Below, piece by piece: positions 1-64,000 of a stretch of 64,000 bases of DNA (positions are counted from its first letter, which is position 1; every line of letters begins with the position of its first letter). A program made the translations under genes and the position numbers. The DNA lies in the IMG/VR virus record IMGVR_UViG_3300026473_000477, positions 1 through 64,000 of that record; one strand, written 5' to 3'. The notes beneath the pieces were generated by a model. The model saw only the letters and a list, made by a program, of their open reading frames with translations. It made no database searches and was not told where the DNA came from. The stretch comes from a virus.

Positions 1-523
1 AGCATTACCATAAACACTGGCATTACCATAAACACTGGCATTACCACAAACCCTAGCATTACCATAAACCTGAGCATTACCATAAACCCAAGCATTACCA
101 TAAACACTGGCATTACCATAAACACTGGCATTACCACAAACCCTAGCATTACCATAAACCTGAGCATTACCATAAACCCAAGCATTACCATAAACACTGG
201 CATTACCATAAACACTGGCATTACCATAAACCCTAGCATTACCATAAACACTGGCATTACCATAAACACTGGCATTACCACAAACCCTAGCATTACCATA
301 AACCCAAGCATTACCATAAACCCAAGCATTACCATAAACCCAAGCATTACCATAAACCTGAGCATTACCATAAACCCTAGCATTACCATAAACCTGAGCA
401 TTACCATAAACCCAAGCATTACCATAAACACTGGCATTACCATAAACACTGGCATTACCACAAACCCTAGCATTACCATAAACCCAAGCATTACCATAAA
501 CCCAAGCATTACCATAAACACTA
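1..523. repeat. 18-bp coding tandem repeat, about 29 units (CATTACCAYAAACNNNRG)
   Basis: Units cattaccataaacactgg / cattaccacaaaccctag / cattaccataaacctgag / cattaccataaacccaag encode GNASVY, GNARVC, GNAQVY, GNAWVY on the - strand. Confidence 0.95.
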
Positions 524-669
524 GTGCTTAAATTATCTTCTGATTCTACGTATCCGCCTAAATCTCCCTTTTTTACAAAAAGAAAATCAACTAAAGCCTC
601 AATTCTGTATAAAGTTTTTCCAAATACTTCAATTTTCAAATCAGTTCTTATTTTATATTTCTTTTGCAT
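1..669 (-). CDS. Hexapeptide-repeat (left-handed beta-helix-like, GNAxVY) phage protein, runs off the left edge; absent from the ORF track
   Basis: ATG at 669 after SD AAGGGG; translates MQKKYKIRTDLKIEVFGKTLYRIEALVDFLFVKKGDLGGYVESEDNLSTSVYGNAWVYGNA... with no stop to position 1. Confidence 0.9.
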   Translation of the reverse strand, partial: MQKKYKIRTDLKIEVFGKTLYRIEALVDFLFVKKGDLGGYVESEDNLSTSVYGNAWVYGNAWVYGNARVCGNASVYGNASVYGNAWVYGNAQVYGNARVYGNAQVYGNAWVYGNAWVYGNAWVYGNARVCGNASVYGNASVYGNARVYGNASVYGNASVYGNAWVYGNAQVYGNARVCGNASVYGNASVYGNAWVYGNAQVYGNARVCGNASVYGNASVYGNA

Positions 670-688
670 ATTTTCCCCTTTTCTTAAT

Positions 689-898
689 TCATTTTAGCAC
701 ATCGCAAAAACTTGTCAATGAAATATTATCAGCTTTACAAAGATTTCCAGATAAATCAAAGAATTGATCTTTCTTGACCTTTTCATAACGCAAAAAAGCT
801 AACCTTTGATCTCTAATTTCTTCAACTATTGGCAAACATTGACCTTTAAAAATTCCAGATAAGAAAAATTTATTATAGCTTAACTTGTAAACTTTCAT
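689..898 (-). CDS. Hypothetical early protein
   Basis: ORF in leftward early cluster, AAGG SD, ATGA overlap with an upstream 50-aa ORF (895-1047). Confidence 0.6.
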   Translation of the reverse strand: MKVYKLSYNKFFLSGIFKGQCLPIVEEIRDQRLAFLRYEKVKKDQFFDLSGNLCKADNISLTSFCDVLK

Positions 899-1054
899 TT
901 TTTGCCTTTCTTAATAATAAATCTTGACATAAACTTTTCGATTAGTCCAGAAATTGACTTGTTATCTTTTTCCAGATTGGATAAAAAATTGACCTCTCCG
1001 ACTGATAAGCTTTTTCCAGTTTTGAGTTTTTGGTTTAAATTTTGCATAAATCTC

Positions 1055-1534
1055 CTAATGTACTAATAGTTTACCTTTTTCTGTTTGATAAGTTTTAGCA
1101 TTTGTTAGTAACCCTTCTCTTGTCAAATTTCTGACGATTGTCGAGACTTGTCTTAAACTCATTCCAATTTTTAAAGCAATCTCTTTATTGGAAATGATAT
1201 TATTTTCTTTTAAACATTCTAGAACTAAATAACTTGACATTCCGAATTTTCTGACAAAATCAAAATCAATCGGAGAAATGTAAGTTGATTCATTTATCGG
1301 CTTTTTTTCCACAATATTTAAATCTTTCTTAATATACTTGGAAAACTTAGCCAATAGTTCATTTTCATTTTTAGCTTTAAAGCTCTTTACAGCGTTTGAA
1401 TCGACAACGTAATGATCTGACTCGTCGCAAATAATAAATTCTTTTAAACCAATTTTAAGCACTAATAAGCGACCTTTTTTCTCACTGGTAAAGTCTTCAT
1501 AATGGTTTTTAAAAAGATTTATAATGTTTTCCAT
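1055..1534 (-). CDS. Early protein with C-terminal winged helix-turn-helix (MarR/AsnC-like)
   Basis: ISNKEIALKIGMSLRQVSTIVRNLTREGLL pattern; SD GAGGA. Confidence 0.65.
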   Translation of the reverse strand: MENIINLFKNHYEDFTSEKKGRLLVLKIGLKEFIICDESDHYVVDSNAVKSFKAKNENELLAKFSKYIKKDLNIVEKKPINESTYISPIDFDFVRKFGMSSYLVLECLKENNIISNKEIALKIGMSLRQVSTIVRNLTREGLLTNAKTYQTEKGKLLVH

Positions 1535-1537
1535 TTG

Positions 1538-1735
1538 CTATCCTCTAAAATGTTTAGCATAACTAGTCGGATATTTTAAGATATCTTGCAATTCTTGATA
1601 ACTAACTCTCCCATAATCAAACATGTCCAGATTTCCAAAATCGTGAACTTGGCAATAATATTCACATTTTCCATTCTCAATGGGATAGAAGTAGACAGAA
1701 ATTTCAGAACTATATTTGTATTCTATTTGTTGCAT
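1538..1735 (-). CDS. Hypothetical early protein
   Basis: ORF with SD GAGGA, tight packing. Confidence 0.65.
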   Translation of the reverse strand: MQQIEYKYSSEISVYFYPIENGKCEYYCQVHDFGNLDMFDYGRVSYQELQDILKYPTSYAKHFRG

Positions 1736-1748
1736 ATTATCCTCTTTT

Positions 1749-2183
1749 TTAAATCAATGCGTGAATGACTTCAATACAATTTGAAAGCTTACTAAACTCT
1801 TTAAGATCGTCTTGAATACTTTCAATTTGATTTTTTCTTTGTTCATCTAAGCTCTTTTTTCGCCTAGAGTTACTAAGCTGTTTTATAATTTCTCCCTTTT
1901 TCTCAAGTAAGTTTTTAGCGGCATCTGCTTTCCAACCATCTTGATCTAAGCTTAGTCTAGTGTAAACTACCATGTCAATTTTAATCCCTAAGTCATTCAT
2001 CAATTTTCTAACTTTTGATTGATGTTTTAATGTACTTGGTGAATAATTATAGTTATTAAAAACAACCAAACCATTATCGATAGTGACAAATTTCCACCAT
2101 TTATAAGAAAATGCCTCTAGTTTTTCAGCATCGAAAGTTACATTTGAAGCTTCATATTGGTTACGTTTTTTGCTGAATTTCAT
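1749..2183 (-). CDS. Hypothetical early protein (YSxSTxKHQ motif)
   Basis: ORF directly after a sigma70 promoter and SD GAGGGG. Confidence 0.75.
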   Translation of the reverse strand: MKFSKKRNQYEASNVTFDAEKLEAFSYKWWKFVTIDNGLVVFNNYNYSPSTLKHQSKVRKLMNDLGIKIDMVVYTRLSLDQDGWKADAAKNLLEKKGEIIKQLSNSRRKKSLDEQRKNQIESIQDDLKEFSKLSNCIEVIHALI

Positions 2184-2212
2184 TTTATCCCCTCTTGTTG
2201 TTGTCTTGATTC

Positions 2213-2241
2213 ATTTTACATTATGCGTTAATTCTAGTCAA
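2213..2241 (-). promoter_or_regulatory. sigma70-type early promoter
   Basis: TTGACT-17-TAAAAT. Confidence 0.8.
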
Positions 2242-2333
2242 CAAAAATAATCATAATAAGTAAAGTCCATCCCAATATTGGGGAAATTAAGAATGCACCT
2301 TTGACGGCTAAAATTGCCATTAATATTGCCATT

Positions 2334-2684
2334 TTAAGCATCCTTTGTGGCTAGATTTAAAGCTTCAGTCATTGCCTTAGCTTTTGATTCATAAGCTAAA
2401 AACTCTCCGCCATTTTCAATAGAATCGGCTTTAATATCATAGACTCTTACAGTGAATTTTCTAGTATCATCACCAAAACCAGATTTTTCGCTTGACACAA
2501 AGAAAACTTTTCCACTATTGGAAACGAAAACATCTTGATAAACTTTTGACTTAAAAAATCTCATCGTGTCTGGAGAAAACCAATAACCTTTATGTCTTCT
2601 TTCGATATCGTTTACCGAATAAATTCCAAACTTATTATAATTATCTCTGATTAGTTCTAGTTTTTGTTTTTTAGTAAGTTTCAT
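2334..2684 (-). CDS. Hypothetical early protein (YWFSPDTMRFF motif)
   Basis: ORF after promoter and SD AAGGGG. Confidence 0.75.
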   Translation of the reverse strand: MKLTKKQKLELIRDNYNKFGIYSVNDIERRHKGYWFSPDTMRFFKSKVYQDVFVSNSGKVFFVSSEKSGFGDDTRKFTVRVYDIKADSIENGGEFLAYESKAKAMTEALNLATKDA

Positions 2685-2712
2685 AATTTCCCCTTGTTTT
2701 TGGTCTTAATCA

Positions 2713-2741
2713 ATCTTACTGCATCGCATTAAATCAGTCAA
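2713..2741 (-). promoter_or_regulatory. sigma70-type early promoter
   Basis: TTGACT-17-TAAGAT; flanks resemble those of the promoter at 2213-2241. Confidence 0.75.
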
Positions 2742-2744
2742 CAA

Positions 2745-2867
2745 TTATTTTATTTCTCTTATAATTCGATTATAACGCTCTTTTGTTTCTTGAGTAGACT
2801 TGACGGCACATCCAACTAAAAACACTGTTAAAGTCAAACTAGCCACTAATAAACCGATTGTTTTCAT
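2745..2867 (-). CDS. Small putative lipoprotein (40 aa), not in ORF track
   Basis: MKTIGLLVASLTLTVFLVGC-AVKSTQETK...; lipobox LVGC; SD AAGGA. Confidence 0.6.
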   Translation of the reverse strand: MKTIGLLVASLTLTVFLVGCAVKSTQETKERYNRIIREIK

Positions 2868-2905
2868 TTTGTTATCCTTTTGTTAATTTATGTTATCACT
2901 AATTT

Positions 2906-3121
2906 TTACCAAATAATATCATTTTGTAAATAATATTCACATTTTTCGACTAGTTTTCTCATTTTTGCTTTATCTGGATGACAACTCTCTTTAAAATCGG
3001 TCCAGCGGTCTTGAGATTCTGAAAACCTCGCCACTTCAAGCCAATAGACCCCAGCTAACTTGTAAGACCTAATTCGCATTAATTTGCCTTTATTAGAAAG
3101 AATTTGCTTGTCAATATTCAT
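2906..3121 (-). CDS. Hypothetical early protein
   Basis: ORF with SD AAGGGG. Confidence 0.65.
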   Translation of the reverse strand: MNIDKQILSNKGKLMRIRSYKLAGVYWLEVARFSESQDRWTDFKESCHPDKAKMRKLVEKCEYYLQNDIIW

Positions 3122-3319
3122 AATTTCCCCTTATTTAATTAAGTAATCTTGACTCATGACATCCAACAACTCAAGTTCAAGAATTCTAATTTGATTTAAA
3201 ATCTCATTAAATCTCTCACGATCCCGATCAGAATAAATGACCGCTTTCTTTTCAAGTTCCTCAATTTTTAGTCTAAGCTCATGTCTTGTCATATATAATC
3301 CTTTGTTAAGTGTTAATTT

Positions 3320-3348
3320 ATTATATCAGTTTTGAAGCAATGCGTCAA
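3320..3348 (-). promoter_or_regulatory. sigma70-type early promoter
   Basis: TTGACG-17-TATAAT with TGn extension. Confidence 0.85.
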
Positions 3349-3355
3349 TAATTAT

Positions 3356-3559
3356 TTAAAGATCCAGAATATTGTTTGCATTTTCTAAACATTCCAGAAA
3401 CTCGTCATCAGGCATGTTTAAAAGCTCTAAAATAGCGTTTTTATTTAATACTTGTCCACATAATAGATGATAAGCCACATCGTCAACTCTATGAAAACCA
3501 TTGTCATTAACTTTAATTCTTTTTCTTAATTTATTAAAGCAAACCGAAACGCTTGACAT
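3356..3559 (-). CDS. Hypothetical early protein
   Basis: ORF with SD AAGGA. Confidence 0.6.
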   Translation of the reverse strand: MSSVSVCFNKLRKRIKVNDNGFHRVDDVAYHLLCGQVLNKNAILELLNMPDDEFLECLENANNILDL

Positions 3560-3586
3560 AAAGTTTCCTTTGTTTTAAGTTCTTAC

Positions 3587-3838
3587 TTATCTTAACTCGA
3601 AAAAATAATGACCTGTTAAAACTTTACGATCAGTGATCTCGGCAACAAAACTCATTAGTCTATTTTTAAAAACAAGTTTTCCCATGTGATACTCGAAAAG
3701 ATCATCAATCATAAGATCCTTTATAGCTTTTTTAGTGAGTTTAGCCTTATTCGGTACAATCTTAGATTCATCAACTAGTAAAGCGTCTTTAATATCAAGT
3801 TTTGATTCAATTAAATCTTTATATTCGTTTAAGTTCAT
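3587..3838 (-). CDS. Hypothetical early protein
   Basis: ORF with SD AGGGAG after promoter. Confidence 0.65.
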   Translation of the reverse strand: MNLNEYKDLIESKLDIKDALLVDESKIVPNKAKLTKKAIKDLMIDDLFEYHMGKLVFKNRLMSFVAEITDRKVLTGHYFFELR

Positions 3839-3869
3839 GGAAAACTCCCTTTGTTATTCGATATAATTA

Positions 3870-3898
3870 ATTATAATGCCTCGTGTTATAGAATGCAA
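3870..3898 (-). promoter_or_regulatory. sigma70-type early promoter
   Basis: TTGCAT-17-TATAAT. Confidence 0.75.
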
Positions 3899-3907
3899 CA
3901 AAAAAGC

Positions 3908-4120
3908 TTAATAACCATAAACTTGATATTGTTCAGCTATCCTATTGATTTCCTGATAATCAATTCCTAGCTCTCTGGATTTACGCTCAATAGCTGATTT
4001 ATACGCTGAAAACTCGCCATAACTCATTTTTATCATGTTACGGCATAAAAAATAAATATATGGTTTCAGATCATCAAGCGACTTGATATCAGATTCTCTC
4101 AATTGTTTGACTGTTAACAT
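3908..4120 (-). CDS. Hypothetical early protein
   Basis: ORF with SD AAGGA. Confidence 0.6.
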   Translation of the reverse strand: MLTVKQLRESDIKSLDDLKPYIYFLCRNMIKMSYGEFSAYKSAIERKSRELGIDYQEINRIAEQYQVYGY

Positions 4121-4123
4121 AAG

Positions 4124-4315
4124 TTATCCTTTTAATCCTTTAGAAAGTTTATTTGACCTTTTGAACCACTTTTGTTCTATTGAGCAGTATTTAATAATAC
4201 CATCGCTTTCTAGTTGTCTTACTTTAATTGTTAGTTCTTTGTTTCCAATAGGATACTTAAAACCTAAACCATTAGTTGAATTTAAAACAATTAATAAATT
4301 ATTAAGTTCTTTCAT
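4124..4315 (-). CDS. Hypothetical early protein, first gene of leftward unit
   Basis: SD GAGGAG, directly after promoter. Confidence 0.7.
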   Translation of the reverse strand: MKELNNLLIVLNSTNGLGFKYPIGNKELTIKVRQLESDGIIKYCSIEQKWFKRSNKLSKGLKG

Positions 4316-4336
4316 GTTATCTCCTCGGTTAATTAG

Positions 4337-4365
4337 ATTATACTAAAAATAACTCATTGAGTCAA
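4337..4365 (-). promoter_or_regulatory. sigma70-type early promoter
   Basis: TTGACT-17-TATAAT with A/T-rich upstream element. Confidence 0.85.
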
Positions 4366-4407
4366 CAAAATAAATAAATATTTAATAAGTTCGGATATTA
4401 TTAATGA

Positions 4408-4429
4408 ATTATCGCTATAATATAGTATA
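4408..4429 (+). promoter_or_regulatory. Putative late promoter motif copy 1 (in front of ncRNA candidate)
   Basis: ATTATCGCTATAATATAGTATA, matches motif found before virion genes. Confidence 0.7.
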
Positions 4430-4860
4430 AGCTTTGGGACCGTGAAATAGAGGTTAAGCAAGCCGACCTAGTCCAGCGTTCTGGGAAGCCAGTGGACACT
4501 TGAGAAACGTCAACGAGTAGACTCAAGCGGAAAGCCCTAAGAAGTGACTAGATGAATGCGACTAGTTGCCATGTTTAGAGATAGCTAAACGACCATAAGC
4601 CTTGAGGGAAATTAGTTGAGTACCTTCCAAGGAATAAAGTAAACATAGAGACTTCAGTCCCTATAGGTACTTTATTGTCTAAAATGAAGGGTTACTGAGG
4701 ACAATTCAAAAGAAAGACATAGGTTACTGTTAAGATCGTTCCAATATAAATGTTTCTTAGCATATAGTTTCCTTTTTGATATCCAAGGTTAATTGGATGA
4801 TAGCAGAGATTAGTGAGAAAAGCAATGGAAGAGAAAGAAAACAACAACTTATCTCACTTA
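4428..4860 (+). ncRNA. Structured non-coding RNA candidate 1 (unknown family); 3' end uncertain
   Basis: No ORF, locally higher GC, run of hairpins (GTCCA/TGGAC, CTTGAG/CTCAAG, GTTTAG/CTAAAC, AATAAAGTA/TACTTTATT, ATCCAA/TTGGAT); shares GACCGTGAAATAGAG and CGGAARGC with 36891-37130. Confidence 0.7.
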
Positions 4861-4976
4861 CCTTAATCTTCCCCTTCCAACAATCAACTACTTACTGGCA
4901 TAATTCTTGCATCCAACTAATGATATACTGCACCTAGTCAAGCCACTCTCCCCAATTGGAAAAAAACTAATAGTAG

Positions 4977-5005
4977 TTGACAGTCATCCTGCACCATGTT
5001 ATAAT
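4977..5005 (+). promoter_or_regulatory. sigma70 consensus promoter
   Basis: TTGACA-17-TATAAT with TGn. Confidence 0.85.
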
Positions 5006-5033
5006 AACAGTATAACTAAACAAGGGGGACAGA

Positions 5034-5147
5034 ATGATAGTAAAAACTCAACACTCAACGTGGCCCGGTTCAGAAAACGACAAAATGATTTATATTTCTC
5101 ATGAGGTGAGAGGTGGTTATTATTATATCACTTGGAAGCTTAAATAG
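5034..5147 (+). CDS. Small hypothetical protein (37 aa), not in ORF track
   Basis: MIVKTQHSTWPGSENDKMIYISHEVRGGYYYITWKLK after perfect promoter and SD AAGGGGG. Confidence 0.55.
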   Translation: MIVKTQHSTWPGSENDKMIYISHEVRGGYYYITWKLK

Positions 5148-5311
5148 TCATCAGGCGAGGATAACAATGACTAGAGAGGAAATGGCTAACAATCTTTTCC
5201 CAATGTGATAAGATACTATCAGAGGGGATGATAACAGTCAGCACTACTGGTAAACTTGTAGAATGTTACCTACCAGTGAGAGCTACTGGCAAGCCTGTAG
5301 ACGACTAGGAC

Positions 5312-5341
5312 TTGACAGGTAGCGGTACAGTGTGATATAAT
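5312..5341 (+). promoter_or_regulatory. sigma70-like promoter reading into G-rich tract
   Basis: TTGACA-18-TATAAT with TGn. Confidence 0.65.
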
Positions 5342-5350
5342 GATTGTAAT

Positions 5351-5403
5351 GGGTTGGAGGGTTGATAGGGGGTAGGGTACTTTTGAAAGAGAATGGGAGG
5401 GGG
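5351..5403 (+). other. G-rich tract matching the G-quadruplex pattern
   Basis: GGG-TTGGA-GGG-TTGATA-GGGGG-TA-GGG followed by GGGAGGGGG. Confidence 0.6.
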
Positions 5404-5437
5404 AATATGCCAGAATATATATTTTCCATTCTACCAA

Positions 5438-5683
5438 TCAAGTGTCATACAACAACCTATAAATCACATCATATTTTCTTCTATGATTCTCATACTCTAG
5501 CTTAACTTCATCAACTATATTATTGGATAATGTAACATCGTTTGACAGACTAAGTAATTCCATGTAAATAGTAAAGTACCTATTTTCTAGGCTAAATTTC
5601 TCCATACCTTCCTTATTCCTACTAAGGACAAAGTATTCAAATATTTGAATTTTAAGCTCATCTATTCTATTATTTGAACTCAA
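5438..5683 (-). CDS. Hypothetical protein
   Basis: ORF overlapping upstream gene. Confidence 0.55.
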   Translation of the reverse strand: MSSNNRIDELKIQIFEYFVLSRNKEGMEKFSLENRYFTIYMELLSLSNDVTLSNNIVDEVKLEYENHRRKYDVIYRLLYDT

Positions 5684-6017
5684 TTGTCACCTTCTTGATC
5701 TTGCCACTAGTCTTATCAATTGACTTCTTAACTGTAAACTTACCATCCCATAAACCATTGACAACAAGCAGACATCCTCTACCTGGATAGTCCTGGTCTA
5801 CTTCTAACTCTAAGTCACCAGTTTCATGTAACTTATCGATCAGATCCTCTCGTCTTTTAAATGGGTTATACTTATCTGGCTCAACAGCGTTTATAAGCTC
5901 ACCATTGGCGTCTAATTGCATTTCACTGGGAGCTGACATGAACACAGGGTCCCCTATGAAAAGAGTTCCTGAGATGATTCTGCCACCTTTATTAGCCTTT
6001 TTTCTTGTCTTTTTCAT
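5670..6017 (-). CDS. Hypothetical protein
   Basis: ORF with SD, coupled to neighbours. Confidence 0.7.
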   Translation of the reverse strand: MKKTRKKANKGGRIISGTLFIGDPVFMSAPSEMQLDANGELINAVEPDKYNPFKRREDLIDKLHETGDLELEVDQDYPGRGCLLVVNGLWDGKFTVKKSIDKTSGKIKKVTIEFK

Positions 6018-6318
6018 TTCCTACCTTCTGTTTTCTAATGGCAAACATTTTGCCCTCAATCCTTCTATCTGTCATTTTAAAGTCAATGACTTCTTCAATT
6101 AATTCCTCATTACATTCACTGGCTAGTTTGTTTAAGATAAAGTCTTTAAACTCACTTGTCATGTGTTTAGGGTTCATTATAAGTTGGCTAGATTCGACCT
6201 CTAGTAGCCACTTATCAAGCCACTGGTTAAGTAACTTTCTTCTAGTTTGGGAGTGGTTAAATTGGTTGTCATCTTTTTGGTCGATAACTTTAAATAGTTC
6301 CAAGATAAACTGCTCCAT
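5992..6318 (-). CDS. Hypothetical protein
   Basis: TAATG coupling with upstream ORF. Confidence 0.7.
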   Translation of the reverse strand: MEQFILELFKVIDQKDDNQFNHSQTRRKLLNQWLDKWLLEVESSQLIMNPKHMTSEFKDFILNKLASECNEELIEEVIDFKMTDRRIEGKMFAIRKQKVGNEKDKKKG

Positions 6319-6554
6319 TAGTAACCTATTGGGACTAATCCCAGCTTTTGTAATATTGGATGATTTAGTGCTTCCAAGTAACGTAACCCTTCGTCATAAT
6401 TAGGAAAATTCATGATAACTGGAGCAGTATTGTCATTTGAGTATATAAAGCGAAAATTAGTCTTTGACCCCAAACTAACTACTTTAACTATTTCCCAGTC
6501 TGGAAATACCTCAGGTGTCATTTTTTCCTCAGTTTCAGTACATTCAGGTGTCAT
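6318..6554 (-). CDS. Hypothetical protein with HPILQKL C-terminal motif (distant relative of the HPxLVKLWRLD family)
   Basis: ORF downstream of a TTTACA-17-TATAAT promoter near 6623-6651. Confidence 0.65.
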   Translation of the reverse strand: MTPECTETEEKMTPEVFPDWEIVKVVSLGSKTNFRFIYSNDNTAPVIMNFPNYDEGLRYLEALNHPILQKLGLVPIGY

Positions 6555-6682
6555 GTTCTCTCAATTCCTGCTACGTTTATTAATAGTTAGTTGTCAGGAC
6601 TAGTGGCAATAGTTCAGGTGTCATTATAGCACACTTTAAACAATCTGTAAAGCCATTTTGCTAGATACTGACACTAGTGCCT

Positions 6683-6865
6683 CTAATTTTCATCTTCTTC
6701 AGCTGGAATGTTGTTGAAAGCCTCCAACATGTAAGCTGAGTTCATTGCCTTGGCAAGCTTATTTGCTAGATACTCGATGTCTTCTTGGCTGTCATCCAAC
6801 ACCCATACGGCTAATTCAGTTACTACATAGGCTTGGGGTAAGGCTTTTTTTGTTTTCATAATCAT
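6683..6865 (-). CDS. Hypothetical protein
   Basis: Short ORF, protein-like composition. Confidence 0.45.
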   Translation of the reverse strand: MIMKTKKALPQAYVVTELAVWVLDDSQEDIEYLANKLAKAMNSAYMLEAFNNIPAEEDEN

Positions 6866-6907
6866 TATAGTAAAATATTTTTTTGCATTGTGTAAATTAA
6901 TTCTTGT

Positions 6908-6929
6908 ATTATTGCTATTATATAATATA
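6908..6929 (+). promoter_or_regulatory. Putative late promoter motif copy 2 (leaderless start)
   Basis: ATTATTGCTATTATATAATATA ends on the A of ATG 6929; no SD. Confidence 0.7.
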
Positions 6930-7294
6930 TGAGCAGATTTAAAAAGCTAAATAAAGCATTAAGCTTAAAAAAAGAAGATAAGAATCCTAAAGGCGGACTG
7001 ACGGCTAGTGGTCGAGAGAAGTATAATAAGGCAACTGGTGGAAATTTAAAGCCAGGAGTCAAGGGAGCAGCAGACACTCCAGATAAGATGAGGAGAAAAG
7101 GAAGCTTTTTGACTCGTTTTTTCACCAATCCTAGTGGTCCGATGAAAAACGAATCGGGCGAACCGACACGTTTAGCCCTTTCTGCCGCCGCTTGGGGTGA
7201 GCCTGTTCCTCAAAATAAGGAAGATGCCGCCAAATTAGCCGCTAAGGGTCGAAGATTACTCGAAAGGTATGAAAATACCAAGAAGAAAGATTAA
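6929..7294 (+). CDS. Small basic phage protein (DUF6321-like)
   Basis: KNPKGGLTASGREKYN...GNLKPGVK...RRKGSFLTRF motif recalled from a widespread phage family. Confidence 0.7.
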   Translation: MSRFKKLNKALSLKKEDKNPKGGLTASGREKYNKATGGNLKPGVKGAADTPDKMRRKGSFLTRFFTNPSGPMKNESGEPTRLALSAAAWGEPVPQNKEDAAKLAAKGRRLLERYENTKKKD

Positions 7295-8199
7295 TGGACA
7301 GTAAATTAAGACGCTCCATATTGGAAAAATACGCTAAGGATGTTAAATCTGGGCTTTACCAAGCTGATGATTACCTTCCTCAGTCGAGTTCTTTGTATGA
7401 TAAGGCTTTAAATGCTAGAGATTTGGCTGAAGATACGCTTGCCAATGAAGTATTAAAGCAAACTGGCGTTCCAATTCCACAAAAAGGCGCATCAAAAGCT
7501 AAAATTGAGAACTTTCTCCAAGATTTAGTGAAAGAGCGTTACCCAGAATTGCCAGAAGGTGAGATTCAAGTAAGAAAGATGGAAAACTCCATGGGATCTT
7601 ACAATCCTGTCACTGGTATCATCTCTTTGGATGAGGATACAGTCAGAAGATCGCCACTTGAAACAACTTCTACCCTACTCCATGAGTCTGCTCACAAATA
7701 CGATAAAGATATTCTTGGAAAAAATCCTGATAATAATCTTAAAAACAAAGATTTAAGAAAAGCCTTCAAAGACTCATCTATTAATGTTAATACAGATTCA
7801 GCAGATTTGGCTGAGAAGCTACTTAAAGGTCATCATGCTGAAATTCCAAAATTAAGAGAAGGGTCATTTGGGTTAGGTGCGCTTAAATCAATGCTCAAGT
7901 CTGGAACTTTCAAAGGAATTGCTCCAGTTGCTTTGGCAGCAGCACTTTCTTCAGAAGATGCCTCGGCTTCGGACTTTATTCCAGTATTAGATCAGGCTGA
8001 GTCGGCTGGTAATCCTATGGATGATAAAATGATGATTGCTGAATCAAAAGCTAATCAAGATTATATGCGCTCTCCAGCTTCGGCTGACAAAAGAGGATAT
8101 AATAGAATAGGAGAACAAAAGTCTCCTGATATTATTGATGATGGCATGGAAGAAATTAGTAAAAGAAAACGTGCCTTATCTGATTATTTAAAGAAATAA
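7294..8199 (+). CDS. Zincin-like metallopeptidase-domain protein, possibly virion-internal
   Basis: MGSYNP...ISL...TLLHESAH (HExxH); in late unit. Confidence 0.6.
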   Translation: MDSKLRRSILEKYAKDVKSGLYQADDYLPQSSSLYDKALNARDLAEDTLANEVLKQTGVPIPQKGASKAKIENFLQDLVKERYPELPEGEIQVRKMENSMGSYNPVTGIISLDEDTVRRSPLETTSTLLHESAHKYDKDILGKNPDNNLKNKDLRKAFKDSSINVNTDSADLAEKLLKGHHAEIPKLREGSFGLGALKSMLKSGTFKGIAPVALAAALSSEDASASDFIPVLDQAESAGNPMDDKMMIAESKANQDYMRSPASADKRGYNRIGEQKSPDIIDDGMEEISKRKRALSDYLKK

Positions 8200-8214
8200 C
8201 GCTTTGCATTAGCG

Positions 8215-8236
8215 AATAATGCTATTATATAGTAAA
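8215..8236 (+). promoter_or_regulatory. Putative late promoter motif copy 3
   Basis: AATAATGCTATTATATAGTAAA. Confidence 0.7.
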
Positions 8237-8291
8237 CAACTCGAATAATAATCATACAATAGCTGAGTTATTATCGACATTGGAGAAAATC

Positions 8292-8645
8292 ATGAAAAAG
8301 TTCTTAGACTGTGTTCCAGTTCTATCTCTATTTTTATTTCTATTGTTATGCGCTTTTAATCCAGACAGTATTGGATCAGCTGTTGGACTAGTGGCAAGCT
8401 CTCTTCTATTTGCTTATCAGCAATGGTTATTTAAGCAAGAGTCTCCAGATTATTCTACTATTATTTCACAATTAGAATCAAAAGTCAATCAATTAGAATC
8501 TGACCATAAAAAAGACATTGGAAACTTGTCGCTAGAGGTCAATAAAGAGATTACCCAGCTTAGGGATTCTTTAAGCGGAGTTAACTTATCATCAACCAAA
8601 GTTACCACTATCGGTACTAAAGAAAAAAGTAGAATAACTTTTTAA
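8292..8645 (+). CDS. Membrane protein, two TM helices plus coiled coil
   Basis: Hydrophobic N-half; ATG 8292 preferred because of SD GGAG. Confidence 0.7.
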   Translation: MKKFLDCVPVLSLFLFLLLCAFNPDSIGSAVGLVASSLLFAYQQWLFKQESPDYSTIISQLESKVNQLESDHKKDIGNLSLEVNKEITQLRDSLSGVNLSSTKVTTIGTKEKSRITF

Positions 8646-8654
8646 AGGTTAATT

Positions 8655-9026
8655 ATGTCTGACGATATTAAAAATTATCCAGAAATACAAGCAATGGAAA
8701 TTGTCAAGCTTAAAAAACAAATTATTGATTTTGAAATTAAGCTGAAGAATTATGAATCTATATTAAAGGAAAACGATCTTATTGATGAGATAGATTTTTC
8801 CAATGTAAATACAGTTGAAGTAATTTGTGTGTCGGAAATTAATAAGCTAAAAGAAATCTCTGATAAGGGTGGACTTTTACCAGATGATGTTAAGATGCTT
8901 GATCTGTTACATAAAAATCTTTTATTGGCTAGAGGTAAGGAGCCAGAGAAGGCTAGTAAAGGAAAGAAAAAAGATAAGGTTGATGTCGGAGAGCTTCTTA
9001 GTATTGTAACTGGAGATAAGAAGTGA
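8655..9026 (+). CDS. Putative terminase small subunit
   Basis: Helical 123-aa protein upstream of HNH/TerL; assigned by position only. Confidence 0.4.
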
Positions 9027-9766
9027 TACTGATAGAAAGAGTTAGCAACAGAGGATTTGTTTTAGGCTTTAATCAGGATAATCAGCTGGTAGCTAGAGAA
9101 TGTTCTAAGTGTAGAGAGTTTTTGCCTATATCAGAATTTAGTAAACATTCTTCTATAATTTTTGGAGTTTCCACTAAATGTAGAACTTGTTGTAAGGATA
9201 GAGAAAAATATAAGAAAAGTGTTAAATTAAGCTCTAAAAGATATTACCAAAAAAATAAAGAAAAAATAAAACTAAAAGTAAAAAAATACACGGAAGAGAA
9301 TAGAGATGAAGTTCTTAGGAAGAAAAGAGAGTATGGGAAATTAAGAAAATTTAACTTAAAGTGGAAAGAAAAATTTTCAAAAAAAAGAAACTTAACTACA
9401 AAAATGTGGAGACAAAAGAATCCAGATAAAGTAAAAGCTTATAATAAAAAATATAAGAACGAGAATAGAGAATTATGTACTAGAATTACTATGAGAAGGA
9501 TTTCTTCAAAGAGATCAAAATGCCTTAATTTACCTATTGAATTAAAAAACGAAACCGCAGAATATTCTATTATTGTTAAACAACTAAATAAATTGGCTGG
9601 TTATAGAAAGTACACCGTAGATCACATTGTACCATTAAATAATAAAGATGTATGTGGACTTCACGTTCCTTGGAATTTGCAGATATTAGAAAACAAATAT
9701 AACTGTTCAAAAAATAATAAATTTGATGGAACTTACGATAATGAATCTTGGAAGTTAGATTTATGA
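9023..9766 (+). CDS. HNH homing endonuclease (free-standing)
   Basis: CSKC...CRTC Zn motif, basic linker, VDHIVPL...[12 protein letters not shown]...NCSKNN. Confidence 0.9.
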
Positions 9767-11229
9767 AAAAGAAAAAAGAATTAAGTAAAGAACAGGCGAT
9801 TGATAATTTGTGGAGGCTTGGGATATTAGATTGGAAATTAAAAGAGCCACAAAAAATAATGAAAGCTAATATTCTTAATGATTCTAATAAAATTAGCGTA
9901 ATATTATCAAGTAGGAGAATTGGTAAAACATTTCTTATGTTAACTATGGCAATAGAAACATGTCTTCAAAAGCCGGGGTCTATTGTTAAGTATGCTTTTC
10001 CTAAACAAAACATGGCAAAAAAAATGCTTCTACCAGTTTGGAGAAAGATAGTCGAAGATTGTCCTAAAGATATATTACCAGAATACATGACTGCTGATAA
10101 GGTATTTAGGTTTCATAATGGAAGTGAGATTCAGATAAGTGGAACTGATAATGGAAATATAGAAAACCTCAGAGGAGGAGATTCTCATTTAAACATCCTA
10201 GATGAGGCGGGCTTCGTCTTTGATTTAACGTATGGCGTTAGATCCGTACTCGGTCCGACTACAAAAACAACAGGAGGAAGAACTATCTTAATTTCTACTC
10301 CATCAAGATCAGAAAATCATGAGTTTATTCAGGATTGGGTATTACCTTATCAAGCGGAAGGTAGAATTAAAGTCTTCACTATTTTCGATAATCCTAACTT
10401 AAATGCAGAAGCTATACAAGAAGCCCTTTCGGAATATCCTACTGGAGATAGAGATCCTTACTTTAGAAGAGAATATTTATGTGAAGTAATCAGATCAGCA
10501 GATCAAACTATATTACCATCATTTAGCACTGAAAATGAAAAAGTAATAGTAACAGATCAATTTGAAATTCCAAAGTTTAAAGACTGTTATGTTTCTATGG
10601 ATATTGGAGGATCAGACTTAACTGCCATCTTATTTGGTTATTATGATTATCTAAATGCCACTACAGTTATCCAAGATGAAATCATTATTGGAAAAGATGT
10701 TAATACTGAAAAAATAGCAAATTTAATAAAAGAAAAAGAAAAAGAACTATGGACTAATCCAATTGATATGGAAGCTATTCCTCCATACTTGAGGATTGCA
10801 GATAACAATAACCTAATTCTACTTACCGACTTACAAAGAGATCATGGTATTATATTCATCCCAACAAGAAAAGACAATCGAGAAGCTGCCATCAATTCCC
10901 TTGATGTCGCAATTTCCCAGCATAAAATAATAGTACATCCCAAGTGTGAGCATACAATTTACCACATGAAATTTGCTGAATGGGATAAGAATCGCAGTAA
11001 ATTCAAAAACTTGAAAGATTCTCCTAGTGGCAAGATTAAGGGTGGTCACGCTGATGCTCTGGCTGCTTTAATTTACTTACATCGAAATGTTATTAAGTCT
11101 AAGAACCCATATCCTTTAAATTACAATAGTTTGCAAGGAAATAACGTACATGTTTCGACTAAGCCAAATGACTCAAGTGATGGAAATGACTTGAAATCTT
11201 GGATGAAAAGTGCTTTTAAAAAGAAATAA
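9763..11229 (+). CDS. terL: Terminase large subunit
   Basis: Walker A SRRIGKT, Walker B ILDEAG, coupling motif ISTP, nuclease MDIGG...HADALAA; ATG 9763 overlaps HNH stop (ATGA). Confidence 0.93.
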
Positions 11230-11245
11230 GGAAAATAAATCCTGT

Positions 11246-11267
11246 AATATCGCTATTATATAGTATA
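11246..11267 (+). promoter_or_regulatory. Putative late promoter motif copy 4
   Basis: AATATCGCTATTATATAGTATA. Confidence 0.75.
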
Positions 11268-11289
11268 GCCAATTCTAAAGGAAAGTCAA

Positions 11290-13428
11290 ATGCTAAGAGA
11301 TGAAAGTTTATATTTTGGGGACGATACTCCTGAAAATTTAGTAAGTTATCTGGAGCATAAGTCTGGTAGCTGGTTTGACGGACTCATCGACACTAACTAC
11401 ATTGACAAAATCAAAAGAAGCTGGCTTTCTTATTATGGCATATATTACGAAAATGGTCACGCTATTTCTTATGGTGGCGAAACTGGCGAATTAGTTAATT
11501 TAGCAGTAAACCACTATCGTAACATTGCTGAACACATGTTAACAATGGTTACTTCTACTCGTCCAGCTTTTGAAGCTAGATCAATTAATACAGACGCTAA
11601 ATCCCAGATTCAAACAAACCTTGCCAACGGTCTTCTTGAGTATTATATGAGAGAAAAAAGACTTGAGCAAGACTTAAAGAAAGCCGTAGAATACGCTATT
11701 GTAATGGGTTCTGGATTTATTAAAATGTCTTGGAACGATACTACTGGCGAGATTCGTGGAGAAATTCCGGCTGAGTATGAAATTCAAGTTGATGAAAATG
11801 GTGATCCTGTACTAGATTTTGATGGTACTCCAGTTTACGCTGTTGATGAAAATGGAGACTTAATTGAAAAAATATCAGCATTTCCAATTTATGAGGGTGA
11901 TGTTGAGTTTGATGTATTATCTCCATTTGACGTTGTATTTGACTCTTCTCGTAACAATTCAAAACACGATTGGCAACTTTGTCGATCATTTAAAAATAAA
12001 TTTGATTTAGCTGCAAAATATCCCGACTTAGCTGAAGACATTAAAGCTCTTAAGACTAAAGATGAAATTTACGGCTCAACAATGTCAATTACTCCATTTG
12101 ACAAAACATACGATGTTCCAGTTTATGAGTTCTTTCATAAGCCAACGGAAGCTCTACCAAGAGGTCGTTATGTTATCTATCTATCAAAAGATATTATTCT
12201 AAGTGATACAGTTCTTCCATATAAAAATCTTCCAATCTTTAGAATTACTCCTTCAGAAGTTTTAGGTACAGCTTTTGGTTATACTTCAATGTTTGATCTA
12301 TTGCCACTTCAGGATGCAGTAAACTCACTTTACTCAACTATTCTAACTAACCAATCTAACTTTGGAGTGCAGAACGTATATTCAGAAAGAGGTTCGGATA
12401 TTAGAGTTGAGCAGATTCAAGGTGGAATGAATTTTATCCAAGGTAATCCTGGATTTAATCCTCCAATTCCTTTAAATCTAACAAATACTCCAGCTGAGAT
12501 TTTCAACTTTGTTAAGCAGCTTGAAAATGCCATGGAAACTATTTCTGGTATTAACTCAGTAGCTAGAGGTAATCCTGAGAAGTCTCTTCAATCTGGTAAT
12601 GCATTAGCTCTTATCCAATCACAAGCATTACAATTTATTTCTGGACTACAACAGTCTTATATTCAGCTTATTGAAGATGTTGGAACAAATCTTTTCGATA
12701 TGCTTAAGTCATTTGCCAAAGTTCCAAGAGTAGCAAATATTGCTGGTAAATCTAATGCTACTTTAATGAAAGAATTTAATAACGATGACTTATCGTCTAT
12801 TAATAGAGTTATCGTAAACGCTGGTAATGCCCTTGCTCAGACTACTGCTGGTAGAGTTGAAATGGCATCTCAAATGATGCAGATGGGAATTATTACTACT
12901 CCGGAGCAATATATCTCGGTTATTAACACTGGTAAACTTGAAACGATGACTGAAGGTCAGAATAAAGAGTTACTACTTGTTAGAGCCGAAAGAGAACGTC
13001 TAATTGATGGAACTCTTCCAGTTATGGCAGTATTAACAGATAACCATTCTCTTCACATTAGAGAACACGCTGCTGTTATTGCTGATCCAGATTTACGTAT
13101 GGATGCTGAGTTAGTTCAAAGAACTCTTGCTCACATTCAAGAACATATTGATTTATTGTCTGATCCAAATGTTGCTAATATTTTATCTATGCTCGGACAG
13201 CAGCCATTATCTAATGGTACTCCTAATTCTTTAGATAATTTAAAAACAGAACAGCCTAATAATCAAGGTCAATCTGAAATTATAAATACTCTTGAAAATA
13301 CAATATCTCAAGATGCTTCGGTAAATCAACAACTAAATCTACCTAATGTGGCGACGCCAGCAGGATCAGGAACTATATTACCAGAACAGCCTACAACTCC
13401 TAGTGAATTATTTTTAAGGAATACTTAA
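11290..13428 (+). CDS. Portal protein (P22-like)
   Basis: 712 aa after TerL; GSGFIKMSW, VLSPFDVVFD, ETISGINSVARG, SGNAL motifs. Confidence 0.88.
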   Translation: MLRDESLYFGDDTPENLVSYLEHKSGSWFDGLIDTNYIDKIKRSWLSYYGIYYENGHAISYGGETGELVNLAVNHYRNIAEHMLTMVTSTRPAFEARSINTDAKSQIQTNLANGLLEYYMREKRLEQDLKKAVEYAIVMGSGFIKMSWNDTTGEIRGEIPAEYEIQVDENGDPVLDFDGTPVYAVDENGDLIEKISAFPIYEGDVEFDVLSPFDVVFDSSRNNSKHDWQLCRSFKNKFDLAAKYPDLAEDIKALKTKDEIYGSTMSITPFDKTYDVPVYEFFHKPTEALPRGRYVIYLSKDIILSDTVLPYKNLPIFRITPSEVLGTAFGYTSMFDLLPLQDAVNSLYSTILTNQSNFGVQNVYSERGSDIRVEQIQGGMNFIQGNPGFNPPIPLNLTNTPAEIFNFVKQLENAMETISGINSVARGNPEKSLQSGNALALIQSQALQFISGLQQSYIQLIEDVGTNLFDMLKSFAKVPRVANIAGKSNATLMKEFNNDDLSSINRVIVNAGNALAQTTAGRVEMASQMMQMGIITTPEQYISVINTGKLETMTEGQNKELLLVRAERERLIDGTLPVMAVLTDNHSLHIREHAAVIADPDLRMDAELVQRTLAHIQEHIDLLSDPNVANILSMLGQQPLSNGTPNSLDNLKTEQPNNQGQSEIINTLENTISQDASVNQQLNLPNVATPAGSGTILPEQPTTPSELFLRNT

Positions 13429-14192
13429 TGTTTATTTATAAAATAACTAATAACATTAATGGAAAAATATATATAGGTCAAACTATATTATCTATATTTC
13501 GTAGATTTAAAAAACATAAAAGAGATGCAAATAATGGAAGTACTACCGTATTTCATAATGCACTAAGAAAATACGGAAATAATAATTTTACAGTAGAGGA
13601 AATTGGTGGAGCAAATAGCAAATCCGAATTAAATTATATGGAAATATTTTACATTCATAAATATAATAGTCTACATCCTAATGGCTATAATCTAGCATTG
13701 GGACAAAAAGTTCACAAAAGAACTAAAGATATTCTTAAAAAAAGAAAGCTAAATAAAGAAGTACAAAAATTAATGACTATACAAGCTAAAAAAGTAACAA
13801 GCATACCTATTATTTTAGAAAAAAATGGAAACATAATTAAACTAGAATGTATATCAGATTGTAAAGATTTTGGAATATGTCCAATTAAAGTATCTCAGAT
13901 TTTAAATGGTACTACATTTTATAGAAAATTAAAAGGATATGATATTAGGTATGCGAATAAAGATAGTAAAAAAAGAAAAACTACAATATATAGAGGAAGA
14001 GTTAGTAGATTGGATAGGACTACTGGAGAAATTAAGATATATAACAGTTTGAAAGATGTTGCTTTAGATGGATTTAGCTCTACAACAATATGTAAGTATA
14101 TAAGAAAAGGAAAACCAAATAGAACAAATTATGAATGGAACTATATAGATAACGAAGATTATTATGACGTTCCTTATATAAAAAATTCATAG
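13428..14192 (+). CDS. GIY-YIG homing endonuclease with NUMOD1-like C-terminal modules
   Basis: MFIYKITNNINGKIYIGQT...R...H...E...NGYN. Confidence 0.92.
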   Translation: MFIYKITNNINGKIYIGQTILSIFRRFKKHKRDANNGSTTVFHNALRKYGNNNFTVEEIGGANSKSELNYMEIFYIHKYNSLHPNGYNLALGQKVHKRTKDILKKRKLNKEVQKLMTIQAKKVTSIPIILEKNGNIIKLECISDCKDFGICPIKVSQILNGTTFYRKLKGYDIRYANKDSKKRKTTIYRGRVSRLDRTTGEIKIYNSLKDVALDGFSSTTICKYIRKGKPNRTNYEWNYIDNEDYYDVPYIKNS

Positions 14193-14200
14193 GAGATTTT

Positions 14201-14245
14201 ATGAAAAAGAAATGCGGAAAAGGTAAAGGAAAAAAAGGGAAGTAA
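14201..14245 (+). CDS. 14-aa lysine-rich peptide MKKKCGKGKGKKGK
   Basis: SD AGGAG, fills the gap exactly. Confidence 0.5.
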   Translation: MKKKCGKGKGKKGK

Positions 14246-14247
14246 CA

Positions 14248-14403
14248 ATGCCTATTAAGTCGAAAAAACAGCAACGTCTTATGTACGCAACTCTAAATGG
14301 AACTGACACAGGAGTTCCTAAGAAAGTAGCTGAAGAGATGATTAAAGCTACTCCAAAAAAGAGATTTGCTAAACTTAAAGAAGCAGTTAAAGGAAAAAAA
14401 TGA
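14248..14403 (+). CDS. Small basic protein (MPxKSKxQQRxM type, 51 aa), not in ORF track
   Basis: MPIKSKKQQRLMYATLNGTDTGVPKKVAEEMIKATPKKRFAKLKEAVKGKK; ATGA overlap with next gene. Confidence 0.75.
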   Translation: MPIKSKKQQRLMYATLNGTDTGVPKKVAEEMIKATPKKRFAKLKEAVKGKK

Positions 14404-14615
14404 AAAAGAATCTTTGGCAACAAATTGGAAGAGATGTTCCTAATATGCCTTCCCAATGTGAAGAATGTGGAGAAGAGTCTGCTAACTGTGAATGTGAGAA
14501 AGAAAAAAAGCCAGTTAATAAAGATTCAATATTTAAGAAGCTTTCGGATAGATTAATTGGAGATAAGAATCTCGGTGAAGTAATTACCGATCAAGCTAAG
14601 AAATATAAAAAGTAA
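14400..14615 (+). CDS. Small Cys-motif protein
   Basis: CEECG...CEC; coupled to upstream gene. Confidence 0.65.
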   Translation: MKKNLWQQIGRDVPNMPSQCEECGEESANCECEKEKKPVNKDSIFKKLSDRLIGDKNLGEVITDQAKKYKK

Positions 14616-14687
14616 ATAAATAATTAATAGGCATATCTCAATAACGAGACTGCCAACTCGCTATATACAAACTAGCAAGGAGTATTT

Positions 14688-15665
14688 ATGTCAGAAGAAA
14701 ATTCAGTACCATCAGAAGAAGTAGTAAGTGAAGAAGTTTCCCAAGAAGGAGATCAATCACTAGAAGCTTCGCAAGAAGAATCATCACAAGATTCTCAGCC
14801 AACAGAAAGAGAGCAATTACAAGATGCTGTAGAAACAGCTCTTGCTAATGGCGCATCAGAGAAGCAAGTTCAAAATCTTATCAAGAAGTTCCAACTAAAA
14901 GTTAATGGAAAAGTTATTGATAAAGAGATTGATCTTTCTGATGAGAAGACTTTAAAGAATGAACTACAACTAGCTGCTGCTGCTCGTCAATCAATTGCAG
15001 AAGCTAATAACCTTAAGAAAATGTTTGAGTCGGAATTTGGAAGACTTAAGAATGATCCATTTTCAGTTTTAGCTGAACTTGGACTTGATCCAGATCAATT
15101 GGCAGAAGCTAGACTTAGACAGAGAGTTGAGGAGCTTAAGAAATCTCCTGAGCAAATTGAGCAAGAGAAGATTCGCAAAGAATTAGAAGAAGCTAGACAA
15201 GAAGCTAAGAGACTTAAAGAAGAGAAAGAAGCTATTGAGTTTGCTAAACTTCAAGAACAAGCTGCTGTTGAGATTGAAGATGAAATTCTTACAGCTTTAG
15301 ATGCTCATAAGACTCTACCTAAAACTCGCCACATTACTAAAAGAATTGCAGATTCACTACTTTGGGCTATTGACAATGGATTTCCAAATGCAACAGCTGA
15401 AGACGTTATTCCAATGGTAGAAAAAGAGTGGAGAGAGGAAATTGGCGATCTTATGGATGGTTCTCCAGAAGAGTTATTAGAGGCTATTATCGGTAAAAGA
15501 AACATTGAAAGACTGATGGCGAAGAAAGCTCCAAAGCTTCCTGCTAAAGTACCTTCACTTAATCAAATCAAGCCTACAACTGCTTCTGTTGCTTCCAGTA
15601 AAGAGCAGCCAAAGAAAAAGATTTCAAGTAGGGAATTTTTCAATAACTTAGGTAAAAAGAAGTAA
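14688..15665 (+). CDS. Capsid scaffolding protein
   Basis: Acidic N-terminus, LKVNG motif, coiled coil, basic C-terminus; lies between portal and capsid genes. Confidence 0.8.
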   Translation: MSEENSVPSEEVVSEEVSQEGDQSLEASQEESSQDSQPTEREQLQDAVETALANGASEKQVQNLIKKFQLKVNGKVIDKEIDLSDEKTLKNELQLAAAARQSIAEANNLKKMFESEFGRLKNDPFSVLAELGLDPDQLAEARLRQRVEELKKSPEQIEQEKIRKELEEARQEAKRLKEEKEAIEFAKLQEQAAVEIEDEILTALDAHKTLPKTRHITKRIADSLLWAIDNGFPNATAEDVIPMVEKEWREEIGDLMDGSPEELLEAIIGKRNIERLMAKKAPKLPAKVPSLNQIKPTTASVASSKEQPKKKISSREFFNNLGKKK

Positions 15666-15729
15666 GTTAACTAGTTGATTTTAAAGGAATATTTAATTTT
15701 TATTAGCGATAGAGTAAATAAAGTATTGA

Positions 15730-15750
15730 AATATCGCTATTATTAGTATA
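15730..15750 (+). promoter_or_regulatory. Putative late promoter motif copy 5
   Basis: AATATCGCTATTATTAGTATA. Confidence 0.7.
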
Positions 15751-15866
15751 TGTGATCGATATTTTGCATAGCTTTTACAGACTTTGAATATCCTCGGACT
15801 TCAAATATCTCAAAAGTGAAAGAATTATTGAAAATATATAGTAACGATAAAACAAAGGAAATTAAA

Positions 15867-16145
15867 ATGGCTAAATATGCCTTAACAGACGCAGGATTAC
15901 AGAACATTGAAACTAAAACTGTAACCCTTTTAGATGCTGCTGCTAATATCGGTAACTTCGATACTAACGCAATCACTATCCCTGCTGCTAACCTTCCTGC
16001 TGACTCTGTAGAGAGATTGGTAGTTCTTGGTACAGACGGAGAAGCTATTGAGTATACTATCGTTGATAACGAAATTGTCATCGGTTCAGTTTCAACTCCA
16101 GTATCAAACGATACAGTATTACTAATTATCATTAAACTTAAGTAA
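15867..16145 (+). CDS. Putative capsid decoration/cement protein
   Basis: ATG 15867 with SD AAGGA; beta-rich, codon bias like the capsid gene, immediately upstream of it. Confidence 0.55.
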   Translation: MAKYALTDAGLQNIETKTVTLLDAAANIGNFDTNAITIPAANLPADSVERLVVLGTDGEAIEYTIVDNEIVIGSVSTPVSNDTVLLIIIKLK

Positions 16146-16170
16146 TTTAAGCTAAACAAAGGAAAACACA

Positions 16171-17433
16171 ATGTCACAACAAGTTAACACGGTCCAAACG
16201 CTAGATGGACATTTTAAAGAAATCTATGCTCCAATGATCAGAGATCTAGTACCTGAAGGATTTAAAGTTCTTTCTATGGTTGATTTCTCATCTGCTGAAA
16301 AACAACTCGGTCAATCATATAATCAACCAGTAACTCTTGGATTAGAGCATGGTATTACTTATGGTGGATCTGAAGGTGTTGCATTCCTTCTTAACGCTGC
16401 TGTTGCTACTCCAAACAGAAATGCTAACGTATCTGGATCAGAAATGGTTCTCGTATCTGCAATCTCTGTTGGTGCTGCTTCAAGATCAGTTTCTAAGAAA
16501 GGTGCATTTGAGCAAGAAACAAAAAGACTAGTTCAAAACATGCTCAAGTCTACTCAAACAAGACTTGAAATCCAACTTATGTATGGTCAAGTTGGTATCG
16601 CTAAAGTTAAATCTGTTTCAGGAAACATCATCTCTATTTGTGATGCTGAATGGGCTGCTGGTATCTGGTCTGGATCGAAAAACGCTCCACTAGAAATCAG
16701 ATCTCAAGCTGGTGTTCTTAGAGGTTACTGTAACGTAAGTAAGCCATCTCTTGCTAATAAGACTGTTGAAGTTGATTTAGTTCCAGCTGGTGTTACTGGT
16801 AACGCTGATCCAGAAAATGCTGCTGCTGACGTTATTTACTTCAAAGGTGCTTACGGTAAAGAATTTGCTGGTCTTCATAAGATCATCACTTCTGAAGGTA
16901 CACTATTTGGAATTGATACAGCTGAACATGACCTTTTCAAAGGTAACACTGTTCCAGTTGGAACAAACGCTACATCTGGTGCTGACTTCATCTCTTTCGA
17001 GAAGATTGAAGATTCTATCGCTCTTGCTATGGAAAAAGGCTTAACTGAAGAAACTGTTGTTGCTCTAGTTAACCCTAAACACTGGAACAAGCTAATGACT
17101 GACCAAGCTGCTAAGAGACAATACGATCAGTCGTACTCTTCTGACAAGCTTGAGCAAGGTACAACTAAACTAGTATTCCACGGACAAAACGGATTGATCG
17201 AAGTTCACGCTTCTCTTTACGTTAAAGAAGGGTATGCTTATGTATTCCCACCGAAGGAACTTGAGAGAATTGGATCAAGTGACATCACTTTTGACAGGCC
17301 AGGAATGGAAGGTAAATTCTTCAGAGAAATGGATTCTGCAATGGGTTATGAATTAAGATGTTATTGCGATCAGGCGCTCTTTACATCCGCGCCGGGCAAA
17401 ATGACTGTACTCAAGTACATCAAAGTAGCTTAA
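16171..17433 (+). CDS. Major capsid protein (HK97 fold, P22-like with insertion domain)
   Basis: 420 aa, strong codon bias, position after scaffold, followed by terminator. Confidence 0.85.
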   Translation: MSQQVNTVQTLDGHFKEIYAPMIRDLVPEGFKVLSMVDFSSAEKQLGQSYNQPVTLGLEHGITYGGSEGVAFLLNAAVATPNRNANVSGSEMVLVSAISVGAASRSVSKKGAFEQETKRLVQNMLKSTQTRLEIQLMYGQVGIAKVKSVSGNIISICDAEWAAGIWSGSKNAPLEIRSQAGVLRGYCNVSKPSLANKTVEVDLVPAGVTGNADPENAAADVIYFKGAYGKEFAGLHKIITSEGTLFGIDTAEHDLFKGNTVPVGTNATSGADFISFEKIEDSIALAMEKGLTEETVVALVNPKHWNKLMTDQAAKRQYDQSYSSDKLEQGTTKLVFHGQNGLIEVHASLYVKEGYAYVFPPKELERIGSSDITFDRPGMEGKFFREMDSAMGYELRCYCDQALFTSAPGKMTVLKYIKVA

Positions 17434-17457
17434 GCTTTTCAAACACCTATCTAGTGG

Positions 17458-17488
17458 CAAAGCCTCCGTTCAGGGGGCTTTGTTTTTT
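17458..17488 (+). terminator. Intrinsic terminator between capsid gene and convergent RNA ligase gene
   Basis: CAAAGCCTCC-GTTCA-GGGGGCTTTG-TTTTTT. Confidence 0.85.
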
Positions 17489-18536
17489 AGATTAATAAAT
17501 TTCCAGTTGGTCTAATCGCCTTCATTATTAGTCCATCTAGTCCTTTTTGTAGAAAAAAAGAAAATACATAAATATTATAAGGATGATCATTTTCTTTAAG
17601 GTACAATCCTAAGTTCTTTCTATCTTCAGGAAGTAGATCGAATTGTTTTTTATTTAATGCTTCGTATGATATTTTTTTACAATACATTCCAATATTGTAT
17701 TCTAATTCTTCGTAGTTTTTCTCTAATTTTTTAGCTATTTCTTTATAGGGATCTGAAAACTCTTCAGGAATACTAGCCATGAGCTTAGAGCATACCTTTC
17801 CGTCTTTCATAGATTCCCACAAAGTTAATGGAGATAATCCTGATTTAATTCTGTGCATTTTAACATACTCATCACCTTTAAACTTCGCTCTTGTTCCATC
17901 TTCAAACTTTACAACATAGCCTTCTTCGTTAAATGGTAGTTCTTTAAGTTTTTTCTGTAATTGTCCCAAGTCTGAAAAATCATAAGTTTTAGCTTCTGAA
18001 TCAAATGCATGGAGAGAATCCTCTGCTCCATTTTTTGTATCAAATGATGTCAAAAATACAAGTTTTTCTTCTCCTTTATAGTCAACAACAATGCGATTTT
18101 CTGGATAAATAATCTCAACTAAATATGTTTTATTTATTGAAAGATTTCCCATAAAGGGTTCAAGAAGCTCTAGTCCTTTTTTAGCTTGATCTGATTCAAA
18201 ACTTCCACGAGTATTTACTCTCCATTCTCCATCATAGAAATATATAATCCCTAATGAACCATCCATTTTTTCGGCTACAGTAAATCTTTGGGACATTAAT
18301 TCAGTCTGTCTTTCGGGACTAAGCTCTGAAAAATTAAAGAATTTAGGAAAAGCACGAGCTACGATATTGCCTGTGGATAATTCATATACAGAGCCTCTAG
18401 CATTTAGTGTAACTTCGTCCCAAGCTTTCTCCCATTGGCACTTTTCAGTGTAATCAAATAACACAAGCTTTCCACAAGTAGAAATTTTTTTAGAGATAAG
18501 TCCCTGTTCCACATATTTATCAAATCTACTTAACAT
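17487..18536 (-). CDS. rnl1: T4 Rnl1-like RNA ligase
   Basis: NARG, AFPKFFN, motif I EKMDGSLG, TRGSF, EIIYPENRIVVDY, EEGYVV, KFKG. Confidence 0.92.
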   Translation of the reverse strand: MLSRFDKYVEQGLISKKISTCGKLVLFDYTEKCQWEKAWDEVTLNARGSVYELSTGNIVARAFPKFFNFSELSPERQTELMSQRFTVAEKMDGSLGIIYFYDGEWRVNTRGSFESDQAKKGLELLEPFMGNLSINKTYLVEIIYPENRIVVDYKGEEKLVFLTSFDTKNGAEDSLHAFDSEAKTYDFSDLGQLQKKLKELPFNEEGYVVKFEDGTRAKFKGDEYVKMHRIKSGLSPLTLWESMKDGKVCSKLMASIPEEFSDPYKEIAKKLEKNYEELEYNIGMYCKKISYEALNKKQFDLLPEDRKNLGLYLKENDHPYNIYVFSFFLQKGLDGLIMKAIRPTGNLLI

Positions 18537-19506
18537 TTAGCTCTCTTTTGTAAAACTTAAGCAATATCTCATCTAAGTATATACGTTCCAATCTTTCTGG
18601 TAAAGTACTTTCTTTACACAATCTTTCAAGTTCCTCAAGTCCAGCTTCAATTTCTGGCTCTAACTCTTTGTAATCAATCTCTCCTGCTTTAATCTTTTTT
18701 AAACGAATAAGATTTTCACCAATATGCGGTAAAGTAATAGTTCCAGTTGAAAGTAGTTCTTGACCTTGATATAAGCATCTCATGGCATGGGACAAAGCTT
18801 TCCAATCTATACCGTTATTATGTTTAGCTTCTCTTGCTCTTTGTCCATATTTTTTATACTCATCATTTAGACACTTAGTAATAACTTGGAAAGGAGTGTC
18901 TTGATCAAACCTTTTACCAAGAACATTAATTGCTGGCTTAGAAGAAGTAGAAGTAGGATGTAAAGTAGTAAAGTTTACATACTTAAAGTCTCTAAAAGCT
19001 ACGACAAGTTCGTTCCACGAATGCTTTAGTTTCGCTCCTTTAAAATCATGAGAATGTTCTAATTCTTTGAGAATCTTAACTACATTATTAAGCTCTCCCA
19101 TTCTAGAACCTTTAATTCCGTATTTGTTGGCTTGCTGTCTAGCATATCCTATCATTGCGTTAATTTTCTTACTGACGAGTGTTTCTCTGATTGATAAAAT
19201 ATCATCCCATTCTTTTGACTTTTCAATAATAAATTGATCTGGAGTAAACAATAACTCTAACGCTGCTGTATCTCCGTTTTCTATCATATTTAAGAATTTA
19301 CGAAGACTATATAGCTCAGTGTCTACATCGTCTTTTGTATTCTTAGAATAATCATTTCCTGTAGAATATCTAATAGTATCTGAATAATTACCTAAAATAA
19401 TATCATCATTACTAGGAATAAAGACCCCTTTGTAGTCCATATCAGAGCTAGGAGTGTTCGTTCCAAATAAATGAGATCCTGCAATGGATTTAATTAAAAT
19501 TTTCAT
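18526..19506 (-). CDS. Pol-beta superfamily nucleotidyltransferase (RlaP / T4 NrdC.11-like)
   Basis: GSHLFGTNTPSSDMDYKG, GYARQQA, DWKALSHAMR. Confidence 0.88.
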   Translation of the reverse strand: MKILIKSIAGSHLFGTNTPSSDMDYKGVFIPSNDDIILGNYSDTIRYSTGNDYSKNTKDDVDTELYSLRKFLNMIENGDTAALELLFTPDQFIIEKSKEWDDILSIRETLVSKKINAMIGYARQQANKYGIKGSRMGELNNVVKILKELEHSHDFKGAKLKHSWNELVVAFRDFKYVNFTTLHPTSTSSKPAINVLGKRFDQDTPFQVITKCLNDEYKKYGQRAREAKHNNGIDWKALSHAMRCLYQGQELLSTGTITLPHIGENLIRLKKIKAGEIDYKELEPEIEAGLEELERLCKESTLPERLERIYLDEILLKFYKRELNVK

Positions 19507-19509
19507 ATT

Positions 19510-19671
19510 CTATAATCCAATTTCAGCACAATCGAAGTTATATATAAATACAGTTTTTTCTTGTTTAGATAACATTGTTTGCACTGGGCTTCTATAAAGA
19601 AGAATATTATGAAATCCTCCAGTGAAGTAAGGTTTTATATCTAAAAATGCAAAACTTCCAATAAAACTCAT
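19510..19671 (-). CDS. Small hypothetical protein (53 aa), not in ORF track
   Basis: MSFIGSFAFLDIKPYFTGG... fills the gap between PNK and nucleotidyltransferase. Confidence 0.45.
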   Translation of the reverse strand: MSFIGSFAFLDIKPYFTGGFHNILLYRSPVQTMLSKQEKTVFIYNFDCAEIGL

Positions 19672-19672
19672 A

Positions 19673-20608
19673 TTAAAAATTTCCAGGTCTGACTTGAAAA
19701 CAGTTTAATCCTAACTCTCTCCATTTTATCACAACTTGATCTCGATCGTCAAGTACATACTTAACATTATAAAAAGGTTCAATTTCGTATCTATATAACA
19801 TAGCTTTAGTAATATCGTCAGACTTATAGTTAATCTTAGGGCGCATCTTTAAAGCTGTATATGGGATATTATGCTTGGCTAACCATTCTTCAGTTTCCTT
19901 TCTATAATCTTCTGGTCTTCCAGAACACAAAACTACTTCAGTCCCGGCTTCAAATTCCATTTCTAAAATCCCTCGAACATCTTCATATACTGAATCATTT
20001 ATACATTCCCTAAAGAACTTACCCCAATCTTTCTTACCTTCACCTTTTACATGATTAAGTCTATGATCGAGATTAGCAAGCGTACCATCTATGTCTACCA
20101 TTATTGCAGACTTTGATGAAAATTTATCAGAGATTCTAATTACTTCGCCCTCTTCTTCGGTAACTTCCTCATATCTAGAGAAGAAAGTATTTAATGCTGA
20201 GGTAGCAGAATTAGATTTGTGTGTATCTATAGTATCTTTAAAGTGTTTAAGAGAATACTCATCCCCTGGAACTGGTCTACCGAGTATCCCATTAATTGTA
20301 GGATGACCTTCTCTATCCATACAACGATCATAACAAATCTGTCTAGGAACTACAAACTCGACAAAGTTTACATCATATCCATTTTTAATCGCTTCAAGTC
20401 TGTATTTATCTCGTTGTTGTTTATCAAAGTTCATTCTATCGACTACGATATCTGAACCAGCATTCATGCTGGATTTAAATAAATCTAAATGACCTTGTTT
20501 ACCTTGATCATCTTGAGATATTCTAATATATCCAGAATTTTCAAGTGATTTAGCGTATGTAGACTTTCCTGATCCTGGTGGTCCAATCAATATAGTTAGT
20601 TTATTCAT
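19673..20608 (-). CDS. pseT: Polynucleotide 5'-kinase / 3'-phosphatase (T4 PseT-like)
   Basis: P-loop GPPGSGKST; HAD DIDGTL, SGR, DDR. Confidence 0.92.
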   Translation of the reverse strand: MNKLTILIGPPGSGKSTYAKSLENSGYIRISQDDQGKQGHLDLFKSSMNAGSDIVVDRMNFDKQQRDKYRLEAIKNGYDVNFVEFVVPRQICYDRCMDREGHPTINGILGRPVPGDEYSLKHFKDTIDTHKSNSATSALNTFFSRYEEVTEEEGEVIRISDKFSSKSAIMVDIDGTLANLDHRLNHVKGEGKKDWGKFFRECINDSVYEDVRGILEMEFEAGTEVVLCSGRPEDYRKETEEWLAKHNIPYTALKMRPKINYKSDDITKAMLYRYEIEPFYNVKYVLDDRDQVVIKWRELGLNCFQVRPGNF

Positions 20609-20613
20609 GTTTC

Positions 20614-20889
20614 CTACTTTTTTAATTTCTCAAATCTTTCTTTATATTCCTTAAACTCATTAGCATCACGCTCTTTCTCAAATTGGAACTTCTCCAGTCT
20701 AGCTATATATTTCCTACAATGATGAATTAAACTCTGCATGAAATCTTTAAAGTATTCATGAGTATAGTTATTATACTTTTCGATAATTTTAACATACCTT
20801 TTAAGATTTTTCAAGTCACTAGGTTGTTTTCCAGACTTTCGATCCTTATTGTACCTAACTTCATTTTCATCTTTAATGTCATATCCCAT
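20614..20889 (-). CDS. Hypothetical protein
   Basis: TAATG-coupled ORF in the same operon. Confidence 0.65.
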   Translation of the reverse strand: MGYDIKDENEVRYNKDRKSGKQPSDLKNLKRYVKIIEKYNNYTHEYFKDFMQSLIHHCRKYIARLEKFQFEKERDANEFKEYKERFEKLKK

Positions 20890-21434
20890 TAACTACCTAC
20901 TTTCCAAGTTTCTCGGTTATATTTATAATTACCTAATATTTTATTTGAATTAAAACAAAGTCCTTTATCCTTAAACTGAATCCTATATTGGGGATAAATA
21001 TATAAATTACCGTCTTTTCCCATAAGCGCATGAGTCTGCTTCCAATGCTCGGAATTTCGACTTAAATCGTTATTGCCAATATAATCGATTGTAAATAAAT
21101 ATTCAGCTTCAATAAGCTTTTTGCTGGAAGTCTTAACAACGCAACTCATATATCTTAATGTATCAAAACAAATAACCTGAATTTCTGATCCAATGTTATC
21201 CCACATTAAAACTTCTTCCAGTGGCTTAATTTCAGCCTTTTCATTAAAAGCTATAGCATTGACTGGTAAACCTGTAAATAACGCACCATCATCAGTTAAA
21301 ACGCTAATTTGAATGGCTTGATTCTGCAATGCTCGACAAGAAATAAGATGAGCATAAGTATAGCCTTTTTTCTTGTCCCAATAAAGAAACTCATTCCTTA
21401 CCCATACTTGAATTGGAGGAAGATTATCGTTCAC
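20889..21434 (-). CDS. Conserved phage protein of unknown function
   Basis: NLPPIQVWVRNEFLY...GALFTGLP...YLFTID pattern; GTGA coupling. Confidence 0.7.
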   Translation of the reverse strand: MNDNLPPIQVWVRNEFLYWDKKKGYTYAHLISCRALQNQAIQISVLTDDGALFTGLPVNAIAFNEKAEIKPLEEVLMWDNIGSEIQVICFDTLRYMSCVVKTSSKKLIEAEYLFTIDYIGNNDLSRNSEHWKQTHALMGKDGNLYIYPQYRIQFKDKGLCFNSNKILGNYKYNRETWKVGS

Positions 21435-21556
21435 TTTTTTCCTTTTTCTAGCTTTTTTTGCACATATTTTATTAAATTATAGCCTAAAATAGCTGGAATT
21501 GCCCCAGGAATTATTAATATTGCTACTATTTGGACTATATCATTCTTTTTTTTCAT
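21431..21556 (-). CDS. Small single-TM protein (41 aa), not in ORF track
   Basis: MKKKNDIVQIVAILIIPGAIPAILGYNLIKYVQKKLEKGKK. Confidence 0.5.
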   Translation of the reverse strand: MKKKNDIVQIVAILIIPGAIPAILGYNLIKYVQKKLEKGKK

Positions 21557-21564
21557 AAGTTATT

Positions 21565-21646
21565 AAAAAAACTAGGCATAACCTGAAGAGGGATTGGCTA
21601 TGCCTAGCAAGGATTAAGCTAAGTATAGATTCCTATAAGTAGCTGT
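21565..21646 (-). ncRNA. ~80-nt leader/small RNA: hairpin, linker, intrinsic terminator
   Basis: After perfect promoter; AGCTA/TAGCT plus TATAG/CTATA hairpin, linker TAATCCTTG, CTAGGCATAGCC/GGTTATGCCTAG stem then T7. Confidence 0.7.
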
Positions 21647-21652
21647 AATTGC

Positions 21653-21681
21653 ATTATATATTACATATTGTAATTTGTCAA
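21653..21681 (-). promoter_or_regulatory. sigma70 consensus promoter for leader RNA / RNA-repair operon
   Basis: TTGACA-17-TATAAT. Confidence 0.88.
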
Positions 21682-21716
21682 TAAATAAATTAATAAAATT
21701 GAAAAATAATCTCTGT

Positions 21717-21738
21717 AATATCGCTATTATATAATATA
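21717..21738 (+). promoter_or_regulatory. Putative late promoter motif copy 6
   Basis: AATATCGCTATTATATAATATA. Confidence 0.75.
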
Positions 21739-21758
21739 GGCTTTTTCTGTGAGGTAAT

Positions 21759-22232
21759 ATGTCAAAGAATGTAACTGTAGGGAATCAGGATTTTGAGATT
21801 CCTGAAGCTGGAGCAAACCCAGGATATGCGGAAGAACTTACAGATTTCTTTGTAGCCGTTGCTGATAGTTTAGCTTCAATTGTTGGACCAAATGACATCG
21901 CTCTCACAACTGCTGTTATTAACAATAACGTAATGACTCCAACTCCAATTCCAGGATTTTCCTTCTCAACTGCTTCAGTTCGTGCAATTAATGCTGAATT
22001 TCTAGTGGAAAGGTTTACAACTTCGCCAGTTCAATCATTTGTTGAAAGTGGAAAAATTGAGGGAAATTTCGACGGATCAAACTGGACAATAACTATTCAA
22101 ACTGAAGGCGATGCTCAAATTGACTTTGACATTCAGCCATCAGGTCAAATCGTCTACACAACAAGTAACATAGTCGGACTAGGTTATTCTGGAAGTGTTA
22201 GATTCAGAGCTAAAACAGTAAGTAATACTTAA
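21759..22232 (+). CDS. Virion structural protein
   Basis: Beta-rich, first gene of fibre operon, SD GAGG. Confidence 0.6.
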   Translation: MSKNVTVGNQDFEIPEAGANPGYAEELTDFFVAVADSLASIVGPNDIALTTAVINNNVMTPTPIPGFSFSTASVRAINAEFLVERFTTSPVQSFVESGKIEGNFDGSNWTITIQTEGDAQIDFDIQPSGQIVYTTSNIVGLGYSGSVRFRAKTVSNT

Positions 22233-22242
22233 TAGGAGATAT

Positions 22243-25200
22243 ATGATTTCTAAAAAGAGATTTAAAAGAGGAATTGTAATTAAGCCAGATACCGAAGTCT
22301 TGGAAGGGATTAATGGTGAGCTTAAAGTAGATTCAGCTGATAGTAAAATTAAAACTACTCTTGGCGGAACTCCTCATGAAGTTATAACTAATGATCAAAT
22401 GCAGACATTGACTAATAAATCAATTGATGCTGATAATAATACTATTTCCAATTTAGAGGTAGATAACCTTAAGGCTGGAGTTCTTGACACAGACCTTAAC
22501 ATGGTATCTCCAATGGATGATACTATTCCTTCGGCTAAGGCTACAAAAGCTTACGTTGACGCTGCTGCTGCAACTGCTGATGCTAACCTTCAGGCGCACA
22601 TAAACGATGCTATCGACGCTCACGATGCCTCTGCTATCTCTAACATACCTTTTGGAACAATCTCTTCTACAGACGTACAATCTGCTATTAATGAGCTAGA
22701 TGGCGACATTCAAGGTCACATTAATGACATGATTGATGCTCATGATGCTTCAGCTATTTCTGTTATTCCAACTGGAAATCTTTTATCAGATAACGTACAA
22801 GATGCTTTAGTTGAACTTCAACTTGAAAATGATACACAAGTTGTTGGTCCAGCAATGGCTACCGATAATGCTATTGCTAGATTTGATGGGACTACTGGCA
22901 AACTTATTCAGGACTCTAATGTAACAGTTAGCGATCTTGGGGACGTTGTTACTCCAGCTTCAGTTACAGCTGATACAATTACTGGAACAAGTTCAGTAAC
23001 CTCGCCAATAGTCAATGCTAATACTAAATTAAATACTCCTGAAGTGTCGTCTGCTGGTTCTCTTACTTTAAGCCCAGCTACTCATACTTCAAATTCAAAT
23101 AAACAAATTAAAGATGTTGCTGATCCAACTGATCCTCAAGATGCTGCTACAAAAGCTTATGTTGATGGAGCTTCTGCCAATGTTGAAATTCTTGACGAGG
23201 GAGTTTCGATTACTGGAACTGTAGAATCAATTAACTTTGTTGGAGCTGGAGTTACAGCTACAGCAGTTGGTAATGATGTTACAGTAAATATTCCGGGTGG
23301 AGGAGGAGGTGGAGGTACTGGTGTTGGAGATCTTGATACTATCTTTACCGATGACTTTGAAACTTCAGTTTTAGCTGATTACATCCAAGTCGGACTTGCA
23401 ATTGTAACAGCAAATGCTTTACATGATAACTTCTCTGCTAGACTCATTCATCAAACAGCTACTCCAACCCCAGGATTAACTCAATACTTTGAGCGTACAA
23501 TTCCTTTAGATGATGCCTTTCAAAAGAAGGTTGTAGAGTTTGCAGTTAAGCTAAAATCTACTGCCTCTAGTGGTAACATTACAGTATCAGTTAAAGATCA
23601 ACTCGGAGCTACTTTATACTCAGGAGTTCTTGAATCTAACTCAAGACAGATTGCTAACCTAACTACGACTACTGGTTCTGCTACTGTTGGAGGATTTACT
23701 AACGCTAACATCATGACTGTTGAGGTTAATCAATTAGTCACTGGTACAGGTATTCCAACTGGTACTTATATCACGGCAGTCAATACTGGGGCTTTGACAG
23801 TAACATTATCAGCTAACGCTACTGCGACTGGTACAACTACACTTTCATTTTCATCTGAGTCATTAGAGCAGAAATTTACTTTCACTACTCTTGAGAATAC
23901 TACTTCTCTCGTTTATCGCATCAATGCCTTAGTTCAAAATGGATTACCAGAATCATACTTTGATGATGTTGTAATTAAACTGGCTGATGCTTATGAGAAT
24001 AATGTTGCGTTAATTGAAGAGGAGGATACTGCGATTGTTGCCGCTGGTAATAACGGAGAAGTAATCACGGTAGACGTTACTAATATCCCATTTAACTTAG
24101 TTTCAAGTAAGGGATCGGATATTTTATCTGGTGTCGGTACATATACAGCACTTGAGAGTGGTCTTTATAACTTTACTGGATCAGTATTTTTTACTGCTGC
24201 AGCTACAAGAGCTATTAGAATTTATGTAAATGGAGTAGTTTTAAGAACTGTTTCCGACTCTCCTAACGCTGCACAATTTAAGTTTGATGTTTCTAATATT
24301 AACCTCATGGCTGGTGATATTGTATCATTCAGGGCTAACGCTACTGGTGGAACTTTATCAAACAGCACGACACTTCACTGGATTAATATTTCAAAACAAG
24401 GCTCACTTAAACAAATCGTTACTAACGGAGAGTCTAAAATCTCCATTCCAACATCAGAGCTAAGATTTGAAGGTGCTTCAACTAGAGGTACAACAAATAC
24501 GCAAGTAGTTAGATTTGACAACGTAACAAAGGTTCGTGGCGGAGATTTGACTTACACGAATACTGCGACTAATGGTACAGAAATTACGTTCCTAAAATCG
24601 GGGCTTGTAAACATTCAAACTCAGTACATTACAGTTGCAGGACAAAATGTCTATATCGCCAAGAATGCTCTAACTCAAGCGGCAACAAATGGAGAAACTG
24701 CCTTAGCAATTAACGTAAACGGATCAACTGGTAACTTCACTGAAGCTATCTATTCTGGATTTATTAAGGCAGGAGATGTTGTTAGAGTTCTCGCAGGGGT
24801 TAACCCAACGGCTGATATTAGAAACTCTCTCAATATCACATTCCAAGCTCAAGAAATTCAAGTATCAGTATCTAATACTTTACCTCAATTCTCTGACTCA
24901 GATACAAGCATTAGATTGGATACAGCTAATGGTTACGGATCGGTTGGAACTAAGATTAGAAGGTTTTTAAATCTTAGAGAGAATTTTGATAAAGATGTAA
25001 CTTATATACCAAGTGCTATTAATGGTGACTCATTCTTAATTCTTGAGGATGGGATTTATAACATCAGTTATACCGACTATCAAAACGCTGTAAGGGTTGG
25101 TATTACGTTAAACTCTAACAATATATCAACAAACGTATCTACTTTAGCCCTTAATCCGAACAATGAGGTTTTAGCTCTTGTTGCCACAGGGGTTATTGAT

Positions 25201-26727
25201 ATTGAATGTGCATCATGGCAAGGAAGACTTAGTAAGGGCGATGTAATTCGTGCGCATACCGACGGAGCTGCGGCTACGGATAATGATGCCGTTAAATTCA
25301 CAATCTCTAAAGTCGGCAAGCCTAACGTAGAAGCTGTTGATGTCACTCCATTTATTGATATTCCTCAAGAGAAAAGACAGACTGCGGTTTATACAGCTTT
25401 AACGTACACTACAGCTACATTCCCAGTTAAGATTAGCTCACTTGCCACTTCTACAACTGGGTCTTCAATCTTTACAGTAGATAACTCTGGTGCTTCATCT
25501 AGGATAGTTGCTCTTAAGGATTGCACTTTAGATATTCATTATAACTCACTAATCTCTGCGTCTGGTGCGAGCTTAATCGTAAGAAAGAATGGTATTGCGG
25601 TTAATATTTTGGCTGGAACATCCACGCATAACACTGGACAAGGCGATACTGTTTCTGGTGAGTTGTTTTTAGCGACAGGTGAATATATTGAAATTGGATC
25701 AAGCGCTGGAACTGTTTCAAGTGCTGGTGCTAACGGATCATTAGTATTATCCGCCAAAGCTAACTCATCTCAAATTCTATCTGAGGTTGAGACATTCAGT
25801 ACTGATACTGCATCATTAACTTACGCCTCAAGTGCTTTATATACATTAGCTACTTTACCTAACTCTCCAATTGGCACATATATCACATTTACGTATGCAG
25901 CTAATACGAATACAAGAACTCAGACAACTACTAGACCTACTCAGACTGATGCTGACATGAATGCAAATGGTTTCTTGATTACAGCAAGAGCTTATAATGC
26001 TGCTTCTGTGGCGGCTACTCCAAGTACGTTTGTTGTGAACGTAGGCAAAGGGTACAGTGGTCAGCTTTTAGAGATATTTAAAAATGCTGGGCAACTTCTA
26101 AAGGGTAGCTTTGATTATTACGTTCTTGGAACAAATGGGTATGGAGCATTAGTTAAAGACTATAACCCTACGACTGGTCTATTATTTATTGATGCTGGTG
26201 CGGTTGATGCTACAGTAACAAACGTTCATTTATTTACGTTTGAAGATGTTTCTCAAGCATCTACAGGTTACGTTACATTCACAGCATCTAAAAACCCTGC
26301 ACTTACAGGAGTATTTGTTCCAGAGGTAATCTCTGCATCTTACTTCTTATCAGCTAACCAATCAGTAACAGCTAACACCCAAATTAACTTTGATAGCAAA
26401 GAGTTTGATACTCACAATGCTGTAACAACAGGGGTTGGAGTTTGGAAGTTTACTGCACCAGAGAGTGGATTTTATTCACTTCAAGGAGTTACTGACCAGG
26501 TTACTGCTGGAATTTTTCTTGTTGCTTATAAAAATGGAGTGGCTCACAAGTCGGTAAGTTATGATTCAACTGGAAACTTGGCTGGTATAGTTAGTGCAGT
26601 AATTAAGTTAAACAAGGGTGAGTTTATTGATGTTAGACCAGCCGTAACTGCTACATTTAATGGTGCTGGACTTCAAGCAGGTAACGCTGGTGTCACTCAT
26701 ATTTCAATCACAAGGGTAGGTAAATAA
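22243..26727 (+). CDS. Long tail fibre / adhesin with C1q-like domains
   Basis: HINDAIDAHDASAIS repeats, DPTDPQDAATKAYVD fibre motif, Gly linker, C-terminal FDSKEFDT...FTAPESGFY...IKLNKGEFI. Confidence 0.8.
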   Translation: MISKKRFKRGIVIKPDTEVLEGINGELKVDSADSKIKTTLGGTPHEVITNDQMQTLTNKSIDADNNTISNLEVDNLKAGVLDTDLNMVSPMDDTIPSAKATKAYVDAAAATADANLQAHINDAIDAHDASAISNIPFGTISSTDVQSAINELDGDIQGHINDMIDAHDASAISVIPTGNLLSDNVQDALVELQLENDTQVVGPAMATDNAIARFDGTTGKLIQDSNVTVSDLGDVVTPASVTADTITGTSSVTSPIVNANTKLNTPEVSSAGSLTLSPATHTSNSNKQIKDVADPTDPQDAATKAYVDGASANVEILDEGVSITGTVESINFVGAGVTATAVGNDVTVNIPGGGGGGGTGVGDLDTIFTDDFETSVLADYIQVGLAIVTANALHDNFSARLIHQTATPTPGLTQYFERTIPLDDAFQKKVVEFAVKLKSTASSGNITVSVKDQLGATLYSGVLESNSRQIANLTTTTGSATVGGFTNANIMTVEVNQLVTGTGIPTGTYITAVNTGALTVTLSANATATGTTTLSFSSESLEQKFTFTTLENTTSLVYRINALVQNGLPESYFDDVVIKLADAYENNVALIEEEDTAIVAAGNNGEVITVDVTNIPFNLVSSKGSDILSGVGTYTALESGLYNFTGSVFFTAAATRAIRIYVNGVVLRTVSDSPNAAQFKFDVSNINLMAGDIVSFRANATGGTLSNSTTLHWINISKQGSLKQIVTNGESKISIPTSELRFEGASTRGTTNTQVVRFDNVTKVRGGDLTYTNTATNGTEITFLKSGLVNIQTQYITVAGQNVYIAKNALTQAATNGETALAINVNGSTGNFTEAIYSGFIKAGDVVRVLAGVNPTADIRNSLNITFQAQEIQVSVSNTLPQFSDSDTSIRLDTANGYGSVGTKIRRFLNLRENFDKDVTYIPSAINGDSFLILEDGIYNISYTDYQNAVRVGITLNSNNISTNVSTLALNPNNEVLALVATGVIDIECASWQGRLSKGDVIRAHTDGAAATDNDAVKFTISKVGKPNVEAVDVTPFIDIPQEKRQTAVYTALTYTTATFPVKISSLATSTTGSSIFTVDNSGASSRIVALKDCTLDIHYNSLISASGASLIVRKNGIAVNILAGTSTHNTGQGDTVSGELFLATGEYIEIGSSAGTVSSAGANGSLVLSAKANSSQILSEVETFSTDTASLTYASSALYTLATLPNSPIGTYITFTYAANTNTRTQTTTRPTQTDADMNANGFLITARAYNAASVAATPSTFVVNVGKGYSGQLLEIFKNAGQLLKGSFDYYVLGTNGYGALVKDYNPTTGLLFIDAGAVDATVTNVHLFTFEDVSQASTGYVTFTASKNPALTGVFVPEVISASYFLSANQSVTANTQINFDSKEFDTHNAVTTGVGVWKFTAPESGFYSLQGVTDQVTAGIFLVAYKNGVAHKSVSYDSTGNLAGIVSAVIKLNKGEFIDVRPAVTATFNGAGLQAGNAGVTHISITRVGK

Positions 26728-27155
26728 TGTTTCGCTTACATATTAAATCACTCATTCATGGTAATGCTTGGCTTGACTTCCCAACTATGAGAGAGCTTGA
26801 GGCTAAATTATTAGAACTAAGGTCATCACTTCATTGGGGTGTAGAGGCTTATGATCAAGTCATTGAAGCTCAAGACGCTGTACTGGATGAGGAAGGTAAC
26901 GTCATCCAAGAGGCGGTTGAGGCTCAAGTTATTCATCATGAAGGTTCGGTTGAATACGAGATTGAAGACCTGACTAATAAGGTTAATCAAGAAAAGATTA
27001 ATAAGGAAGCTTTACAGTTTCTTAACGATTCGGATTGGAAAATTTTACGTCACAAAGATCAGCTTGATTTAGGTGTTGAAACTAGTCTAACTGCTGAAGA
27101 GTTTACAGCTCTTATCCAAGAAAGACAAAATGCCAGACTTAGGATTGTTAAATGA
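26727..27155 (+). CDS. Putative tail fibre assembly chaperone
   Basis: TAATG-coupled to fibre; FLNDSDWKILR...RQNAR tail typical of Tfa-like proteins. Confidence 0.6.
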   Translation: MFRLHIKSLIHGNAWLDFPTMRELEAKLLELRSSLHWGVEAYDQVIEAQDAVLDEEGNVIQEAVEAQVIHHEGSVEYEIEDLTNKVNQEKINKEALQFLNDSDWKILRHKDQLDLGVETSLTAEEFTALIQERQNARLRIVK

Positions 27156-27439
27156 TTGCTAAAATAAAAGAAATCATTAATAAGCTAAACGATAAAGGTA
27201 TTCCTCTGCCTCTCGTGAGAAATCATGGGGTTGGCTCTGTTTCCTTAACAGTTTTCATTTTATCAACAATTACAATGATTTTATCTTTATTTAAAGTTGG
27301 TAATTTAAACGCTTGGGAATCTTTAGCTTGGTTTGTAACTTGTGCTGCTCTTTATCACAATAAACGAGTTAAATTTACTAAGGACGAGTTTTCCATTGGC
27401 GAAGAAAAAGCTGCCAATAGTCCTGAAGTTAAAGAATAA
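27152..27439 (+). CDS. Putative holin-like membrane protein
   Basis: Two hydrophobic helices, 95 aa. Confidence 0.45.
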   Translation: MIAKIKEIINKLNDKGIPLPLVRNHGVGSVSLTVFILSTITMILSLFKVGNLNAWESLAWFVTCAALYHNKRVKFTKDEFSIGEEKAANSPEVKE

Positions 27440-27454
27440 CACATAGCACTATAA

Positions 27455-27476
27455 TTTATTGCTATAATATAAGTGA
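27455..27476 (+). promoter_or_regulatory. Putative late promoter motif copy 7
   Basis: TTTATTGCTATAATATAAGTGA. Confidence 0.55.
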
Positions 27477-27481
27477 CTAAT

Positions 27482-29572
27482 ATGACAAATAAAAACGTAT
27501 CATTTTATGATCCAGGATTAGTAGTAAAAGATGTTCATGAGAAAGATGCTCATGCTATACGAACTTTTGAATCAAAGTCTGTCGTTACTGGAGCATTTAG
27601 TCATTTTGATATCACTTATAATGTTGACAATAATCCAGAAAAGATTGTTTACTATATTGGAAGAAGCCAACAATTAACTGAAGTTATCACACTTCCAGCC
27701 ACTAGTTTAAATAACAAATATTTTACAATCAGATTTAATCCTTCCAATAAGCTATTGGTAATTTGGTATAATCTTGACAATACTGGAACTCAGCCAGTAA
27801 TTCCTGACGCTGAATTTCTTGAAGTAAACATTGCCACTGGAGATTCATCTTCAATTGTAGCATTGGCTACAAAACTAGCTCTTGGAACTTTATCTCAATA
27901 TTTCCAAACAGATTTAACAAGAAATAATCTATCAATTAGAACGGTTCAAACTGGACTAGTGGACGACTCAACAGCTGGAACTAGTGGTTTTACTGTTGTT
28001 ACTACAGCTGGAACAGAAGAGATTGTTACAATTGTTGATCTAGATTATAATGGTCAGAATCCAATTTGGGAAGGTCAAGAATTAATTGACTATAAACTCA
28101 ATCCTTACACTGGATTATTTGAGCAAAATACGACTTATCAGAATGATTTAATAACTGATGAGCTTATAAAAGCCAATGAATCTTTAGATGCTATAGAAGC
28201 TGATACTGATTTAATTAGAATAGCAGTACAGTCTATTGATTTAGATTTTGATGTGCCGTTATCAACAAGGGCTACAGAAACTACTCAATTACAAAATAAA
28301 CAAGAATTAATTGATATTAATTTAGAATTAGATAATATTTCATTAATCTTGGAAACTTTTGACAGAGGTTACGGATTAGTAACAAATGAGACTTTAAGAA
28401 CTGCTGCTCAAATTGGAAATGCTACTGGAGCTGCTGACTTTAACGAAGGTGCTACTAGTGCGCAAACTTTAAGAACATCTTCCAACCAAGGATTACCAAA
28501 TACAATTGCTAACGCTTGGACTGTAAAGTTAACTGATGGAACTGATAACGTAATTTTTACTCCGGTTAAAGATGAATTACACTTTAATGGAAGTCAGTTT
28601 GGTTCTCCAAGTTTTGGACTAGATAGAAGTAATCCTAGAAAATGGCGACCTATTCAAGTTGATACTAATGGGTCAATTTCAGCACATGCTGTTAGAGCTG
28701 ATGGTGGAGAAGTAAGTTACGGTGCAGGGTCAACCGACTCTGGTACTCAACGTGTAACTGCAAATATAACAAGAAACGGAACTGAGCTTAGTTATAATAA
28801 TGGAACTTCTGATGCAAATACTCAAAGAGTTTCTGCAAATATAAAGCTAGAAGGAAATGCTCCAGATACGAATTACGGAGCAATTTCAGCTAATACAATA
28901 AGAGTGGCTTCTCAAGTTGGAAATGCAACAGGAGCAGCGGATTTTAATGCTGGAGTAACTGGAGCGCAAACTCCTAGAGTTACAGCTAACATTACCCGAA
29001 ATGGTACAGAATTAAGTTATAATGATGGAACTAGTGACGCAAATACTCAACGTGTCTCTGCCAATTTAACAAGAAATGGAACTCAGCTGAGTTATAATAT
29101 TGGAGCTGCTGATGCTAATACGATCAGAGTAGCATCACAATTACATAATGGAACTGCTTCAGCTGATTATAACGCTGGAATAACTGGAGCTAATACTTTA
29201 CGTACAGCTGCCAATGTTTATGGATTTGATGGAACTAATTTACGTCAAGTAAAAACTGACACTACTGGATCTGTTGAGACTTATAAGAATTTAAGATCAA
29301 TTACAGATGTAACCAAAACACTAGTGGCAAATACAGTTACTTTATGTGCTGTTGGAGCTTCTAACTTATCTGGAAGAAAATATCTTAAAATCGTAAATAA
29401 TGGAACTGTTGCAGCTTACATATCATCAAGAAACAACGTAACAACAACAGGTTCTACTAAAGGTGAGACTTTATTTCCAAATCAAGAAATAGTATTAGAA
29501 GTAACTGATGCGCAGAGTATATACATTATTTCAGCACTAGCTATTGAAATATTTATCCAAGAGGGATTATAA
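27482..29572 (+). CDS. Fibre/spike-like virion protein with ~25-aa internal repeats
   Basis: Repeats such as RVTANITRNGTELSYNNGTSDANTQ and QIGNATGAADFNxG; ATG 27482 preferred over GTG 27473. Confidence 0.7.
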   Translation: MTNKNVSFYDPGLVVKDVHEKDAHAIRTFESKSVVTGAFSHFDITYNVDNNPEKIVYYIGRSQQLTEVITLPATSLNNKYFTIRFNPSNKLLVIWYNLDNTGTQPVIPDAEFLEVNIATGDSSSIVALATKLALGTLSQYFQTDLTRNNLSIRTVQTGLVDDSTAGTSGFTVVTTAGTEEIVTIVDLDYNGQNPIWEGQELIDYKLNPYTGLFEQNTTYQNDLITDELIKANESLDAIEADTDLIRIAVQSIDLDFDVPLSTRATETTQLQNKQELIDINLELDNISLILETFDRGYGLVTNETLRTAAQIGNATGAADFNEGATSAQTLRTSSNQGLPNTIANAWTVKLTDGTDNVIFTPVKDELHFNGSQFGSPSFGLDRSNPRKWRPIQVDTNGSISAHAVRADGGEVSYGAGSTDSGTQRVTANITRNGTELSYNNGTSDANTQRVSANIKLEGNAPDTNYGAISANTIRVASQVGNATGAADFNAGVTGAQTPRVTANITRNGTELSYNDGTSDANTQRVSANLTRNGTQLSYNIGAADANTIRVASQLHNGTASADYNAGITGANTLRTAANVYGFDGTNLRQVKTDTTGSVETYKNLRSITDVTKTLVANTVTLCAVGASNLSGRKYLKIVNNGTVAAYISSRNNVTTTGSTKGETLFPNQEIVLEVTDAQSIYIISALAIEIFIQEGL

Positions 29573-30357
29573 TGTATTCTAATAAATCTCCACATTCTAG
29601 AGGAATGCCATTTGATAACTCATCAAACGGCTTTACTGCGATTATTAACCAAGATGCTATAGAAGAGGCTAAATTAACCAATCCAGCGTTTAAAACGCAT
29701 TTATTTGATGATTTTATTACTGGAACAATTAACTCTACTTTAGGTTGGGCACAAGCTGTAAATGCCACTGGAAGTTTTACTTTACCTGGGGTTGTTATTA
29801 ATTCTCCCGGAGTAATCGCTGCTAACGTGACTACTGGAACTTTACAGCCACAGGGATCAGCTAACTTCAATCTTGGAACAAATAATATTCAATTAGGTGG
29901 AGGTCAACTGACTTTCATGTGGAGAATTAATATTCCAGTTTTAGCAACAGCGGCTCAAGATTATAACGTACAGTTTGGTTTAGGTAACTTAACAGCTGGA
30001 GAATATACTTCTGGAGTTTATTTTAGATATAATAGAGCTACAAGTGCTAACTGGTTGATTGTTAGTGCCAATGCTGGAACAAGAACTACAACGATTACAA
30101 CTACTCCGGTCACAGCTAATACTTATTATGTTTTAAAAGCCGTGGTTAACGCTACTGCTACTAGTGTTGAATATTTCATTTCTACCAATAGCGGAGCTTT
30201 TGTGTCAGTTGGAACAATTACTACAAATATTCCAACCACTCCAGATATTGCACCAGCTTTGACTATGACTAATATTGCTGGAACTAACAATAAACAGACA
30301 CTTATAGACTTTTTTGAATTATTACAAGTATTTACAACAAAAAGGTATATCCCATGA
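29572..30357 (+). CDS. Beta-sandwich (ConA/LamG-like) virion protein
   Basis: Thr/Asn/Gly-rich beta protein, LFDDF and GVYFRY motifs, coupled to fibre gene. Confidence 0.55.
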   Translation: MYSNKSPHSRGMPFDNSSNGFTAIINQDAIEEAKLTNPAFKTHLFDDFITGTINSTLGWAQAVNATGSFTLPGVVINSPGVIAANVTTGTLQPQGSANFNLGTNNIQLGGGQLTFMWRINIPVLATAAQDYNVQFGLGNLTAGEYTSGVYFRYNRATSANWLIVSANAGTRTTTITTTPVTANTYYVLKAVVNATATSVEYFISTNSGAFVSVGTITTNIPTTPDIAPALTMTNIAGTNNKQTLIDFFELLQVFTTKRYIP

Positions 30358-30497
30358 AGTATTTATTAGTTATTGAAGATGTTCAATTTCATGAATTTCT
30401 GGACTTACTGGTATGTAAAGAATTTGCCACTAAATCTGGAAAAAACTATAAAATATATAAAATTGATCAAACTTTAATAGAAGAACGTAATATCTGA
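30354..30497 (+). CDS. Small hypothetical protein (47 aa), not in ORF track
   Basis: ATGA overlap with upstream stop; MKYLLVIEDVQFHEF... Confidence 0.5.
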   Translation: MKYLLVIEDVQFHEFLDLLVCKEFATKSGKNYKIYKIDQTLIEERNI

Positions 30498-30522
30498 TAC
30501 TTAGAAGATTTCATAAATATTT

Positions 30523-30544
30523 AATATTGCTATTATATGGTATA
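30523..30544 (+). promoter_or_regulatory. Putative late promoter motif copy 8
   Basis: AATATTGCTATTATATGGTATA. Confidence 0.72.
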
Positions 30545-30571
30545 GCAAAAATTCTGTAAGGAGAATTTACA

Positions 30572-30922
30572 ATGGAAGACATGAAGAAAAAAGCCAGAAT
30601 TGGTATGTTAAAAGAACTATCAAAAGAGATGGCAGATGGTCAGTATGGTGACTTGAAAGAGAAAATGGCAGGAAAACAGCTTAATAAAGTAACTGTTATG
30701 TCAGACTCTCCAGAAGGTCTAAAGAAAGGCTTGTCAAAAGCTGAAGAGATCATGAAAAAGAAGTCAGAACTAATGGGCGAATCTGAAGATTCTGATGAAG
30801 AAATGGAAGATGAAGCTGAAGAGATGGAGCAAGAAGAACCATCTGAAATGGAAGATGAGTCTCCAGAAGCTATCCAAGCTAAGATTGAAGAATTAAAAGC
30901 TAAATTAGCAAAATTATCTTAA
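30572..30922 (+). CDS. Small acidic/basic helical protein
   Basis: SD AAGGAG; E/D-rich tract. Confidence 0.75.
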   Translation: MEDMKKKARIGMLKELSKEMADGQYGDLKEKMAGKQLNKVTVMSDSPEGLKKGLSKAEEIMKKKSELMGESEDSDEEMEDEAEEMEQEEPSEMEDESPEAIQAKIEELKAKLAKLS

Positions 30923-30936
30923 TTTAAAGAGGTTGT

Positions 30937-32136
30937 ATGTCAAGCGTATTGACTACCGATAGATTGCTTAAAACAATCAAGCGTAGAGGTTTTATACCGA
31001 ACTCTCAAGAAAGCTTTACTGATGCTGACTTCTTGGAAATTGCCACTGAAGAAATGAACTTTGGTATTATTCCAATGATGATCAGAGCGCAAGAAGAACA
31101 TCTTGTCTATACAATTGATATTCCTTTTGAATTAGGTAAACGTAATTATGCTATTCCAACAAGAGCGCATGGTAATAAAGTCCGTGATGTCTCTTTGATT
31201 GATACTAATGGTAATATTTACGAAATGTTCAGATACTCAATTGATGAAATCCCTGACTTTAGTAAATCTAATTTTAGAACTGAAAGTAGAGGATTTTACA
31301 TTCAAAATAATGAAATTATTTTACTTGGAGAAGGTCAGCTTAGTTATAAAGCTTTAAGATTTTATATCTATCTCAGACCAAATGCTTTAGTTCCTTTTGA
31401 TAATGGTGGAGTTTCGACTTCTCTAACGTCAATATTTGAAACAGATAACTTGAACCCTTACAGTCAAGTTGCCACAAATATTGCTATTGGAGTTGATTCT
31501 ATTATAACTTTACCAACAACTGAAGGTTTGACTAGTGGAGACTTTGTTCTCATTACATCATCAAACTCTACTCCAAGTATTGATGGACTTAGAAGTGTAA
31601 CTGTGCTTTCTTCTACTCAAATAAAAGTAGAAGGAGTTAATGTTACTGTTGCTGGGACTAGTGCCAATGTCACTAAACAATTAGAATGCGTTAGTTTCTC
31701 ATTAGCTAAATTTCCTAAAAACTTTGCCATTGGTAGTCTTTATGATTTTACTCAAAAAGATTCTCCAAATAAGATTATTCATTGGGACGTTCCGGTAAAT
31801 ACAATTAATTTTAACGCTAAACAAATATCGTTTCCTAAGAGCCTAATCTCTAAAGTCCAACTTGGAGATTTTATTACTTTGGCTGAAGAAAGCATTGTTC
31901 CAAATATTCCAGTAGAACTACATCCGATACTGGCTCAAAGAGTTGCTATTGCTTGTTTAGAATCTATGGGAGATGAGCAAGGTAAGCAGTCAGCAGAAAG
32001 AAAGCTTAAAGAAATGGAAACAAGCGTAATGACGCTAATAGATAATAGAGTTGAAGCTGCCAATGTCAAAATTAAAAATAGACATGGAGTTCTTCAACAA
32101 GCAACAAGAAGTAGATTAAAAAGATATTCAAGATAA
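30937..32136 (+). CDS. Putative head-to-tail adaptor (P22 gp4-position protein with inserted domain)
   Basis: Helical N- and C-termini (VPNIPVELHPILAQRVA), position before tail hub. Confidence 0.55.
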   Translation: MSSVLTTDRLLKTIKRRGFIPNSQESFTDADFLEIATEEMNFGIIPMMIRAQEEHLVYTIDIPFELGKRNYAIPTRAHGNKVRDVSLIDTNGNIYEMFRYSIDEIPDFSKSNFRTESRGFYIQNNEIILLGEGQLSYKALRFYIYLRPNALVPFDNGGVSTSLTSIFETDNLNPYSQVATNIAIGVDSIITLPTTEGLTSGDFVLITSSNSTPSIDGLRSVTVLSSTQIKVEGVNVTVAGTSANVTKQLECVSFSLAKFPKNFAIGSLYDFTQKDSPNKIIHWDVPVNTINFNAKQISFPKSLISKVQLGDFITLAEESIVPNIPVELHPILAQRVAIACLESMGDEQGKQSAERKLKEMETSVMTLIDNRVEAANVKIKNRHGVLQQATRSRLKRYSR

Positions 32137-32145
32137 GGATGATTA

Positions 32146-35100
32146 ATGAGTAGTCTAACTTCGTCTCGTGGGTTAATTACAAACAGCTCTGAACTCACAA
32201 GAGCTGATGGGGCTTTAACTGAAGCTGATAATGTTGTTATTGATGCAGATAACGTAATTGAGCAAAGAAGAGGCTTTGGAGAGTATGGACAGCTCACTTT
32301 GGATAATACATACGTTAAACAAATTCTTGCTTACAAAAATAGCATATTTCGCCACTATTCATCCACACTCGAATATGATTCAGATGGTAATGGTAACTTT
32401 GTTGCATTTGATGGAGACTATTCTGAAGTAGTTTCTGGACTTAGAATAAAATCAGCTGAACTTAATGGTAACTTTTTCTTCACTACATCAGATGGTATTA
32501 AGAAAATATCAGCTTTATCTAACTCAGAGTTCACCTCTAATAGCGGATATATTACCACAGCTGGTGGAGTAAAAGCCACTAGTTTGATTTCTAAAATTAT
32601 GCCAGATGATTCTGGATTCTTACCAGCTCAATCTAAAGTTTCCTATAGGTTAGTTTGGGGAACAAAAGATGTAAATAATGTACTTGTTTTAGGTTCTCCA
32701 AGTTCGAGATCGATTGTCTCAAATACATCAAAAGATATTAATATTGGTGAATCGTTTCTAGTAAGCGTTATCAACTATACACTAATTACTGACGGCTCTT
32801 TCTTTACATTTGACACACCAAATAATAAATATGCTCCTTATTTTATAACGACTGCTATGACTCCAATCCCAGCTGATGCTCAGATTGTAAATAGACAGCT
32901 TGTTCCGATTGATATTCAAGGATTAACAACTAATGCACAAGTTGCTGCCAGAATTGGTACATCTTTGGCTGCTTTATCAGATATTAGCGTTGAAGTATCA
33001 GGAAATGATGTTACAGTTTCTAATAATGATGGAGGAGATGTCTTAGATGCTTCTCAAGGAAATGTTGCCATTGGTGCATTAACAGTTTCTACAGTATTTG
33101 ACGGACAGACATCAGCTGGAATTGCTGCTAATGTAGAACTTAGCTTCCAGATTCCAAGTAGAGTAAATACTAATTACTTTTATCAGCTATATAGAACTGC
33201 TTTCATTACAGCAGACGCTTCTCAATTACTTTCAGATATTGACCCAGGTGACGAACATCAGTTAGTTTACGAAGCTCCAATTACTGATGCTGACGTTACT
33301 AATGGATTTATCACAGTTACAGACATTACTCCAGATTCTTTTAGAGCTGGTAATGCTTTTCTTTACACAAATCCTGTCACTGGTGGAGGGATAATCTCAG
33401 CTAATGAAGCTCCTCCAATAGCTCAAGATATTGCTTTATTTAAAAACTCAATGTTCTTTGCTAATACAAAAGAATTACAAAGAAAGCAATTTAACTTACT
33501 TTCTGTTTCAGACTTCGTTTCTGGAATGTCTAAGCTTTACGTTGGGGATTCTAATATCTTCAGGTCTTACACTTTTGTAGGGACTAGTGAAATTACAGAC
33601 TTCACAGTTCAACCAAGATCAACAACAACAGCAAATTCTTATATTATTATAAATTCAGCTAATAATGAGAGAACTTATAAAGTATGGTTTGATACTGGTA
33701 TTGTGCCAATGGAGCCTATTGTTCCAAATACTATCTCTATTCGTGTTCCTCTTGCTCTCTATCCTGATACTAATGCTGGCTCGATACAAGCGTTTATAGA
33801 CGCATTTGAAGGCATTACAGACTTCTTCGTTGAAGATTTAATGGTAATGACTGGAGATCAAGTCAGAGTATCTTGTACTAATAATGGACCAGTTACCGAT
33901 CCAGTAAATTCTATGCCATCTTCTGGGTGGACATTTACTGTATTTCAACAAGGTACTGGAGAAAATCTTGCCACTGGTCAGATATTATTATCAGGTCTTG
34001 ACTCAGTAGGTCAGGCTGTAGAAGAAACAGCTAGAAGTATCGAAAGAGTTATTAATGCTGACCCAATGTCTCCAGTAAATGCTTATTATTTATCTGGACT
34101 TGATGATCTTCCGGGGATATTATTACTTGAGGCTAGAAGTCTTGAAAACTCAGCTTTCTATTTGGCAATTTCAGACGCTATCTTGTCAACTAAATTCAAT
34201 CCAAACTTACCAGTAAATAATACAATTACTGCGACAACTATTATGGGTAATTTATTTACCACTAGTGGAAACCATGGATACTTGGTTGGAAATCAGATTT
34301 ATCTAAATGACGGAGTAATGTATAAAGGCGTTTATAAAATAGCCACAGTACCGGCTCCAAATCAATTTACTGTTACTGGACTTATGATAACTGTTGATCA
34401 GACTATGCTAACTGGTGTATCTTACTTAACCACAGTAGGATCTGATAATTCAGTTAATCCTAATAGATTATATTTCTCTAAAATATTACAACCTGAAGCA
34501 GTTCCTCTGGTTAACTTTATTGACATTGGACCAAAAGATAAAGCTATCAGACGTATCTTAGCTTTAAGAGATTCATTGGTTGTTTTAAAAGACGATGGTG
34601 TTTATATTGTATCAGGTCCATCAGCTCCAAATTTCTCTGTACGACTAGTGGACAGTTCTGCCATTATTACTGCACCAGACACAGCTCAAAACCTCAATAA
34701 CTTAATTTACATGCTTTCTACGCAAGGTGTCGTAACAGCTTCCGAAACTGGAGTATCTGTTATCTCAAGAAATATTGAGAATAGAATTACTGAAGTTACT
34801 AATAACAAGTATAATTATAAAACTATTGGATTTGGTGTAACTTACGAATCTGACAGATCGTACATCATTTGGCTTCCAACTAAGGTAGCCGATGTTACTG
34901 CCACTCAAGCTTATAGGTATAATACGTTTACTAGAGCTTGGACTAGATGGGATAAGCCAGCTACTTGTGGACTTACAAATCCAGCTGATGATAAAATTTA
35001 TATTGGATCAGGTGATAATAGAAAGTTCGTCTTAAAAGAAAGAAAGAACTTTGAAAGACAAGATTATGCTGACAGAGATTTTACTAGATCATTTCTGAAT

Positions 35101-36447
35101 ACGTCTTTCTTAGTTGACGAATACATTCAGATTTCCAATATTCAGGATATTGAAGTTGGAGATACTCTTGTCCAACAACAGACATTAACTATAAATAAAT
35201 ATAATAGACTTTTAAAAAAGCTTGACAGAGATGAGTCTCAATATTTATCAGATAATTACTTTTCTGAGCTTAAAGCATCCAGAGGAAGTAATATGGCTGA
35301 AAGGCTTACACTACTGGCAGAAAAGCTTAACTTCGATTTAAATCCAGTTCCAACTGGTGCAAGCATTATCTGGAACAGTAAAACAGGTTACGTTAATGGT
35401 TTAAATGGAGGACTATCAACTGATGCTAACAGAGCTTCAGGTCCTCTTTATGATAATGTATTTGCTTCTGGATTTGGAGAAACTGGAGATTATTCTTTTG
35501 ACTTCTCTTTCCAAGGATTAAATACAGATGATGCCTTTGGAGTGTCAAATGATGGCTTCGCTGGATTTGATGGAATTATCCTAGCATCAGGTGGTACAGT
35601 GGCAGGAGTTCACATTAACGGACTGCTACAACCATTTACAGGATTGACTATTGTTGGTGTCAATACATTTAATATTGCTAGAGTATCTGGAACTGTTACG
35701 ATGACTTTGAATGGTAATGTTATTTTTACTGGAGCTGGTTCAGCTGGAATGATTAAATATCCTACAGCAAACCTTAGACCGGGATCACAGATAACGATGT
35801 CATCATCAGCAACAGCTGGCTCGAGCTTTAGTTTCACAATTCCTACTCCAAGTGGAATAAATAATCCAGCTGCTCACATGATTGATTTTAATAATATCAT
35901 TGAAGCTTTAAATGACCCAAACTCTGGGACTGGTTATAAAGACTATACTGAGCTTACATCTTACATTCCATTTGAAGGTAATATTGTTGGAATAGTTGGT
36001 AATCAGATTGCTATTCAATTGAATTATACTGACAACTTTATTGAGGGAGATTTCCAAGTTTATAAAGCAATCAGAGTGAATGTAGAATATGCTCCTCAAC
36101 ATTTTGGAACTCCAGAAGTCTTAAAACAGATTAATCAAGGTACTTTAATATTTGATCAGAGTAATTTTTATGGTGGAAATATTGCTTATGCTACTGACAG
36201 AGCGCAAGATTACATTGGAGTAAATTTCAATGGTCAAGGTCCAGGTTACTTTGGTGGATATAATTGGTCAGATGTTACTTGGGGAGGAGAGGGAACTGAA
36301 TATACAGTAAGAACTCTTATTCCAGTGGATAAGCAAAGATGTCGATATATTCATGTAAGATTTCAACATGCTTTTGCTTTAGATAAATTTAAATTATTGG
36401 GAATTTCTCTTGAACCAAGAAATAATTCTCCAAGAGCTTATAGGTAA
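32146..36447 (+). CDS. Tail hub / nozzle (P22 gp10 or T7 gp12-like beta-propeller) with large insertions
   Basis: GALTEADNVV..RRG N-terminus, NRLYFSK..PEA, AYRYNTFTRAWTRW. Confidence 0.7.
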   Translation: MSSLTSSRGLITNSSELTRADGALTEADNVVIDADNVIEQRRGFGEYGQLTLDNTYVKQILAYKNSIFRHYSSTLEYDSDGNGNFVAFDGDYSEVVSGLRIKSAELNGNFFFTTSDGIKKISALSNSEFTSNSGYITTAGGVKATSLISKIMPDDSGFLPAQSKVSYRLVWGTKDVNNVLVLGSPSSRSIVSNTSKDINIGESFLVSVINYTLITDGSFFTFDTPNNKYAPYFITTAMTPIPADAQIVNRQLVPIDIQGLTTNAQVAARIGTSLAALSDISVEVSGNDVTVSNNDGGDVLDASQGNVAIGALTVSTVFDGQTSAGIAANVELSFQIPSRVNTNYFYQLYRTAFITADASQLLSDIDPGDEHQLVYEAPITDADVTNGFITVTDITPDSFRAGNAFLYTNPVTGGGIISANEAPPIAQDIALFKNSMFFANTKELQRKQFNLLSVSDFVSGMSKLYVGDSNIFRSYTFVGTSEITDFTVQPRSTTTANSYIIINSANNERTYKVWFDTGIVPMEPIVPNTISIRVPLALYPDTNAGSIQAFIDAFEGITDFFVEDLMVMTGDQVRVSCTNNGPVTDPVNSMPSSGWTFTVFQQGTGENLATGQILLSGLDSVGQAVEETARSIERVINADPMSPVNAYYLSGLDDLPGILLLEARSLENSAFYLAISDAILSTKFNPNLPVNNTITATTIMGNLFTTSGNHGYLVGNQIYLNDGVMYKGVYKIATVPAPNQFTVTGLMITVDQTMLTGVSYLTTVGSDNSVNPNRLYFSKILQPEAVPLVNFIDIGPKDKAIRRILALRDSLVVLKDDGVYIVSGPSAPNFSVRLVDSSAIITAPDTAQNLNNLIYMLSTQGVVTASETGVSVISRNIENRITEVTNNKYNYKTIGFGVTYESDRSYIIWLPTKVADVTATQAYRYNTFTRAWTRWDKPATCGLTNPADDKIYIGSGDNRKFVLKERKNFERQDYADRDFTRSFLNTSFLVDEYIQISNIQDIEVGDTLVQQQTLTINKYNRLLKKLDRDESQYLSDNYFSELKASRGSNMAERLTLLAEKLNFDLNPVPTGASIIWNSKTGYVNGLNGGLSTDANRASGPLYDNVFASGFGETGDYSFDFSFQGLNTDDAFGVSNDGFAGFDGIILASGGTVAGVHINGLLQPFTGLTIVGVNTFNIARVSGTVTMTLNGNVIFTGAGSAGMIKYPTANLRPGSQITMSSSATAGSSFSFTIPTPSGINNPAAHMIDFNNIIEALNDPNSGTGYKDYTELTSYIPFEGNIVGIVGNQIAIQLNYTDNFIEGDFQVYKAIRVNVEYAPQHFGTPEVLKQINQGTLIFDQSNFYGGNIAYATDRAQDYIGVNFNGQGPGYFGGYNWSDVTWGGEGTEYTVRTLIPVDKQRCRYIHVRFQHAFALDKFKLLGISLEPRNNSPRAYR

Positions 36448-36486
36448 TTATTTAGTTTATATTCTAAAATAAACCATTAGGGATTT

Positions 36487-36894
36487 ATGCCAAAATTAAG
36501 TGATATTAGAAGAATTGTTCCAGAAGACTTTAGCCAAGAAGATCAAGATACTGCTCAGAGAATAGCTGGCAGTTATAATGAATTTGCTGATGAGCTTTAT
36601 GGAATAATTAATGGTAACTTAGATTTTGAAAACCTTTCCAGAAGAAAGATTCAAGTTGATTTAAATATTGGAAACAATGGATCTATTATTGGAACAAATG
36701 TTGTAATTACCAATCTTTCTTTTGTTTCTGGTATTAATGTTATTAAATTTGATAATCTTACTAATAATACAATCAGAGCAACTTCAGCTCCAGCCGTTTC
36801 ATTTACATATAACGGCTCAGGAAGATTTACAATTAATTACGTTATTGGACTTCCTACTGGAAAATGGAGACTGATATTAGAGGTTATACAGTAA
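36487..36894 (+). CDS. Small virion/tail protein
   Basis: Follows tail hub, same strand. Confidence 0.55.
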   Translation: MPKLSDIRRIVPEDFSQEDQDTAQRIAGSYNEFADELYGIINGNLDFENLSRRKIQVDLNIGNNGSIIGTNVVITNLSFVSGINVIKFDNLTNNTIRATSAPAVSFTYNGSGRFTINYVIGLPTGKWRLILEVIQ

Positions 36895-37130
36895 CTTATT
36901 GGCGTAGTTTTATCTATGTAGAAAGGAAGTCTACCTAGTAAAACCAATAACTTACTATGTTTGAGTGTTCAGTTAGAGGGTTTGCCAATTTAAGGCTGAA
37001 TGTCTTCATTTCCTATGGAAGCCTTCCGCTGGGTACTTAATCCTTGCTCGACACCCAGAAGTGCGTTTGTTTATCGGGACACCTGTATCGCTTTCGCTCT
37101 ATTTCACGGTCTTCGATAGGAAACTGCTTT
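36891..37130 (-). ncRNA. Structured non-coding RNA candidate 2, paralogue of 4428-4860
   Basis: Own promoter; TTTCCTAT/ATAGGAAA and GAAG/CTTC closing stem, GACCGTGAAATAGAG core, GC-GAAA-GC, CTGGGT/ACCCAG stem, long 3' hairpin; G-U pairs favour the - strand. Confidence 0.75.
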
Positions 37131-37135
37131 CTAAT

Positions 37136-37164
37136 AGTTTATCATAGGTGATTTACTTTGGCAA
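37136..37164 (-). promoter_or_regulatory. sigma70-type promoter for ncRNA 2
   Basis: TTGCCA-17-TAAACT with TGn. Confidence 0.65.
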
Positions 37165-37240
37165 GACTTAATATTAATGTAATTACAATGAGTTATAATT
37201 ATTTTTCAAAATATTTAATAATTTAGCCAAAAAAGCGTGT

Positions 37241-37261
37241 AATATCGCTATTATATGTATA
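37241..37261 (+). promoter_or_regulatory. Putative late promoter motif copy 9
   Basis: AATATCGCTATTATATGTATA. Confidence 0.75.
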
Positions 37262-37274
37262 GGAGTTTTATTTA

Positions 37275-39635
37275 ATGGCATTTTTAAAAGATGATGAAGA
37301 TTCTAATCAGACTCTTGGATTAAATAAACCAAATGATAATACCAAGCAAGATCAGGCTAATGCAGCTGATCAAGTTCAATTATCTACTCCTTCAGCTGTT
37401 TCATCTCAAGATGCTAACGCTAATGCGACTGGTCCACAAGCTATTCAAGCTAATCAACCAGCAAATCCTAGAGCCTCATCTGGAACATTTACAAATATCA
37501 AACAATACATTGATGCCAATAAAGGTAACAGAATCGCTTCTGCTACTTCTCAAAGGCTTCAAACAGCTACTAATCAAGCTCAACGTGGCGTATCTGATGC
37601 TCAGAAACAATTCTCCCAAAGAGTCGACACTGGAACTCTTGCCAATAGAGGTCAAGCAATTGCAGACATTAACGCAGCTGTAAATAAGGCTAAGAATGTT
37701 ACTGCTCTGCCAGCTGTTCAACCTCCGGTTCAAGCTCAACCATTATCAAATGAAGTCACTACTCCAGCTCCAACTCAACCAGTAGTTCAAGCTGCTAAAC
37801 AAGCTCCTCAATACATTGACGATGTTACTAAAAGCAGATTTGCTGATATTATTAATGCAAGATATACTGGTCCAGAATCTTTAAGACAAGCTGGATTATT
37901 TGACAAGGCTAGTGGACAAGTTTCACAAGCTCAAGCTTTACTTAATAAAACTGGTAATGCTCAAAACAGAACAAGTTTACTTAGAGATGTCTTTGCTCAA
38001 AATAGAGACTATAATCGTGGACAACAAGGACTTGATGCGTTACTTTTAAACACAGATAAGTCTGGAGTTCAGAGAATACAGCAACAAGGAAAGCAAGCTG
38101 GTGATTTACAAAGATCACTTGAGTCTGCCGACACTGAAGCTATAAACCTTGCCACTAACAGAGCCAATGAAGTTTCCAATATTAGAAAACAAGCCAGAGA
38201 TATATTTACTGGTGAGCAGAAAGGTTTAGAAACAGGAATAGAGAAGAGAATTGATGATTTGATTGTAACTCCAGCTAAGGATGCTTCAGGTAATCTTATT
38301 CCAAAATTGGATGCTACTGGTAAGCCGATGGTTGACGCTAGTGGTAATCCTGTATATCAAACTGAATGGGATAGAATCCCTGAATACTTTAAAGATGTAA
38401 TTAGAAATAAAGAAGCTAATAACAAAGCTTTAATTGATAAGAATGTTCAAGACATCACAGCTAATGAAATCAATCCAATAATTAATAGTGATGCTTATAA
38501 ATCAGCTTTGGCTGCTAAAAATAAGTTAGATCAAGTAACTCGACAGCTTCAAGATGCTGAGACTAACTTAGCTTTTTCGGGTGGATTTACAAGTCCATTT
38601 GATAGTACGATTTCAAGTCCAGGTCTATCTCAACAAGAGATTGATAACTTGAATAAACAAGTAGCCCAACTTAAACAACAACAGGCTGCTTTACAAGCTC
38701 CAGCTCAACAATTGGCAGGATTTCAAAACCAAATCAACGCAGCAAATGCTAAGATTGCTCAAGAGAAGCAGAGAAGTCTTAAACAGCTTAACCTTACTCC
38801 AGAAGAAATGGCTATATTAGGTGTTTCTAGTGGCGAAGGTTTATATAACCTTGGACAAGATGCTATCGCTCAGGCTAAAGCTGAAAGAGATAGACTAGTC
38901 ACAAGAGATGAACAGGCTAGACTCTTTGCGTTATCACAATTGGCAGGATTAGATCTTGACAAAGCACTCAAATCTGACGTATTATATAATGATTTGGATA
39001 AAGCTGGAACTCAGACATTAAACAGTTCTTTAGATACTCAGAAAATTAGAGATGTCTTAAATGCTGAAGAACAAGCTTTTAGAGAAATGGCTCAAGGTGC
39101 TAATATAACAGGTTTTGGTTCTAAGAAGAATAAGACTTCAGGTAAAAGGTATTATGCTGAACAATCTGCAAATCTTGGAGATATCTTAAAGAAAGCTGGT
39201 TATGACTTTAGTAAACCCCTTTCTACTCAAGTTGGAAATGCTGATATTATAAATGCATCTAACACAAGTAGAGATCAAGAAGGTGGATTGAAAGGGATAG
39301 CTGGTGCGATTGAAGCCAATAAAGAATTAGTTGATCCTAGTGGTAGGTCTGTTTTAGAAACTGCTATTAATTTAGGGCTTCCTCTTTCTGGACTTACAGG
39401 AGCGTTAGGGTTAGGTTCTATTGGTTCTGCTGTTACAGGTGCTTTAGGATTTGGGGGAGCTAATTCAAGAGCTTCCAAAGCTGATGCAAAACAATTTGCA
39501 ATTCAAGACTTGCAGAATAAAGTACAAAATGCAATAGCACAATCTGGATTTGAAAACAGAGTAAATACGACAAATGATAGTTTAGCAAGAGCAAGAACAG
39601 AAGCATTGAAAGAATTACTAAAAAGGCAAGGATAA
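37275..39635 (+). CDS. Putative DNA ejection / internal virion protein
   Basis: Q/A-rich helical protein with Gly-rich hydrophobic segment, podovirus synteny. Confidence 0.6.
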   Translation: MAFLKDDEDSNQTLGLNKPNDNTKQDQANAADQVQLSTPSAVSSQDANANATGPQAIQANQPANPRASSGTFTNIKQYIDANKGNRIASATSQRLQTATNQAQRGVSDAQKQFSQRVDTGTLANRGQAIADINAAVNKAKNVTALPAVQPPVQAQPLSNEVTTPAPTQPVVQAAKQAPQYIDDVTKSRFADIINARYTGPESLRQAGLFDKASGQVSQAQALLNKTGNAQNRTSLLRDVFAQNRDYNRGQQGLDALLLNTDKSGVQRIQQQGKQAGDLQRSLESADTEAINLATNRANEVSNIRKQARDIFTGEQKGLETGIEKRIDDLIVTPAKDASGNLIPKLDATGKPMVDASGNPVYQTEWDRIPEYFKDVIRNKEANNKALIDKNVQDITANEINPIINSDAYKSALAAKNKLDQVTRQLQDAETNLAFSGGFTSPFDSTISSPGLSQQEIDNLNKQVAQLKQQQAALQAPAQQLAGFQNQINAANAKIAQEKQRSLKQLNLTPEEMAILGVSSGEGLYNLGQDAIAQAKAERDRLVTRDEQARLFALSQLAGLDLDKALKSDVLYNDLDKAGTQTLNSSLDTQKIRDVLNAEEQAFREMAQGANITGFGSKKNKTSGKRYYAEQSANLGDILKKAGYDFSKPLSTQVGNADIINASNTSRDQEGGLKGIAGAIEANKELVDPSGRSVLETAINLGLPLSGLTGALGLGSIGSAVTGALGFGGANSRASKADAKQFAIQDLQNKVQNAIAQSGFENRVNTTNDSLARARTEALKELLKRQG

Positions 39636-39638
39636 TAT

Positions 39639-40631
39639 ATGGGAATTTTGGACACACTATTTGGAGGCGGTAACGCTGGTAAAAAAGAGGCTAAGGAAGC
39701 AAATCAAATCCTTAGAGATAATATTGCCAGATTGGAAAGAATCGGTATTCCAACTATTGAAGCACAAAAGATTGCTTTATCTGATCCAGAATTAGTTGGA
39801 CTATTAGAAGCTGAACAACTCGGACCATCAGCTTTAGAAGCTATTCAGCAAGACCCAAGACTTAGACAATCAGCTTTGAGATCATTAGCTGGAATTGAAG
39901 AGTTGGCTAAAACTGGATTAGGTGCTGAAGATAAACTCGCTCTAGATCAAATCCTAAGACAATCATCAGCTCAAGCTCAAGCTCAAAAAGAATCAATTTT
40001 ACAAAACGCTGCCAGTCAAGGTACGTTAGACTCTGGAAACGCTCTTATAGCTCAATTACAAGCTGGACAAGCTGCTGCTGATAGGCAATCACAACAAGGC
40101 TTACAAGTCGCCGCTAACGCTGCTGCTGCACGTAGAGCTGCTTTACTTAGCCAAGGTGATATGGCTTCAAGACTTAGCCAACAAGACCTTGGAGTTAAAA
40201 CTCAGGCTGCTAGTGCTAGAGATGCCATTAATCAATTTAATGCACAAAATAGACAGAATGTTGCTGCTTCTAATTTAGCTGCTAGACAAGGTATTTCTAA
40301 TCAAAAGACTGCCAATAGAAATCAAGAAGAAATTGCTAATAAATCTCTTATTCAGCAAAACTTCCAAAACCAAATTCAAAAAGCTGGTGGAGTTGCAAAC
40401 GCTTCAAATGCTTTAGCTAGTAATTTACAGAATCAAGCTCAGGCTGCTCAAGCTGCTGAACAAGCTCAAAGAGGCGCTATTATTGGAGCTGCTACTAATA
40501 TTGGAATAGCTGGAATTAAAGGTGGACTTTTTAGTGGGAGCAAAGCTGCTCCACAAACTGGTGGACTAGGGACAGAAATTGAGCCAGGTTCTATGGATGA
40601 ATATTATATGAAACAAGGCTGGAAGAAATAA
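39639..40631 (+). CDS. Putative DNA ejection protein (P22 gp7-like position)
   Basis: MGILDTLFGGG start, A/Q-rich, GAIIGAA segment. Confidence 0.6.
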   Translation: MGILDTLFGGGNAGKKEAKEANQILRDNIARLERIGIPTIEAQKIALSDPELVGLLEAEQLGPSALEAIQQDPRLRQSALRSLAGIEELAKTGLGAEDKLALDQILRQSSAQAQAQKESILQNAASQGTLDSGNALIAQLQAGQAAADRQSQQGLQVAANAAAARRAALLSQGDMASRLSQQDLGVKTQAASARDAINQFNAQNRQNVAASNLAARQGISNQKTANRNQEEIANKSLIQQNFQNQIQKAGGVANASNALASNLQNQAQAAQAAEQAQRGAIIGAATNIGIAGIKGGLFSGSKAAPQTGGLGTEIEPGSMDEYYMKQGWKK

Positions 40632-40632
40632 T

Positions 40633-41847
40633 ATGAAAAAATACGAAGATTTATTAAGTGCTTGGGATAAAATAAATGGTCAAACTGTAGAGATTCCATT
40701 TGCTCCAATTGAAGAAAAACCTCCAGTTGAGCAAGTTGAAGCTAAGCCAGTAATAGCTCCTAAGCCTCAGATGCCAACAATTCAGGCTCAGAATCAGGAC
40801 ATTGAAGATCAAGAAATGATCGACAATTCTCCAGTTGTTCAGAATATTCCAATGATGCAGTCAGCTCCTTCAAGATCTGAAAGCATAATGGAAGAATATA
40901 GAAAACTAGTGGACACTTCTAGTCAAGATTTACAGGATGCTAAAAATAAAGATTTAGCTATTAACCTTATTGGAAACTTAGGCGATAATTTAACGACTTA
41001 TTTGAATGCCGCTGGTGAGAAAGGCGCTAAGACTGGAGCAGGAGTTCAAAGAGGAGCTGGAGCTGCTGACTTTGCTTCTAAGTTGGCTGATGAAGCTGCT
41101 ACTCAGAATGCTATAAATAAGCAGAGAGTTGATGCTTTGTTGGAGCAATACAGACAAATGTCTTTGGGTGAAAGAGCTTTGATGGCGCAACAAAATCAAC
41201 AGAATATTGCTAGAGAAAGAAATCAAGCAATGCTAGATGCTGCGAGAGCAAGAGGTCAAGGATCTGGGTTAGCCGCTGATAGATTTAATTTACAAAAAGA
41301 ACAAATTGAATATAAGAAAATAGAGAATCTACAAAATGGATTTAACAAAGATAAGCAAGTAATAAAGGCAGAAGAAAGAATACAATCTGCGCAAACATTA
41401 AAAGAGTTGGTAAATGGTAATCCAATTACCCAAGAAGCAGCTAAAACATTTGCAGCAAAAGCATCCGGAGAGGTCGGAGCTTTATCTGATCAAGATAGGG
41501 CTGCTTACGGTGGAAGTAAAGCAATATTGTCTAAGTTAAATTCTGCAATAAATCAAGCTGCCACTGGTGAACTTACAGAAGAAAATAAGAAGTTTATGAA
41601 CGAACTTGCTGTAAAATTTGAACAAGCCGGACAAAGAGATCTTAGTGCTAGATTAAATCTATATACAAAACAGGCTTCAAAAAGAATACAGCTTCCAGAA
41701 TCAGAGATTAGAGAAATCATAAGACCAACTATTGACGAAATCCAGCCAGATAATACTCCAAGTACAATTATAAGACTTGATCCTAAAACTAATAGAAAAG
41801 TCGAATATGATGCTGTAACTAAAAAACCAATAAGGTATGTGGATTAA
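40633..41847 (+). CDS. Putative DNA ejection protein
   Basis: Helical, GEVGALSDQDR motif, synteny. Confidence 0.55.
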   Translation: MKKYEDLLSAWDKINGQTVEIPFAPIEEKPPVEQVEAKPVIAPKPQMPTIQAQNQDIEDQEMIDNSPVVQNIPMMQSAPSRSESIMEEYRKLVDTSSQDLQDAKNKDLAINLIGNLGDNLTTYLNAAGEKGAKTGAGVQRGAGAADFASKLADEAATQNAINKQRVDALLEQYRQMSLGERALMAQQNQQNIARERNQAMLDAARARGQGSGLAADRFNLQKEQIEYKKIENLQNGFNKDKQVIKAEERIQSAQTLKELVNGNPITQEAAKTFAAKASGEVGALSDQDRAAYGGSKAILSKLNSAINQAATGELTEENKKFMNELAVKFEQAGQRDLSARLNLYTKQASKRIQLPESEIREIIRPTIDEIQPDNTPSTIIRLDPKTNRKVEYDAVTKKPIRYVD

Positions 41848-41849
41848 TT

Positions 41850-43859
41850 ATGAAAAACGAACTACCTAAATTTGAAGATACAGTTGACGCTGATCAACTT
41901 CCTGATAATAACCAAAATCAAGACCTTCCTAGTTTTGATCAAACAGAAGATTTACCATCTTTTGAAGATACATTAAATCCTGAAGAGGCTTCTCAGCCAA
42001 AAGAATTAGAGTCTGGACTGAAGTCTATAGCTGCATATAAAGGTGCTAGTTCTGGTTTAAATCTGTTAGGTAAAACTTATGATACTATCACTAACAGAAT
42101 GGGGAAACTTACTCCAGACCAAAGAGATATTATTCGACAAAATCCTGAAGAATATAAAAAAGCTAGAGTATTTAAAGATACTCTTGATGATTATTTAAAT
42201 GTAGTTAAGAACCTAAGAGAATCCGGTGTAGATTATTCTAGAATAGGAAAACAATCATTATCCGGAAATGTTCAAGGAAGTGACGTAATTAAGGCTTTAT
42301 CTGATATTAAAGAAGCTCCGCTGGCAAATTTATTACCACAAGAAGATCCTCAATTTATAGCAAGAAATGCCAGTTTAAATCAATCTGAAAAAATATTGGC
42401 TAAAAAAGCAGAAATCGATAGTAAACTAAAACAATTATCAGAACTTGGAATTGAGTCTCCTGAAATAAATGCAGAAATTAATAAATTAAGTAAACAATCG
42501 GCTGATTTGTATAGTAAATCATTATCACCTATTCGACCAACGATCGAAGATTATTCTAAAGCTACAAACTTCCCAAAAGAAGTATTACTAGCAAATCCTT
42601 CATTAAAACAAAAAAGAATACAGAAAGAATTAGGGAATGTTTTAAGTTCTAACGTAGACTTCCTGAAAGGTACTGAACTTTCTTCTTTTGATGTTGCTGA
42701 TAAGTTGATACCATCTTATCAAGATCAAGTAAATTACAACAAAATGTTTGCTGATGAAACAACTAAGTTTAAAGCAGAGCAAGCTAGAAATGTCTCTAAT
42801 TTTTTAAAAAATCTACCGGGATCAGAAACCTTTAAGAGAGGTCAAGAGTTATCTGCTAGAGCGATAAAAGCAGAAAATACACTAGAAGAATTTGGAATAT
42901 CAATTGATGATAATGGTAATCCCTACGTAAAAAATCAAAATGCTATATCTAATATTTACAAGAAAGATAACGCTTCACAGATCAAAAGATTACAAGATGC
43001 TTTAGATGAAGCAGAGAAACTTAAACAAATTAAAACAGTTGGAGGATTTCTTCCTGACCAAAAGGTAGCAAATGTTACCAGTCCTTTAGCTAAAGAACTT
43101 CCATTAAGTGCTATTAAAGAAGTAGTTGAAAACTCTCCAGATTCTACATTGTCTAGGATTATTAAAACATCAGCAGGATTTTCTACAGCCGGTCCAACAG
43201 GAGCGATTGTAGCAAACACAGTAGCTCCTTCATCGACTAAAATACAAGAATTTTTAACTTTACTAGAAGCAAATAAAGCACTAAAATTAACAGGAAAAGT
43301 AGGTAAAAAATTAATACCAGCTTTAGCTGGAGGTGCTGTAGGTTTAACCGCTCAAGCCGCAGAAGAAGGTGTAGACTCTACTCCGACTGGTGCTTCTCCT
43401 ACTATGCCTGAATATTATAAAGAGAGAGGGGTAAAGGGTTTTGATGAGCAACAAAGATTAGCCGAAAATGCTAAAAAGAAAATAGAGAGAGAAGATATAG
43501 CTAATCAAATGGCTGGATTTAATAGAGGATTGATAAGTTCAGAAGAGATGTCTAGTTTATCTAAAAGATATAAAGAGCTAGCTCCAGATACACAAAAAAG
43601 ACCATTTAACCAAAATGCAATGATTCCTTTAGCACCAAAAGAAAGTACAAAAGCTTTAAATGTTCAAGATAATAAGGACACATTAGAAGAGTTATTAAAT
43701 AAGTTTCAAAATATGACTGACTCTAAAGCTGCTCAAGGACAAGCTGAAATCATCAATAAAGCCTTAAATGGAAGCGATAAAGAGAAAGCTGTGGCAGAAT
43801 ATCAGCTACAACAAAGTCCAGCTTATAGACAAGCTTTAGCCAAGAAGAAACAGAGTTAA
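41850..43859 (+). CDS. Putative DNA ejection protein
   Basis: N-terminal LPxF(E/D)xT repeats, synteny. Confidence 0.55.
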   Translation: MKNELPKFEDTVDADQLPDNNQNQDLPSFDQTEDLPSFEDTLNPEEASQPKELESGLKSIAAYKGASSGLNLLGKTYDTITNRMGKLTPDQRDIIRQNPEEYKKARVFKDTLDDYLNVVKNLRESGVDYSRIGKQSLSGNVQGSDVIKALSDIKEAPLANLLPQEDPQFIARNASLNQSEKILAKKAEIDSKLKQLSELGIESPEINAEINKLSKQSADLYSKSLSPIRPTIEDYSKATNFPKEVLLANPSLKQKRIQKELGNVLSSNVDFLKGTELSSFDVADKLIPSYQDQVNYNKMFADETTKFKAEQARNVSNFLKNLPGSETFKRGQELSARAIKAENTLEEFGISIDDNGNPYVKNQNAISNIYKKDNASQIKRLQDALDEAEKLKQIKTVGGFLPDQKVANVTSPLAKELPLSAIKEVVENSPDSTLSRIIKTSAGFSTAGPTGAIVANTVAPSSTKIQEFLTLLEANKALKLTGKVGKKLIPALAGGAVGLTAQAAEEGVDSTPTGASPTMPEYYKERGVKGFDEQQRLAENAKKKIEREDIANQMAGFNRGLISSEEMSSLSKRYKELAPDTQKRPFNQNAMIPLAPKESTKALNVQDNKDTLEELLNKFQNMTDSKAAQGQAEIINKALNGSDKEKAVAEYQLQQSPAYRQALAKKKQS

Positions 43860-43874
43860 TACTCAGAGGTCAAT

Positions 43875-44150
43875 ATGGAAAATAGACTTGATAAAATTGA
43901 GCAGAAATTAGACAAAATAGCCGAAGAATTGTCGGAAATTAATGTAACTCTGGCTGAACAAAACAAAGACCTAAAATACCATATTCACAGAACTGACCTC
44001 GCTGAAGATCACATAAAATTACTTGAAAATAAAATTACTCCACTGGATAAACACGTTACAATGATTGAAGGTGGATTGAAATTAATCGGAATACTTTCCA
44101 CTTGTGTAACACTACTGGCAGGGATTATCAAGATTATTAACCTAGTCTAA
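43875..44150 (+). CDS. Coiled-coil plus C-terminal TM protein (XhlA/holin-like)
   Basis: MENRLDKIEQKLDKI... with hydrophobic C-terminus; last gene of virion unit. Confidence 0.55.
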   Translation: MENRLDKIEQKLDKIAEELSEINVTLAEQNKDLKYHIHRTDLAEDHIKLLENKITPLDKHVTMIEGGLKLIGILSTCVTLLAGIIKIINLV

Positions 44151-44735
44151 TTCATCATTTAACATATCTTCCAAAACAATCTCCCAATTCTCCATTTCAT
44201 CGTGAGAATCATCTTCTTTATAAACTTCAATATTATCATTTAATTGGAGATGACAATTAACATCAGTTCTTCTTTTGTAATTATCCGACCTTAGTGTTTT
44301 CTGATCTTCGTAATCTGTATATAAGTTTCCAAGTGATTCACTAATTTTCTTAAATTCAAGCTTTTTCTTAGCTATTTTAGCTTCTAACTCTTCGTTTATT
44401 TTGCCTTTATTACACTTCTTTCTTTTCCAATAAGAATATTGACCGACTAGTGAGCGAATTTCTCTAACAATCTTTTTAGTGTCTTGATTGGAGTCAAAAG
44501 TATTGTGAACAGATTCTTTGTAAAACTTATCCAGAAAGTCTAATTCTTCTTGATTTAATGGACGAATGACGACATTTTCGTCATCATCCTTCACTCCATT
44601 AATATAAGAAGTTTCAATTTGACTTCTTCTGTAAGCATACGTTGAGTTTGAGTATAAATGGCTATACTTCTTCCTCTTTCCTGATTGTTCTTTTTGGGGC
44701 TTTTTTCCAGTTGGCTTGGTCATAGCGTTTAGCAT
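44142..44735 (-). CDS. Hypothetical protein (start uncertain)
   Basis: Long ORF overlapping upstream gene. Confidence 0.65.
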   Translation of the reverse strand: MLNAMTKPTGKKPQKEQSGKRKKYSHLYSNSTYAYRRSQIETSYINGVKDDDENVVIRPLNQEELDFLDKFYKESVHNTFDSNQDTKKIVREIRSLVGQYSYWKRKKCNKGKINEELEAKIAKKKLEFKKISESLGNLYTDYEDQKTLRSDNYKRRTDVNCHLQLNDNIEVYKEDDSHDEMENWEIVLEDMLNDELD

Positions 44736-45042
44736 CCTCTAATGTTTTTTCGCTGGTATCAAATAAGCCCTCTTTTAAAAGATAATAGCGTTGATTTTCA
44801 GTTCTTGTACTTGGAAACTTTGTGCTGAAAGTGGTAAAGAATGTTGTTTTCTTAGCCTTATTTCTAGCGTCTGGATTGTACTTCATTCTATAGTAGTAGA
44901 AGATCAGATAGTTGGGATATGCCACTAGTCCAGATTCTACATTCAAATCAGATATAAAATTAAGTACGTCTTTATTAAGCTTCTTTTCTTTCTTTTTATC
45001 ATTACCTTCAAGTGATCTTAGTAATTCCTCTACTGATGCCAT
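44662..45042 (-). CDS. Hypothetical protein
   Basis: SD AAGGA. Confidence 0.7.
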   Translation of the reverse strand: MASVEELLRSLEGNDKKKEKKLNKDVLNFISDLNVESGLVAYPNYLIFYYYRMKYNPDARNKAKKTTFFTTFSTKFPSTRTENQRYYLLKEGLFDTSEKTLEDAKRYDQANWKKAPKRTIRKEEEV

Positions 45043-45051
45043 AATTTATCC

Positions 45052-45822
45052 TTAAAAAGCTAAATATACTTTTCTCTTAGTGTTTTTGACTTCAATAAAC
45101 TCTTTACTAGTAGTAGGAATTGAGTTCTGTCCACGCTTAACTGAAAGAGGATAAGAAATTAACGGACATTTAGAATATTCTACAGTAAACGATCCAAAGA
45201 TAGTGGCAACTTCCTCTTTATAAGAAGATAGTAATGATTTATCACAAGTTACCAATACTACCAAATCAGCATTCTTTTTGTTTACAGCATCTTGCCCAAC
45301 TAACCAAAGCTCATTTGCAGTAGACTGTTGATAAGCTTTCTTGTCTTGCTTAATTCTTTTAGAAGCTCTTTCATTCATCCCATCAAGAACAGATTCAATC
45401 ATCTTAAGTCTTTCATTAAGTTCACCTGGAATTTGTCCAGACAGCCCTGTAACTGCTCCTCTATGTGACATTAATACTCCAGAAGGTATAATATAGCGAT
45501 TATCAAGCTCTTGAACAATTTGATAGCCCATTGAGGCAGCAAAGATTGTAACTGTATGTACAGGTCGATTTAATCCTTTTACGATGTCAATAAAATTATT
45601 ACCAGCAGAAACAGAACCTCCGGGAGTATTTAATACTAAATATAAAGGTGATTTGGGTGATAGATTGGATGATTTCAACATCAACTCAAAAGACTTCTTG
45701 GCAACATAAACATCTGACACAGCTTCGTTAAATACAATAGAATTATTTTCAGTAAGCACAATTCTTGGAGATTGAGCAAGTACTGATGTTGTAATTGTTA
45801 ATAATAATAGTAGTAGACGCAT
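45052..45822 (-). CDS. ClpP/crotonase-fold serine protease with predicted signal peptide
   Basis: LYLVLNTPGGSV, AASMG (Ser), MSH (His); ATG 45822 with SD GGAG gives MRLLLLLLTITTSVLA-Q. Confidence 0.8.
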   Translation of the reverse strand: MRLLLLLLTITTSVLAQSPRIVLTENNSIVFNEAVSDVYVAKKSFELMLKSSNLSPKSPLYLVLNTPGGSVSAGNNFIDIVKGLNRPVHTVTIFAASMGYQIVQELDNRYIIPSGVLMSHRGAVTGLSGQIPGELNERLKMIESVLDGMNERASKRIKQDKKAYQQSTANELWLVGQDAVNKKNADLVVLVTCDKSLLSSYKEEVATIFGSFTVEYSKCPLISYPLSVKRGQNSIPTTSKEFIEVKNTKRKVYLAF

Positions 45823-45883
45823 TAAATTCTCCGATGTATAGATAAAATAATATAATAGCACATAAATAAACTTATGTCAACTA

Positions 45884-46270
45884 TTATTTTCTTTCTTTTT
45901 TAATTCTAGCTCTTTCGCCATTTTCGTAAGCTGTTTTAACAAGGTGACATTCAGCACAGATATTTTGCCAGCCTTCCTCCATTGGAAACATTCTGTTAAT
46001 TGTTACGTTCCAATCATCAGACTCGCCTTCCAATGCTACAGCAGGATTTATGTGATCCATGTGCATTTTACCAGACTCAGCTTTAGGGTACTTAACTTTA
46101 ATAAAGTCAATATCTCTTTTTCCAGTATAAATCTGTCTGGAGCAAGTTTCACACTTCCAAAGCTCAGGTCCAATCTTAGACCTCTTCTTAGCTTTATTTC
46201 TCTCAGGATAAGAGAACGTAAGCTTTCTTAAAGCAAGAATAATCTTATATTTAAACTTCCGATCCATCAT
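45884..46270 (-). CDS. HNH endonuclease
   Basis: CETC...MDHINP...WQNICAECHLVKT. Confidence 0.85.
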   Translation of the reverse strand: MMDRKFKYKIILALRKLTFSYPERNKAKKRSKIGPELWKCETCSRQIYTGKRDIDFIKVKYPKAESGKMHMDHINPAVALEGESDDWNVTINRMFPMEEGWQNICAECHLVKTAYENGERARIKKERK

Positions 46271-46667
46271 CTTCTACTTTTTCAACTTTCTTCGGCTTCT
46301 TATCTTGTTTTACAGCTTTTTCTTTCTTCACTAGTACATCAACCTCTTTTGGTTCTGGAGTGATCTCAGAATCTTCATCTTTAGCTGGAGTAATAGTCAC
46401 AGTCTGCTTTCTTAGGATTGTTAGATTATAATCAGCTAATTGGTCAAATTCCTTAATCTGGGGAAGATTATAAAGAGAAGCTCTAAACCAGTCTCCAACT
46501 AATACTAAGTAAAGTGGACCATCTTCAGTTTCTCTACAAAGAGTACCGCTATTATTAGTTAATATAGTGGCAAACTTCGGGTTAATATATTCATGAGACT
46601 TTAACACTAAGTTATTATTAACGATATCATCAATTGTAACTTTTGTTGCTCTGACTGGCTTTGACAT
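46251..46667 (-). CDS. Hypothetical protein
   Basis: SD AAGGA. Confidence 0.7.
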   Translation of the reverse strand: MSKPVRATKVTIDDIVNNNLVLKSHEYINPKFATILTNNSGTLCRETEDGPLYLVLVGDWFRASLYNLPQIKEFDQLADYNLTILRKQTVTITPAKDEDSEITPEPKEVDVLVKKEKAVKQDKKPKKVEKVEDDGSEV

Positions 46668-46676
46668 AATATTCCT

Positions 46677-46952
46677 TTATTTGTTGATTACTTTCCTATA
46701 GCCACAACCTTTTGAACAAAGGTATAAATTGGCATGAGGTAACTCAGTTAATTTTACCTCAGATTCACATTCTGGGCAAGTTAATTTTGCACTAACTTTA
46801 GGCTTTTTTTCATTATTTGAAATATTTCCACTAGTTAGCTTGTCTAATTGTTTCTTTAAATTATTGACTTGTATTTCTAATTGACTGTTAATTTCCTCTA
46901 ATTCTTTAATTTTACGTTTTAGTTGAAACTCTCTGTCACTAGGTCTAGCCAT
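46677..46952 (-). CDS. Coiled-coil plus Zn-ribbon protein
   Basis: CPEC...CSKGCG. Confidence 0.7.
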   Translation of the reverse strand: MARPSDREFQLKRKIKELEEINSQLEIQVNNLKKQLDKLTSGNISNNEKKPKVSAKLTCPECESEVKLTELPHANLYLCSKGCGYRKVINK

Positions 46953-47035
46953 TATTTTCCTTTTTGATTAACAGGACACCAATCATTACCGCAGTTTACG
47001 TGGCAAAATCCGCAAGTATTTTGTTCATTTACCAT

Positions 47036-47479
47036 TTAAACTCCTGAGCTACCAAATCCATTACTTCCACGATTAGTTTCTCCCAAATCTTCAACTAAGT
47101 CAATCTCGATTTTAGGAATTGGAATAATTAATAACTGTCCAATTCTATCGCCAATATTGTAATAAATCGGAAATCCTCTTCTTTCTGAATAATCCTTATT
47201 CGTTTTAAACCTAAGTTTAAGCTCACCCACGTAGTTATTATCTATTATACCAATAGAATTACAAAGACTTAGATCATACTTGGAAATGCTAGATCTTGGA
47301 GCAATTATTCCAACATAGCCTTCAGGAATTTTAATTGCGATATTTGTACCATATTCAATGAAATCAAAAGTCAAATCCATAGAAGTTGCCACTAAATCCA
47401 AGGCGCAATCACCATCTCTGGAGTATTTTGGCAAAGATGTTTCAATGTTTTTATCCAGTATTTTAACTTTTACTTTCAT
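47036..47479 (-). CDS. dut: dUTP pyrophosphatase (trimeric)
   Basis: ALDL, PRSS, GIIDNNYVGE, RIGQL, RGSNGFGSSG. Confidence 0.95.
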   Translation of the reverse strand: MKVKVKILDKNIETSLPKYSRDGDCALDLVATSMDLTFDFIEYGTNIAIKIPEGYVGIIAPRSSISKYDLSLCNSIGIIDNNYVGELKLRFKTNKDYSERRGFPIYYNIGDRIGQLLIIPIPKIEIDLVEDLGETNRGSNGFGSSGV

Positions 47480-47754
47480 TTACTAAACCTATGATTATGT
47501 TTTTTCATACAAGCTTCCGAACAATAACAGACAGCTTTTCCAGAATTAGATTCTAATATAAAATATGGCGTTTGTAAATAAGAATATAATTTATATTGAA
47601 ATCTTCCACTAGTATTTTCAAATTGAAGATCAACTACTTTTGGTCTTTCTATTTCTTTCTTACATTTAGCGCATTTTACAACACCTCTAACTAAGCCACT
47701 AGTATTATTTCTTGGGAGCTGATTGGATAATTTACCTTCAATAATCTTTGACAT
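47476..47754 (-). CDS. Zn-finger protein
   Basis: CAKC...YCSEAC. Confidence 0.65.
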   Translation of the reverse strand: MSKIIEGKLSNQLPRNNTSGLVRGVVKCAKCKKEIERPKVVDLQFENTSGRFQYKLYSYLQTPYFILESNSGKAVCYCSEACMKKHNHRFSK

Positions 47755-47755
47755 A

Positions 47756-48094
47756 TTACTTCCTTTTGTGTAATCTTTTGAGGATTTGATCTGTTATATA
47801 GCTGATAAAATAAGCCTCTGGTTCGTCATTATCATGATCAAGCATAATACCCCTTGACTTAAATACAGCATTTTTGAAATGGATAAGTTCATGAAAGAAA
47901 TCAGCTGTGTGCATTTCCCTTAGCCAAATTTGGAAATAATGTCTACCTTCTTTGTCTTCAGTTTGCCAAAATCTACCATAAGCATTAAGAGGAACTTCAC
48001 CAATAGCATATTTCTCAAGTTTTTTGACATCAGAGCCTAAATGGAAAATGACGTTAATATTGTAAATATCAGCGAAGAATTTAATTGTTTTCAT
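47756..48094 (-). CDS. HExxH metallopeptidase-like protein
   Basis: FFHELIH...DEPEAY; start at ATG 48094 inside the upstream WRLD motif. Confidence 0.65.
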   Translation of the reverse strand: MKTIKFFADIYNINVIFHLGSDVKKLEKYAIGEVPLNAYGRFWQTEDKEGRHYFQIWLREMHTADFFHELIHFKNAVFKSRGIMLDHDNDEPEAYFISYITDQILKRLHKRK

Positions 48095-48308
48095 CAAGTC
48101 TCCAAAGTTTGACAAGTGTTGGGTGGATTTTAATTAAATCTAAAACTCTATAATAATTGCGATGATAACCAAATGAACACTCAATACAGTCGCCAAATCC
48201 AAAATCCACAATGTTATCCGAATATACCTTGAGTATAGGATAGTTACTCATACCTTTGTCTTGGAATAAATCAAGTAAAACAAAATCACCGACTTTAATA
48301 TCGTTCAT
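48081..48308 (-). CDS. KVGD...HPxLVKLWRLD family member
   Basis: Conserved N- and C-terminal motifs. Confidence 0.8.
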   Translation of the reverse strand: MNDIKVGDFVLLDLFQDKGMSNYPILKVYSDNIVDFGFGDCIECSFGYHRNYYRVLDLIKIHPTLVKLWRLDENN

Positions 48309-48513
48309 CCAATCTCCAAAGCTTTACTAATATTGGATGTAATTTTCCAATAATACAATCCTCATAGAAGTCAAGACGTATCCAATATTTAGATCTAAAA
48401 GCATAATCATAACAAAGTAACCTACTATAATATAGGTCTACCTGTATAATCTTATCTATACGTATATCACTATTATTTTTATACATTATAAAATCACCAA
48501 CTTGTATATTCAT
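48295..48513 (-). CDS. KVGD...HPxLVKLWRLD family member
   Basis: Conserved N- and C-terminal motifs. Confidence 0.8.
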   Translation of the reverse strand: MNIQVGDFIMYKNNSDIRIDKIIQVDLYYSRLLCYDYAFRSKYWIRLDFYEDCIIGKLHPILVKLWRLDERY

Positions 48514-49061
48514 TTAATTTGATATCCTTTCTCATTCATTCTATGTACTTCAAACTTAACTTTACCACTATCAACTAACCTTTTAATATTCCTCTGTTTT
48601 TCACTCAACTGGCTATCTCCAGTCTTTACTTCAATGAAAGTTATCTGATCTTCCCCAAAATGCACGTAATCTATCGGGTTAAATAATCCTCTAAGTCCTT
48701 TAGATTCATAAGGAAAATCTCTAAGTAAAGGAGCAACATTTTCAGCAACAAGTCCAACCCTGACTTGTTCTGACCTCTCTTTACTTATTTTTTCAGCTAA
48801 TTTACTTTCAACCTCAGAAAGTCTAGTGGCAAGTTCTCCACGTTGTCTGTCAGCCGTTTGGTAAAATTCGGTTAATGTATAGATCTGAGACTGGAACTGA
48901 GATACAGTAAACTTATAAGTAGCCTCTAATTCATCGAATTTCTGCTTATAATCAACTTTTTCACTAGTACCATTAGATTTATTAGCCTCTTTATTAAACA
49001 GCTTTTTAAGCCATTTTAACACTTGGATAATGTTCTGTAATTTAAACAAAAAGGCTAACAT
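48510..49061 (-). CDS. PD-(D/E)xK endonuclease, Holliday junction resolvase-like (Endonuc_Holl type)
   Basis: GLVAENVAP...PIDYV...FIEVKTGDSQLSEKQRNIK. Confidence 0.8.
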   Translation of the reverse strand: MLAFLFKLQNIIQVLKWLKKLFNKEANKSNGTSEKVDYKQKFDELEATYKFTVSQFQSQIYTLTEFYQTADRQRGELATRLSEVESKLAEKISKERSEQVRVGLVAENVAPLLRDFPYESKGLRGLFNPIDYVHFGEDQITFIEVKTGDSQLSEKQRNIKRLVDSGKVKFEVHRMNEKGYQIK

Positions 49062-49069
49062 TTAATTTC

Positions 49070-49468
49070 CTATTCGTAAGGGATGATTAGTTCGTATCTA
49101 CTTTTACTAAAGAATCTAAGAGTAAGTCCATCTTCTCTGTCTACATTATTAGAATTGATAACGAAGAAATTATAAGAAAACTCAGAGGATATAGTTAACT
49201 CGAGAAGTTCGCCAGTAGTCTTATCCACATAAATACCATCAACAAAAGAATTCTCTCCAGAGCCTAAATCTAAACTAAAATCTCTACCAAGTAGAGTAAG
49301 GGTAACTGTAACTTGTCTATATAATGGATGTTTAAATACGCTTAAATTAAGCTTTTCATTATGCTTAATCTCTATAAGAAGGTTTGATAGTCCTTTCTCT
49401 ACTGTTTTTACCAGCTTGGTAATATTCTTCCGTAGTTCTTTTACTTTTAACTGTAGTTTCTGATACAT
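49070..49468 (-). CDS. Hypothetical protein
   Basis: SD AGGAG. Confidence 0.7.
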   Translation of the reverse strand: MYQKLQLKVKELRKNITKLVKTVEKGLSNLLIEIKHNEKLNLSVFKHPLYRQVTVTLTLLGRDFSLDLGSGENSFVDGIYVDKTTGELLELTISSEFSYNFFVINSNNVDREDGLTLRFFSKSRYELIIPYE

Positions 49469-49509
49469 AAATTGCTCCTATTAATGCTATAAATATTGGT
49501 AAAACCATA

Positions 49510-49698
49510 TTATAACTTTCTGGTTAAGTATTTGTAAACAGCCATTCCAATAAAGAATAAGGCTAAGTAATGGTTAGCATAGGCTAGAGAAGCTCCAAGT
49601 AAGTAAGTTACCAGAGCTAGTGGTAAGAATATCAACTCTGGGAAGAATAGACTTAAAATTGCCAGTATAGAATAGATAATAACAGATTTCATATACAC
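49510..49698 (-). CDS. Small membrane protein
   Basis: Almost entirely hydrophobic; SD GAGG. Confidence 0.6.
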   Translation of the reverse strand: MYMKSVIIYSILAILSLFFPELIFLPLALVTYLLGASLAYANHYLALFFIGMAVYKYLTRKL

Positions 49699-49831
49699 CT
49701 CATTATTCTATATACTACACCATCAATCTTGATTTGTCCAGTCTTTTTTATGGAATCTATTGAAACAAATTTAGTAGATATCAAAATAGTCATAGCTATA
49801 AACATTGCCAGTAGTCCAAATATGAAATCTT

Positions 49832-50131
49832 TCATTCTTCACCTTTTAGTGTAATTTGACCTAGATAGGTTGTTTTTCTATTATTTTCTTTGTCGAATTG
49901 TTTCATGGCTTTGATTACTTCTTTGTGAGTCATTCCATTTTCGTAAAAGCAAGAAACGCTCGTCCATTTATGGTCGCACATATAGGGACTATCTGAATAA
50001 ACACATTCACCATCAGGATAAATTACTCTTATACGATATGACCATCTGGTACAAAAATGATGATCCTTGTCTTCACTTCTATCAATACTCGCCCAGAATG
50101 TAGGGTTATTGTAATTAATCTTTTTTGTCAT
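49832..50131 (-). CDS. Hypothetical protein
   Basis: Overlap-coupled ORF. Confidence 0.6.
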   Translation of the reverse strand: MTKKINYNNPTFWASIDRSEDKDHHFCTRWSYRIRVIYPDGECVYSDSPYMCDHKWTSVSCFYENGMTHKEVIKAMKQFDKENNRKTTYLGQITLKGEE

Positions 50132-50438
50132 AAAGTTCCTTAGAAGATTCGTACCAAAAAGCTGTATATCTTAATCCTGAATGATGATACGGACGCACCT
50201 GATAAACTTGATTGCTCACGTATCTTTCAAGCCATACCCACTGATCTTTTATTAAAACAGGAACTAAAGCAAACTTAACTATAGATCTTTTTTCATTCAA
50301 CCTAGGTGTGTTGTTTTTCCATTTCATTTTTTCCTCACAGTCATACCAAACACAATAAAGAATACAATAATGTAAATCATTTGTCAACCTTTTTCTTAAA
50401 TCCCCTATCATCGGCATATTCTTTGTTTTCTCTGTCAT
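50115..50438 (-). CDS. Hypothetical protein (true start probably later)
   Basis: KFALVPV...WVWLERY motif; 5' part overlaps upstream gene. Confidence 0.5.
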   Translation of the reverse strand: MTEKTKNMPMIGDLRKRLTNDLHYCILYCVWYDCEEKMKWKNNTPRLNEKRSIVKFALVPVLIKDQWVWLERYVSNQVYQVRPYHHSGLRYTAFWYESSKELYDKKD

Positions 50439-50898
50439 GATACATTAAAAACATAATATTAGTTGCGCAATGAGCTAAATGTGAACATCCAGTTTCTTTG
50501 TCGATATCTTCTCCAGATTGGAAAGCGAGTAAATGTCGCATTAAGCTTTCGTAAGGTGTTGAAAACTTTGTAGGTTTTTGCCAGTTATAATGTTCATATT
50601 TAACCCTAGACTTGGTTAATACTTCTCCCAAAGCTAAAATGAAATTTGGATCAATCTCTCTTGTCTGGATTTTTCCAGCATTGTATCTTTTAGACTCGCC
50701 ATCATTTTGAGTTGTTTGTGGCTCTTTTACTACAAGATTAATTGACTCAGACTCTTCAAACTCATCAACTGGAGCAGTTAAATTAAACGCACCATTATCT
50801 CCAGATTGTAAATAAACCTTACATGATTTATCATCAATTGTTATAACTCTTCCTAGCTTTCTTGATAATTTATGGATTACAATATCGCCAACTTTCAC
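50377..50898 (-). CDS. dATP/dGTP diphosphohydrolase (DUF5664-like) with N-terminal KVGD-type domain
   Basis: RYNAGK...KY...NWQK...SLMRHL...GEDIDKETGCSHLAH; GTG 50898 after SD GGAGG. Confidence 0.82.
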   Translation of the reverse strand: MKVGDIVIHKLSRKLGRVITIDDKSCKVYLQSGDNGAFNLTAPVDEFEESESINLVVKEPQTTQNDGESKRYNAGKIQTREIDPNFILALGEVLTKSRVKYEHYNWQKPTKFSTPYESLMRHLLAFQSGEDIDKETGCSHLAHCATNIMFLMYHDRENKEYADDRGFKKKVDK

Positions 50899-50939
50899 GA
50901 AACCTCCCAATGATGGTAACAAGAGAATTATACCACAGA

Positions 50940-51356
50940 TTAGTAAAATCTTCCATTCTTATTTTCATGTTCTTCTGAAACATAGAAGTCACTTTTAAGC
51001 TGAACCATAAAAACTTGAAGAATAACACATTCCAAATGTTTATGATCTGGAGTGTGATCCCAATGCTCCAAGTGTGCTAACTCATGAGCTAAAGTCGATA
51101 ATAAATCAATAGTGGAGTATTTTTTAATCTTTTTAGGATTATTCCTATCTCTATAAGAAGTATATAGACAAATTCTTTCTGGCTTATTATCATAATAGAC
51201 AATAGAACCTTGAAAATGCTGACCAAAGTTAGGATTAGCTTTCTTAGATGTTATCTTATTAATATTCTTAACTTTTGGAACTAAATGAGCAATGGAAGAA
51301 ACATAATCCCTCATCCACTCCAAGTCCTTTGTAAACTGTATTTTCTTTTTTGGCAT
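50940..51356 (-). CDS. Zn metallopeptidase (WLM/SprT-like)
   Basis: TLAHELAHLEHWDHTPDH. Confidence 0.75.
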   Translation of the reverse strand: MPKKKIQFTKDLEWMRDYVSSIAHLVPKVKNINKITSKKANPNFGQHFQGSIVYYDNKPERICLYTSYRDRNNPKKIKKYSTIDLLSTLAHELAHLEHWDHTPDHKHLECVILQVFMVQLKSDFYVSEEHENKNGRFY

Positions 51357-51362
51357 AATTCC

Positions 51363-51617
51363 TCAGTTAAGCTTATCTTTATCCAAATAATCCTCAGTTT
51401 CCCATTCTCTAACAGAAATGAAGTCATCTTCTGATATATCATATCCAGTGAGAGAAAGTTCCAGTAATTCTTCTTTGGAAACATTACGCTGAATCTCTGG
51501 CGCACCAAAGCCTAAATCCATAATCTTTTCTAAGATCACTTTAGCTTTCTCATGGTTAGGACTAATGTCAGATTCCAACACTTCCCAAATTTCTCTAATT
51601 GCTTCAGACTTTTTCAT
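51363..51617 (-). CDS. Hypothetical acidic protein
   Basis: ORF in operon. Confidence 0.6.
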   Translation of the reverse strand: MKKSEAIREIWEVLESDISPNHEKAKVILEKIMDLGFGAPEIQRNVSKEELLELSLTGYDISEDDFISVREWETEDYLDKDKLN

Positions 51618-51630
51618 TAGTAGCCTTTTA

Positions 51631-52452
51631 TTATTTGCTAATAGCTTTATTATACGCTTTAACTGCCAATGCTACTGTATTTGACTTATCGTATTTAGCC
51701 AACTTTAAGAACAATTCTTCCAAGCTTAAAACATCATATTTGTTATACTTTTCCATTGATTTCCAAGCTTTCATATTACCTTTAAGACATTCATCCCAAA
51801 GTTTAAAACCAGAGAAGTCAGAATGTTCTTGCTTCTTATATTTAGTGCAAAGCTTTTTAGTCATGTACTCTAACTTATTGGAAGTAAATCCAAAATGTTT
51901 CTTAGCAATTCTCAAGGTGTCAATGTTTTTGTAATGTGTTGGAGCATCTAATCCATGCTCAATAAGTCTGGCATTGATTTTTTTCATGTCAAATGATATG
52001 CCGTTTTGCGTAATAACAATATCAGCTTTATCCAATAGTTTTTTAATCTTTACCAATAGTGGCTTATCATTATGTAATGACTTTCCTTTCTTATTCCTTT
52101 GGTCGGCATAGATTACTTCAGATTCACTACTTCCAAGCCATTTAGCTGAAAATGATAGAATAAACCAATCTTTAATTAGCATATTAAGTGGGATGTTTTG
52201 GTCAAACAATCCCCATACAAAACCAACCAAAGGGGATGTTTCGATATCTAAAATCAATACGTTAGGAGTATATTCTTCAGAATCAGAACAATAAGCTTGA
52301 ATACAATGTTTGATTGAATCAGGAGTTCTATGTAAGTTAAACTTTTGCCTAAACATTTTGCTAATCTCTGTTCGAGAATAACCTTGGCTATTCAACTTCC
52401 TTACATAATTTATCTGTTTTTTATCCCAAGTAATTTTCATTAAAATCTCCAA
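51631..52452 (-). CDS. DEDD 3'-5' exonuclease (RNase H-like) with N-terminal HTH
   Basis: LDIET, QNGISFD, IDTL, SNKLEY, YNKYDV. Confidence 0.88.
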   Translation of the reverse strand: MEILMKITWDKKQINYVRKLNSQGYSRTEISKMFRQKFNLHRTPDSIKHCIQAYCSDSEEYTPNVLILDIETSPLVGFVWGLFDQNIPLNMLIKDWFILSFSAKWLGSSESEVIYADQRNKKGKSLHNDKPLLVKIKKLLDKADIVITQNGISFDMKKINARLIEHGLDAPTHYKNIDTLRIAKKHFGFTSNKLEYMTKKLCTKYKKQEHSDFSGFKLWDECLKGNMKAWKSMEKYNKYDVLSLEELFLKLAKYDKSNTVALAVKAYNKAISK

Positions 52453-52477
52453 TAGTTATTATTATATAACTCATATT

Positions 52478-52759
52478 TTATTTAGTCAAGAAGAATTTAT
52501 AAAGTTTCTGCATATTTGGACTTAGTAGCTCTAAATCTTCTTCAGCCACAACTTCCCACTCATCAAAAGTCTTATTAAAGTTACAGATTAAGTATGCGAT
52601 ATTTTTAGGATTATAAACAATTATATCAATAATTCGGTAATTAACTCCACGAAATTTAACAATATCTCCAATATTATACATTGGACCAGGATGGATAAAA
52701 AATGATAACTTAAATAACGCTTTGGAAGTAAATCTGAGGATTGATTTAATAATTGACAT
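52478..52759 (-). CDS. Divergent KVGD-type small protein
   Basis: YNIGDIVKF...SPNMQKLYK. Confidence 0.6.
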   Translation of the reverse strand: MSIIKSILRFTSKALFKLSFFIHPGPMYNIGDIVKFRGVNYRIIDIIVYNPKNIAYLICNFNKTFDEWEVVAEEDLELLSPNMQKLYKFFLTK

Positions 52760-52860
52760 TAATTACTCTTTATTAAAATGACAGTAACAATAATCTGTAC
52801 TATTGAAATTACACATTGGATAATTTGCCAGAAGACTCGCTTCTTTTCATAATCAGTCAT
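52759..52860 (-). CDS. Small TM peptide (33 aa), not in ORF track
   Basis: MTDYEKKRVFWQIIQCVISIVQIIVTVILIKSN, starts in upstream WRLD motif, TAATG-coupled downstream. Confidence 0.55.
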   Translation of the reverse strand: MTDYEKKRVFWQIIQCVISIVQIIVTVILIKSN

Positions 52861-53086
52861 CAAGTCTCCAAAGTTTGACAAGCGTTGGATGTAATATAGT
52901 GTATGAGCTGTTGTTACCTGTTAGTATATCTAAAGATAAATATTCAGAACCTCTTATCCATTCGCTACCTCTAATATGTTTGCAACTAAAATAAAAATAA
53001 TTAGAAGTAAGTTTCGTAATCCTATAAAATACTAAAATATCATTAACACCATTATAAAAGAATATATCACCAACTTTAGGCTTCAT
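52853..53086 (-). CDS. KVGD...HPxLVKLWRLD family member
   Basis: Conserved motifs. Confidence 0.8.
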   Translation of the reverse strand: MKPKVGDIFFYNGVNDILVFYRITKLTSNYFYFSCKHIRGSEWIRGSEYLSLDILTGNNSSYTILHPTLVKLWRLDD

Positions 53087-53282
53087 CCAACCTCCAAAGT
53101 TTGACCAATATCGGATGGATTTTGGTATATTGACTAGGTAGAGGAATAAAAATTGCTCCCATATTCTGGTAATTATTTATTATTCTATATGTAGCTAAAT
53201 TACCAGAAATATCTACAATTTTTTCTATCTTAATAATATCTCCATTCTGGTAAATATAATACTCTCCAACTTCAGGTATCAT
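53076..53282 (-). CDS. KVGD...HPxLVKLWRLD family member
   Basis: Conserved motifs. Confidence 0.8.
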   Translation of the reverse strand: MIPEVGEYYIYQNGDIIKIEKIVDISGNLATYRIINNYQNMGAIFIPLPSQYTKIHPILVKLWRLDEA

Positions 53283-53692
53283 GGTAGAAAAAACCTTTTG
53301 CCAGATTTAGGAGCTACAATTTGGCAATGTGTCCAAGTTTCTGTAGCAGAAAAGTCCTCAAACCATAAGCCAATTTCTTCCATTAGTTTAACATTAGCTT
53401 TTATCCAATCATGCAAGTCTTTTACAGGCTTTCCAATTGGGACGATATCGCAAGCTTCACATGACAAATGCTTGCTTTTCATGGGAATTTTCGACTTGTC
53501 TGTTATACCTTTGTCGGCATAAATCTGCAAGTGATGATTCATTGTACGAACACCAGATGTAACTTTTAAAGGCTTACCATAAGCATTTCTGAGCTTATTA
53601 ATGCGTTCCAATAGAATCTCTAAATTGGCAAGCTGTTCTGGAGTTAAGTCAGATTCTAAATTTCCTGACAATAATTCTTGTTTAGTAATCAT
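53279..53692 (-). CDS. Peptidase M15 family endolysin candidate
   Basis: LRNAYGKPLKVTSGVR...SKHLSCEACDI...WTHCQ. Confidence 0.85.
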   Translation of the reverse strand: MITKQELLSGNLESDLTPEQLANLEILLERINKLRNAYGKPLKVTSGVRTMNHHLQIYADKGITDKSKIPMKSKHLSCEACDIVPIGKPVKDLHDWIKANVKLMEEIGLWFEDFSATETWTHCQIVAPKSGKRFFLP

Positions 53693-53693
53693 A

Positions 53694-53933
53694 TTATTTC
53701 CTTCTCATATAAGAAAAATCAAAAGCATTCTTTACTTTATCTATTATTGGTGAATTTTTCGACAACGATACGTAACCATATTCAGCTTGAAAAGCTGCTA
53801 TTGCTAGTTGATTAAAAAACATATTTGGATGATTTTGCTCCAAATGCTTAGTATATTTACTTGGTAAAATCACCACTCTCAAGTTGAATATTTTAAAGAA
53901 TCTATAAATAAAGGAGTAGATATGTAACATCAA
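53694..53933 (-). CDS. Hypothetical protein
   Basis: SD AAGGAG. Confidence 0.6.
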   Translation of the reverse strand: MMLHIYSFIYRFFKIFNLRVVILPSKYTKHLEQNHPNMFFNQLAIAAFQAEYGYVSLSKNSPIIDKVKNAFDFSYMRRK

Positions 53934-54045
53934 GCTCTCCTTATAGCCAATGCTGAAAGCAACAAAATGCTACCAATAGTTGGAAATCCTGACAACCCAA
54001 TAACTGCTCCTAGTCCTAATAATAACAGCTTAATTTCCAGTTTAT

Positions 54046-54252
54046 TCATTTTAATTTTCCGTTCCTAAGTTCTTCTATAGAGCAAAAAATACTCTCTAAT
54101 TCCGATGAAATAGTACCTTTGTTCTTGGATAGATCTAATAATAACAAATCTGCTATAATACGTGTAGAAGTATCAGTACGAGTTTGTAAAATTTTTATAC
54201 AACCTTCTACTATCTTTTCTTGTTTTATTTTATCTTTTTTCATTAATTTCAA
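54046..54252 (-). CDS. Hypothetical protein
   Basis: Overlap-coupled ORF. Confidence 0.55.
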   Translation of the reverse strand: MKLMKKDKIKQEKIVEGCIKILQTRTDTSTRIIADLLLLDLSKNKGTISSELESIFCSIEELRNGKLK

Positions 54253-54523
54253 TCTCCCTTATTCTATAGTATGTAATTAATTTATCCAATCTCTCTTCTT
54301 CATATACACTTAGTCCTTTAACTTTACAATTTGGATAAATACTAGCATCATATCTTGTGTAAACCATTTCTCCTAATTCTCCACATTTAGCAGCAAATGA
54401 TAATTTACTATAAGCAGAATATGTAAACATAGATAGTAATATAATAAGTATAGAAAGAATTATGTTTATAAAAAAGTGATCACAACTATCACAACTATTA
54501 AATTTATTAGTATTTTCACTCAT
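54230..54523 (-). CDS. Single-TM protein
   Basis: Hydrophobic helix, SD GAGG. Confidence 0.6.
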   Translation of the reverse strand: MSENTNKFNSCDSCDHFFINIILSILIILLSMFTYSAYSKLSFAAKCGELGEMVYTRYDASIYPNCKVKGLSVYEEERLDKLITYYRIREIEINEKR

Positions 54524-54684
54524 CCTCTTCTCCTTGTACTACAATATCACCATTAATAATATATCCACTGGCTAATAAAAAGCATTTAAAGTCTTCCAAT
54601 ATTTCAGGCAAGGTTAGGTTATGAGTAGTAAACTCAACTTCTGTCTGATCGTATTGATTGGATGGGTCCATGATTTTGGTAAAT

Positions 54685-55152
54685 TTAAGCATTCTTTTTC
54701 CTTAGTATCGCTAATTCTTTTCTCATTTCCTCTAATTTTAATTTTATCTCTTCCTTGGTAGGTTCTTTACAAAACAAATCCTTCATTACATTATAAAACT
54801 CACCCTTTGTATAACTTAAGTATTTGGTTTTCTTATCCATATCTTCTGTGATGATATAAGTTCTTACATAAGTAAAAACTCTCGTAGCACTAAGCATTGT
54901 ACGGTATTTTTTATATGGGACTATTCCAGCTTTCATTTTAGCCCATGGTTTTAACCAAACAGCAAGTTCAATTCTTTCTAGTAAATTATAGCCATGATCT
55001 TTTGCTCTTTGATTTATACTTCTCCAATCAGTTAAAATATCTTCACTGGTAAATTGACCAAAACCGCAGATCTCAATAATCTCCTTACCATCCTCATCTG
55101 GAAATGTTTCAAATATGTACCAGCAAGAATTTGACCACCTACACAAAGACAT
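54685..55152 (-). CDS. Hypothetical protein
   Basis: MSLCRWS...WYIF start, TAATG coupling. Confidence 0.65.
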   Translation of the reverse strand: MSLCRWSNSCWYIFETFPDEDGKEIIEICGFGQFTSEDILTDWRSINQRAKDHGYNLLERIELAVWLKPWAKMKAGIVPYKKYRTMLSATRVFTYVRTYIITEDMDKKTKYLSYTKGEFYNVMKDLFCKEPTKEEIKLKLEEMRKELAILRKKNA

Positions 55153-55457
55153 TACTCTACCTTTTCCTTAAAGCAAATATACTTATCAAACTTATAAATA
55201 TCAACATGCTCTTTTCCAATTTTATCACAATTTTTCTTATCTGTAAAGTGATAAGCGTATTCTATTGGAGCAGAGTCAATATATAAGTAAAGTACCCAGT
55301 ATATCACTCAAAATCCTGCATATTTCTAATCATTGCATCAATTGTGCTGATCTGAGCTTGGAAAGATAACCGCTGATCTCCAGTCAGATTATCACAGCTT
55401 ACGTAAAATAAGCAGTTTAGTTCATGTCTAAGGTTACGTAATTGTGTTAGCGTCATT

Positions 55458-57167
55458 TTATCCCTCACAACTTGCACATTGGTCTTTAGTAAAATCGCTT
55501 ACTGTACCTTTCAATACAGTCTCGCTTCTCAGATAGTATAACCCTTTTAATCCTTTTTGCCAAGCCTCTAAATGAACTTCATTAATATATTTTGCAGAAC
55601 TTCCAGATGTAAAGAATAAATTAACACTTTGGCTCTGGTCAATAAACTTCTGTCTTTGGGAAGCTTGGTTAATAATAGCGAACTGGTTGATTTCTCTAGC
55701 AGTCTTAAAGATTTCTTTCTCTTCATCAGAAAGGAAGTTTAATGACTGAACCGAACCTTGAGCTTTAATAATGCTATCCCAGACTTCAGGAGTATTCTTT
55801 CCTTTGACTGCTAACAATACTTCCAAGTTTTTATTCTTTCTAATAAACACACCCTTAGCCCCTTTTAAAGCATAAGCATTGGAAGTTAAAGGCTCAATAG
55901 AAGCCGAATCTCCTCCACAGATAGAAGCATTGCTTACAGTTGGAGCTAACGCCATTGTATGAGTATTTCTCATTCCAAATCCTTTACACCACTCAGGCTC
56001 TCCAAATTCCTTAGCCATGTTTCTACTGGCTTTGTGCGACTCTTCTTTAATGAAAGAGAAGATCTTAGCATTTAACATCATCGACTGGAAAGAGTCAAAA
56101 GGAAGCATTTTTGATTGAAGTAAACTATGCCACCCCATAACTCCAAGTCCAAGCATTCGAGATTTTTTAGCAAATCTAATTGCAGCCTCGTAACCTTCAA
56201 TTCCGTCAGCTTTATCAATGAACTCTTGCAACACACCATCAAGAAACCAAGTGGCAAGTTCTGGCAAAGTCATACCATTGGAGAAGACGTAATTTGACCA
56301 CTCGTCCCATTTAGCAAGAGCTAAGGATGACAAGCAACAAACAAATGTATGATCTTTGTCAGTGTAAGCTACAATCTCATTACAAATATTACTAGTCTTT
56401 ACCAATAGGTTGTGAAATTTATAGCATTCTGGATTCTGATTATTTACGTTATCAGTAAATAAAAGGTAAGGCTCGCCTAACTCTACTCTGGCTTGGAGAA
56501 TCTTTTTCCAACGCTCTCTTGCCACTGGATCACCTCCAATGATAGATTGCATATCATTATCAGTCAGAGTAACAGCATTGTGTACGTTATGAACTCGTCT
56601 ATTAATATCTCCAGTAGCTTTTCTGATATCAATAAATTCATCAATGTCGCCATGAGAAAACGGTAAATAGAGAGCTGAAGCTCCTCGTCTAGTTGAACCT
56701 TGACTTACTGCCAGTGTTGTAGCATCAATACATTTAGCCCATGGAACAATTCCCTCAGACTTACCATTACCAGAGATTTTAGCTCCTCTAGCTCTGATAT
56801 CTCCAATGTAAACTCCAACTCCTCCTCCACCTTTTGAAAGCATGGCAAGTTCGTGTTGCTTTTTGAAAATACCAGAAATTGAATCTTCCAAGTGATTAGA
56901 AAAGCAAGAGATTGGAAATCCTCGACTAGTTCCCATATTTGATAATACTGGAGATGCTCCACCAAGCCAGCCTTTCCAAAACATCTCAAAGAATAGAGGT
57001 GCTAACTCAGGCTTTTTAAGTCTATTGGCAGAGGAAGTGGAAACTCTAGTCCACATGTCTCTCGGAGATTCTCCATCTTGGAAATAACCATTACTTAGTA
57101 TAGAGTAACTTTCTTGATTCATCCATTCAGGTGCTAAGTCTTTTTCTTTCAGTTCATCTAATGTCAT
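55458..57167 (-). CDS. nrdA: Class I ribonucleotide reductase alpha subunit (short, no ATP cone)
   Basis: ASPVLSN, PISCF, GGGVG, QGSTRRGA, SNICNEI, LAPTVS, DQSQS, LYYLR, C-terminal CASCEG; ATG 57167 after SD GGGAG. Confidence 0.95.
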   Translation of the reverse strand: MTLDELKEKDLAPEWMNQESYSILSNGYFQDGESPRDMWTRVSTSSANRLKKPELAPLFFEMFWKGWLGGASPVLSNMGTSRGFPISCFSNHLEDSISGIFKKQHELAMLSKGGGGVGVYIGDIRARGAKISGNGKSEGIVPWAKCIDATTLAVSQGSTRRGASALYLPFSHGDIDEFIDIRKATGDINRRVHNVHNAVTLTDNDMQSIIGGDPVARERWKKILQARVELGEPYLLFTDNVNNQNPECYKFHNLLVKTSNICNEIVAYTDKDHTFVCCLSSLALAKWDEWSNYVFSNGMTLPELATWFLDGVLQEFIDKADGIEGYEAAIRFAKKSRMLGLGVMGWHSLLQSKMLPFDSFQSMMLNAKIFSFIKEESHKASRNMAKEFGEPEWCKGFGMRNTHTMALAPTVSNASICGGDSASIEPLTSNAYALKGAKGVFIRKNKNLEVLLAVKGKNTPEVWDSIIKAQGSVQSLNFLSDEEKEIFKTAREINQFAIINQASQRQKFIDQSQSVNLFFTSGSSAKYINEVHLEAWQKGLKGLYYLRSETVLKGTVSDFTKDQCASCEG

Positions 57168-57169
57168 TG

Positions 57170-58132
57170 TTACTCCCACAATTTATCCCAATTGATATTA
57201 CCTTTTGAATATGATACCTCTCTACCAGCAAAGAAGTCCTGTTGAGTCGATCCCTCAGTCATAACAGTAAACCATTGTAAACCTTCCAATGCCTCTTTGT
57301 CAAGGTTTTTCCAGTTGGACTTTAATCCAAGCTCCTGAAGCTTTAAATTGGCTCTATTGCGAATAAACGTCTTCATTTGATGTAACGTCAATCCTTCGAC
57401 ATCTCCATCTTTAAAGGCATTTTCCAAGAAAGCATCTTCCAGTTCAATTGTTAGTCTAGCAGCTTCGTAAATGTCTTTTTTAAAATCATCAGTAAATATT
57501 TCAGGATTCTCCTTAATAATTACCCTAAAAAGCTCACATCCAGCTTTTGAATGTAAATCTTCATCCAAGCAAGACCAAGCAATAATTTGTCCCATTCCTT
57601 TCATTTTGTTAAATCTGCTGAAATTTAAAAGTACAGCAAAGCTTGAAAATAAAGCAACACCTTCATTAAAAGCTGAGAAGATTGCAATAGCTTTAGCTGT
57701 TTCTGCCACAGTCTTAGCTTTGACGTTCATTAGCCTATCAATCTTGGATTTTACTGTTGGCTCATGTAGAAATGCTTGATAGTCGTCTAGTCCCAAGGAT
57801 TGATCCAAGTAGCTATAACCATTGGCGTGAATTGCTTCAAATGATGCGAAAGTCGCAAACATCATTTGTAATTCAGGCTTTTTAACTTGCTTCAAAAGTC
57901 TTCCAGACCAGAAATCATTTCCAATGAATACTTCAGTTTGAGTGAAGCCTTTTAGAATGGAGCCAATTAAATGTTTTTCTTTTTCTGACAAATTTAATTT
58001 CCAGTCATTGATATCCGATGCCATCGAGACTTCTGTATGTATCCAGTGGGCTTGATTAGCCTTCATCCAATATTCATGGAATTGAGGATATTCAAACGGC
58101 ATAAACGCTGCTCTAGGTTTAAAGATTGACAC
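57170..58132 (-). CDS. nrdB: Ribonucleotide reductase beta subunit
   Basis: PFEYP, FEAIHANGYS, EGVALFSSF, DEDLH, DFF...Y. Confidence 0.95.
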   Translation of the reverse strand: MSIFKPRAAFMPFEYPQFHEYWMKANQAHWIHTEVSMASDINDWKLNLSEKEKHLIGSILKGFTQTEVFIGNDFWSGRLLKQVKKPELQMMFATFASFEAIHANGYSYLDQSLGLDDYQAFLHEPTVKSKIDRLMNVKAKTVAETAKAIAIFSAFNEGVALFSSFAVLLNFSRFNKMKGMGQIIAWSCLDEDLHSKAGCELFRVIIKENPEIFTDDFKKDIYEAARLTIELEDAFLENAFKDGDVEGLTLHQMKTFIRNRANLKLQELGLKSNWKNLDKEALEGLQWFTVMTEGSTQQDFFAGREVSYSKGNINWDKLWE

Positions 58133-58171
58133 ATTCCTCCTTTTATGTTTTTGGGATAAACTATTATACCA

Positions 58172-58384
58172 TTATTTAAATAATTGTGCAAGAATATTAG
58201 GACATTTTATTAAAGATTTCTTTGGATAAATTACAAACCGATCTTCTCTTTCAATGTAAATTTCCAACATTTCTGTACTTGGAAATTCAAAGAATGTAAA
58301 AGATATATTAATAACTTGACCAACTTTATAACAGTCTTTATGGAAAATAAAAACATAATCTCCAATAGTTATATTACTCGACAT
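58172..58384 (-). CDS. Divergent KVGD-type small protein
   Basis: ITIGDYV...PNILAQLFK. Confidence 0.6.
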   Translation of the reverse strand: MSSNITIGDYVFIFHKDCYKVGQVINISFTFFEFPSTEMLEIYIEREDRFVIYPKKSLIKCPNILAQLFK

Positions 58385-58598
58385 CTAATTTCCATAGCTT
58401 AATTAATATTGGATGAAGTGGAACAAAGCCTTTTATGTAATTATAAAATTCTTCAATTCCCAAAGATGACGGATAAAAATCCTGACTATTGACAAACTTA
58501 AAGTAATGATTTATACTATAATTATTAATATTTCTTACAATAATAATCTCACCATCTCTGGGATCAATGAAAACATCACCTTTCTTAATATTTATCAT
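58374..58598 (-). CDS. KVGD...HPxLVKLWRLD family member
   Basis: KKGD...HPILIKLWKLD. Confidence 0.8.
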   Translation of the reverse strand: MINIKKGDVFIDPRDGEIIIVRNINNYSINHYFKFVNSQDFYPSSLGIEEFYNYIKGFVPLHPILIKLWKLDVE

Positions 58599-58800
58599 CC
58601 AATCTCCAGAGATTTACTAATATCGGATGGACTTTTCCAATAAACATGTCGTCATAGTAATCAATAGGCAAATTAATATACTGTTTATATTTTTGATCGT
58701 AGCACAAAATCGTATCGCTGTCTATCGAAACAATATTATCTATACGCACTTCATCAAATAATTCATATAATACAACATCACCAGCTTTTAAATCTATCAC
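58585..58800 (-). CDS. KVGD...HPxLVKLWRLD family member
   Basis: KAGD...HPILVNLWRLD. Confidence 0.8.
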   Translation of the reverse strand: MIDLKAGDVVLYELFDEVRIDNIVSIDSDTILCYDQKYKQYINLPIDYYDDMFIGKVHPILVNLWRLDDKY

Positions 58801-59237
58801 AAATCCACCCCAAAACCTACAGCAATGCGTTTATCTGAAGTTCCCATTACCTGTAACTTAACAGCTCCATAAATTGGAACTAAAGCATTTAAGCCGTATT
58901 CTGTCTTTCCTGATAGATTAGCCGAATCTTTGATAGCCAGCATTCCAAGAGTAATTCCAGAGCCTTTGGTAATCTTATCAGACTTTACCACTAGTGTTCG
59001 ATCTTTATCCTCTCTGGTATTTGTATTTTCATCAATAGTTACAGTAACTTCTTTTGTTCCATCTGGCTTAGTAATTTCCTTTCTTACTTCTCTTTTCTTT
59101 TTGTCCTCAACCTTTACAACTTTTTCAATTTCTACTGTTTTGATCTTTTCTATAACTTGCGGCTTTTGTTGGAGAAGAAATCTGCCAATTAAAAGACCGA
59201 TAACAAGGCTTACTGAAACGTACTTTAAATTATTCAT
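58797..59237 (-). CDS. Membrane-anchored protein with C-terminal amphipathic beta strands (possible spanin-like/envelope protein)
   Basis: N-terminal TM; ends IAVGFGVDL. Confidence 0.5.
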   Translation of the reverse strand: MNNLKYVSVSLVIGLLIGRFLLQQKPQVIEKIKTVEIEKVVKVEDKKKREVRKEITKPDGTKEVTVTIDENTNTREDKDRTLVVKSDKITKGSGITLGMLAIKDSANLSGKTEYGLNALVPIYGAVKLQVMGTSDKRIAVGFGVDL

Positions 59238-59457
59238 CTAATCTCCATAGTTTGACCAGTATTGAGTGAATTTTAACATAATTACTTGACAAAGGAAAGT
59301 GACCCAGTCCGATGTGATCAATACCATTTATATAGCTTGCTTTGTATTTAAATTTATCATTAGAATATAATTCTAATATCTTTTCTATTTGAAGAACTTG
59401 CCCATTTATAGGATTAATAAAAAAGTAATATTCTCCAACTTTTGGATCATCTCTCAT
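59230..59457 (-). CDS. KVGD...HPxLVKLWRLD family member
   Basis: KVGE...HSILVKLWRLD. Confidence 0.8.
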   Translation of the reverse strand: MRDDPKVGEYYFFINPINGQVLQIEKILELYSNDKFKYKASYINGIDHIGLGHFPLSSNYVKIHSILVKLWRLDE

Positions 59458-59641
59458 TACTTTCCTCGTCAGCCTTTTTAGCCGATTCCATTGAAATTGA
59501 AAATGTAAGTGAAAAGATTACAGAAGCTAATAAACTTAGCAGTAAAGTTGAGAACGGACTCCAGCCACTAGCTTTTCCAATACTTCCAATAATATAGCCG
59601 ATTAATGTACAACCAATAAAGATAACAGCAAATCTAATCAT
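59447..59641 (-). CDS. Two-TM membrane protein
   Basis: Two hydrophobic helices. Confidence 0.6.
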   Translation of the reverse strand: MIRFAVIFIGCTLIGYIIGSIGKASGWSPFSTLLLSLLASVIFSLTFSISMESAKKADEESNER

Positions 59642-59754
59642 CGGTGAACTCCAAACTCTACTGGATGTTTAATATCTGGAGTGTCAGACTTTTTGCCAGT
59701 AGTTGAACATGATAATAACATACCTAATAAGAAAAGTACAGTAAAAGTTTTCAT
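59638..59754 (-). CDS. Small putative lipoprotein (38 aa), not in ORF track
   Basis: MKTFTVLFLLGMLLSC-STTGKK...; SD AAGGAG; ATGA coupling. Confidence 0.6.
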   Translation of the reverse strand: MKTFTVLFLLGMLLSCSTTGKKSDTPDIKHPVEFGVHR

Positions 59755-60158
59755 TTATTCTCCTTTTATTTCTTTAAGTGTTTTCATTAGTTCCTTGTCG
59801 CAAGAAACCTTGGCAAGCCAGTCTTGTGCGTCTAAGTACATCACGCAAGCATTTCTAAGCTTCTCATTTTGATCAATATGTTCCATAAGTGATAAGCTTT
59901 GTGCCATCGCAATCAATTTGATACTCATTTACGGAGGTTGATATTCCTTGGTCTATTTCATGTCCACAGGTCGAAATATTCTTCATTTTTCATCCTCTTG
60001 TTTGATTCCACACTTGGAACAATTATACACTATAGATGTTATTAATACAATAGATTTCCACTCATGCTGGCATTTTTCTTCTTTCTGGTTATTATCTGGA
60101 GTGTACCAGTCACTCCAGTCTTTGTAATATTCATAGCTTAGTATGTGCTTGTAATCTC

Positions 60159-60539
60159 TCATAAACCTGTATAAGTTAAGTAAATTTTCGACACCTTTTT
60201 ATAATAACTCTGACCAAAAGGATTCTTAATCTTTTTAGCTCCAGTTATTCCACTATTATGACAGATAACAAATGTATTGTCAACTTTATGTTTACAAAAT
60301 GTTTTACTATTGGCAAGGTTTTCAAGTCCAGCAGTAATGTTAGTTTTCCAGTCAAGTAATTGTAATTTTGAGTATTTGGAAAATTCAGGTCTGATTTGGA
60401 ATAAGCCAAGCTCGCCAATAGTTCCAATAGCTTGAGGATTAAAGTTGGATTCAGTTTTGATAACTGCTGCTGCCAAGTGAGGGTCAATGTTGTAATAAGG
60501 AGCGATTGTTATCAGTACGGATATTATTAATTGTTCCAT
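60159..60539 (-). CDS. Lytic transglycosylase (SLT domain)
   Basis: IDPHLAAAVIKTESNFNPQAIG...GLFQI...HNSG. Confidence 0.88.
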   Translation of the reverse strand: MEQLIISVLITIAPYYNIDPHLAAAVIKTESNFNPQAIGTIGELGLFQIRPEFSKYSKLQLLDWKTNITAGLENLANSKTFCKHKVDNTFVICHNSGITGAKKIKNPFGQSYYKKVSKIYLTYTGL

Positions 60540-60592
60540 AAAGTTAGTTTATACTATTATTGGTATAAAGTCAAGTTATACGGAAATTAGCA

Positions 60593-60979
60593 TTATCTTC
60601 TTTTCATAAAAGACCACACTAATGTCTTTCTATTTATACTATAAGAAGGGTTAAATTTTTTTATATATTTCTCAAAATTTTCAACCGTCTGATTTCCTTT
60701 TGATTTATTACAATCCCAACAGCAAGGTACACAATTCCCCGGAAGATATCCACCATTATTATTAAATCTATCAATACCAATCACATCCATATCTTTTTTA
60801 GTATTACAATAATGACAAGGTTGTTTTATTAAATAATTAAATACAGAGAAAGGAATATTGAAAGGTATTTGTTTAAATTTAGCTCTGTTTTTATATGAAT
60901 CATATTTTTCACCAATCTTTATCATGACTTCATATTTTAAACCGAACTGTTTTTCTAAATCTTCTACAAAACTCATCAA
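60593..60979 (-). CDS. HNH-type endonuclease
   Basis: CHYC...GIDR.NN..GY..GNCVPCCWDCNKSKG; ATGA overlap with PolB stop. Confidence 0.8.
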   Translation of the reverse strand: MMSFVEDLEKQFGLKYEVMIKIGEKYDSYKNRAKFKQIPFNIPFSVFNYLIKQPCHYCNTKKDMDVIGIDRFNNNGGYLPGNCVPCCWDCNKSKGNQTVENFEKYIKKFNPSYSINRKTLVWSFMKRR

Positions 60980-63468
60980 TACCTCAACTTAATTTTATAT
61001 CTCTCTTCTAGTTTAGTTAAACTACTTGTCTTATTATAGTCCTCAAAATCCTCAATTGTCAAGACATTTTTGAAAATATTTAAAGTATCAGTTAATCTTT
61101 GAAGATAATGCACGATATCAATATCAGACTTATCAAAATTTTCCACTAGTTTAAGAAAAGTATTTAGTTCTGTTTTTGGTAATCCTGTTTTCTTATAGTA
61201 TTGAATTTCTCCATCTTTAACAATATTCCGAACACCATCAACCGCATTGTAAAGGTAAATCTTGTTACCTTCTCTAACCTTGGAAATATCTCCAATAGCA
61301 TCAAGAATATTCGTTTCGTTTTTTCGAGTTCCGTTTAATAAAGCTTTAGTAACACTTTTCTTGACAGCCCATCGAGATATATCTTTAATATCTAATATTT
61401 CTTCAACATACTTTTGGTAAATTTTATTTAAGTTATCTTTTTTGTAAACTAGAGAATCTACGATATCTTTGATAAATTCAGATAATGCTGGCTCTTTCTT
61501 TGAGTCAATAATACTGGAACCTTTTAGTTTAATTTTATCGCTACCACTTTCTAACAAAATATAATTCTTAGCCTTTAAAACAATAAACCTATCAAATATT
61601 CCATCATCTTCCCAATTACAGTACATGATATCATTTAGTTCATTGTGTATATTCTCAATTTCTTTTTCTGTAAATTCTGACTGATCTTTTTTACAAAATG
61701 ACAAAGCATCAGTATCAATATTAACTAATTCAAAATCATGTCTGTTCATTTTACTATAACTAACATTAGTCTTCTGATCGATTTCATCAAAATTCAAAGC
61801 ATCTTGTTCTTCCTCATAATCTTGCCAGTAGTGGCGAATATCTCTGCCTGTAGCCCAAATTACAGCTTTCTGAAGTCCAGCTCTACAGTTTCTTGTGATC
61901 TGTGCTGCATGCTCAAAAGAGTTAAAATTTAAACCATTAGTTCCAAGAACACCATAAGAACTGTTAATAAAAATTTTTCCTGCGGCTTGTAAATCATCAT
62001 AATAGCTATCGTTAGTTTGTTTAAATAATTTTTTATTTTTTAAGCGATTCTCTGTAAAGTAGCGAACTGTTTTCACAAAAAGATTTTTTGGATCTTTAAC
62101 TGGATTGTGTATATTAAATCTTAATATTGTACTAGGATAATAAGAAGCTGCATCATATTTTAAAACATTTGAATATAGTCCTGGGACTCCATAACTCATA
62201 CCTCCTGCAACTCTAGCTGGTTCACTAGCCTTTGGAATGGAATGTCCCTCCTGTAGATATCCTCTGACTAAAACTGAATTAACCCATTTACCGGTTGCTC
62301 CTTGCATCATCTCCTCAAATGGAATTGGTAAAGATTGGCATGTATAAAAGTAAGATGTAATCATCCTAAAATATAAGTTTATTGTATCATCAGAATCATC
62401 AATACCATACTTAACAATCTTCTCTCTTTCTTCTGGAATATGCCAGTTATCCTTAATTTTAGAAGCATCGTAAAACTGTCTGTCTGGTGAAACAAAACCT
62501 TCAACTTCAGCAATTGGTTTCAGTCCCCAACTGGGATAGGATTTTCCAACTCCATAATTAACTGCAACAAATAATCCATCTATAATTTGTCTTCCGTATA
62601 TATGAGACTTTACATATTCCCAACTAGTATTCCCATCAACTCTCTTTTGAGAAGATTTACGCTTGAACTGTACTGAGCTAGAATCTCTCCCAAGTCTTAA
62701 TTCAGTTCCTCGAAGTTTCGCCACATGATTTAAATAAGGTAAATCGTAACCATAGCCATTCCAAAAGTTAACAATATCAGGATCAATCTCTCTAACCCAA
62801 TTACACCAATCATCAATCATTTGTCCTGAATCTTTATAATTATCTAATCTAAAATGTTTTTTTATTTCAACATCACCTTTCCTATATGTATTTGTAATTA
62901 GATAAACTTCAGACTTTTTATGATGAGTTAAACCTTCAGACTCAATATCAAAAGCTAATACACCTAAATCGCTTGGTTTAATACCTTTATAAAGAGTTAT
63001 ACCCTCAATAAGCATCACTTGTTCACGTTCGTTCCAAACCCCATAAGGTTCATGTTTTCGCCATAATTGCATGTATTTAGTAAACTGTTCATAAGTATCA
63101 AAAAATCTAATATATTTATAAGTTAAATTACCTTCAAGTTTCCGACACTTTAAATCTAGTTGTTGTTTAGCTAATAGCCAGAATCTAGCCTTTCTTACTT
63201 CAATAGACCCATCAATTTTAAATAATTTAACTTCAGTCTCATCAACCTCAACTGCTACTATTCCCAAGGTTTTATCTTTACCATAAATTAAGTTGTCATG
63301 ATACTCTAGTTCTTTTAAAAAAATCTTATATTTATCAGCTAAATCGAATGTATAAGAATCAGAAACAATCTTACCATCTTTTACTTCAAAATTTTCTTTA
63401 TCTTCATAAATAAAAGCTCTAAGTTCTTGGTAATCATGATCTGTATCAATTTTCCAAATGTTTGACAT
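60976..63468 (-). CDS. polB: Family B DNA polymerase
   Basis: ExoI FDIES, ExoII WNGYGYDLPYL, ExoIII YGIDD, region II YDAASYYPS, region III KIFINSSYG, region I NIDTDAL. Confidence 0.93.
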   Translation of the reverse strand: MSNIWKIDTDHDYQELRAFIYEDKENFEVKDGKIVSDSYTFDLADKYKIFLKELEYHDNLIYGKDKTLGIVAVEVDETEVKLFKIDGSIEVRKARFWLLAKQQLDLKCRKLEGNLTYKYIRFFDTYEQFTKYMQLWRKHEPYGVWNEREQVMLIEGITLYKGIKPSDLGVLAFDIESEGLTHHKKSEVYLITNTYRKGDVEIKKHFRLDNYKDSGQMIDDWCNWVREIDPDIVNFWNGYGYDLPYLNHVAKLRGTELRLGRDSSSVQFKRKSSQKRVDGNTSWEYVKSHIYGRQIIDGLFVAVNYGVGKSYPSWGLKPIAEVEGFVSPDRQFYDASKIKDNWHIPEEREKIVKYGIDDSDDTINLYFRMITSYFYTCQSLPIPFEEMMQGATGKWVNSVLVRGYLQEGHSIPKASEPARVAGGMSYGVPGLYSNVLKYDAASYYPSTILRFNIHNPVKDPKNLFVKTVRYFTENRLKNKKLFKQTNDSYYDDLQAAGKIFINSSYGVLGTNGLNFNSFEHAAQITRNCRAGLQKAVIWATGRDIRHYWQDYEEEQDALNFDEIDQKTNVSYSKMNRHDFELVNIDTDALSFCKKDQSEFTEKEIENIHNELNDIMYCNWEDDGIFDRFIVLKAKNYILLESGSDKIKLKGSSIIDSKKEPALSEFIKDIVDSLVYKKDNLNKIYQKYVEEILDIKDISRWAVKKSVTKALLNGTRKNETNILDAIGDISKVREGNKIYLYNAVDGVRNIVKDGEIQYYKKTGLPKTELNTFLKLVENFDKSDIDIVHYLQRLTDTLNIFKNVLTIEDFEDYNKTSSLTKLEERYKIKLRY

Positions 63469-63704
63469 TAAACCCTCACAGAATCTTTCAATTGGCAGAG
63501 AACATAAAAATTAACCATAGCATCTCTTCCAGCTTTTGTCAACTTGGCTGTCTTGAAATACCTCTTGATAATATCATCAACTTCCTGACATCTATACAAT
63601 ACCAGAAAATGCGAACATTCATCAATCAAATCCTCATCGGAATAATTTGAACATTTTACTTTTAGCTTTTGGATTAAATATATGCTTTCTGAGTAGTTTA
63701 TCAT
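63468..63704 (-). CDS. Hypothetical protein
   Basis: TAATG-coupled to PolB. Confidence 0.6.
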   Translation of the reverse strand: MINYSESIYLIQKLKVKCSNYSDEDLIDECSHFLVLYRCQEVDDIIKRYFKTAKLTKAGRDAMVNFYVLCQLKDSVRV

Positions 63705-63743
63705 ATTGGAAATATTTTACCAGATATGAGTAAAATTATCAAG

Positions 63744-64000
63744 TTAAATTATTTCTTTTCTTTTATTTTCCCCATCTCTAATACTTCTCTTGATCTGATA
63801 AACATCCTTGCTATCAAGCTCATTTGGGGCTAATTGCTCGCATAATTGCCAGATCTTGTCCTCATCTACCCCAGACAATGAAAGTGAGAATACGCATGAA
63901 TTTAAGCTATTAATCCACATTCCTTCTAATCCAGTTGGAGCATTTCTAATGAAGAACTCAACGCTTTCAGGAATTGTCTCTTTATCCTTTCCGTACAATT
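63744..64000 (-). CDS. C-terminal fragment of a gene entering from the right edge, possibly a primase C-terminal helical domain
   Basis: Open to the window edge; helical, adjacent to PolB; product is a guess. Confidence 0.35.
   Translation of the reverse strand, partial: LYGKDKETIPESVEFFIRNAPTGLEGMWINSLNSCVFSLSLSGVDEDKIWQLCEQLAPNELDSKDVYQIKRSIRDGENKRKEII

Follow-up and report, generated by a model that had tools for sequence, protein, structure and literature searches.

A sequence at positions 4431-4541 (plus strand) of an uncultured, ca. 80-kb river phage appears to encode the 5' junction domain of an undescribed phage RNA family, and a second, diverged copy is carried by the same genome. 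The window, i.e., the whole 64,000-nucleotide stretch of DNA that was analysed, is contained in a virus record of 79,614 bp. The 15-mer GACCGTGAAATAGAG has two exact matches in the window, at 4438-4452 (plus strand) and 37097-37111 (minus strand), as the initial annotation had noticed. None of 100 dinucleotide shuffles contained two matches, and no further copy was found in the whole 79,614-bp genome beyond these two loci, referred to below as A and B. The second common block reported at both loci, CGGAA(A/G)GC, is also present, 75 nt past the 15-mer in copy A and 68 nt past it in copy B. Both loci fold into a multi-way junction of stems P1-P5, in which all the stems named earlier (P1, P2, P4, and P5) were found. 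P1 is GGG/CCC in copy A, extended by CUU/AAG across a U-U mismatch, and GAAG/CUUC in copy B, extended by UUUCCUAU/AUAGGAAA. P2 is CCG/CGG in both copies. P4 is GUCCA/UGGAC in copy A and GGUGU/GCACU (including two G-U pairs) in copy B, while P5 is CUUGAG/CUCAAG and CUGGGU/ACCCAG, respectively. We conclude that copies A and B are paralogues of one RNA family. Their parts are as follows:

4431-4541, plus strand: RNA A junction domain (sequence, minimum-energy fold, covariance-model match, and family covariation)
4432-4438 with 4535-4541, plus strand: RNA A, P1
4440-4442 with 4528-4530, plus strand: RNA A, P2
4443-4451, plus strand: RNA A, J2/3
4452-4455 with 4465-4468, plus strand: RNA A, P3
4471-4475 with 4493-4497, plus strand: RNA A, P4, with an inner stem at 4481-4484 with 4489-4492
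4499-4504 with 4522-4527, plus strand: RNA A, P5, with its loop at 4505-4521
A4439 opposite AAAG at 4531-4534, plus strand: RNA A, internal loop
37004-37126, minus strand: RNA B junction domain, a paralogue in a slot common to clade relatives (covariance model and sequence)
about 37035-37052, minus strand: RNA B, P5 loop

Single-sequence folding energies of both core domains, taken alone, were ordinary (z -0.2 and -0.6), and the case for structure is therefore comparative. The covariation claimed in the initial annotation was checked with a covariance model trained on eight close relatives only, copies A and B being excluded. The model recovered both copies: copy B scored 59.6 bits (E 8e-14), and copy A scored 36.3 bits (E 1e-7) over the full model length, at 4425-4553. 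In an ungapped MAFFT alignment of the eight relatives, 99.6% of the cells pair, against 27-41% in slid controls; two-sided changes occur in 10 pairs. Two larger alignments (A6 and A8; 13 and 18 distinct sequences), which were fitted to the model and therefore lean towards it, gave 98.2% and 97.5% standard pairing, with 19 and 20 of the 27 pairs, respectively, changing on both sides; 59 extra pair types were seen in the larger set. Slid-partner controls paired at 29-41% for the 18 sequences and at 29-44% when both sets are considered. Stems P1, P3, P4, and P5 covary, while P2 (CCG/CGG) and the first two P5 pairs (C-G and U-A) never vary. G-U pairs are frequent (the foot of P1 has one in 7 of 18 sequences, and the sixth P5 pair in 5 of 18); because they would be A-C mismatches on the opposite strand, the strand is fixed. 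These comparisons establish the fold and the strand of the family. As judged from the compared sequences, the element is a structured RNA and not a DNA site.

A DNA-level element (a protein-binding site, an origin, or a recombination site), or a chance resemblance of two loci, is strongly disfavoured as an explanation, at a very low probability. Two observations would suit a DNA element: conservation is stronger in the 15-mer than in the stems, and locus A is placed in the early control region, a common location of origins and operators. However, the variable stems are all kept by compensatory changes, which rules out the case of homologues that keep the 15-mer and lose the stems, named at the outset as the pattern expected of a DNA-binding site. 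The many G-U pairs would be meaningless for duplex DNA, and the orientation is always downstream of a promoter. Chance is excluded by the shuffles and by the scores of the eight-phage model.

The domain is about 115 bases long and ranges from 86 to 140 nt across the family, with the minimal, 86-nt form found in L093. Its elements follow in the order P1, an unpaired A, P2 (CCG), J2/3 (UGAAAUAG), P3, J3/4 (about GAYAGG), P4, one nucleotide, and P5; a 3' closing strand, AG-CGG-AARG-CC, closes P2 and then P1. P3 is a variable hairpin, and P4 is variable and in some members branched. The loop of P5 is semi-conserved: YCGA recurs towards the 5' side, and the 3' side has RAUUAAGG, UAAGU, or GAAGAG. 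The loops of P4 and P5 probably contact each other, judging from their complementarity: in the 80-kb clade, GGU in the P4 loop pairs with ACC in the P5 loop, and two sequences have GGC with GCC instead, a change from U-A to C-G. In other types, 3-4 bp are possible between the two loops, in no common register. With a single compensatory pair, confined to the 80-kb clade, and no register common to the types, a family-wide P4-P5 pseudoknot is tentative. Such pairing would be part of the structure and not a guide. Pairing between the P3 and P5 loops (GCGA with UCGC) showed no change on both sides. A candidate mini-ORF, GUG-AAA-UAG/UAA, was rejected, since it fails in L089.

The family comprises ca. 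35 IMG/VR and metagenome contigs that represent ca. 13 sequence types. Locus B is flanked by genes for proteins of 786 and 135 amino acids, relatives of which (43-50% identical) are encoded in other ca. 80-kb IMG/VR contigs. Nine of 11 loci found by protein synteny alone contained the identical 15-mer, in antisense orientation, between the 135-aa gene and a 740-786-aa gene. Additional contigs were supplied by DNA pattern scans of IMG/VR and JGI metagenomes, and a relaxed pattern, GACCGTGAAA...AGCGGAARGC, returned many unrelated phage contigs with G+C contents from 30% to ca. 49%. The invariance of GACCGUGAAA and AGCGGAARGC across lineages is partly forced by the search patterns used to find members, and more diverged members surely exist beyond the pattern-found set. 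Ten further types (L018, L059, L071, L085-L089, L093/L098, and L094) scored 25-50 bits with the covariance model. L092 and L097 fit the family by eye and were unreported by the model at default filters; L099, at 15 bits, is a doubtful member. High-GC metagenome matches (L054, L058, L060, L061, L068, and L069) are likely due to chance, as the viral matches L084, L091, and L100 also appear to be; most lie in coding sequence, and the high-GC matches of that kind failed the covariance model. The complete or nearly complete genomes G001-G005 and G009 carry one copy each. Most family members are single-copy, and the window phage is alone in having two.

Neither the whole window nor 10 other member loci matched any of the 4227 models of Rfam 15 at the gathering score. 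At E<=10, searches around A, B, L093, and L088 returned only eukaryotic or otherwise irrelevant matches scoring at most 18 bits, all of them outside the junction domain. ARAGORN found no tRNA or tmRNA in the window. A blastn search of GenBank phages with both loci and three other members gave nothing or 24-29-nt noise, none of 10 pattern matches in a collection of 185,579 prokaryote species scored with the covariance model, and full-text searches found no description of the motif in the literature. The initial annotation, which had seen here an undescribed family distinct from tRNA, tmRNA, and other known RNAs, is borne out by these searches: ca. 13 types are now at hand, and the family is missing from Rfam 15, from GenBank phages, and from the genomes of 185,579 prokaryote species, within the reach of exact-pattern and BLAST searches. 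Its absence from these databases is shown to that extent.

Within the 80-kb clade the RNA occupies two alternative slots, both of which are filled in the window phage, under promoters of different types. Slot A lies within the early control region, next to homologues of the window genes 5992-6318, 8280-8645, and 8655-9026, and holds the RNAs of L092, L093 (identical to L095 and L096), and L098. Copy A is similar to this slot-A type in two features, its P3 (GGUUAAG...ACC) and a P5 loop that is rich in purines on the 3' side. Slot B lies in the virion module, where copy B and its relatives are antisense to, and convergent with, the neighbouring virion genes. The RNA is absent from slot B in two clade members, one of which has a DUF559 endonuclease gene there. 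The P5 loop is nearly invariant in the clade, although the proteins are only 40-50% identical. A different arrangement is seen in about 10 of 12 lineages, where the domain heads a co-oriented block of early genes that begins 70-460 nt downstream, often in a divergent promoter region. The genes behind the domain in other lineages code for RecT, Erf, an exonuclease, or HNH proteins, with RusA nearby. An all-against-all BLAST of neighbouring ORFs revealed synteny at the lineage level only, and no partner protein shared across lineages. Overall, the distribution is sporadic and moron-like: orientation relative to neighbours varies, and copies are gained or lost between close relatives.

The sequences around the two domains contain putative promoters and predicted 3' structures:

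4411-4423, plus strand: phage-specific promoter-like motif ATCGCTATAATAT, directly 5' of RNA A (repeat matches; putative promoter)
37136-37164, minus strand: σ70-type promoter of RNA B (TTGCCA, 17-nt spacer, TAAACT, and TG before the -10 box)
4542-4860, plus strand: predicted further hairpins 3' of RNA A (single-sequence fold, -71.5 kcal/mol, z -1.97)
36940-37003, minus strand: RNA B 3' tail, consisting of a UUCAG/CUGAA hairpin, an AACU/AGUU hairpin, and then UUGGUUUU (sequence; putative RNA end)

With up to two mismatches allowed, ATCGCTATWATAT has 20 matches in the window, against 5.8 expected. Nine copies of the motif are on the plus strand (at 4411, 6911, 8218, 11249, 15733, 21720, 27458, 30526, and 37244), several of them ca. 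15-60 nt before plus-strand genes (8280, 11290, 21759, 27473, and 37275). We infer that ATCGCTATAATAT is a promoter, and the earlier proposal that a late promoter precedes copy A is, given this excess of matches, a reasonable one. At the position of the RNA B promoter, relatives have TTGCCA/TTGACA-N17-TATATT/TATACT. In most types, a σ70-like promoter ends 16-45 nt before GACCG, and several of these score 11-12 out of 12. The promoter-proximal position of the domain is thereby established, and from the promoter spacing the transcript in most types likely starts at or just before the foot of P1. Slot-B relatives have an additional small 5' hairpin with differing stem sequences, followed by a U-rich run. 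Among the public sequencing runs listed as containing this phage, none was of RNA. The copies are presumably transcribed, as their promoter sequences suggest, and since A and B have promoters of two types, the window phage would have the RNA both early and late in infection.

Downstream of the junction domain, the types differ. No 8-mer common to all types beyond chance was found in the 230 nt downstream, and tails are common within sub-lineages only, as exemplified by GACAUUC blocks, which recur solely inside sub-lineages. An arrangement of a hairpin plus UGGUUUU, similar to that in the tail of RNA B, is also found in L092, L093, and L098, where the stems differ by compensatory changes, as judged by eye. 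After RNA B and most other copies, no canonical terminator was identified. Copy A is followed by ca. 440 nt with no credible gene and then by separate, perfect promoters; a terminator-like sequence is present on the minus strand at 4665-4644. At least six more hairpins had been claimed to follow the junction of copy A. The region does fold well, the 4536-4860 fold being better than those of 99 of 100 shuffles (z -1.97), but no homologues of it were found, and the individual hairpins are single-sequence predictions.

The initial annotation had further proposed a scaffold with a variable loop, in which the conserved fold would present the P5 loop for base-pairing with a target RNA. Evidence for this reading comes from copy B, whose P5 loop is perfectly complementary to a candidate target site:

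21606-21618, minus strand: linker CUUAAUCCUUGCU, candidate target of the RNA B P5 loop (13-nt perfect complement)

The complementary loop sequence is AGCAAGGAUUAAG, and only one of 200 shuffled copy B loops reached 13 nt. The linker belongs to the leader (21553-21681) of an RNA-repair operon that codes for an Rnl1-type RNA ligase, RlaP, and Pnkp; it is predicted to be single-stranded and is flanked by a hairpin on the 5' side and, directly after it, by a terminator (12 bp, U7 run). As read from the sequence, three more pairs past one mismatch would enter the terminator stem. Genomes G001-G003 are without this operon, and their loop differs. The P4 CI RNA acts on leader termination; the copy B loop is reminiscent of it in being complementary to a leader sequence beside a terminator. 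Conserved scaffolds whose loops are specific to a target have a precedent in the C4 antisense RNA of P1/P7, in which the a' and b' loops pair with target RNA (PMC5320573). C4 and P4 CI share with the new family a conserved folded scaffold with loops that could pair with a phage leader. Unlike C4, the new family has no match to the Rfam C4 model, and its fold is a junction closed by P1 and P2 rather than the three stem-loops of C4, an RNA that is processed by RNase P.

Further evidence speaks against loop-directed targeting. The best complementary match of the copy A P5 loop in the whole 79.6-kb genome is 9 nt, which is at chance level; the missing target of this loop, noted earlier for the window, is thus absent from the entire phage genome, and a host sequence could be the target. 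The RNAs of G001, G002, G003, G005, and G009 have no complement longer than 12 nt anywhere in their own genomes, so that in six complete or nearly complete genomes such a site exists for one of seven RNAs, copy B. A search of the six genomes for sites complementary to whole domains and to each of the three loops (P3, P4, and P5) singled out the copy B 13-mer only. A 13-mer match is expected ca. 0.3 times per domain and genome, and one in seven RNAs is therefore unremarkable. Seven of the 13 matched nucleotides (GAUUAAG) are family-conserved loop sequence, and the near-invariance of the slot-B loop across such diverged phages also counts against a programmable guide. The variable-loop scaffold does not hold as a general rule, since the P5 loop is semi-conserved over ca. 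13 types and a complement longer than 12 nt exists for copy B only. We therefore do not accept the guide model for the family as a whole, and consider guiding by the loop improbable; the specific pairing of the copy B loop with the operon leader, as predicted from complementarity, is doubtful, if somewhat less so.

The reading that we favour, at a probability a little short of even, is that of a stand-alone phage RNA whose conserved junction would act on one partner that is conserved from host to host. The domain would form at the 5' end of its own transcript or close to it. Its working part would be the conserved junction, which comprises P2, J2/3, J3/4 (GAYAGG), the A/AARG internal loop, and the first two P5 pairs, while the freely varying stems would keep the junction in shape, probably with the help of the P4-P5 loop contact. 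In the window phage, the RNA may act in trans as a folded particle, and not via a programmable loop. The putative partner, conserved across many hosts, could be either a protein machine, RNA polymerase (RNAP) for example, or a small ligand. Action in trans is preferred because neither copy has a co-oriented gene to control, because slot-B copies are convergent with their neighbours, and because two differently timed promoters would make sense only if the product matters. The RNA's own promoter, its antisense placement in slot B, and its absence from slot B in two clade members suggest a stand-alone unit. That the junction matters, and not the tail or the loop, is suggested by the 5' domain being the only common part and by six of seven RNAs having no loop target. 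Against a stand-alone RNA stand the copy B loop-to-leader match, rarely reached by shuffles, and the co-oriented genes in about 10 of 12 lineages, which fit a cis-acting leader at least as well.

A cis-acting 5' leader, in which the nascent domain acts on its own transcript, is the main rival explanation, though on balance a rather unlikely one. Such a leader might gate read-through from an early promoter as a riboswitch-like sensor, or, as a put-like element, bind the transcribing RNAP and make it resistant to terminators. The domain is at the likely transcript start in most types, with co-oriented genes following in most lineages, but neither window copy has such a gene: copy B and its slot-B relatives converge on virion genes, and behind copy A come separate promoters. 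The family's layout, a conserved 5' domain followed by lineage-specific sequence, is the one usual for an aptamer and its expression platform, and in L092, L093, and L098 the stretch from the domain to the next gene contains a hairpin (with compensatory changes seen by eye) and a U-run. Like riboswitches with multi-helix junctions, the family combines apparently invariant nucleotides in the junction strands, an invariance partly imposed by the search patterns, with peripheral stems of varying length, and it shares with them the 5' placement in the transcript and the lineage-specific sequence downstream. Unlike riboswitches, it matches no known class, has several copies without a downstream gene, and showed no alternative, switching structure: the genes are heterogeneous or absent rather than belonging to one pathway, and no mutually exclusive pairing was seen by eye in three homologues (L092, L093, and L098). 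No conserved alternative pairing between P1 and a downstream hairpin was found by eye in these or in the slot-B relatives; one switch-like candidate in L093 was rejected, as it is not kept in L098. The absence of a common metabolic theme among the downstream genes argues against a metabolite riboswitch, while their unrelated early functions (RecT, Erf, exonuclease, and HNH) suit a gene-agnostic device, e.g., one for antitermination. The fold of HK022 put is a pair of hairpins, in contrast to the multi-way junction of about 90 nt or more in the new family. A put-like antiterminator binds elongating RNAP and suppresses pausing and termination, and nascent phage RNA alone suffices for the action of HK022 putRNA (PMC9378689). 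The new family resembles HK022 putL/putR (PMC9378689) in being a phage RNA element just behind promoters, present in two copies per genome in the window phage, that requires no particular downstream gene, most family members heading early operons. A put-like placement in the nascent transcript, just behind an operon promoter, is found in ca. 10 of 12 lineages, though not in the window copies, which have no co-oriented downstream genes, nor in slot-B relatives.

Complex RNA domains with fixed junction nucleotides across unrelated genomes are mostly riboswitches, ribozymes, or conserved parts of ribonucleoproteins. That the junction domain forms a new class of ligand-binding or catalytic RNA is a further reading, which we hold to be unlikely; the RNA would be transcribed on its own and abundantly, early as well as late, and could serve, e.g., as an aptamer for sensing or sequestering a nucleotide-type signal in the infected cell, or as a new self-cleaving ribozyme. 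Taken by itself, a new class of self-cleaving ribozyme, with the junction strands forming the active site and the loop-loop contact stabilising the fold, is very unlikely. The size of 86-140 nt, the multi-stem junction, the apparently invariant single-stranded segments, and the probable loop-loop contact would all suit a ribozyme; the fold of hammerhead ribozymes is stabilised by such a contact. Twister, hammerhead, and pistol ribozymes in phages show similar genomic behaviour, being sporadic, of varying orientation, and gained or lost between close relatives. On the other hand, the known ribozyme models give not even a weak match. At E<=10, nothing was found with the Rfam models for the hammerhead, twister, twister-sister, pistol, hatchet, HDV-like, hairpin, and glmS ribozymes, in agreement with the initial annotation, which did not recognise a known ribozyme here. 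A cleavage site could not be proposed, and a dedicated promoter with an apparent start at the foot of P1 is untypical of processing ribozymes.

Among known phage RNAs, the stand-alone RNA that we favour is most readily set beside the orphan RNAs known from phages and from aquatic metagenomes, manA and wcaG as well as GOLLD and ROOL (PMC12286853). Like these, it is carried by phages, is conserved by covariation, and has a complex junction with probable loop-loop contacts; it is found in uncultured freshwater viruses, is often a separate transcription unit, and is likewise an orphan. Unlike these, it has no sequence or structure match in Rfam 15, either at the gathering score or at E<=10. It has a junction signature of its own, GACCGUGAAAUAG ... 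AGCGGAARGCC, and its shared domain (86-140 nt) is far smaller than GOLLD or ROOL. The packaging RNA (pRNA) of phi29 was also compared. The genomes that carry the new family, at 39-85 kb, are unrelated to the phi29-like genomes of ca. 20 kb, and no match to the Rfam pRNA model was found. The loops of pRNA pair between molecules; the complementarity of the P4 and P5 loops in the new family is compatible with pairing within or between molecules.

The new family is compact (86-140 nt), easily synthesised, and has strong comparative support from many uncultured phages of differing G+C content, which makes it a well-defined candidate for studies of ligand binding, self-cleavage, in vitro transcription, and structure. 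A concrete lead on a regulatory role is the 13-nt complementarity between copy B and the RNA-repair operon leader. The presence of two diverged copies under two kinds of promoter in one phage, both presumably expressed, suggests that the RNA product matters in infection.

A phage-specific motif, AT(C/T)GCTAT(T/A)ATAT, is repeated in the window, with 20 matches found versus 5.8 expected, and several copies have plus-strand genes directly 3′ of them. It is probably a middle/late promoter of the phage. An ORF at 6929-7294 (plus strand) overlaps another at 6865-7128 (minus strand); because a copy of the motif is present at 6911, the plus-strand ORF is favoured as the real gene of the pair. Features of the window considered here are as follows.

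4411, 6911, 8218, 11249, 15733, 21720, 27458, 30526 and 37244, plus strand: copies of the promoter-like motif
4748-4762 and 51893-51907: 15-nt direct repeat, locus A tail and distant gene
4803-4817 and 25545-25559: 15-nt inverted repeat, locus A tail and distant gene
4977-5005, plus strand: promoter preceding the ORF at 5034-5147
5034-5147, plus strand: tiny ORF, 37 aa
5312-5341, plus strand: promoter preceding the ORF at 5407-5505
5407-5505, plus strand: tiny ORF, 32 aa
17487-21681, minus strand: RNA-repair operon (Rnl1-type ligase, RlaP nucleotidyltransferase, Pnkp)

Both promoters downstream of locus A, the plus-strand copy of the RNA, are perfect (TTGACA-N17/18-TATAAT with a TG extension), and both tiny ORFs have strong ribosome-binding sites; these promoter/ORF pairs (4977-5147 and 5312-5505) face convergent minus-strand genes. 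The two 15-nt repeats tie the locus A tail to an RNase H-like gene and a 1494-aa gene, and ca. 0.25 such repeats would be expected from base composition. The RNA-repair operon, which relatives G001-G003 lack, has a perfect promoter upstream, and its leader carries a hairpin as well as a terminator of 12 bp with a U7 run.

Slot B, the virion-module position used by clade relatives, contains in L008, in place of the RNA carried by other members, an antisense DUF559 (Vsr-like) endonuclease gene and a non-coding stretch (L008:2909-3790). The ca. 330 nt of GC-richer non-coding sequence following this gene did not match the RNA model and may be a different RNA. In slot-B relatives L017-L027, a 5-7-bp hairpin with a U-rich run is found between the promoter and P1, the closing stem (40-84 in L024, equivalent positions in the others), and its stem sequences vary from relative to relative. 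The element resembles a terminator, yet is located at the RNA 5′ end.

Elsewhere, genes for RecT (L059, L097), Erf (L088, L094), exonuclease (L085, L097) and HNH proteins (L018, L085, L088) are present within ca. 1.2 kb of the RNA. These lineages are unrelated and the gene families non-homologous; the proximity of the RNA to recombination and nuclease genes could be a mere consequence of its early-region location.

Follow-up and report, generated by a model that had tools for sequence, protein, structure and literature searches.

A structured RNA conserved in uncultured freshwater phages carries a loop complementary to the leader of an RNA-repair operon

The window analysed here is a stretch of 64,000 nucleotides (positions 1 to 64,000 of IMG/VR record IMGVR_UViG_3300026473_000477) from a phage genome of 79.6 kb. 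Two + strand ORFs of the window, 36487-36894 and 37275-39635, are separated by a gap of 381 nt that contains no ORF of at least 40 aa. The initial annotation had described a promoter-bearing, ORF-poor - strand element at this place, and such an element is present: a sigma-70-like promoter (TTGCCA-17-TAAACT) followed by an RNA, ncRNA 2 (Table 1). The promoters of its orthologues have the same layout (TTGCCA/TTGACA-17-TATATT/TATACT) and lie at an equal distance from the first hairpin. That the RNA is read as the - strand follows from conserved G-U pairs, since as + strand RNA these would become A-C mismatches. Conserved structure runs as far as a hairpin that ends at 36903, which leaves 9 nt to the stop codon of the + gene 36487-36894. 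No clear intrinsic terminator was found 3' of ncRNA 2; both ends of the transcript are predictions from the sequence. A late-promoter-like motif (37238-37256) lies back-to-back with ncRNA 2 inside the late module.

Table 1. Positions of the RNA, promoter, leader and operon features in the window.
Feature	Position	Strand	Details
ncRNA 1 (paralogue)	4427-4720	+	core motif from 4439
Operon after the leader	17487-21556	-	41-aa hydrophobic peptide 21431-21556; 181-aa protein 20889-21434; 91-aa protein 20614-20889
Repair genes of the operon		-	Pnkp kinase-phosphatase 19673-20608; RlaP 18526-19506; Rnl1-type RNA ligase 17487-18536
Leader/attenuator RNA	21565-21646	-	hairpin 1 21617-21644; linker UAAUCCUU 21609-21616
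Leader terminator	21571-21608	-	13-bp stem-loop; U tract 21565-21570
Alternative antiterminator helix	21598-21628	-	CUAUACUUAGC/GCUAGGCAUAG; 9-nt loop UUAAUCCUU
Leader site fully complementary to the 13-nt stretch	21606-21618	-	CUUAAUCCUUGCU, in the leader
Leader promoter	21653-21681	-	TTGACA-17-TATAAT; 12/12 consensus positions
ncRNA 2 transcript	36900-37129	-	5' end predicted ~7 nt past the -10
3' domain of ncRNA 2	36903-37008	-	conserved ACAUUCAG, small hairpin, long terminal hairpin
P2 3' strand, internal loop and P1 3' arm	37009-37028	-	invariant CGGAAGG (P2 3' strand + internal loop)
P5 hairpin	37029-37058	-	stem CUGGGU/ACCCAG; 18-nt loop GUCGAGCAAGGAUUAAGU at 37035-37052
Leader-complementary 13-nt stretch	37036-37048	-	AGCAAGGAUUAAG, inside the 18-nt P5 loop
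P1 5' arm and junction strand	37099-37123	-	P1 5' arm 37111-37123; invariant junction strand ACCGUGAAAUAG 37099-37110
ncRNA 2 promoter	37164-37136	-	TTGCCA, 17-nt spacer, TAAACT; TG upstream of the -10

ncRNA 2, about 230 nt long, is a true structured RNA with a fold, a conservation and a family of its own, and host sigma-70 RNA polymerase would transcribe it from its own promoter. Its thermodynamic z-scores were not significant alone (-1.35 for the whole RNA, -1.37 for the core); the support for the structure comes from covariation. More than 20 contigs of freshwater phages have an orthologue, in the same gap, on the opposite strand and next to the same two virion genes; in 10 IMG/VR and about 12 metagenome contigs the RNA is flanked by a homologue of the 135-aa protein and one of the 786-aa protein, which are merely 40-55% identical across those contigs, and no gene lies downstream on the strand of the RNA. 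In the orthologue alignment 96.3% of the cells were paired, and compensatory changes on both sides occurred at 25 pairs, against 8.1 +/- 1.8 in shuffled controls (0/500) and 1-8 in slid controls. The 6-bp P5 stem took part in this covariation, with pair 110/135 changing from A-U to G-C in 4/10 sequences, and the GG..CC of the small hairpin in the 3' domain was flipped to CC..GG relative to the orthologues. ncRNA 2 is the orthologue of an RNA kept at exactly this site in a lineage of uncultured freshwater podovirus-like phages of about 80 kb. Closer homologues were found as protein records alone, among them homologues of the 135-aa protein at 60-81% identity and Pnkp homologues encoded on contigs of 77-92 kb.

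The P5 loop, which is the AGCAAGGAU loop, is predicted to be accessible, at an opening cost of 1.8 kcal/mol. A pseudoknot between its AAAACCA and a downstream UGGUUUU is possible in most orthologues and was rejected as unsupported: UGGUUUUAC covaries with its partner in the 3' hairpin rather than with the P5 loop (UUUCGC/GCGAAG in L277/L279), the candidate pairing is uncompensated in L276, and UGGUUUUAC is unchanged in ncRNA 2 though the loop differs. Kissing between the loops of ncRNA 1 and ncRNA 2 would form at most 4-5 bp and was likewise set aside.

The core fold of ncRNA 2 had been said to recur in a second element of the window, ncRNA 1, and both RNAs indeed carry GACCGTGAAATAGAG and AGCGGAA(A/G)G. 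A late-promoter-like motif precedes ncRNA 1, with 16 of its first 19 positions matching TGTAATATCGCTATTATAT, and diverged orthologues show that the ncRNA 1-type paralogue is also kept in relatives (G010, G004). More distant members bear out the proposal of a phage RNA family with a conserved core. This core is an invariant four-way junction, ACCGUGAAAUAG ... AGCGGAAGG, and members share a closing helix P1, a 3-4-bp P2 (CCG(U)/(G)CGG), the junction strand GAAAUAG, three hairpins and A-GCGG-AAGG. About 20 nucleotides are invariant, mostly unpaired and purine-rich, around the multi-helix junction, and these motifs are retained from A+T-rich to G+C-rich contigs. In a set of 15 sequences from at least 8 clades, in which P1 positions showed up to 5 pair types, covariation of P1 and P5 scored 0.415 against 0.155 for shuffled alignments (0/500). 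The loop of the last hairpin is framed by 5' CG(A) and 3' (A/U)AAG in the family (GUCG...UAAGU in ncRNA 2), and members have their own sigma-70-like promoter directly upstream of P1. Their settings vary: the RNA lies ahead of the packaging operon and on the same strand in the L264/L268/L176 clade, ahead of the ERF recombinase operon in L193/L135, and ahead of a PDDEXK nuclease gene in L272, where a hairpin and a U run follow the core. This is almost certainly a real family of structured phage RNAs, of which ncRNA 2 is a member conserved in one lineage of uncultured freshwater phages.

Searches for known relatives were negative. No Rfam 15 model (4,227 models) matched the window or nine related loci at gathering score; at E up to 10, region 36400-37700 gave just chance-level matches to unrelated eukaryotic families, and the distant members L135 and L193 matched no Rfam riboswitch or ribozyme. 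ARAGORN detected no tRNA or tmRNA. Among GenBank phages, blastn with ncRNA 1, ncRNA 2 and one orthologue and tblastn with the 786-aa protein returned no match, and the portal protein matched at just 18-27% identity. Across 185,579 prokaryote species genomes a strict family pattern had 0 matches; a looser one had 38, where about 34 were expected by chance, and all 38 lacked P1 pairing and lay in coding-like sequence. Five phage records of 80-90 kb (G011-G015), checked via Pnkp, were without the RNA motif. The family is phage-specific, with two paralogues per genome that are probably timed differently. Covariation-supported families with about 20 invariant junction nucleotides are rare, and have repeatedly proved to be riboswitches, ribozymes or polymerase-binding elements.

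The other partner of the proposed contact is the leader of the RNA-repair operon (Table 1). An intrinsic terminator lies between the leader promoter and the first ORF, which begins at 21556, and the 8-nt linker before it is single-stranded, at an opening cost of 0.1-0.3 kcal/mol. The leader can also adopt a predicted antiterminator fold that is mutually exclusive with the terminator and lies at most 1.4 kcal/mol from the minimum free energy structure in the nascent RNA: its helix is computed at -9.0 kcal/mol, and for a 52-nt nascent RNA this suboptimal fold has -10.1 against -11.5 kcal/mol. An 18-mer scan of IMG/VR for leader homologues gave 0 matches, and Pnkp searches of IMG/VR found just homologues of 27-53% identity. 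The phage itself occurs in riverine metagenomes, where strain X2 differs by about 1-2% and has the leader unchanged at 21549-21691. One RNA run contained a few short contigs of the phage, in structural genes, and none of them covers ncRNA 2 or the leader; the run has no bearing on the expression of either.

In a pattern search of the window AGCAAGGATTAAG had exactly two occurrences, 37036-37048 (-) and 21606-21618 (+). As the latter is a + strand site, the - strand leader RNA contains the exact complement of this part of the loop, 15.4 kb from ncRNA 2. The perfect 13-nt antisense match noted initially (37048-37036 with 21618-21606) therefore stands, as does its placement: the complement spans the linker together with 2 nt of hairpin 1 and 3 nt of the terminator arm, its centre is the UUAAUCCUU loop of the antiterminator helix, and a G-U pair extends it to 14. 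Past one mismatch, 3 further pairs reach into the terminator arm, for a total of 17 of 18. The resulting loop duplex is the strongest in the genome by a wide margin (-25.3 kcal/mol, the next being -19.5), and the best found in relatives have -16 to -20 kcal/mol. Net pairing was about -11 kcal/mol with a nascent leader of 52-62 nt and, after terminator formation, -5.8 (13 nt) or +1.6 kcal/mol (18 nt). Since pairing is favourable with the nascent leader but weak with the terminated one, any action would be co-transcriptional. With 3 nt of its arm blocked, the terminator kept -14.8 of its -20.0 kcal/mol and came away from the U tract; with 7 nt blocked, it kept -3.9 kcal/mol.

How surprising the match is depends on what it is compared with. 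When the 18-nt loop was shuffled, a 13-nt match arose anywhere in the genome in 1.7% of trials, in agreement with the 1-2% first estimated. For all eight long loops of both RNAs the chance is 12% over the whole genome and 2.3% in sense-strand 5' regions, and for the full 245-nt RNA 1.2 such 13-mers are expected. Aside from the motif in the paralogue, the match is the sole 13-mer of ncRNA 2 with a partner elsewhere. The pair counts of the ungapped 18-nt alignment are ordinary, since shuffles reach 17 pairs including G-U in 20% of cases and 15 Watson-Crick pairs in 5.6%; contiguity is the only unusual aspect of this alignment. Inverted duplication was considered as a source of the complementarity and rejected, as the similarity stops at about 17 nt.

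The comparison with relatives bears on whether the match is used. ncRNA 2 and its paralogue had been proposed to be scaffolds with exchangeable guide loops, copy 1 addressing a target of its own. Across 15 distinct orthologues the P5 loop proved to be nearly invariant, GUCG-(C/A/U)AAA(A/G)CCA(U/C)-UAAGU, while the stems covaried, and its 3' AUUAAG/UAAG portion is common to distant family members. No outstanding target was found in the phage genome for the loop of ncRNA 1, nor, within their own loci, for the last-hairpin loops of other clades (at best 11 nt in L193 and 10 nt in L020). Support for the guide reading is partial: the loop is antisense to an open stretch of what is plausibly an attenuator, while the exchangeability of that loop is not borne out. 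Three near-complete relatives carry the orthologue without a Pnkp homologue and, lacking the repair operon, have no complement of the loop longer than 10 nt; no second contig with both ncRNA 2 and the leader or repair operon was seen among the public phage contigs examined. As relatives keep the RNA without the operon, the conserved function of ncRNA 2 is independent of the RNA-repair operon, and the loop-leader contact, if used, would be a lineage-specific addition. The conserved function would sit in the four-way-junction core and the P5 loop frame (5' GUCG, 3' UAAGU), and the core would bind something shared by hosts that differ widely in G+C: RNA polymerase, another protein of host or phage, or a small ligand.

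If the contact is real, ncRNA 2 may act as a trans antiterminator, a narrow form of the model first put forward. Both sigma-70 promoters would fire early in infection; the P5 loop would pair with the linker while the leader is being made and invade the first 3-7 nt of the terminator 5' arm or, alternatively, kiss the loop of the antiterminator hairpin. The terminator could then not form beside the U tract, and polymerase would read into the peptide-Pnkp-RlaP-ligase operon. This lineage would have gained the operon, after which its leader would have evolved to fit a resident accessible loop. This proposal draws on the contiguous complement (14 bp, a mismatch and 3 bp), on the low cost of opening loop and linker, on the net energy with the nascent leader and on the weakening of the terminator when its arm is blocked. 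It also draws on a three-helix leader layout like that of a regulated attenuator, with the complement forming the loop of the antiterminator helix. The match falls in the one long accessible loop and on the attenuator linker, at a chance of 1.7% for this loop or 2.3% for all loops against 5' regions, and the conserved frame and lineage-specific centre of the loop are as expected for a displayed recognition loop. However, the pairing is seen in one genome, orthologues keep the RNA and its conserved loop without operon or phage-encoded complement, and neither ncRNA 1 nor, within the available flanks, other clades have a target. Moreover, some 5 of the 13 bases that pair (UUAAG) owe their conservation in the family to something else, topological strain on a 13-bp helix within a closed 18-nt loop may limit it to about 7-9 bp, and after look-elsewhere correction the chance is 2-12%. 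Chance is somewhat more likely than a used contact as the source of the match: that the pairing functions at all is doubtful, and antitermination by it can be offered only tentatively.

The other readings are less probable still. In a bolder form of the antiterminator, which we consider unlikely, the junction would dock on a universal partner, RNA polymerase or an RNA chaperone, making the RNA a reprogrammable trans antiterminator whose lineage-specific P5 loop centre, within the fixed GUCG...UAAGU frame, picks the nascent leader and turns on the RNA-repair operon; in a second reading of this kind, phages would carry the core, in stand-alone copies, as an aptamer or ribozyme of a new class. 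Instead of a protein-binding scaffold, the core could be an aptamer that senses a ligand or a self-processing ribozyme, with ncRNA 1 and ncRNA 2 as stand-alone copies. This would fit the invariant purine-rich junction across very different G+C and the riboswitch-leader-like order of promoter, core and hairpin/U run ahead of packaging or recombination genes in some clades, but the Rfam riboswitch and ribozyme searches were empty up to E of 10 and no gene follows the orthologues of ncRNA 2 on the strand of the RNA, which makes it rather improbable. The direction could also be reversed, an abundant terminated leader of about 80 nt acting as an sRNA whose linker masks the P5 loop and tunes the usual contact of that loop. 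A 12/12 promoter followed directly by a terminator would give an sRNA-like product, and linker and loop are both open; yet the folded leader pairs weakly beyond the 8-nt linker (-6.9 kcal/mol for the duplex, net -5.8 for 13 nt) and the match is again confined to one genome, and we regard such a sponge as distinctly improbable. Very improbable indeed is a cis element, be it the structured 5' end of a transcript running antisense across the virion genes, an insulator between two late units or an element of the + strand mRNA. Its position on the opposite strand of the late module, back-to-back with the late-promoter-like motif, and the lack of a clear terminator would suit this idea; against it, the G-U pairs assign the structure to the - strand, conserved structure stops 9 nt before the neighbouring gene so that nothing conserved is antisense to coding sequence, and family members occupy quite different genomic settings. 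Taken together, we give about an even chance to a structured family RNA with a partner-binding core whose leader match is more likely coincidental, an explanation that is unspecific as to the partner. Were the contact real, an RNA encoded in trans would invade a terminator arm and so block intrinsic termination. This mode is familiar from tRNA at T-boxes but, to our knowledge, has scarcely been described for RNAs of phages; the expression of an RNA-repair (anti-anticodon-nuclease) module would, moreover, be linked to an RNA regulator.

Among known systems, P4 CI RNA (like P1/P7 C4) is close in kind, being a structured phage RNA that controls termination of a phage operon by base-pairing with its leader. 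Pairing of P4 CI with seqA and seqC makes transcription end prematurely (PMC4825925). Whereas CI is processed from the transcript it controls, has two target sites and promotes termination, ncRNA 2 has its own promoter 15 kb away and a single site, and would prevent termination; the expected lack of resemblance to P4 CI and P1 C4 is upheld by Rfam, whose C4 model was included. pT181 RNAI, pIP501 RNAIII and pCF10 Anti-Q are comparable in that a small-RNA loop meets a nascent leader and chooses its fold before an intrinsic terminator. Those RNAs are cis-encoded antisense, fully complementary and induce termination, while ncRNA 2 is trans-encoded, matches over 13-17 nt and would favour read-through. 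At T-box leaders a tRNA, a large folded scaffold, pairs with the leader through a short loop and favours the antiterminator over the terminator. Presentation of a short leader-pairing loop by a conserved scaffold is shared with ncRNA 2, but the scaffold here is a phage RNA without tRNA-like features and the leader has no T-box sequence or specifier loop. HK022 put RNAs are promoter-proximal phage RNAs of about 70 nt, with two stem-loops and conserved unpaired bases, that bind RNA polymerase in cis. Such a universal partner could explain the invariance of the family across hosts and its promoter-proximal members in long operons; the likeness is drawn by description alone, and ncRNA 2 differs in having no downstream genes on its own strand. 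GOLLD, ROOL and HEARO are likewise covariation-supported, phage-borne orphan RNAs with a complex multi-helix fold. The present family, which matches nothing in Rfam 15, is far smaller than these, with a core of about 85-115 nt in a whole RNA of about 230-300 nt.

Every element described in the initial annotation was present in the window. A pattern search found AGCAAGGATTAAG exactly twice, once in the loop of the last core hairpin of ncRNA 2 (the P5 loop) and once, as its exact complement, in the leader of the operon containing Pnkp, RlaP and ligase genes, both on the - strand. The ORF-poor, promoter-bearing - strand element corresponds to a 381-nt gap between two + strand genes, in which the ORF search detected no ORF of its own.

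IMG/VR was scanned with a 15-mer common to ncRNA 1 and ncRNA 2, and then with nhmmer. Ten homologues of ncRNA 2 were obtained from IMG/VR and about 12 more from a metagenome scan. In all of them the RNA is encoded on the strand opposite to the flanking genes, which specify homologues of the two virion proteins adjoining ncRNA 2; these proteins share only 40-55% identity with their counterparts in the window. RNAalifold placed 67 pairs in the common structure of the orthologues, with compensatory changes in 25, and 96.3% of the alignment cells pair on this structure. The number of pairs changing on both sides (25) compares with 8.1 +/- 1.8 in shuffles (0/500) and 1-8 in slid controls. Conserved G-U pairs establish that the RNA is the - strand one, and a sigma-70-type promoter is conserved at the same spacing to the first hairpin. 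Between the end of the conserved structure and the stop codon of the 135-aa gene remain 9 nt; ncRNA 2 therefore fills the gap without coding overlap. ncRNA 2 is thus a real structured RNA.

Looser pattern scans revealed distant members of the family at further loci (L020, L121/L272, L132/L263, L135, L176, L186/L264/L268, L193, L274, L281). All share the layout P1 (the core closing helix), bulged A, CCG(U), GAAAUAG, three variable hairpins, A, (G)CGG, AAGG, P1', with family-wide covariation in P1 and the last hairpin; the core fold shared by ncRNA 1 and ncRNA 2 was supported. Each member lies directly downstream of a sigma-70-like promoter. Phages of the L264/L268/L176 clade, which share 42-54% identity with the window in terminase and portal, carry the RNA ahead of their packaging operon; in L193 and L135 it lies ahead of an ERF recombinase operon, and in L272 ahead of a PDDEXK nuclease gene. 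In the L264/L268/L176 clade, 105-223 nt separate the RNA from a downstream gene for a 280-aa protein, behind which come the genes for terminase and portal; a conserved block ATTATTCAAATA...CATAAATTTAACAACTATATAT lies between RNA and ORF.

ncRNA 1 is the second paralogue in the phage of the window, and diverged copies of its type were found in the relatives G010 and G004. Both paralogues are therefore old. In the diverged copies the junction motifs are altered (ACCGUGAAAAAA...AGCGAAACG; GCGUUAAAAAG...CGCAAGGGG), the last-hairpin loop CGUGGGAUUAUG is common to both, and in G004 P2 was apparently swapped from CCG/CGG to GCG/CGC. Covariance-model scans of Rfam 15 matched nothing to the family, and pattern searches of 185,579 prokaryote species genomes gave zero true matches. 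We are almost certain that these RNAs constitute a new phage RNA family, supported by covariation and represented by two paralogues in each genome.

The complement of the 13-mer lies within the transcript of a perfect promoter. The leader is predicted to begin with a 5' hairpin; a linker of 8 nt separates this from a 13-bp stem, after which comes a U tract. Alternatively, CUAUACUUAGC/GCUAGGCAUAG can pair into a helix (computed at -9.0 kcal/mol) that is nearly isoenergetic with hairpin 1 and whose 9-nt loop coincides with the middle of the complementary stretch. As modelled, the leader shows the arrangement of three helices that is classical for regulated attenuators. Downstream follow, in order, an ORF for a 41-aa hydrophobic peptide, two unknown proteins, Pnkp kinase-phosphatase, RlaP and an Rnl1-type RNA ligase, and the last three make the name RNA-repair operon a fair one. 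The 41-aa ORF, which comes immediately after the attenuator, specifies a hydrophobic peptide with flanking Lys residues and lacks a Shine-Dalgarno sequence; its stop overlaps the GTG start of a 181-aa gene (GTGA), which suggests translational coupling.

The annotated extension of the match to 14 pairs was found again; beyond it, a mismatch and three further pairs carry the duplex into the terminator arm. No other loop duplex in the genome is as strong: it is computed at -25.3 kcal/mol and the next best at -19.5, while relatives have their best hits at -16 to -20 kcal/mol. Both loop and linker are computed to be open. For a 52-62-nt nascent leader the net energy of pairing was computed at about -11 kcal/mol, but at only -5.8 (13 nt) or +1.6 kcal/mol (18 nt) after terminator folding. 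Hence, if the loop acts on the leader, it would do so co-transcriptionally. In the computation, blocking 3 nt of the terminator arm weakened the terminator from -20.0 to -14.8 kcal/mol and detached it from the U tract; with 7 nt blocked, -3.9 kcal/mol remained.

When the P5 loop was shuffled, 1.7% of trials produced a match of 13 nt at some place in the genome, in agreement with the earlier estimate of 1-2%. For the whole 245-nt RNA, 1.2 such matches are expected by chance. For all eight long loops of both RNAs the chance is 12% over the whole genome and 2.3% against sense-strand regions from -300 to +20 of gene starts. Pair counts across the ungapped 18 nt of the loop-leader alignment were not unusual. 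These statistics place the match at roughly p = 0.005-0.1, according to the credit given to the landing site, and make it suggestive rather than decisive. The leader was unchanged by read mapping in a riverine strain about 1-2% different, and was absent from other viral contigs in the IMG/VR scan. In the single RNA run, the few short contigs lay in structural genes, none of them over ncRNA 2 or the leader. That the modelled pairing is used in the phage of the window, most plausibly for antitermination in trans, is possible but doubtful; a sponge-type relation between leader and ncRNA 2, the other role initially proposed, is very unlikely.

The idea of exchangeable guide loops on a conserved scaffold was not supported. 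In 15 distinct orthologue sequences the P5 loop is conserved as GUCG-(C/A/U)AAA(A/G)CCA(U/C)-UAAGU, while its stem and the other helices covary. Its 3' part, AUUAAG/UAAG, recurs in distant members, so that about 5 of the 13 pairing bases are fixed for family reasons. No Pnkp homologue was detected in the records of ten relatives, three of them 95-100% complete, and in these three the longest complement to their own P5 loop was 9-10 nt, the chance level. The conserved job of ncRNA 2 thus does not depend on the repair operon, and it is well supported that the function conserved across the family resides in the invariant junction without need of that operon. Nor was the suggestion that ncRNA 1 addresses another target sustained, its corresponding loop having no outstanding partner (best -18.2 kcal/mol). 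G004 and G010 have conserved the loop of the ncRNA 1 type, and only the phage of the window departs from it, a pattern that fits simple phylogenetic distance. A general, reprogrammable guide family is accordingly improbable.

The IMG/VR record, of which the window is the first 64 kb, is 79.6 kb in full and about 95% complete, and the phage was found in riverine metagenomes. A podovirus-like phage is indicated by its P22/SU10-type portal, T4-type large terminase, family-B DNA polymerase and ribonucleotide reductase; nucleotide and protein searches of GenBank phages gave no cultured relatives. Those IMG/VR phages that encode Pnkp homologues are only distantly related, and the RNA motif is missing from the five 80-90-kb records checked; the Pnkp module occurs at 40-47% identity in IMG/VR phages of about 80-85 kb without the RNA family (L327, L337, L340). 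Nearer Pnkp homologues in the protein collection (P0009, P0014, P0028-P0030, P0033) are 55-71% identical and lie on 77-92-kb contigs, and nearer homologues of the 135-aa neighbour protein are 60-81% identical. Apparently the repair module is passed among phages in this size range. In the 1-2% different strain, from another riverine sample, four segments of a 1494-aa gene were replaced between nearly identical flanks, a mosaic typical of host-recognition or surface proteins.

A 19-mer, TGTAATATCGCTATTATAT, with a -10-like TATTAT/TATAAT, a fixed upstream ATCGC and no -35, stands upstream of + strand structural genes and probably represents the middle or late promoter class of the phage. The motif ahead of ncRNA 1 matches 16 of its first 19 positions, and the two RNAs therefore probably differ in timing. 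ncRNA 1 lies in a 1.1-kb ORF-poor stretch, where two more perfect promoters fire into G-rich sequence without convincing ORFs and may drive further non-coding transcripts; the fold z-score between them is unremarkable (-0.28).

Coordinates of the features in the window and in related phages
Feature	Position	Strand	Remark
AGCAAGGATTAAG, P5 loop	37036-37048	-	pattern search
Complement of AGCAAGGATTAAG, leader	21606-21618	-	pattern search
Leader promoter	21681-21653	-	TTGACA-17-TATAAT
41-aa ORF	21431-21556	-	
ncRNA 2 promoter	in 381-nt gap	-	TTGCCA-17-TAAACT
Genes flanking ncRNA 2	36487-36894; 37275-39635	+	135 aa; 786 aa
Exact TGTAATATCGCTATTATAT	11243-11261, 21714-21732, 37238-37256	+	
Near matches to TGTAATATCGCTATTATAT	4404-4423, 6905, 15730, 30522		
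ORF-poor stretch	4316-5440		
Promoters after ncRNA 1	4977-5005, 5312-5341	+	TTGACA-17/18-TATAAT
Region of fold z-score	5012-5310		
1494-aa gene	22243-26727		replaced segments within 23306-25297
Diverged segments of similar length in 1494-aa gene	23306-23434, 24023-24400, 24495-24828, 25071-25297		strain comparison
Family RNA in related phages	L264:11528-11662; L268:330-445; L176:9026-9137	-; +; +	promoter TTGACA-17-TATATT
Diverged ncRNA 1-type copies	G010:C1 ~79520-79800; G004:C1 ~8350-8540	+; +	

When tested against the C4/CI family, ncRNA 2 proved not to be a member. In mode of action its nearest known parallels are the CI RNA of P4 (PMC4825925), countertranscript attenuators of plasmids and the reading of T-boxes by tRNA.

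Follow-up and report, generated by a model that had tools for sequence, protein, structure and literature searches.

Small genes of an uncultured river phage with conserved tails that carry expression motifs for the next gene and coincide with recombination breakpoints

An uncultured river phage encodes a multigene family of proteins of about 70 amino acids with a common predicted fold. Conserved tails of these genes contain, as sequence motifs, expression signals for the gene that follows, and an insertion-deletion as well as mosaic boundaries between strains fall inside such tails. We consider it probable that the tails are read twice, once as protein and once as signals, and that members of the family are exchanged by recombination inside them.

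The source record is a virus genome of 79,614 bp (79.6 kb); the window, that is the whole stretch of 64,000 nucleotides analysed here, represents its first 64 kb. This record holds 16 copies of the family, and 17 are present in a sister strain. The window holds seven of the 16, under half of the family. These are the seven genes listed by the initial annotation, and all of them are present as minus-strand ORFs:

48081 to 48308, minus strand: family member, 75 aa; ATG in its tail, at 48094, opens a 112-aa ORF
48295 to 48513, minus strand: family member, 72 aa; tail of the hairpin type, next gene also a member; modelled with AF2
52853 to 53086, minus strand: family member, 77 aa; tail ATG opens a 33-aa ORF
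53076 to 53282, minus strand: family member, 68 aa; tail of the hairpin type, next gene also a member
58374 to 58598, minus strand: family member, 74 aa; GGAA tail, ATG of which opens the weak relative 58172-58384
58585 to 58800, minus strand: family member, 71 aa, starting with GTG; tail of the hairpin type, next gene also a member
59230 to 59457, minus strand: family member, 75 aa, with HS replacing HP; tail ATG at 59237 opens a 146-aa ORF
63744 to 64000, minus strand: 3' part of a 286-aa ORF; its ATG (genome position 64604) lies inside the tail of 64585-64809, a family member just past the window end

As originally described, all seven window ORFs begin with the head (K/Q/E)-x-G-(D/E) and end with the tail H(P/S)(I/T)L(V/I)(K/N)LW(R/K)LD. 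Their middles are divergent, with 24-40% identity to the first member. The reading frame is open in all 16 copies and hydrophobic patterns are kept across the bodies of the family.

The family is restricted to one lineage and sits in the early/DNA-metabolism arm of the phage genome. Among 5.8 billion and 1.84 billion proteins searched, matches were confined to this record, its 79,079-bp twin and three short contigs. Scans of IMG/VR, with own and near-identical records excluded, detected neither the family nor the exact tail pattern nor the neighbouring nuclease, and the bacterial genomes searched contain zero copies. When all members were compared with Pfam, KOW, Tudor, SH3 and PWWP families included, no match reached the cut-off and the best ones were at chance level; in PHROGs, nothing was under E 0.019. 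The genome has no megablast match among GenBank phages, and no known phage has a ribonucleotide reductase more than 56% identical to its own.

Four weaker relatives had also been proposed. Their similarity is only marginal in the genome-ORF search, with E-values of 2.8e-4 (58172), 0.039 (N-terminus of 50377), 0.1 (52478) and 0.15 (6318), and hhalign confines the alignment to the N-terminal xGDxV strand, so that neither search establishes them as family members. Two of them have promoter-like sequences in their 3' ends:

58172 to 58384, minus strand: weak relative, head strand in common, lacking the tail; promoter-like site 58190-58163 in its 3' end
52478 to 52759, minus strand: very weak relative, membership not established; its last codons contain TTGACT, 17 nt and TATAAT (52489-52461)

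The site at 58190-58163 precedes the ribonucleotide reductase genes. Two further candidates were rejected. P0019, a 364-aa repeat protein with E 5e-7, consists of unrelated low-complexity repeats, and TTG-started "MSNFGDLM" N-termini, which were listed twice, are merely an alternative frame of two near-identical tails.

The initial annotation suggested SH3/KOW-like adaptors, and structure predictions of two members agree with an SH3/Tudor/KOW-like fold. AF2 models of 48295 (pLDDT 93.4) and 76705 (pLDDT 90.4), which are 38% identical, are concordant: five strands (8-13, 16-26, 31-36, 41-46 and 54-58) are followed by a terminal helix (60-71 in 48295). Each protein is thus predicted to form an SH3/Tudor-like barrel of five strands, with a C-terminal helix as its cap. 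In both models the capping helix is formed by the HPxLVKLW(R/Q)LD tail, which is conserved in 16 of 16 copies. The common docking tail put forward in the initial annotation is a hypothetical role for this helix. Foldseek matches have E 0.05-0.3 and TM 0.53-0.57 (Tudor, PWWP). In VIA, Z reaches 6.0-6.4 to Tudor and PWWP and 5.4-5.5 to Spt5/NusG KOW; its best Z of 7.1, like the 6.4 of Tudor, is within the range which that tool calls common for any model. Fold searches of BFVD and PDB gave generic small-barrel matches only, and ESM Atlas only unnamed small-barrel clusters, all under the 0.9 lead level. Any small barrel commonly gives matches at this level, which therefore do not allow a function to be transferred. 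The same fold occurs in many uncharacterised small phage proteins. Judging solely from their fast turnover between strains, the proteins may be accessory binders of host or phage targets.

Synonymous variation had been taken as a sign of selection at the protein level, and this is borne out by the tails: pS is 0.70 and pN 0.155 (pN/pS 0.22), and Leu and Val codons exchange freely. Moreover, the protein motif persists in the seven of 16 tails that have no ATG. Conservation of the tail is therefore primarily protein-level.

The DNA of the tail was reported as a 34-bp repeat at seven intervals. A degenerate 34-mer pattern matches exactly these seven and nothing else (0 matches in 100 shuffles):

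48306 to 48339, minus strand: 34-nt dual-coded tail, encodes HPILVKLWRLD and contains GGAG, 5 nt and ATG
48092-48125, 52858-52891, 53084-53117, 58382-58415, 58596-58629 and 59235-59268, minus strand: the other six 34-nt tails, matching the degenerate 34-mer pattern

In each of the seven, a downstream ORF of 33-146 aa begins at an ATG that spans the D codon, the overlap being 8-14 nt, and GGAG (GGAA in 58374) is located 5 nt upstream of this ATG. The modal spacing of ribosome sites in this genome is 5-6 nt, and the ribosome-site motif is present at 53 of 80 long ORFs vs 7.8% of random positions. The proposal that the tail supplies both ribosome site and start codon thus holds for all window copies; it does not extend to the whole family, as the seven tails lacking ATG demonstrate. 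Nine of 16 tails (class A) share the arrangement of GGAG/GGAA, 5 nt and ATG of a downstream ORF, which is 33-286 aa long and overlapped by 8-20 nt. The signal is made from W-R-L-D codons and the following G: all nine use AGA, AGG or AAA together with GAT+G, whereas GGAG is found in none of the seven other tails, which use CGA, CAA or GGN. Such an overlap, judged by its motifs, suggests suitability for translational coupling.

Codons for HP were further thought to pair with the start region in several copies. Within the window, this concerns three of seven (48295, 53076 and 58585), where an 8-bp hairpin CAUCC(A/G)AU / (A/G)UUGGAUG is predicted (-8.6 to -10.8 kcal/mol; z-scores -2.6, -0.8 and -2.1, respectively); the other four have no such fold. 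Family-wide, hairpins of 8-10 bp pairing ATG with His-Pro codons are predicted in four of nine class A tails, and exclusively where the next gene is also a family member (four junctions). Their pairing varies by G-U wobble only, with zero compensatory double changes. The association of hairpins with tandem junctions may reflect shared descent of the junction, with which the hairpin was inherited.

The remaining tails are organised differently, and those among them with a promoter-like site were absent from the earlier reading of the sequence. Five tails contain TTGACA, 16-18 nt and a -10 box (TATAAT, TAAAAT, TAAACT or AATAAT), amounting to 10-12 of 12 matches. TTGACA is formed by L-D-K (CTT GAC AAx) or L-T (TTG ACA) codons. 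In four copies of this type (B, with a KL(F/L)EN extension) the box is followed, after a short leader, by AAGGAG and ATG. The five promoter-like tails are among the strongest such sites in the last 15.6 kb of the genome, and their layout is the same as that of intergenic promoter-like sites of the phage. No sigma70-like site was found in the nine class A tails. Class C consists of two tails with the ribosome site in a short extension, where stop and start codons overlap. Terminator-like stem-loops were not found in the tails, and the class A hairpin has no U-run. Use of these elements as promoters, ribosome sites and hairpins is inferred at the level of motifs.

Comparison of related sequences supports the earlier suggestion that the repeat mediates shuffling. 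Contig L018 from a river is 98-99% identical to the genome and contains two genes at a place where a single one is found in the genome. The extra member corresponds to a 211-bp tail-to-tail indel: flanking alignment pieces overlap by 24 nt, which are the tail, and the crossover lies in CATCCAA, i.e. the His-Pro codons. Comparison of cassette number among relatives, as had been recommended, thus yielded one additional member with its breakpoint mapped to a tail. Both indel forms are present in Logan assemblies of two river samples; being assembled contigs, these attest presence of both forms and not their frequencies. The indel leaves signals of the next gene intact because each tail carries downstream expression signals. 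Where contigs break at the 73760 and 75252 tails, the breaks just reflect an exact repeat of at least 31 nt and were discarded.

The second case is contig L019, where a family gene body differs by 27% (pS 0.51) and the next gene by 2.0% (pS 0.095), with the switch in divergence located within the tail of 64585. The recombination evidence consists of one clean indel and one mosaic boundary, both from short contigs. Within the genome, 48081 and 52853 have tails identical at 31 of 33 nt and bodies 26% identical, and tails of 73760 and 75252 are identical at 53 of 55 nt. Conversely, bodies of 58585 and 70277 (the latter past the window end) are 60% identical and their tail classes differ. In the body tree, 10 of 15 inner branches of which are weak and three ~60-aa sequences of which were transcribed by hand, the best-supported clade contains four tail classes, and tail classes are accordingly at odds with the tree as inferred from these sequences.

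The phage carries its own recombination genes. Genes for an ERF annealing protein and a PD-(D/E)XK nuclease are present beyond the window; the window itself contains:

48510 to 49061, minus strand: Holliday-junction-resolvase-like endonuclease, part of the phage's own recombination kit

A diversity-generating retroelement was considered as a source of the variation and rejected: between-strain mismatches are not adenine-specific and a template repeat was not seen.

The main competing explanation is that of ordinary paralogs in a packed operon, with the tail being simply the last helix, start signals incidental and copied along with each duplication, and the indel a single event of unequal crossover between tandem paralogs. 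In compact phage genomes, overlapping starts are frequent. Here, too, most same-strand genes overlap or abut, and class A could be the usual packing inherited with duplicated tails. Seven of 16 tails retain the protein motif but have no ATG. At 32% G+C, AGA is expected to be the major Arg codon, and tail variants represent few DNA lineages, so that nine of nine class A tails are not nine independent events. However, codon choice follows the downstream arrangement and not the lineage of the body. GGAG with GAT-G is restricted to tails in which a gene starts, and CTT GAC AA to positions ahead of a -10 box, leader and AAGGAG; the two other Arg tails use CGA. Ordinary duplication also fits poorly with near-identical, sharply bounded tails on bodies 25% identical, and with the truncated copy 71468, which retains an intact tail overlapping the start of a nuclease gene. 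We therefore regard this explanation as unlikely, though it deserves more weight than the two that follow.

Alternatively, diversifying selection on a surface for host interaction might by itself explain the hypervariable middles, without any exchange of cassettes. Between-strain pN/pS of the bodies, 0.45 in 64585 and 0.38 in 70277, is indeed far above the 0.01-0.08 of their neighbours. Yet in L019 the body of the family gene also exceeds the adjacent gene fivefold in synonymous divergence, which falls abruptly inside the tail; this is a pattern that points to a different history of the segment and not just to selection. Nor can selection account for the 211-bp indel, and we find this explanation improbable. 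Least credible of all, and very improbable, is that the unit is a regulatory DNA repeat (a promoter/ribosome-site cassette similar to PeSLs, see below) covered by ORFs that are not meaningful proteins: start or promoter motifs fall in the tails, the most conserved DNA of each copy, and middles are hypervariable, but the excess of pS over pN in tails with interchangeable Leu/Val codons, the preserved hydrophobic patterns, the two confident concordant AF2 models, the 16 open frames and the lack of a detectable terminator-like stem-loop in the tails all speak against it.

Our preferred reading remains that of a gene family with twice-read tails. Tail DNA would be read as a capping helix and, a second time, as expression signals for whichever gene follows, in three forms: coupled start (A), promoter-like (B) and ribosome site in an extension (C). 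Tails, along with heads in tandem pairs, are short repeats that would serve homologous recombination. Copies could be deleted, duplicated or exchanged inside the tail, and the downstream gene would still have valid signals. Such exchange by homologous recombination is proposed because these repeats are present and the phage encodes ERF and nucleases; ERF is the putative mediator. One stretch of 34 bases may thus be under three constraints (protein helix, start signals of the next gene, recombination site), with codon choice tuning the same protein motif into ribosome site and start, or promoter, according to downstream context. This suggests a route by which small accessory genes can be added, dropped or swapped inside essential operons without polar effects. 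Fast-turnover small proteins resembling binding domains and having no known relatives are candidates for host-interaction or counter-defence functions.

A stronger version, which we put forward tentatively and with some doubt, is that tails have been selected as expression adaptors, making each gene an insertionally neutral, self-propagating coding cassette that spreads tail-to-tail via the annealing protein. If so, a cassette could precede any gene and bring a coupled start or a promoter, and this may be a general, undescribed way for phages to maintain libraries of small accessory proteins and to exchange them.

Several known systems resemble individual aspects of the family. SH3-like, Tudor, KOW and PWWP domains share the predicted five-stranded barrel followed by a helix; in sequence, the phage family matches none of the Pfam families with these folds. 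In translationally coupled overlapping pairs (reviewed in PMC12548453), the start and ribosome site of the next gene likewise lie within the end of the upstream ORF, and the RNA-unfolding model from the same review is matched by the four junctions where the start codon is in a predicted hairpin that an upstream ribosome could open. Unlike these pairs, one module is reused here at nine loci ahead of unrelated genes, since it belongs to a conserved protein motif. Integron gene cassettes offer an analogy only, as the crossover here lies in a direct repeat, as homologous recombination predicts.

Closest are PeSLs, promoter-early stem-loop cassettes of T4-type phages (Arbiol, Comeau and Krisch 2010, PMC2839356; Comeau et al. 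2014, PMC4122927), intergenic elements that comprise a sigma70-like promoter and a terminator stem-loop. In both systems short dispersed repeats with expression signals are situated among small non-essential genes, and insertions, deletions and replacements between close phage relatives have their crossovers in them. A downstream gene still has a promoter after a PeSL event; the sigma70-like motif is present here in five of 16 tails only. In contrast to intergenic PeSLs, the repeat described here makes up the final 11 codons of an ORF that is under purifying selection, it has a ribosome-site/ATG form besides the promoter form, and a terminator was not found in it. By this analogy PeSLs are the closest known counterpart, and repeat-mediated module shuffling would here extend into coding sequence.

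Seven minus-strand ORFs of the window, named here by left coordinate (48081, 48295, 52853, 53076, 58374, 58585 and 59230; 48295, for example, is 48295..48513), were confirmed as proposed in the initial annotation. They begin with a (K/Q/E)-x-G-(D/E) head, continue with strongly divergent middles and end in a conserved tail, H(P/S)(I/T)L(V/I)(K/N)LW(R/K)LD. A degenerate DNA pattern of the 34-mer encoding the tail matches precisely the seven intervals proposed for it, with 0 matches in 100 shuffles. The whole IMG/VR virus record (79,614 bp, of which the window is the first 64 kb; completeness rating 95%; G+C 30-38%), further referred to as the genome, contains 16 family copies detected with a profile built from the seven. 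All occupy the 48-77 kb interval of the minus strand; the same profile, applied to the whole genome, detected no copy in the plus-strand arm (~6-44 kb), which contains the largest ORFs of the window. The following genes neighbour the copies:

dUTPase; ribonucleotide reductase
RNase H-like protein
dATP/dGTP pyrophosphohydrolase
DnaB-like ATPase
MoxR-like ATPase; VWA protein
ERF annealing protein; PD-(D/E)XK nuclease; resolvase-like endonuclease

Distribution of the family is very narrow. In word-indexed and exhaustive profile searches over 5.8 billion and 1.84 billion proteins, it was seen solely in this genome, its 79,079-bp twin and three short contigs. Neither Pfam nor PHROG holds a family corresponding to these proteins, a search of 185,579 bacterial and archaeal species genomes yielded no copy, and the public runs containing this DNA are river metagenomes. 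The protein family is new. The "weaker relatives" added in the initial annotation have only the first strand motif in common with it, and their membership is not assignable.

Members 48295 and 76705, 38% identical, were both confidently modelled by AlphaFold2 from the paralogue alignment as a five-stranded fold ending in a C-terminal helix (pLDDT 93.4 and pTM 0.78 for 48295; pLDDT 90.4 and pTM 0.80 for 76705). In both models the conserved tail forms the last helix of the domain (residues 60-71 in 48295), and the KLFEN extension of 76705 is modelled as a second short helix. Fold search retrieved domains of the Tudor, PWWP and KOW types, along with numerous small, uncharacterised phage proteins. 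Since these matches score at the level of any small barrel, the predicted models bear out the earlier SH3/KOW-like guess at fold level, without functional inference. Across the 16 tails, pS is 0.70 versus pN of 0.155 and leucine codons interchange (TTA, TTG, CTT, CTA, CTC, CTG); the motif is therefore kept as protein.

The dATP/dGTP pyrophosphohydrolase (window 50377-50922, minus strand; Pfam PF18909 at residues 77-171) is extended N-terminally by ~60 aa, which start with V-K-V-G-D and score weakly with the family profile (E 0.039). This extension may be a fused small barrel.

Each tail was also supposed to be the translation start module of the next gene. This is true for class A tails, only one of three tail forms in the 16 copies. 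All seven window tails contain GGAG (GGAA in 58374), 5 bases and then an ATG across the Asp codon; the ORF starting at this ATG is 33-146 aa long and overlaps the upstream gene by 8-14 nt. Together with 64585 and 71862 they constitute class A, encoded by TGG-AG(A/G) or TGG-AAA, a Leu codon and GAT-G; 9/9 ATGs open real ORFs, one of which is a 286-aa gene spanning the window's end. The remaining seven tails retain HPxLVKL(W/Y) with neither GGAG nor ATG at that place, the codons being CAA, CGA or GGN, then GAC, GAA or ACA. Genome-wide, a ribosome-site motif is found at -18 to -4 of 53/80 long ORFs versus 7.8% of random positions, and GGAG-to-ATG spacing is modal at 5-6 nt, in agreement with the tails. 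The class A tail represents the ordinary overlap of gene pairs that are probably coupled (PMC12548453), reused here at nine loci.

Five further tails are promoter-like. Four of them (type B: 70277, 73760, 75252, 76705) extend as LDKL(F/L)EN, where the codons CTT GAC AA form TTGACA. At the stop codon, 17-18 nt further on, stands TATAAT, TAAAAT or TAAACT, and then come a short leader, AAGGAG and the ATG of the next gene. The fifth, 71663, ends with WRLT (TTG ACA TAA) and forms TTGACA, 16 nt and AATAAT with upstream TG. All five rank among the best sigma70-like sites of the last 15.6 kb (10-12 of 12 matches) and are laid out like the promoter-like sites between genes of this phage. In the two class C tails (65877, 71468), the ribosome site lies in a short extension, and stop and start codons overlap. 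As judged from these class-specific codons and the putative signals, codon choice within one conserved protein motif appears to track the needs of the downstream gene.

Several neighbouring sites were noted (L017 coordinates are genome coordinates minus 64,000). In the 71663 tail (genome 71663-71700, L017:7663-7700, minus) Gly (GGG) takes the place of the usual Val and Leu-Trp is encoded by TTA TGG, which together create GGGGA, 5 nt and ATG ten bases upstream of the usual position; this early ATG is the start of the head of 71468. The latter gene (genome 71468-71700, L017:7468-7700, minus) is broken: a typical head (M-A-I-D-I-K-V-G-D...) runs for 20 codons to a stop in one frame, body and intact tail follow in the next, and part of the second strand is missing. 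A read error is excluded, as contig L018, which comes from a different sample, matches exactly there. Overlap between the intact tail and the beginning of the PD-(D/E)XK nuclease gene is preserved. Promoter-like sites also occur at the 3' ends of two weak relatives: in 52478-52759, just before the RNase H-like gene, TTGACT, 17 nt and TATAAT (window 52461-52489, minus), and in 58172-58384, just before the ribonucleotide reductase genes, TGCACA, 16 nt and TATAAT with TG (window 58163-58190, minus). A terminator-like 10-bp G+C-rich hairpin with T6 (genome 75498-75523, L017:11498-11523, minus) is located just upstream of 75252, between it and the MoxR-like ATPase gene.

The hairpin envisaged at the start region is predicted by folding in four of the nine class A tails (48295, 53076, 58585, 71862; -8.6 to -12.6 kcal/mol) and not in the other five. 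Its z-score is -2.1 to -2.7 in three cases and -0.8 in 53076. The predicted stem of 8-10 bp pairs His-Pro-Ile codons with (A/G)UUGGAUG, leaving GGAG in the loop and AUG buried, an arrangement that fits the model of translational coupling by RNA unfolding (PMC12548453). These four junctions are precisely those where another full family member comes next, and both arms can also be read in the sequence of P0007, a family gene of L018. Changes in the arms are single and wobble-compatible, with no compensatory pairs seen. A tail together with the head that follows it in tandem (~75 nt) is 89% identical between two loci, and this junction, hairpin included, may be inherited as one unit.

Comparison with relatives agrees with the proposal that cassette number varies through breakpoints in the tail. 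L018, a metagenome contig of 3,878 bp, matches genome 73740-70074 at 98-99% identity. In place of the genome's single family gene there, 70277, it carries two, P0007 (class A tail) and P0017 (type B tail); 70277 combines the P0007 body with the P0017 tail. On the genome, the two flanking alignments share 24 nt, which correspond to the tail. The indel of 211 bp runs precisely from one tail to the other and also gives the +1 frame shift needed by the overlapping start; the crossover is within CATCCAA. An assembly chimera is ruled out because the extra body is not present elsewhere in the genome. The short form was found at 20-fold depth in the Logan assembly of one river sample, the long form as a 3,880-nt contig in that of another. 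The protein of recombinant 70277 is also encoded, identical in every residue, by the 79,079-bp contig.

In L019, a second relative's contig with 95% overall identity, divergence is 27% (pS 0.51, pN 0.23) in the body of the 64585 orthologue and 2.0% (pS 0.095, pN 0.001) in the adjoining 286-aa gene, the switch lying inside the tail, directly before TGGAGACTTGATG. Because synonymous divergence is raised as well, the pattern suggests an exchange of alleles and not only selection. Tails and bodies, judged by sequence, disagree among paralogues too. Tails of 48081 and 52853 are identical at 31/33 positions and their bodies are 26% identical; 58585 and 70277 differ in tail class, with 60% identity between their bodies; the sole reasonably supported clade of the body tree contains four tail classes. 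Tails of 73760 and 75252, on either side of the VWA gene, are identical at 53/55 positions, and the assembly graph breaks there. The ERF, PD-(D/E)XK and resolvase-like genes of the phage would be plausible means to recombine such short, ~80% identical repeats. Family turnover between strains is much faster than in neighbouring genes; we conjecture that this, together with the binding-domain-like fold, fits accessory host-interaction proteins.

Two more paralogues (genome 69710-70258, L017:5710-6258, 182 aa; genome 77914-78351, L017:13914-14351, 145 aa; both minus) resemble each other in the N-terminal region (MKIN.K...FDGKLS.LL). A run of SAAWSAAG-like repeats lies in the 182-aa protein, and the source sample's Logan assembly is interrupted at this run. 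The record ends with a short-period tandem repeat (genome 79400-79612, L017:15400-15612; MVMLGFMVMP... in one frame), which may mark a terminal repeat or the assembly end.

Taken together, the observation made in the initial annotation is confirmed and its interpretation partly supported. By analogy, the closest counterpart of the tail repeats is the PeSL cassette of T4-type phages, a dispersed promoter-plus-stem-loop repeat through which closely related phages undergo indels and replacements (PMC2839356, PMC4122927). Breakpoints at the repeat and, in one tail class only, a promoter motif are common to both. However, PeSLs are by definition intergenic and contain a terminator, and the tail repeats lie within ORFs and lack a terminator. 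The present system thus appears to work like PeSL shuffling, yet is not a PeSL. Module shuffling in phages is already known; new is the coding form seen here, in which a single protein motif is, at the level of sequence, tuned to either a coupled start or a promoter.
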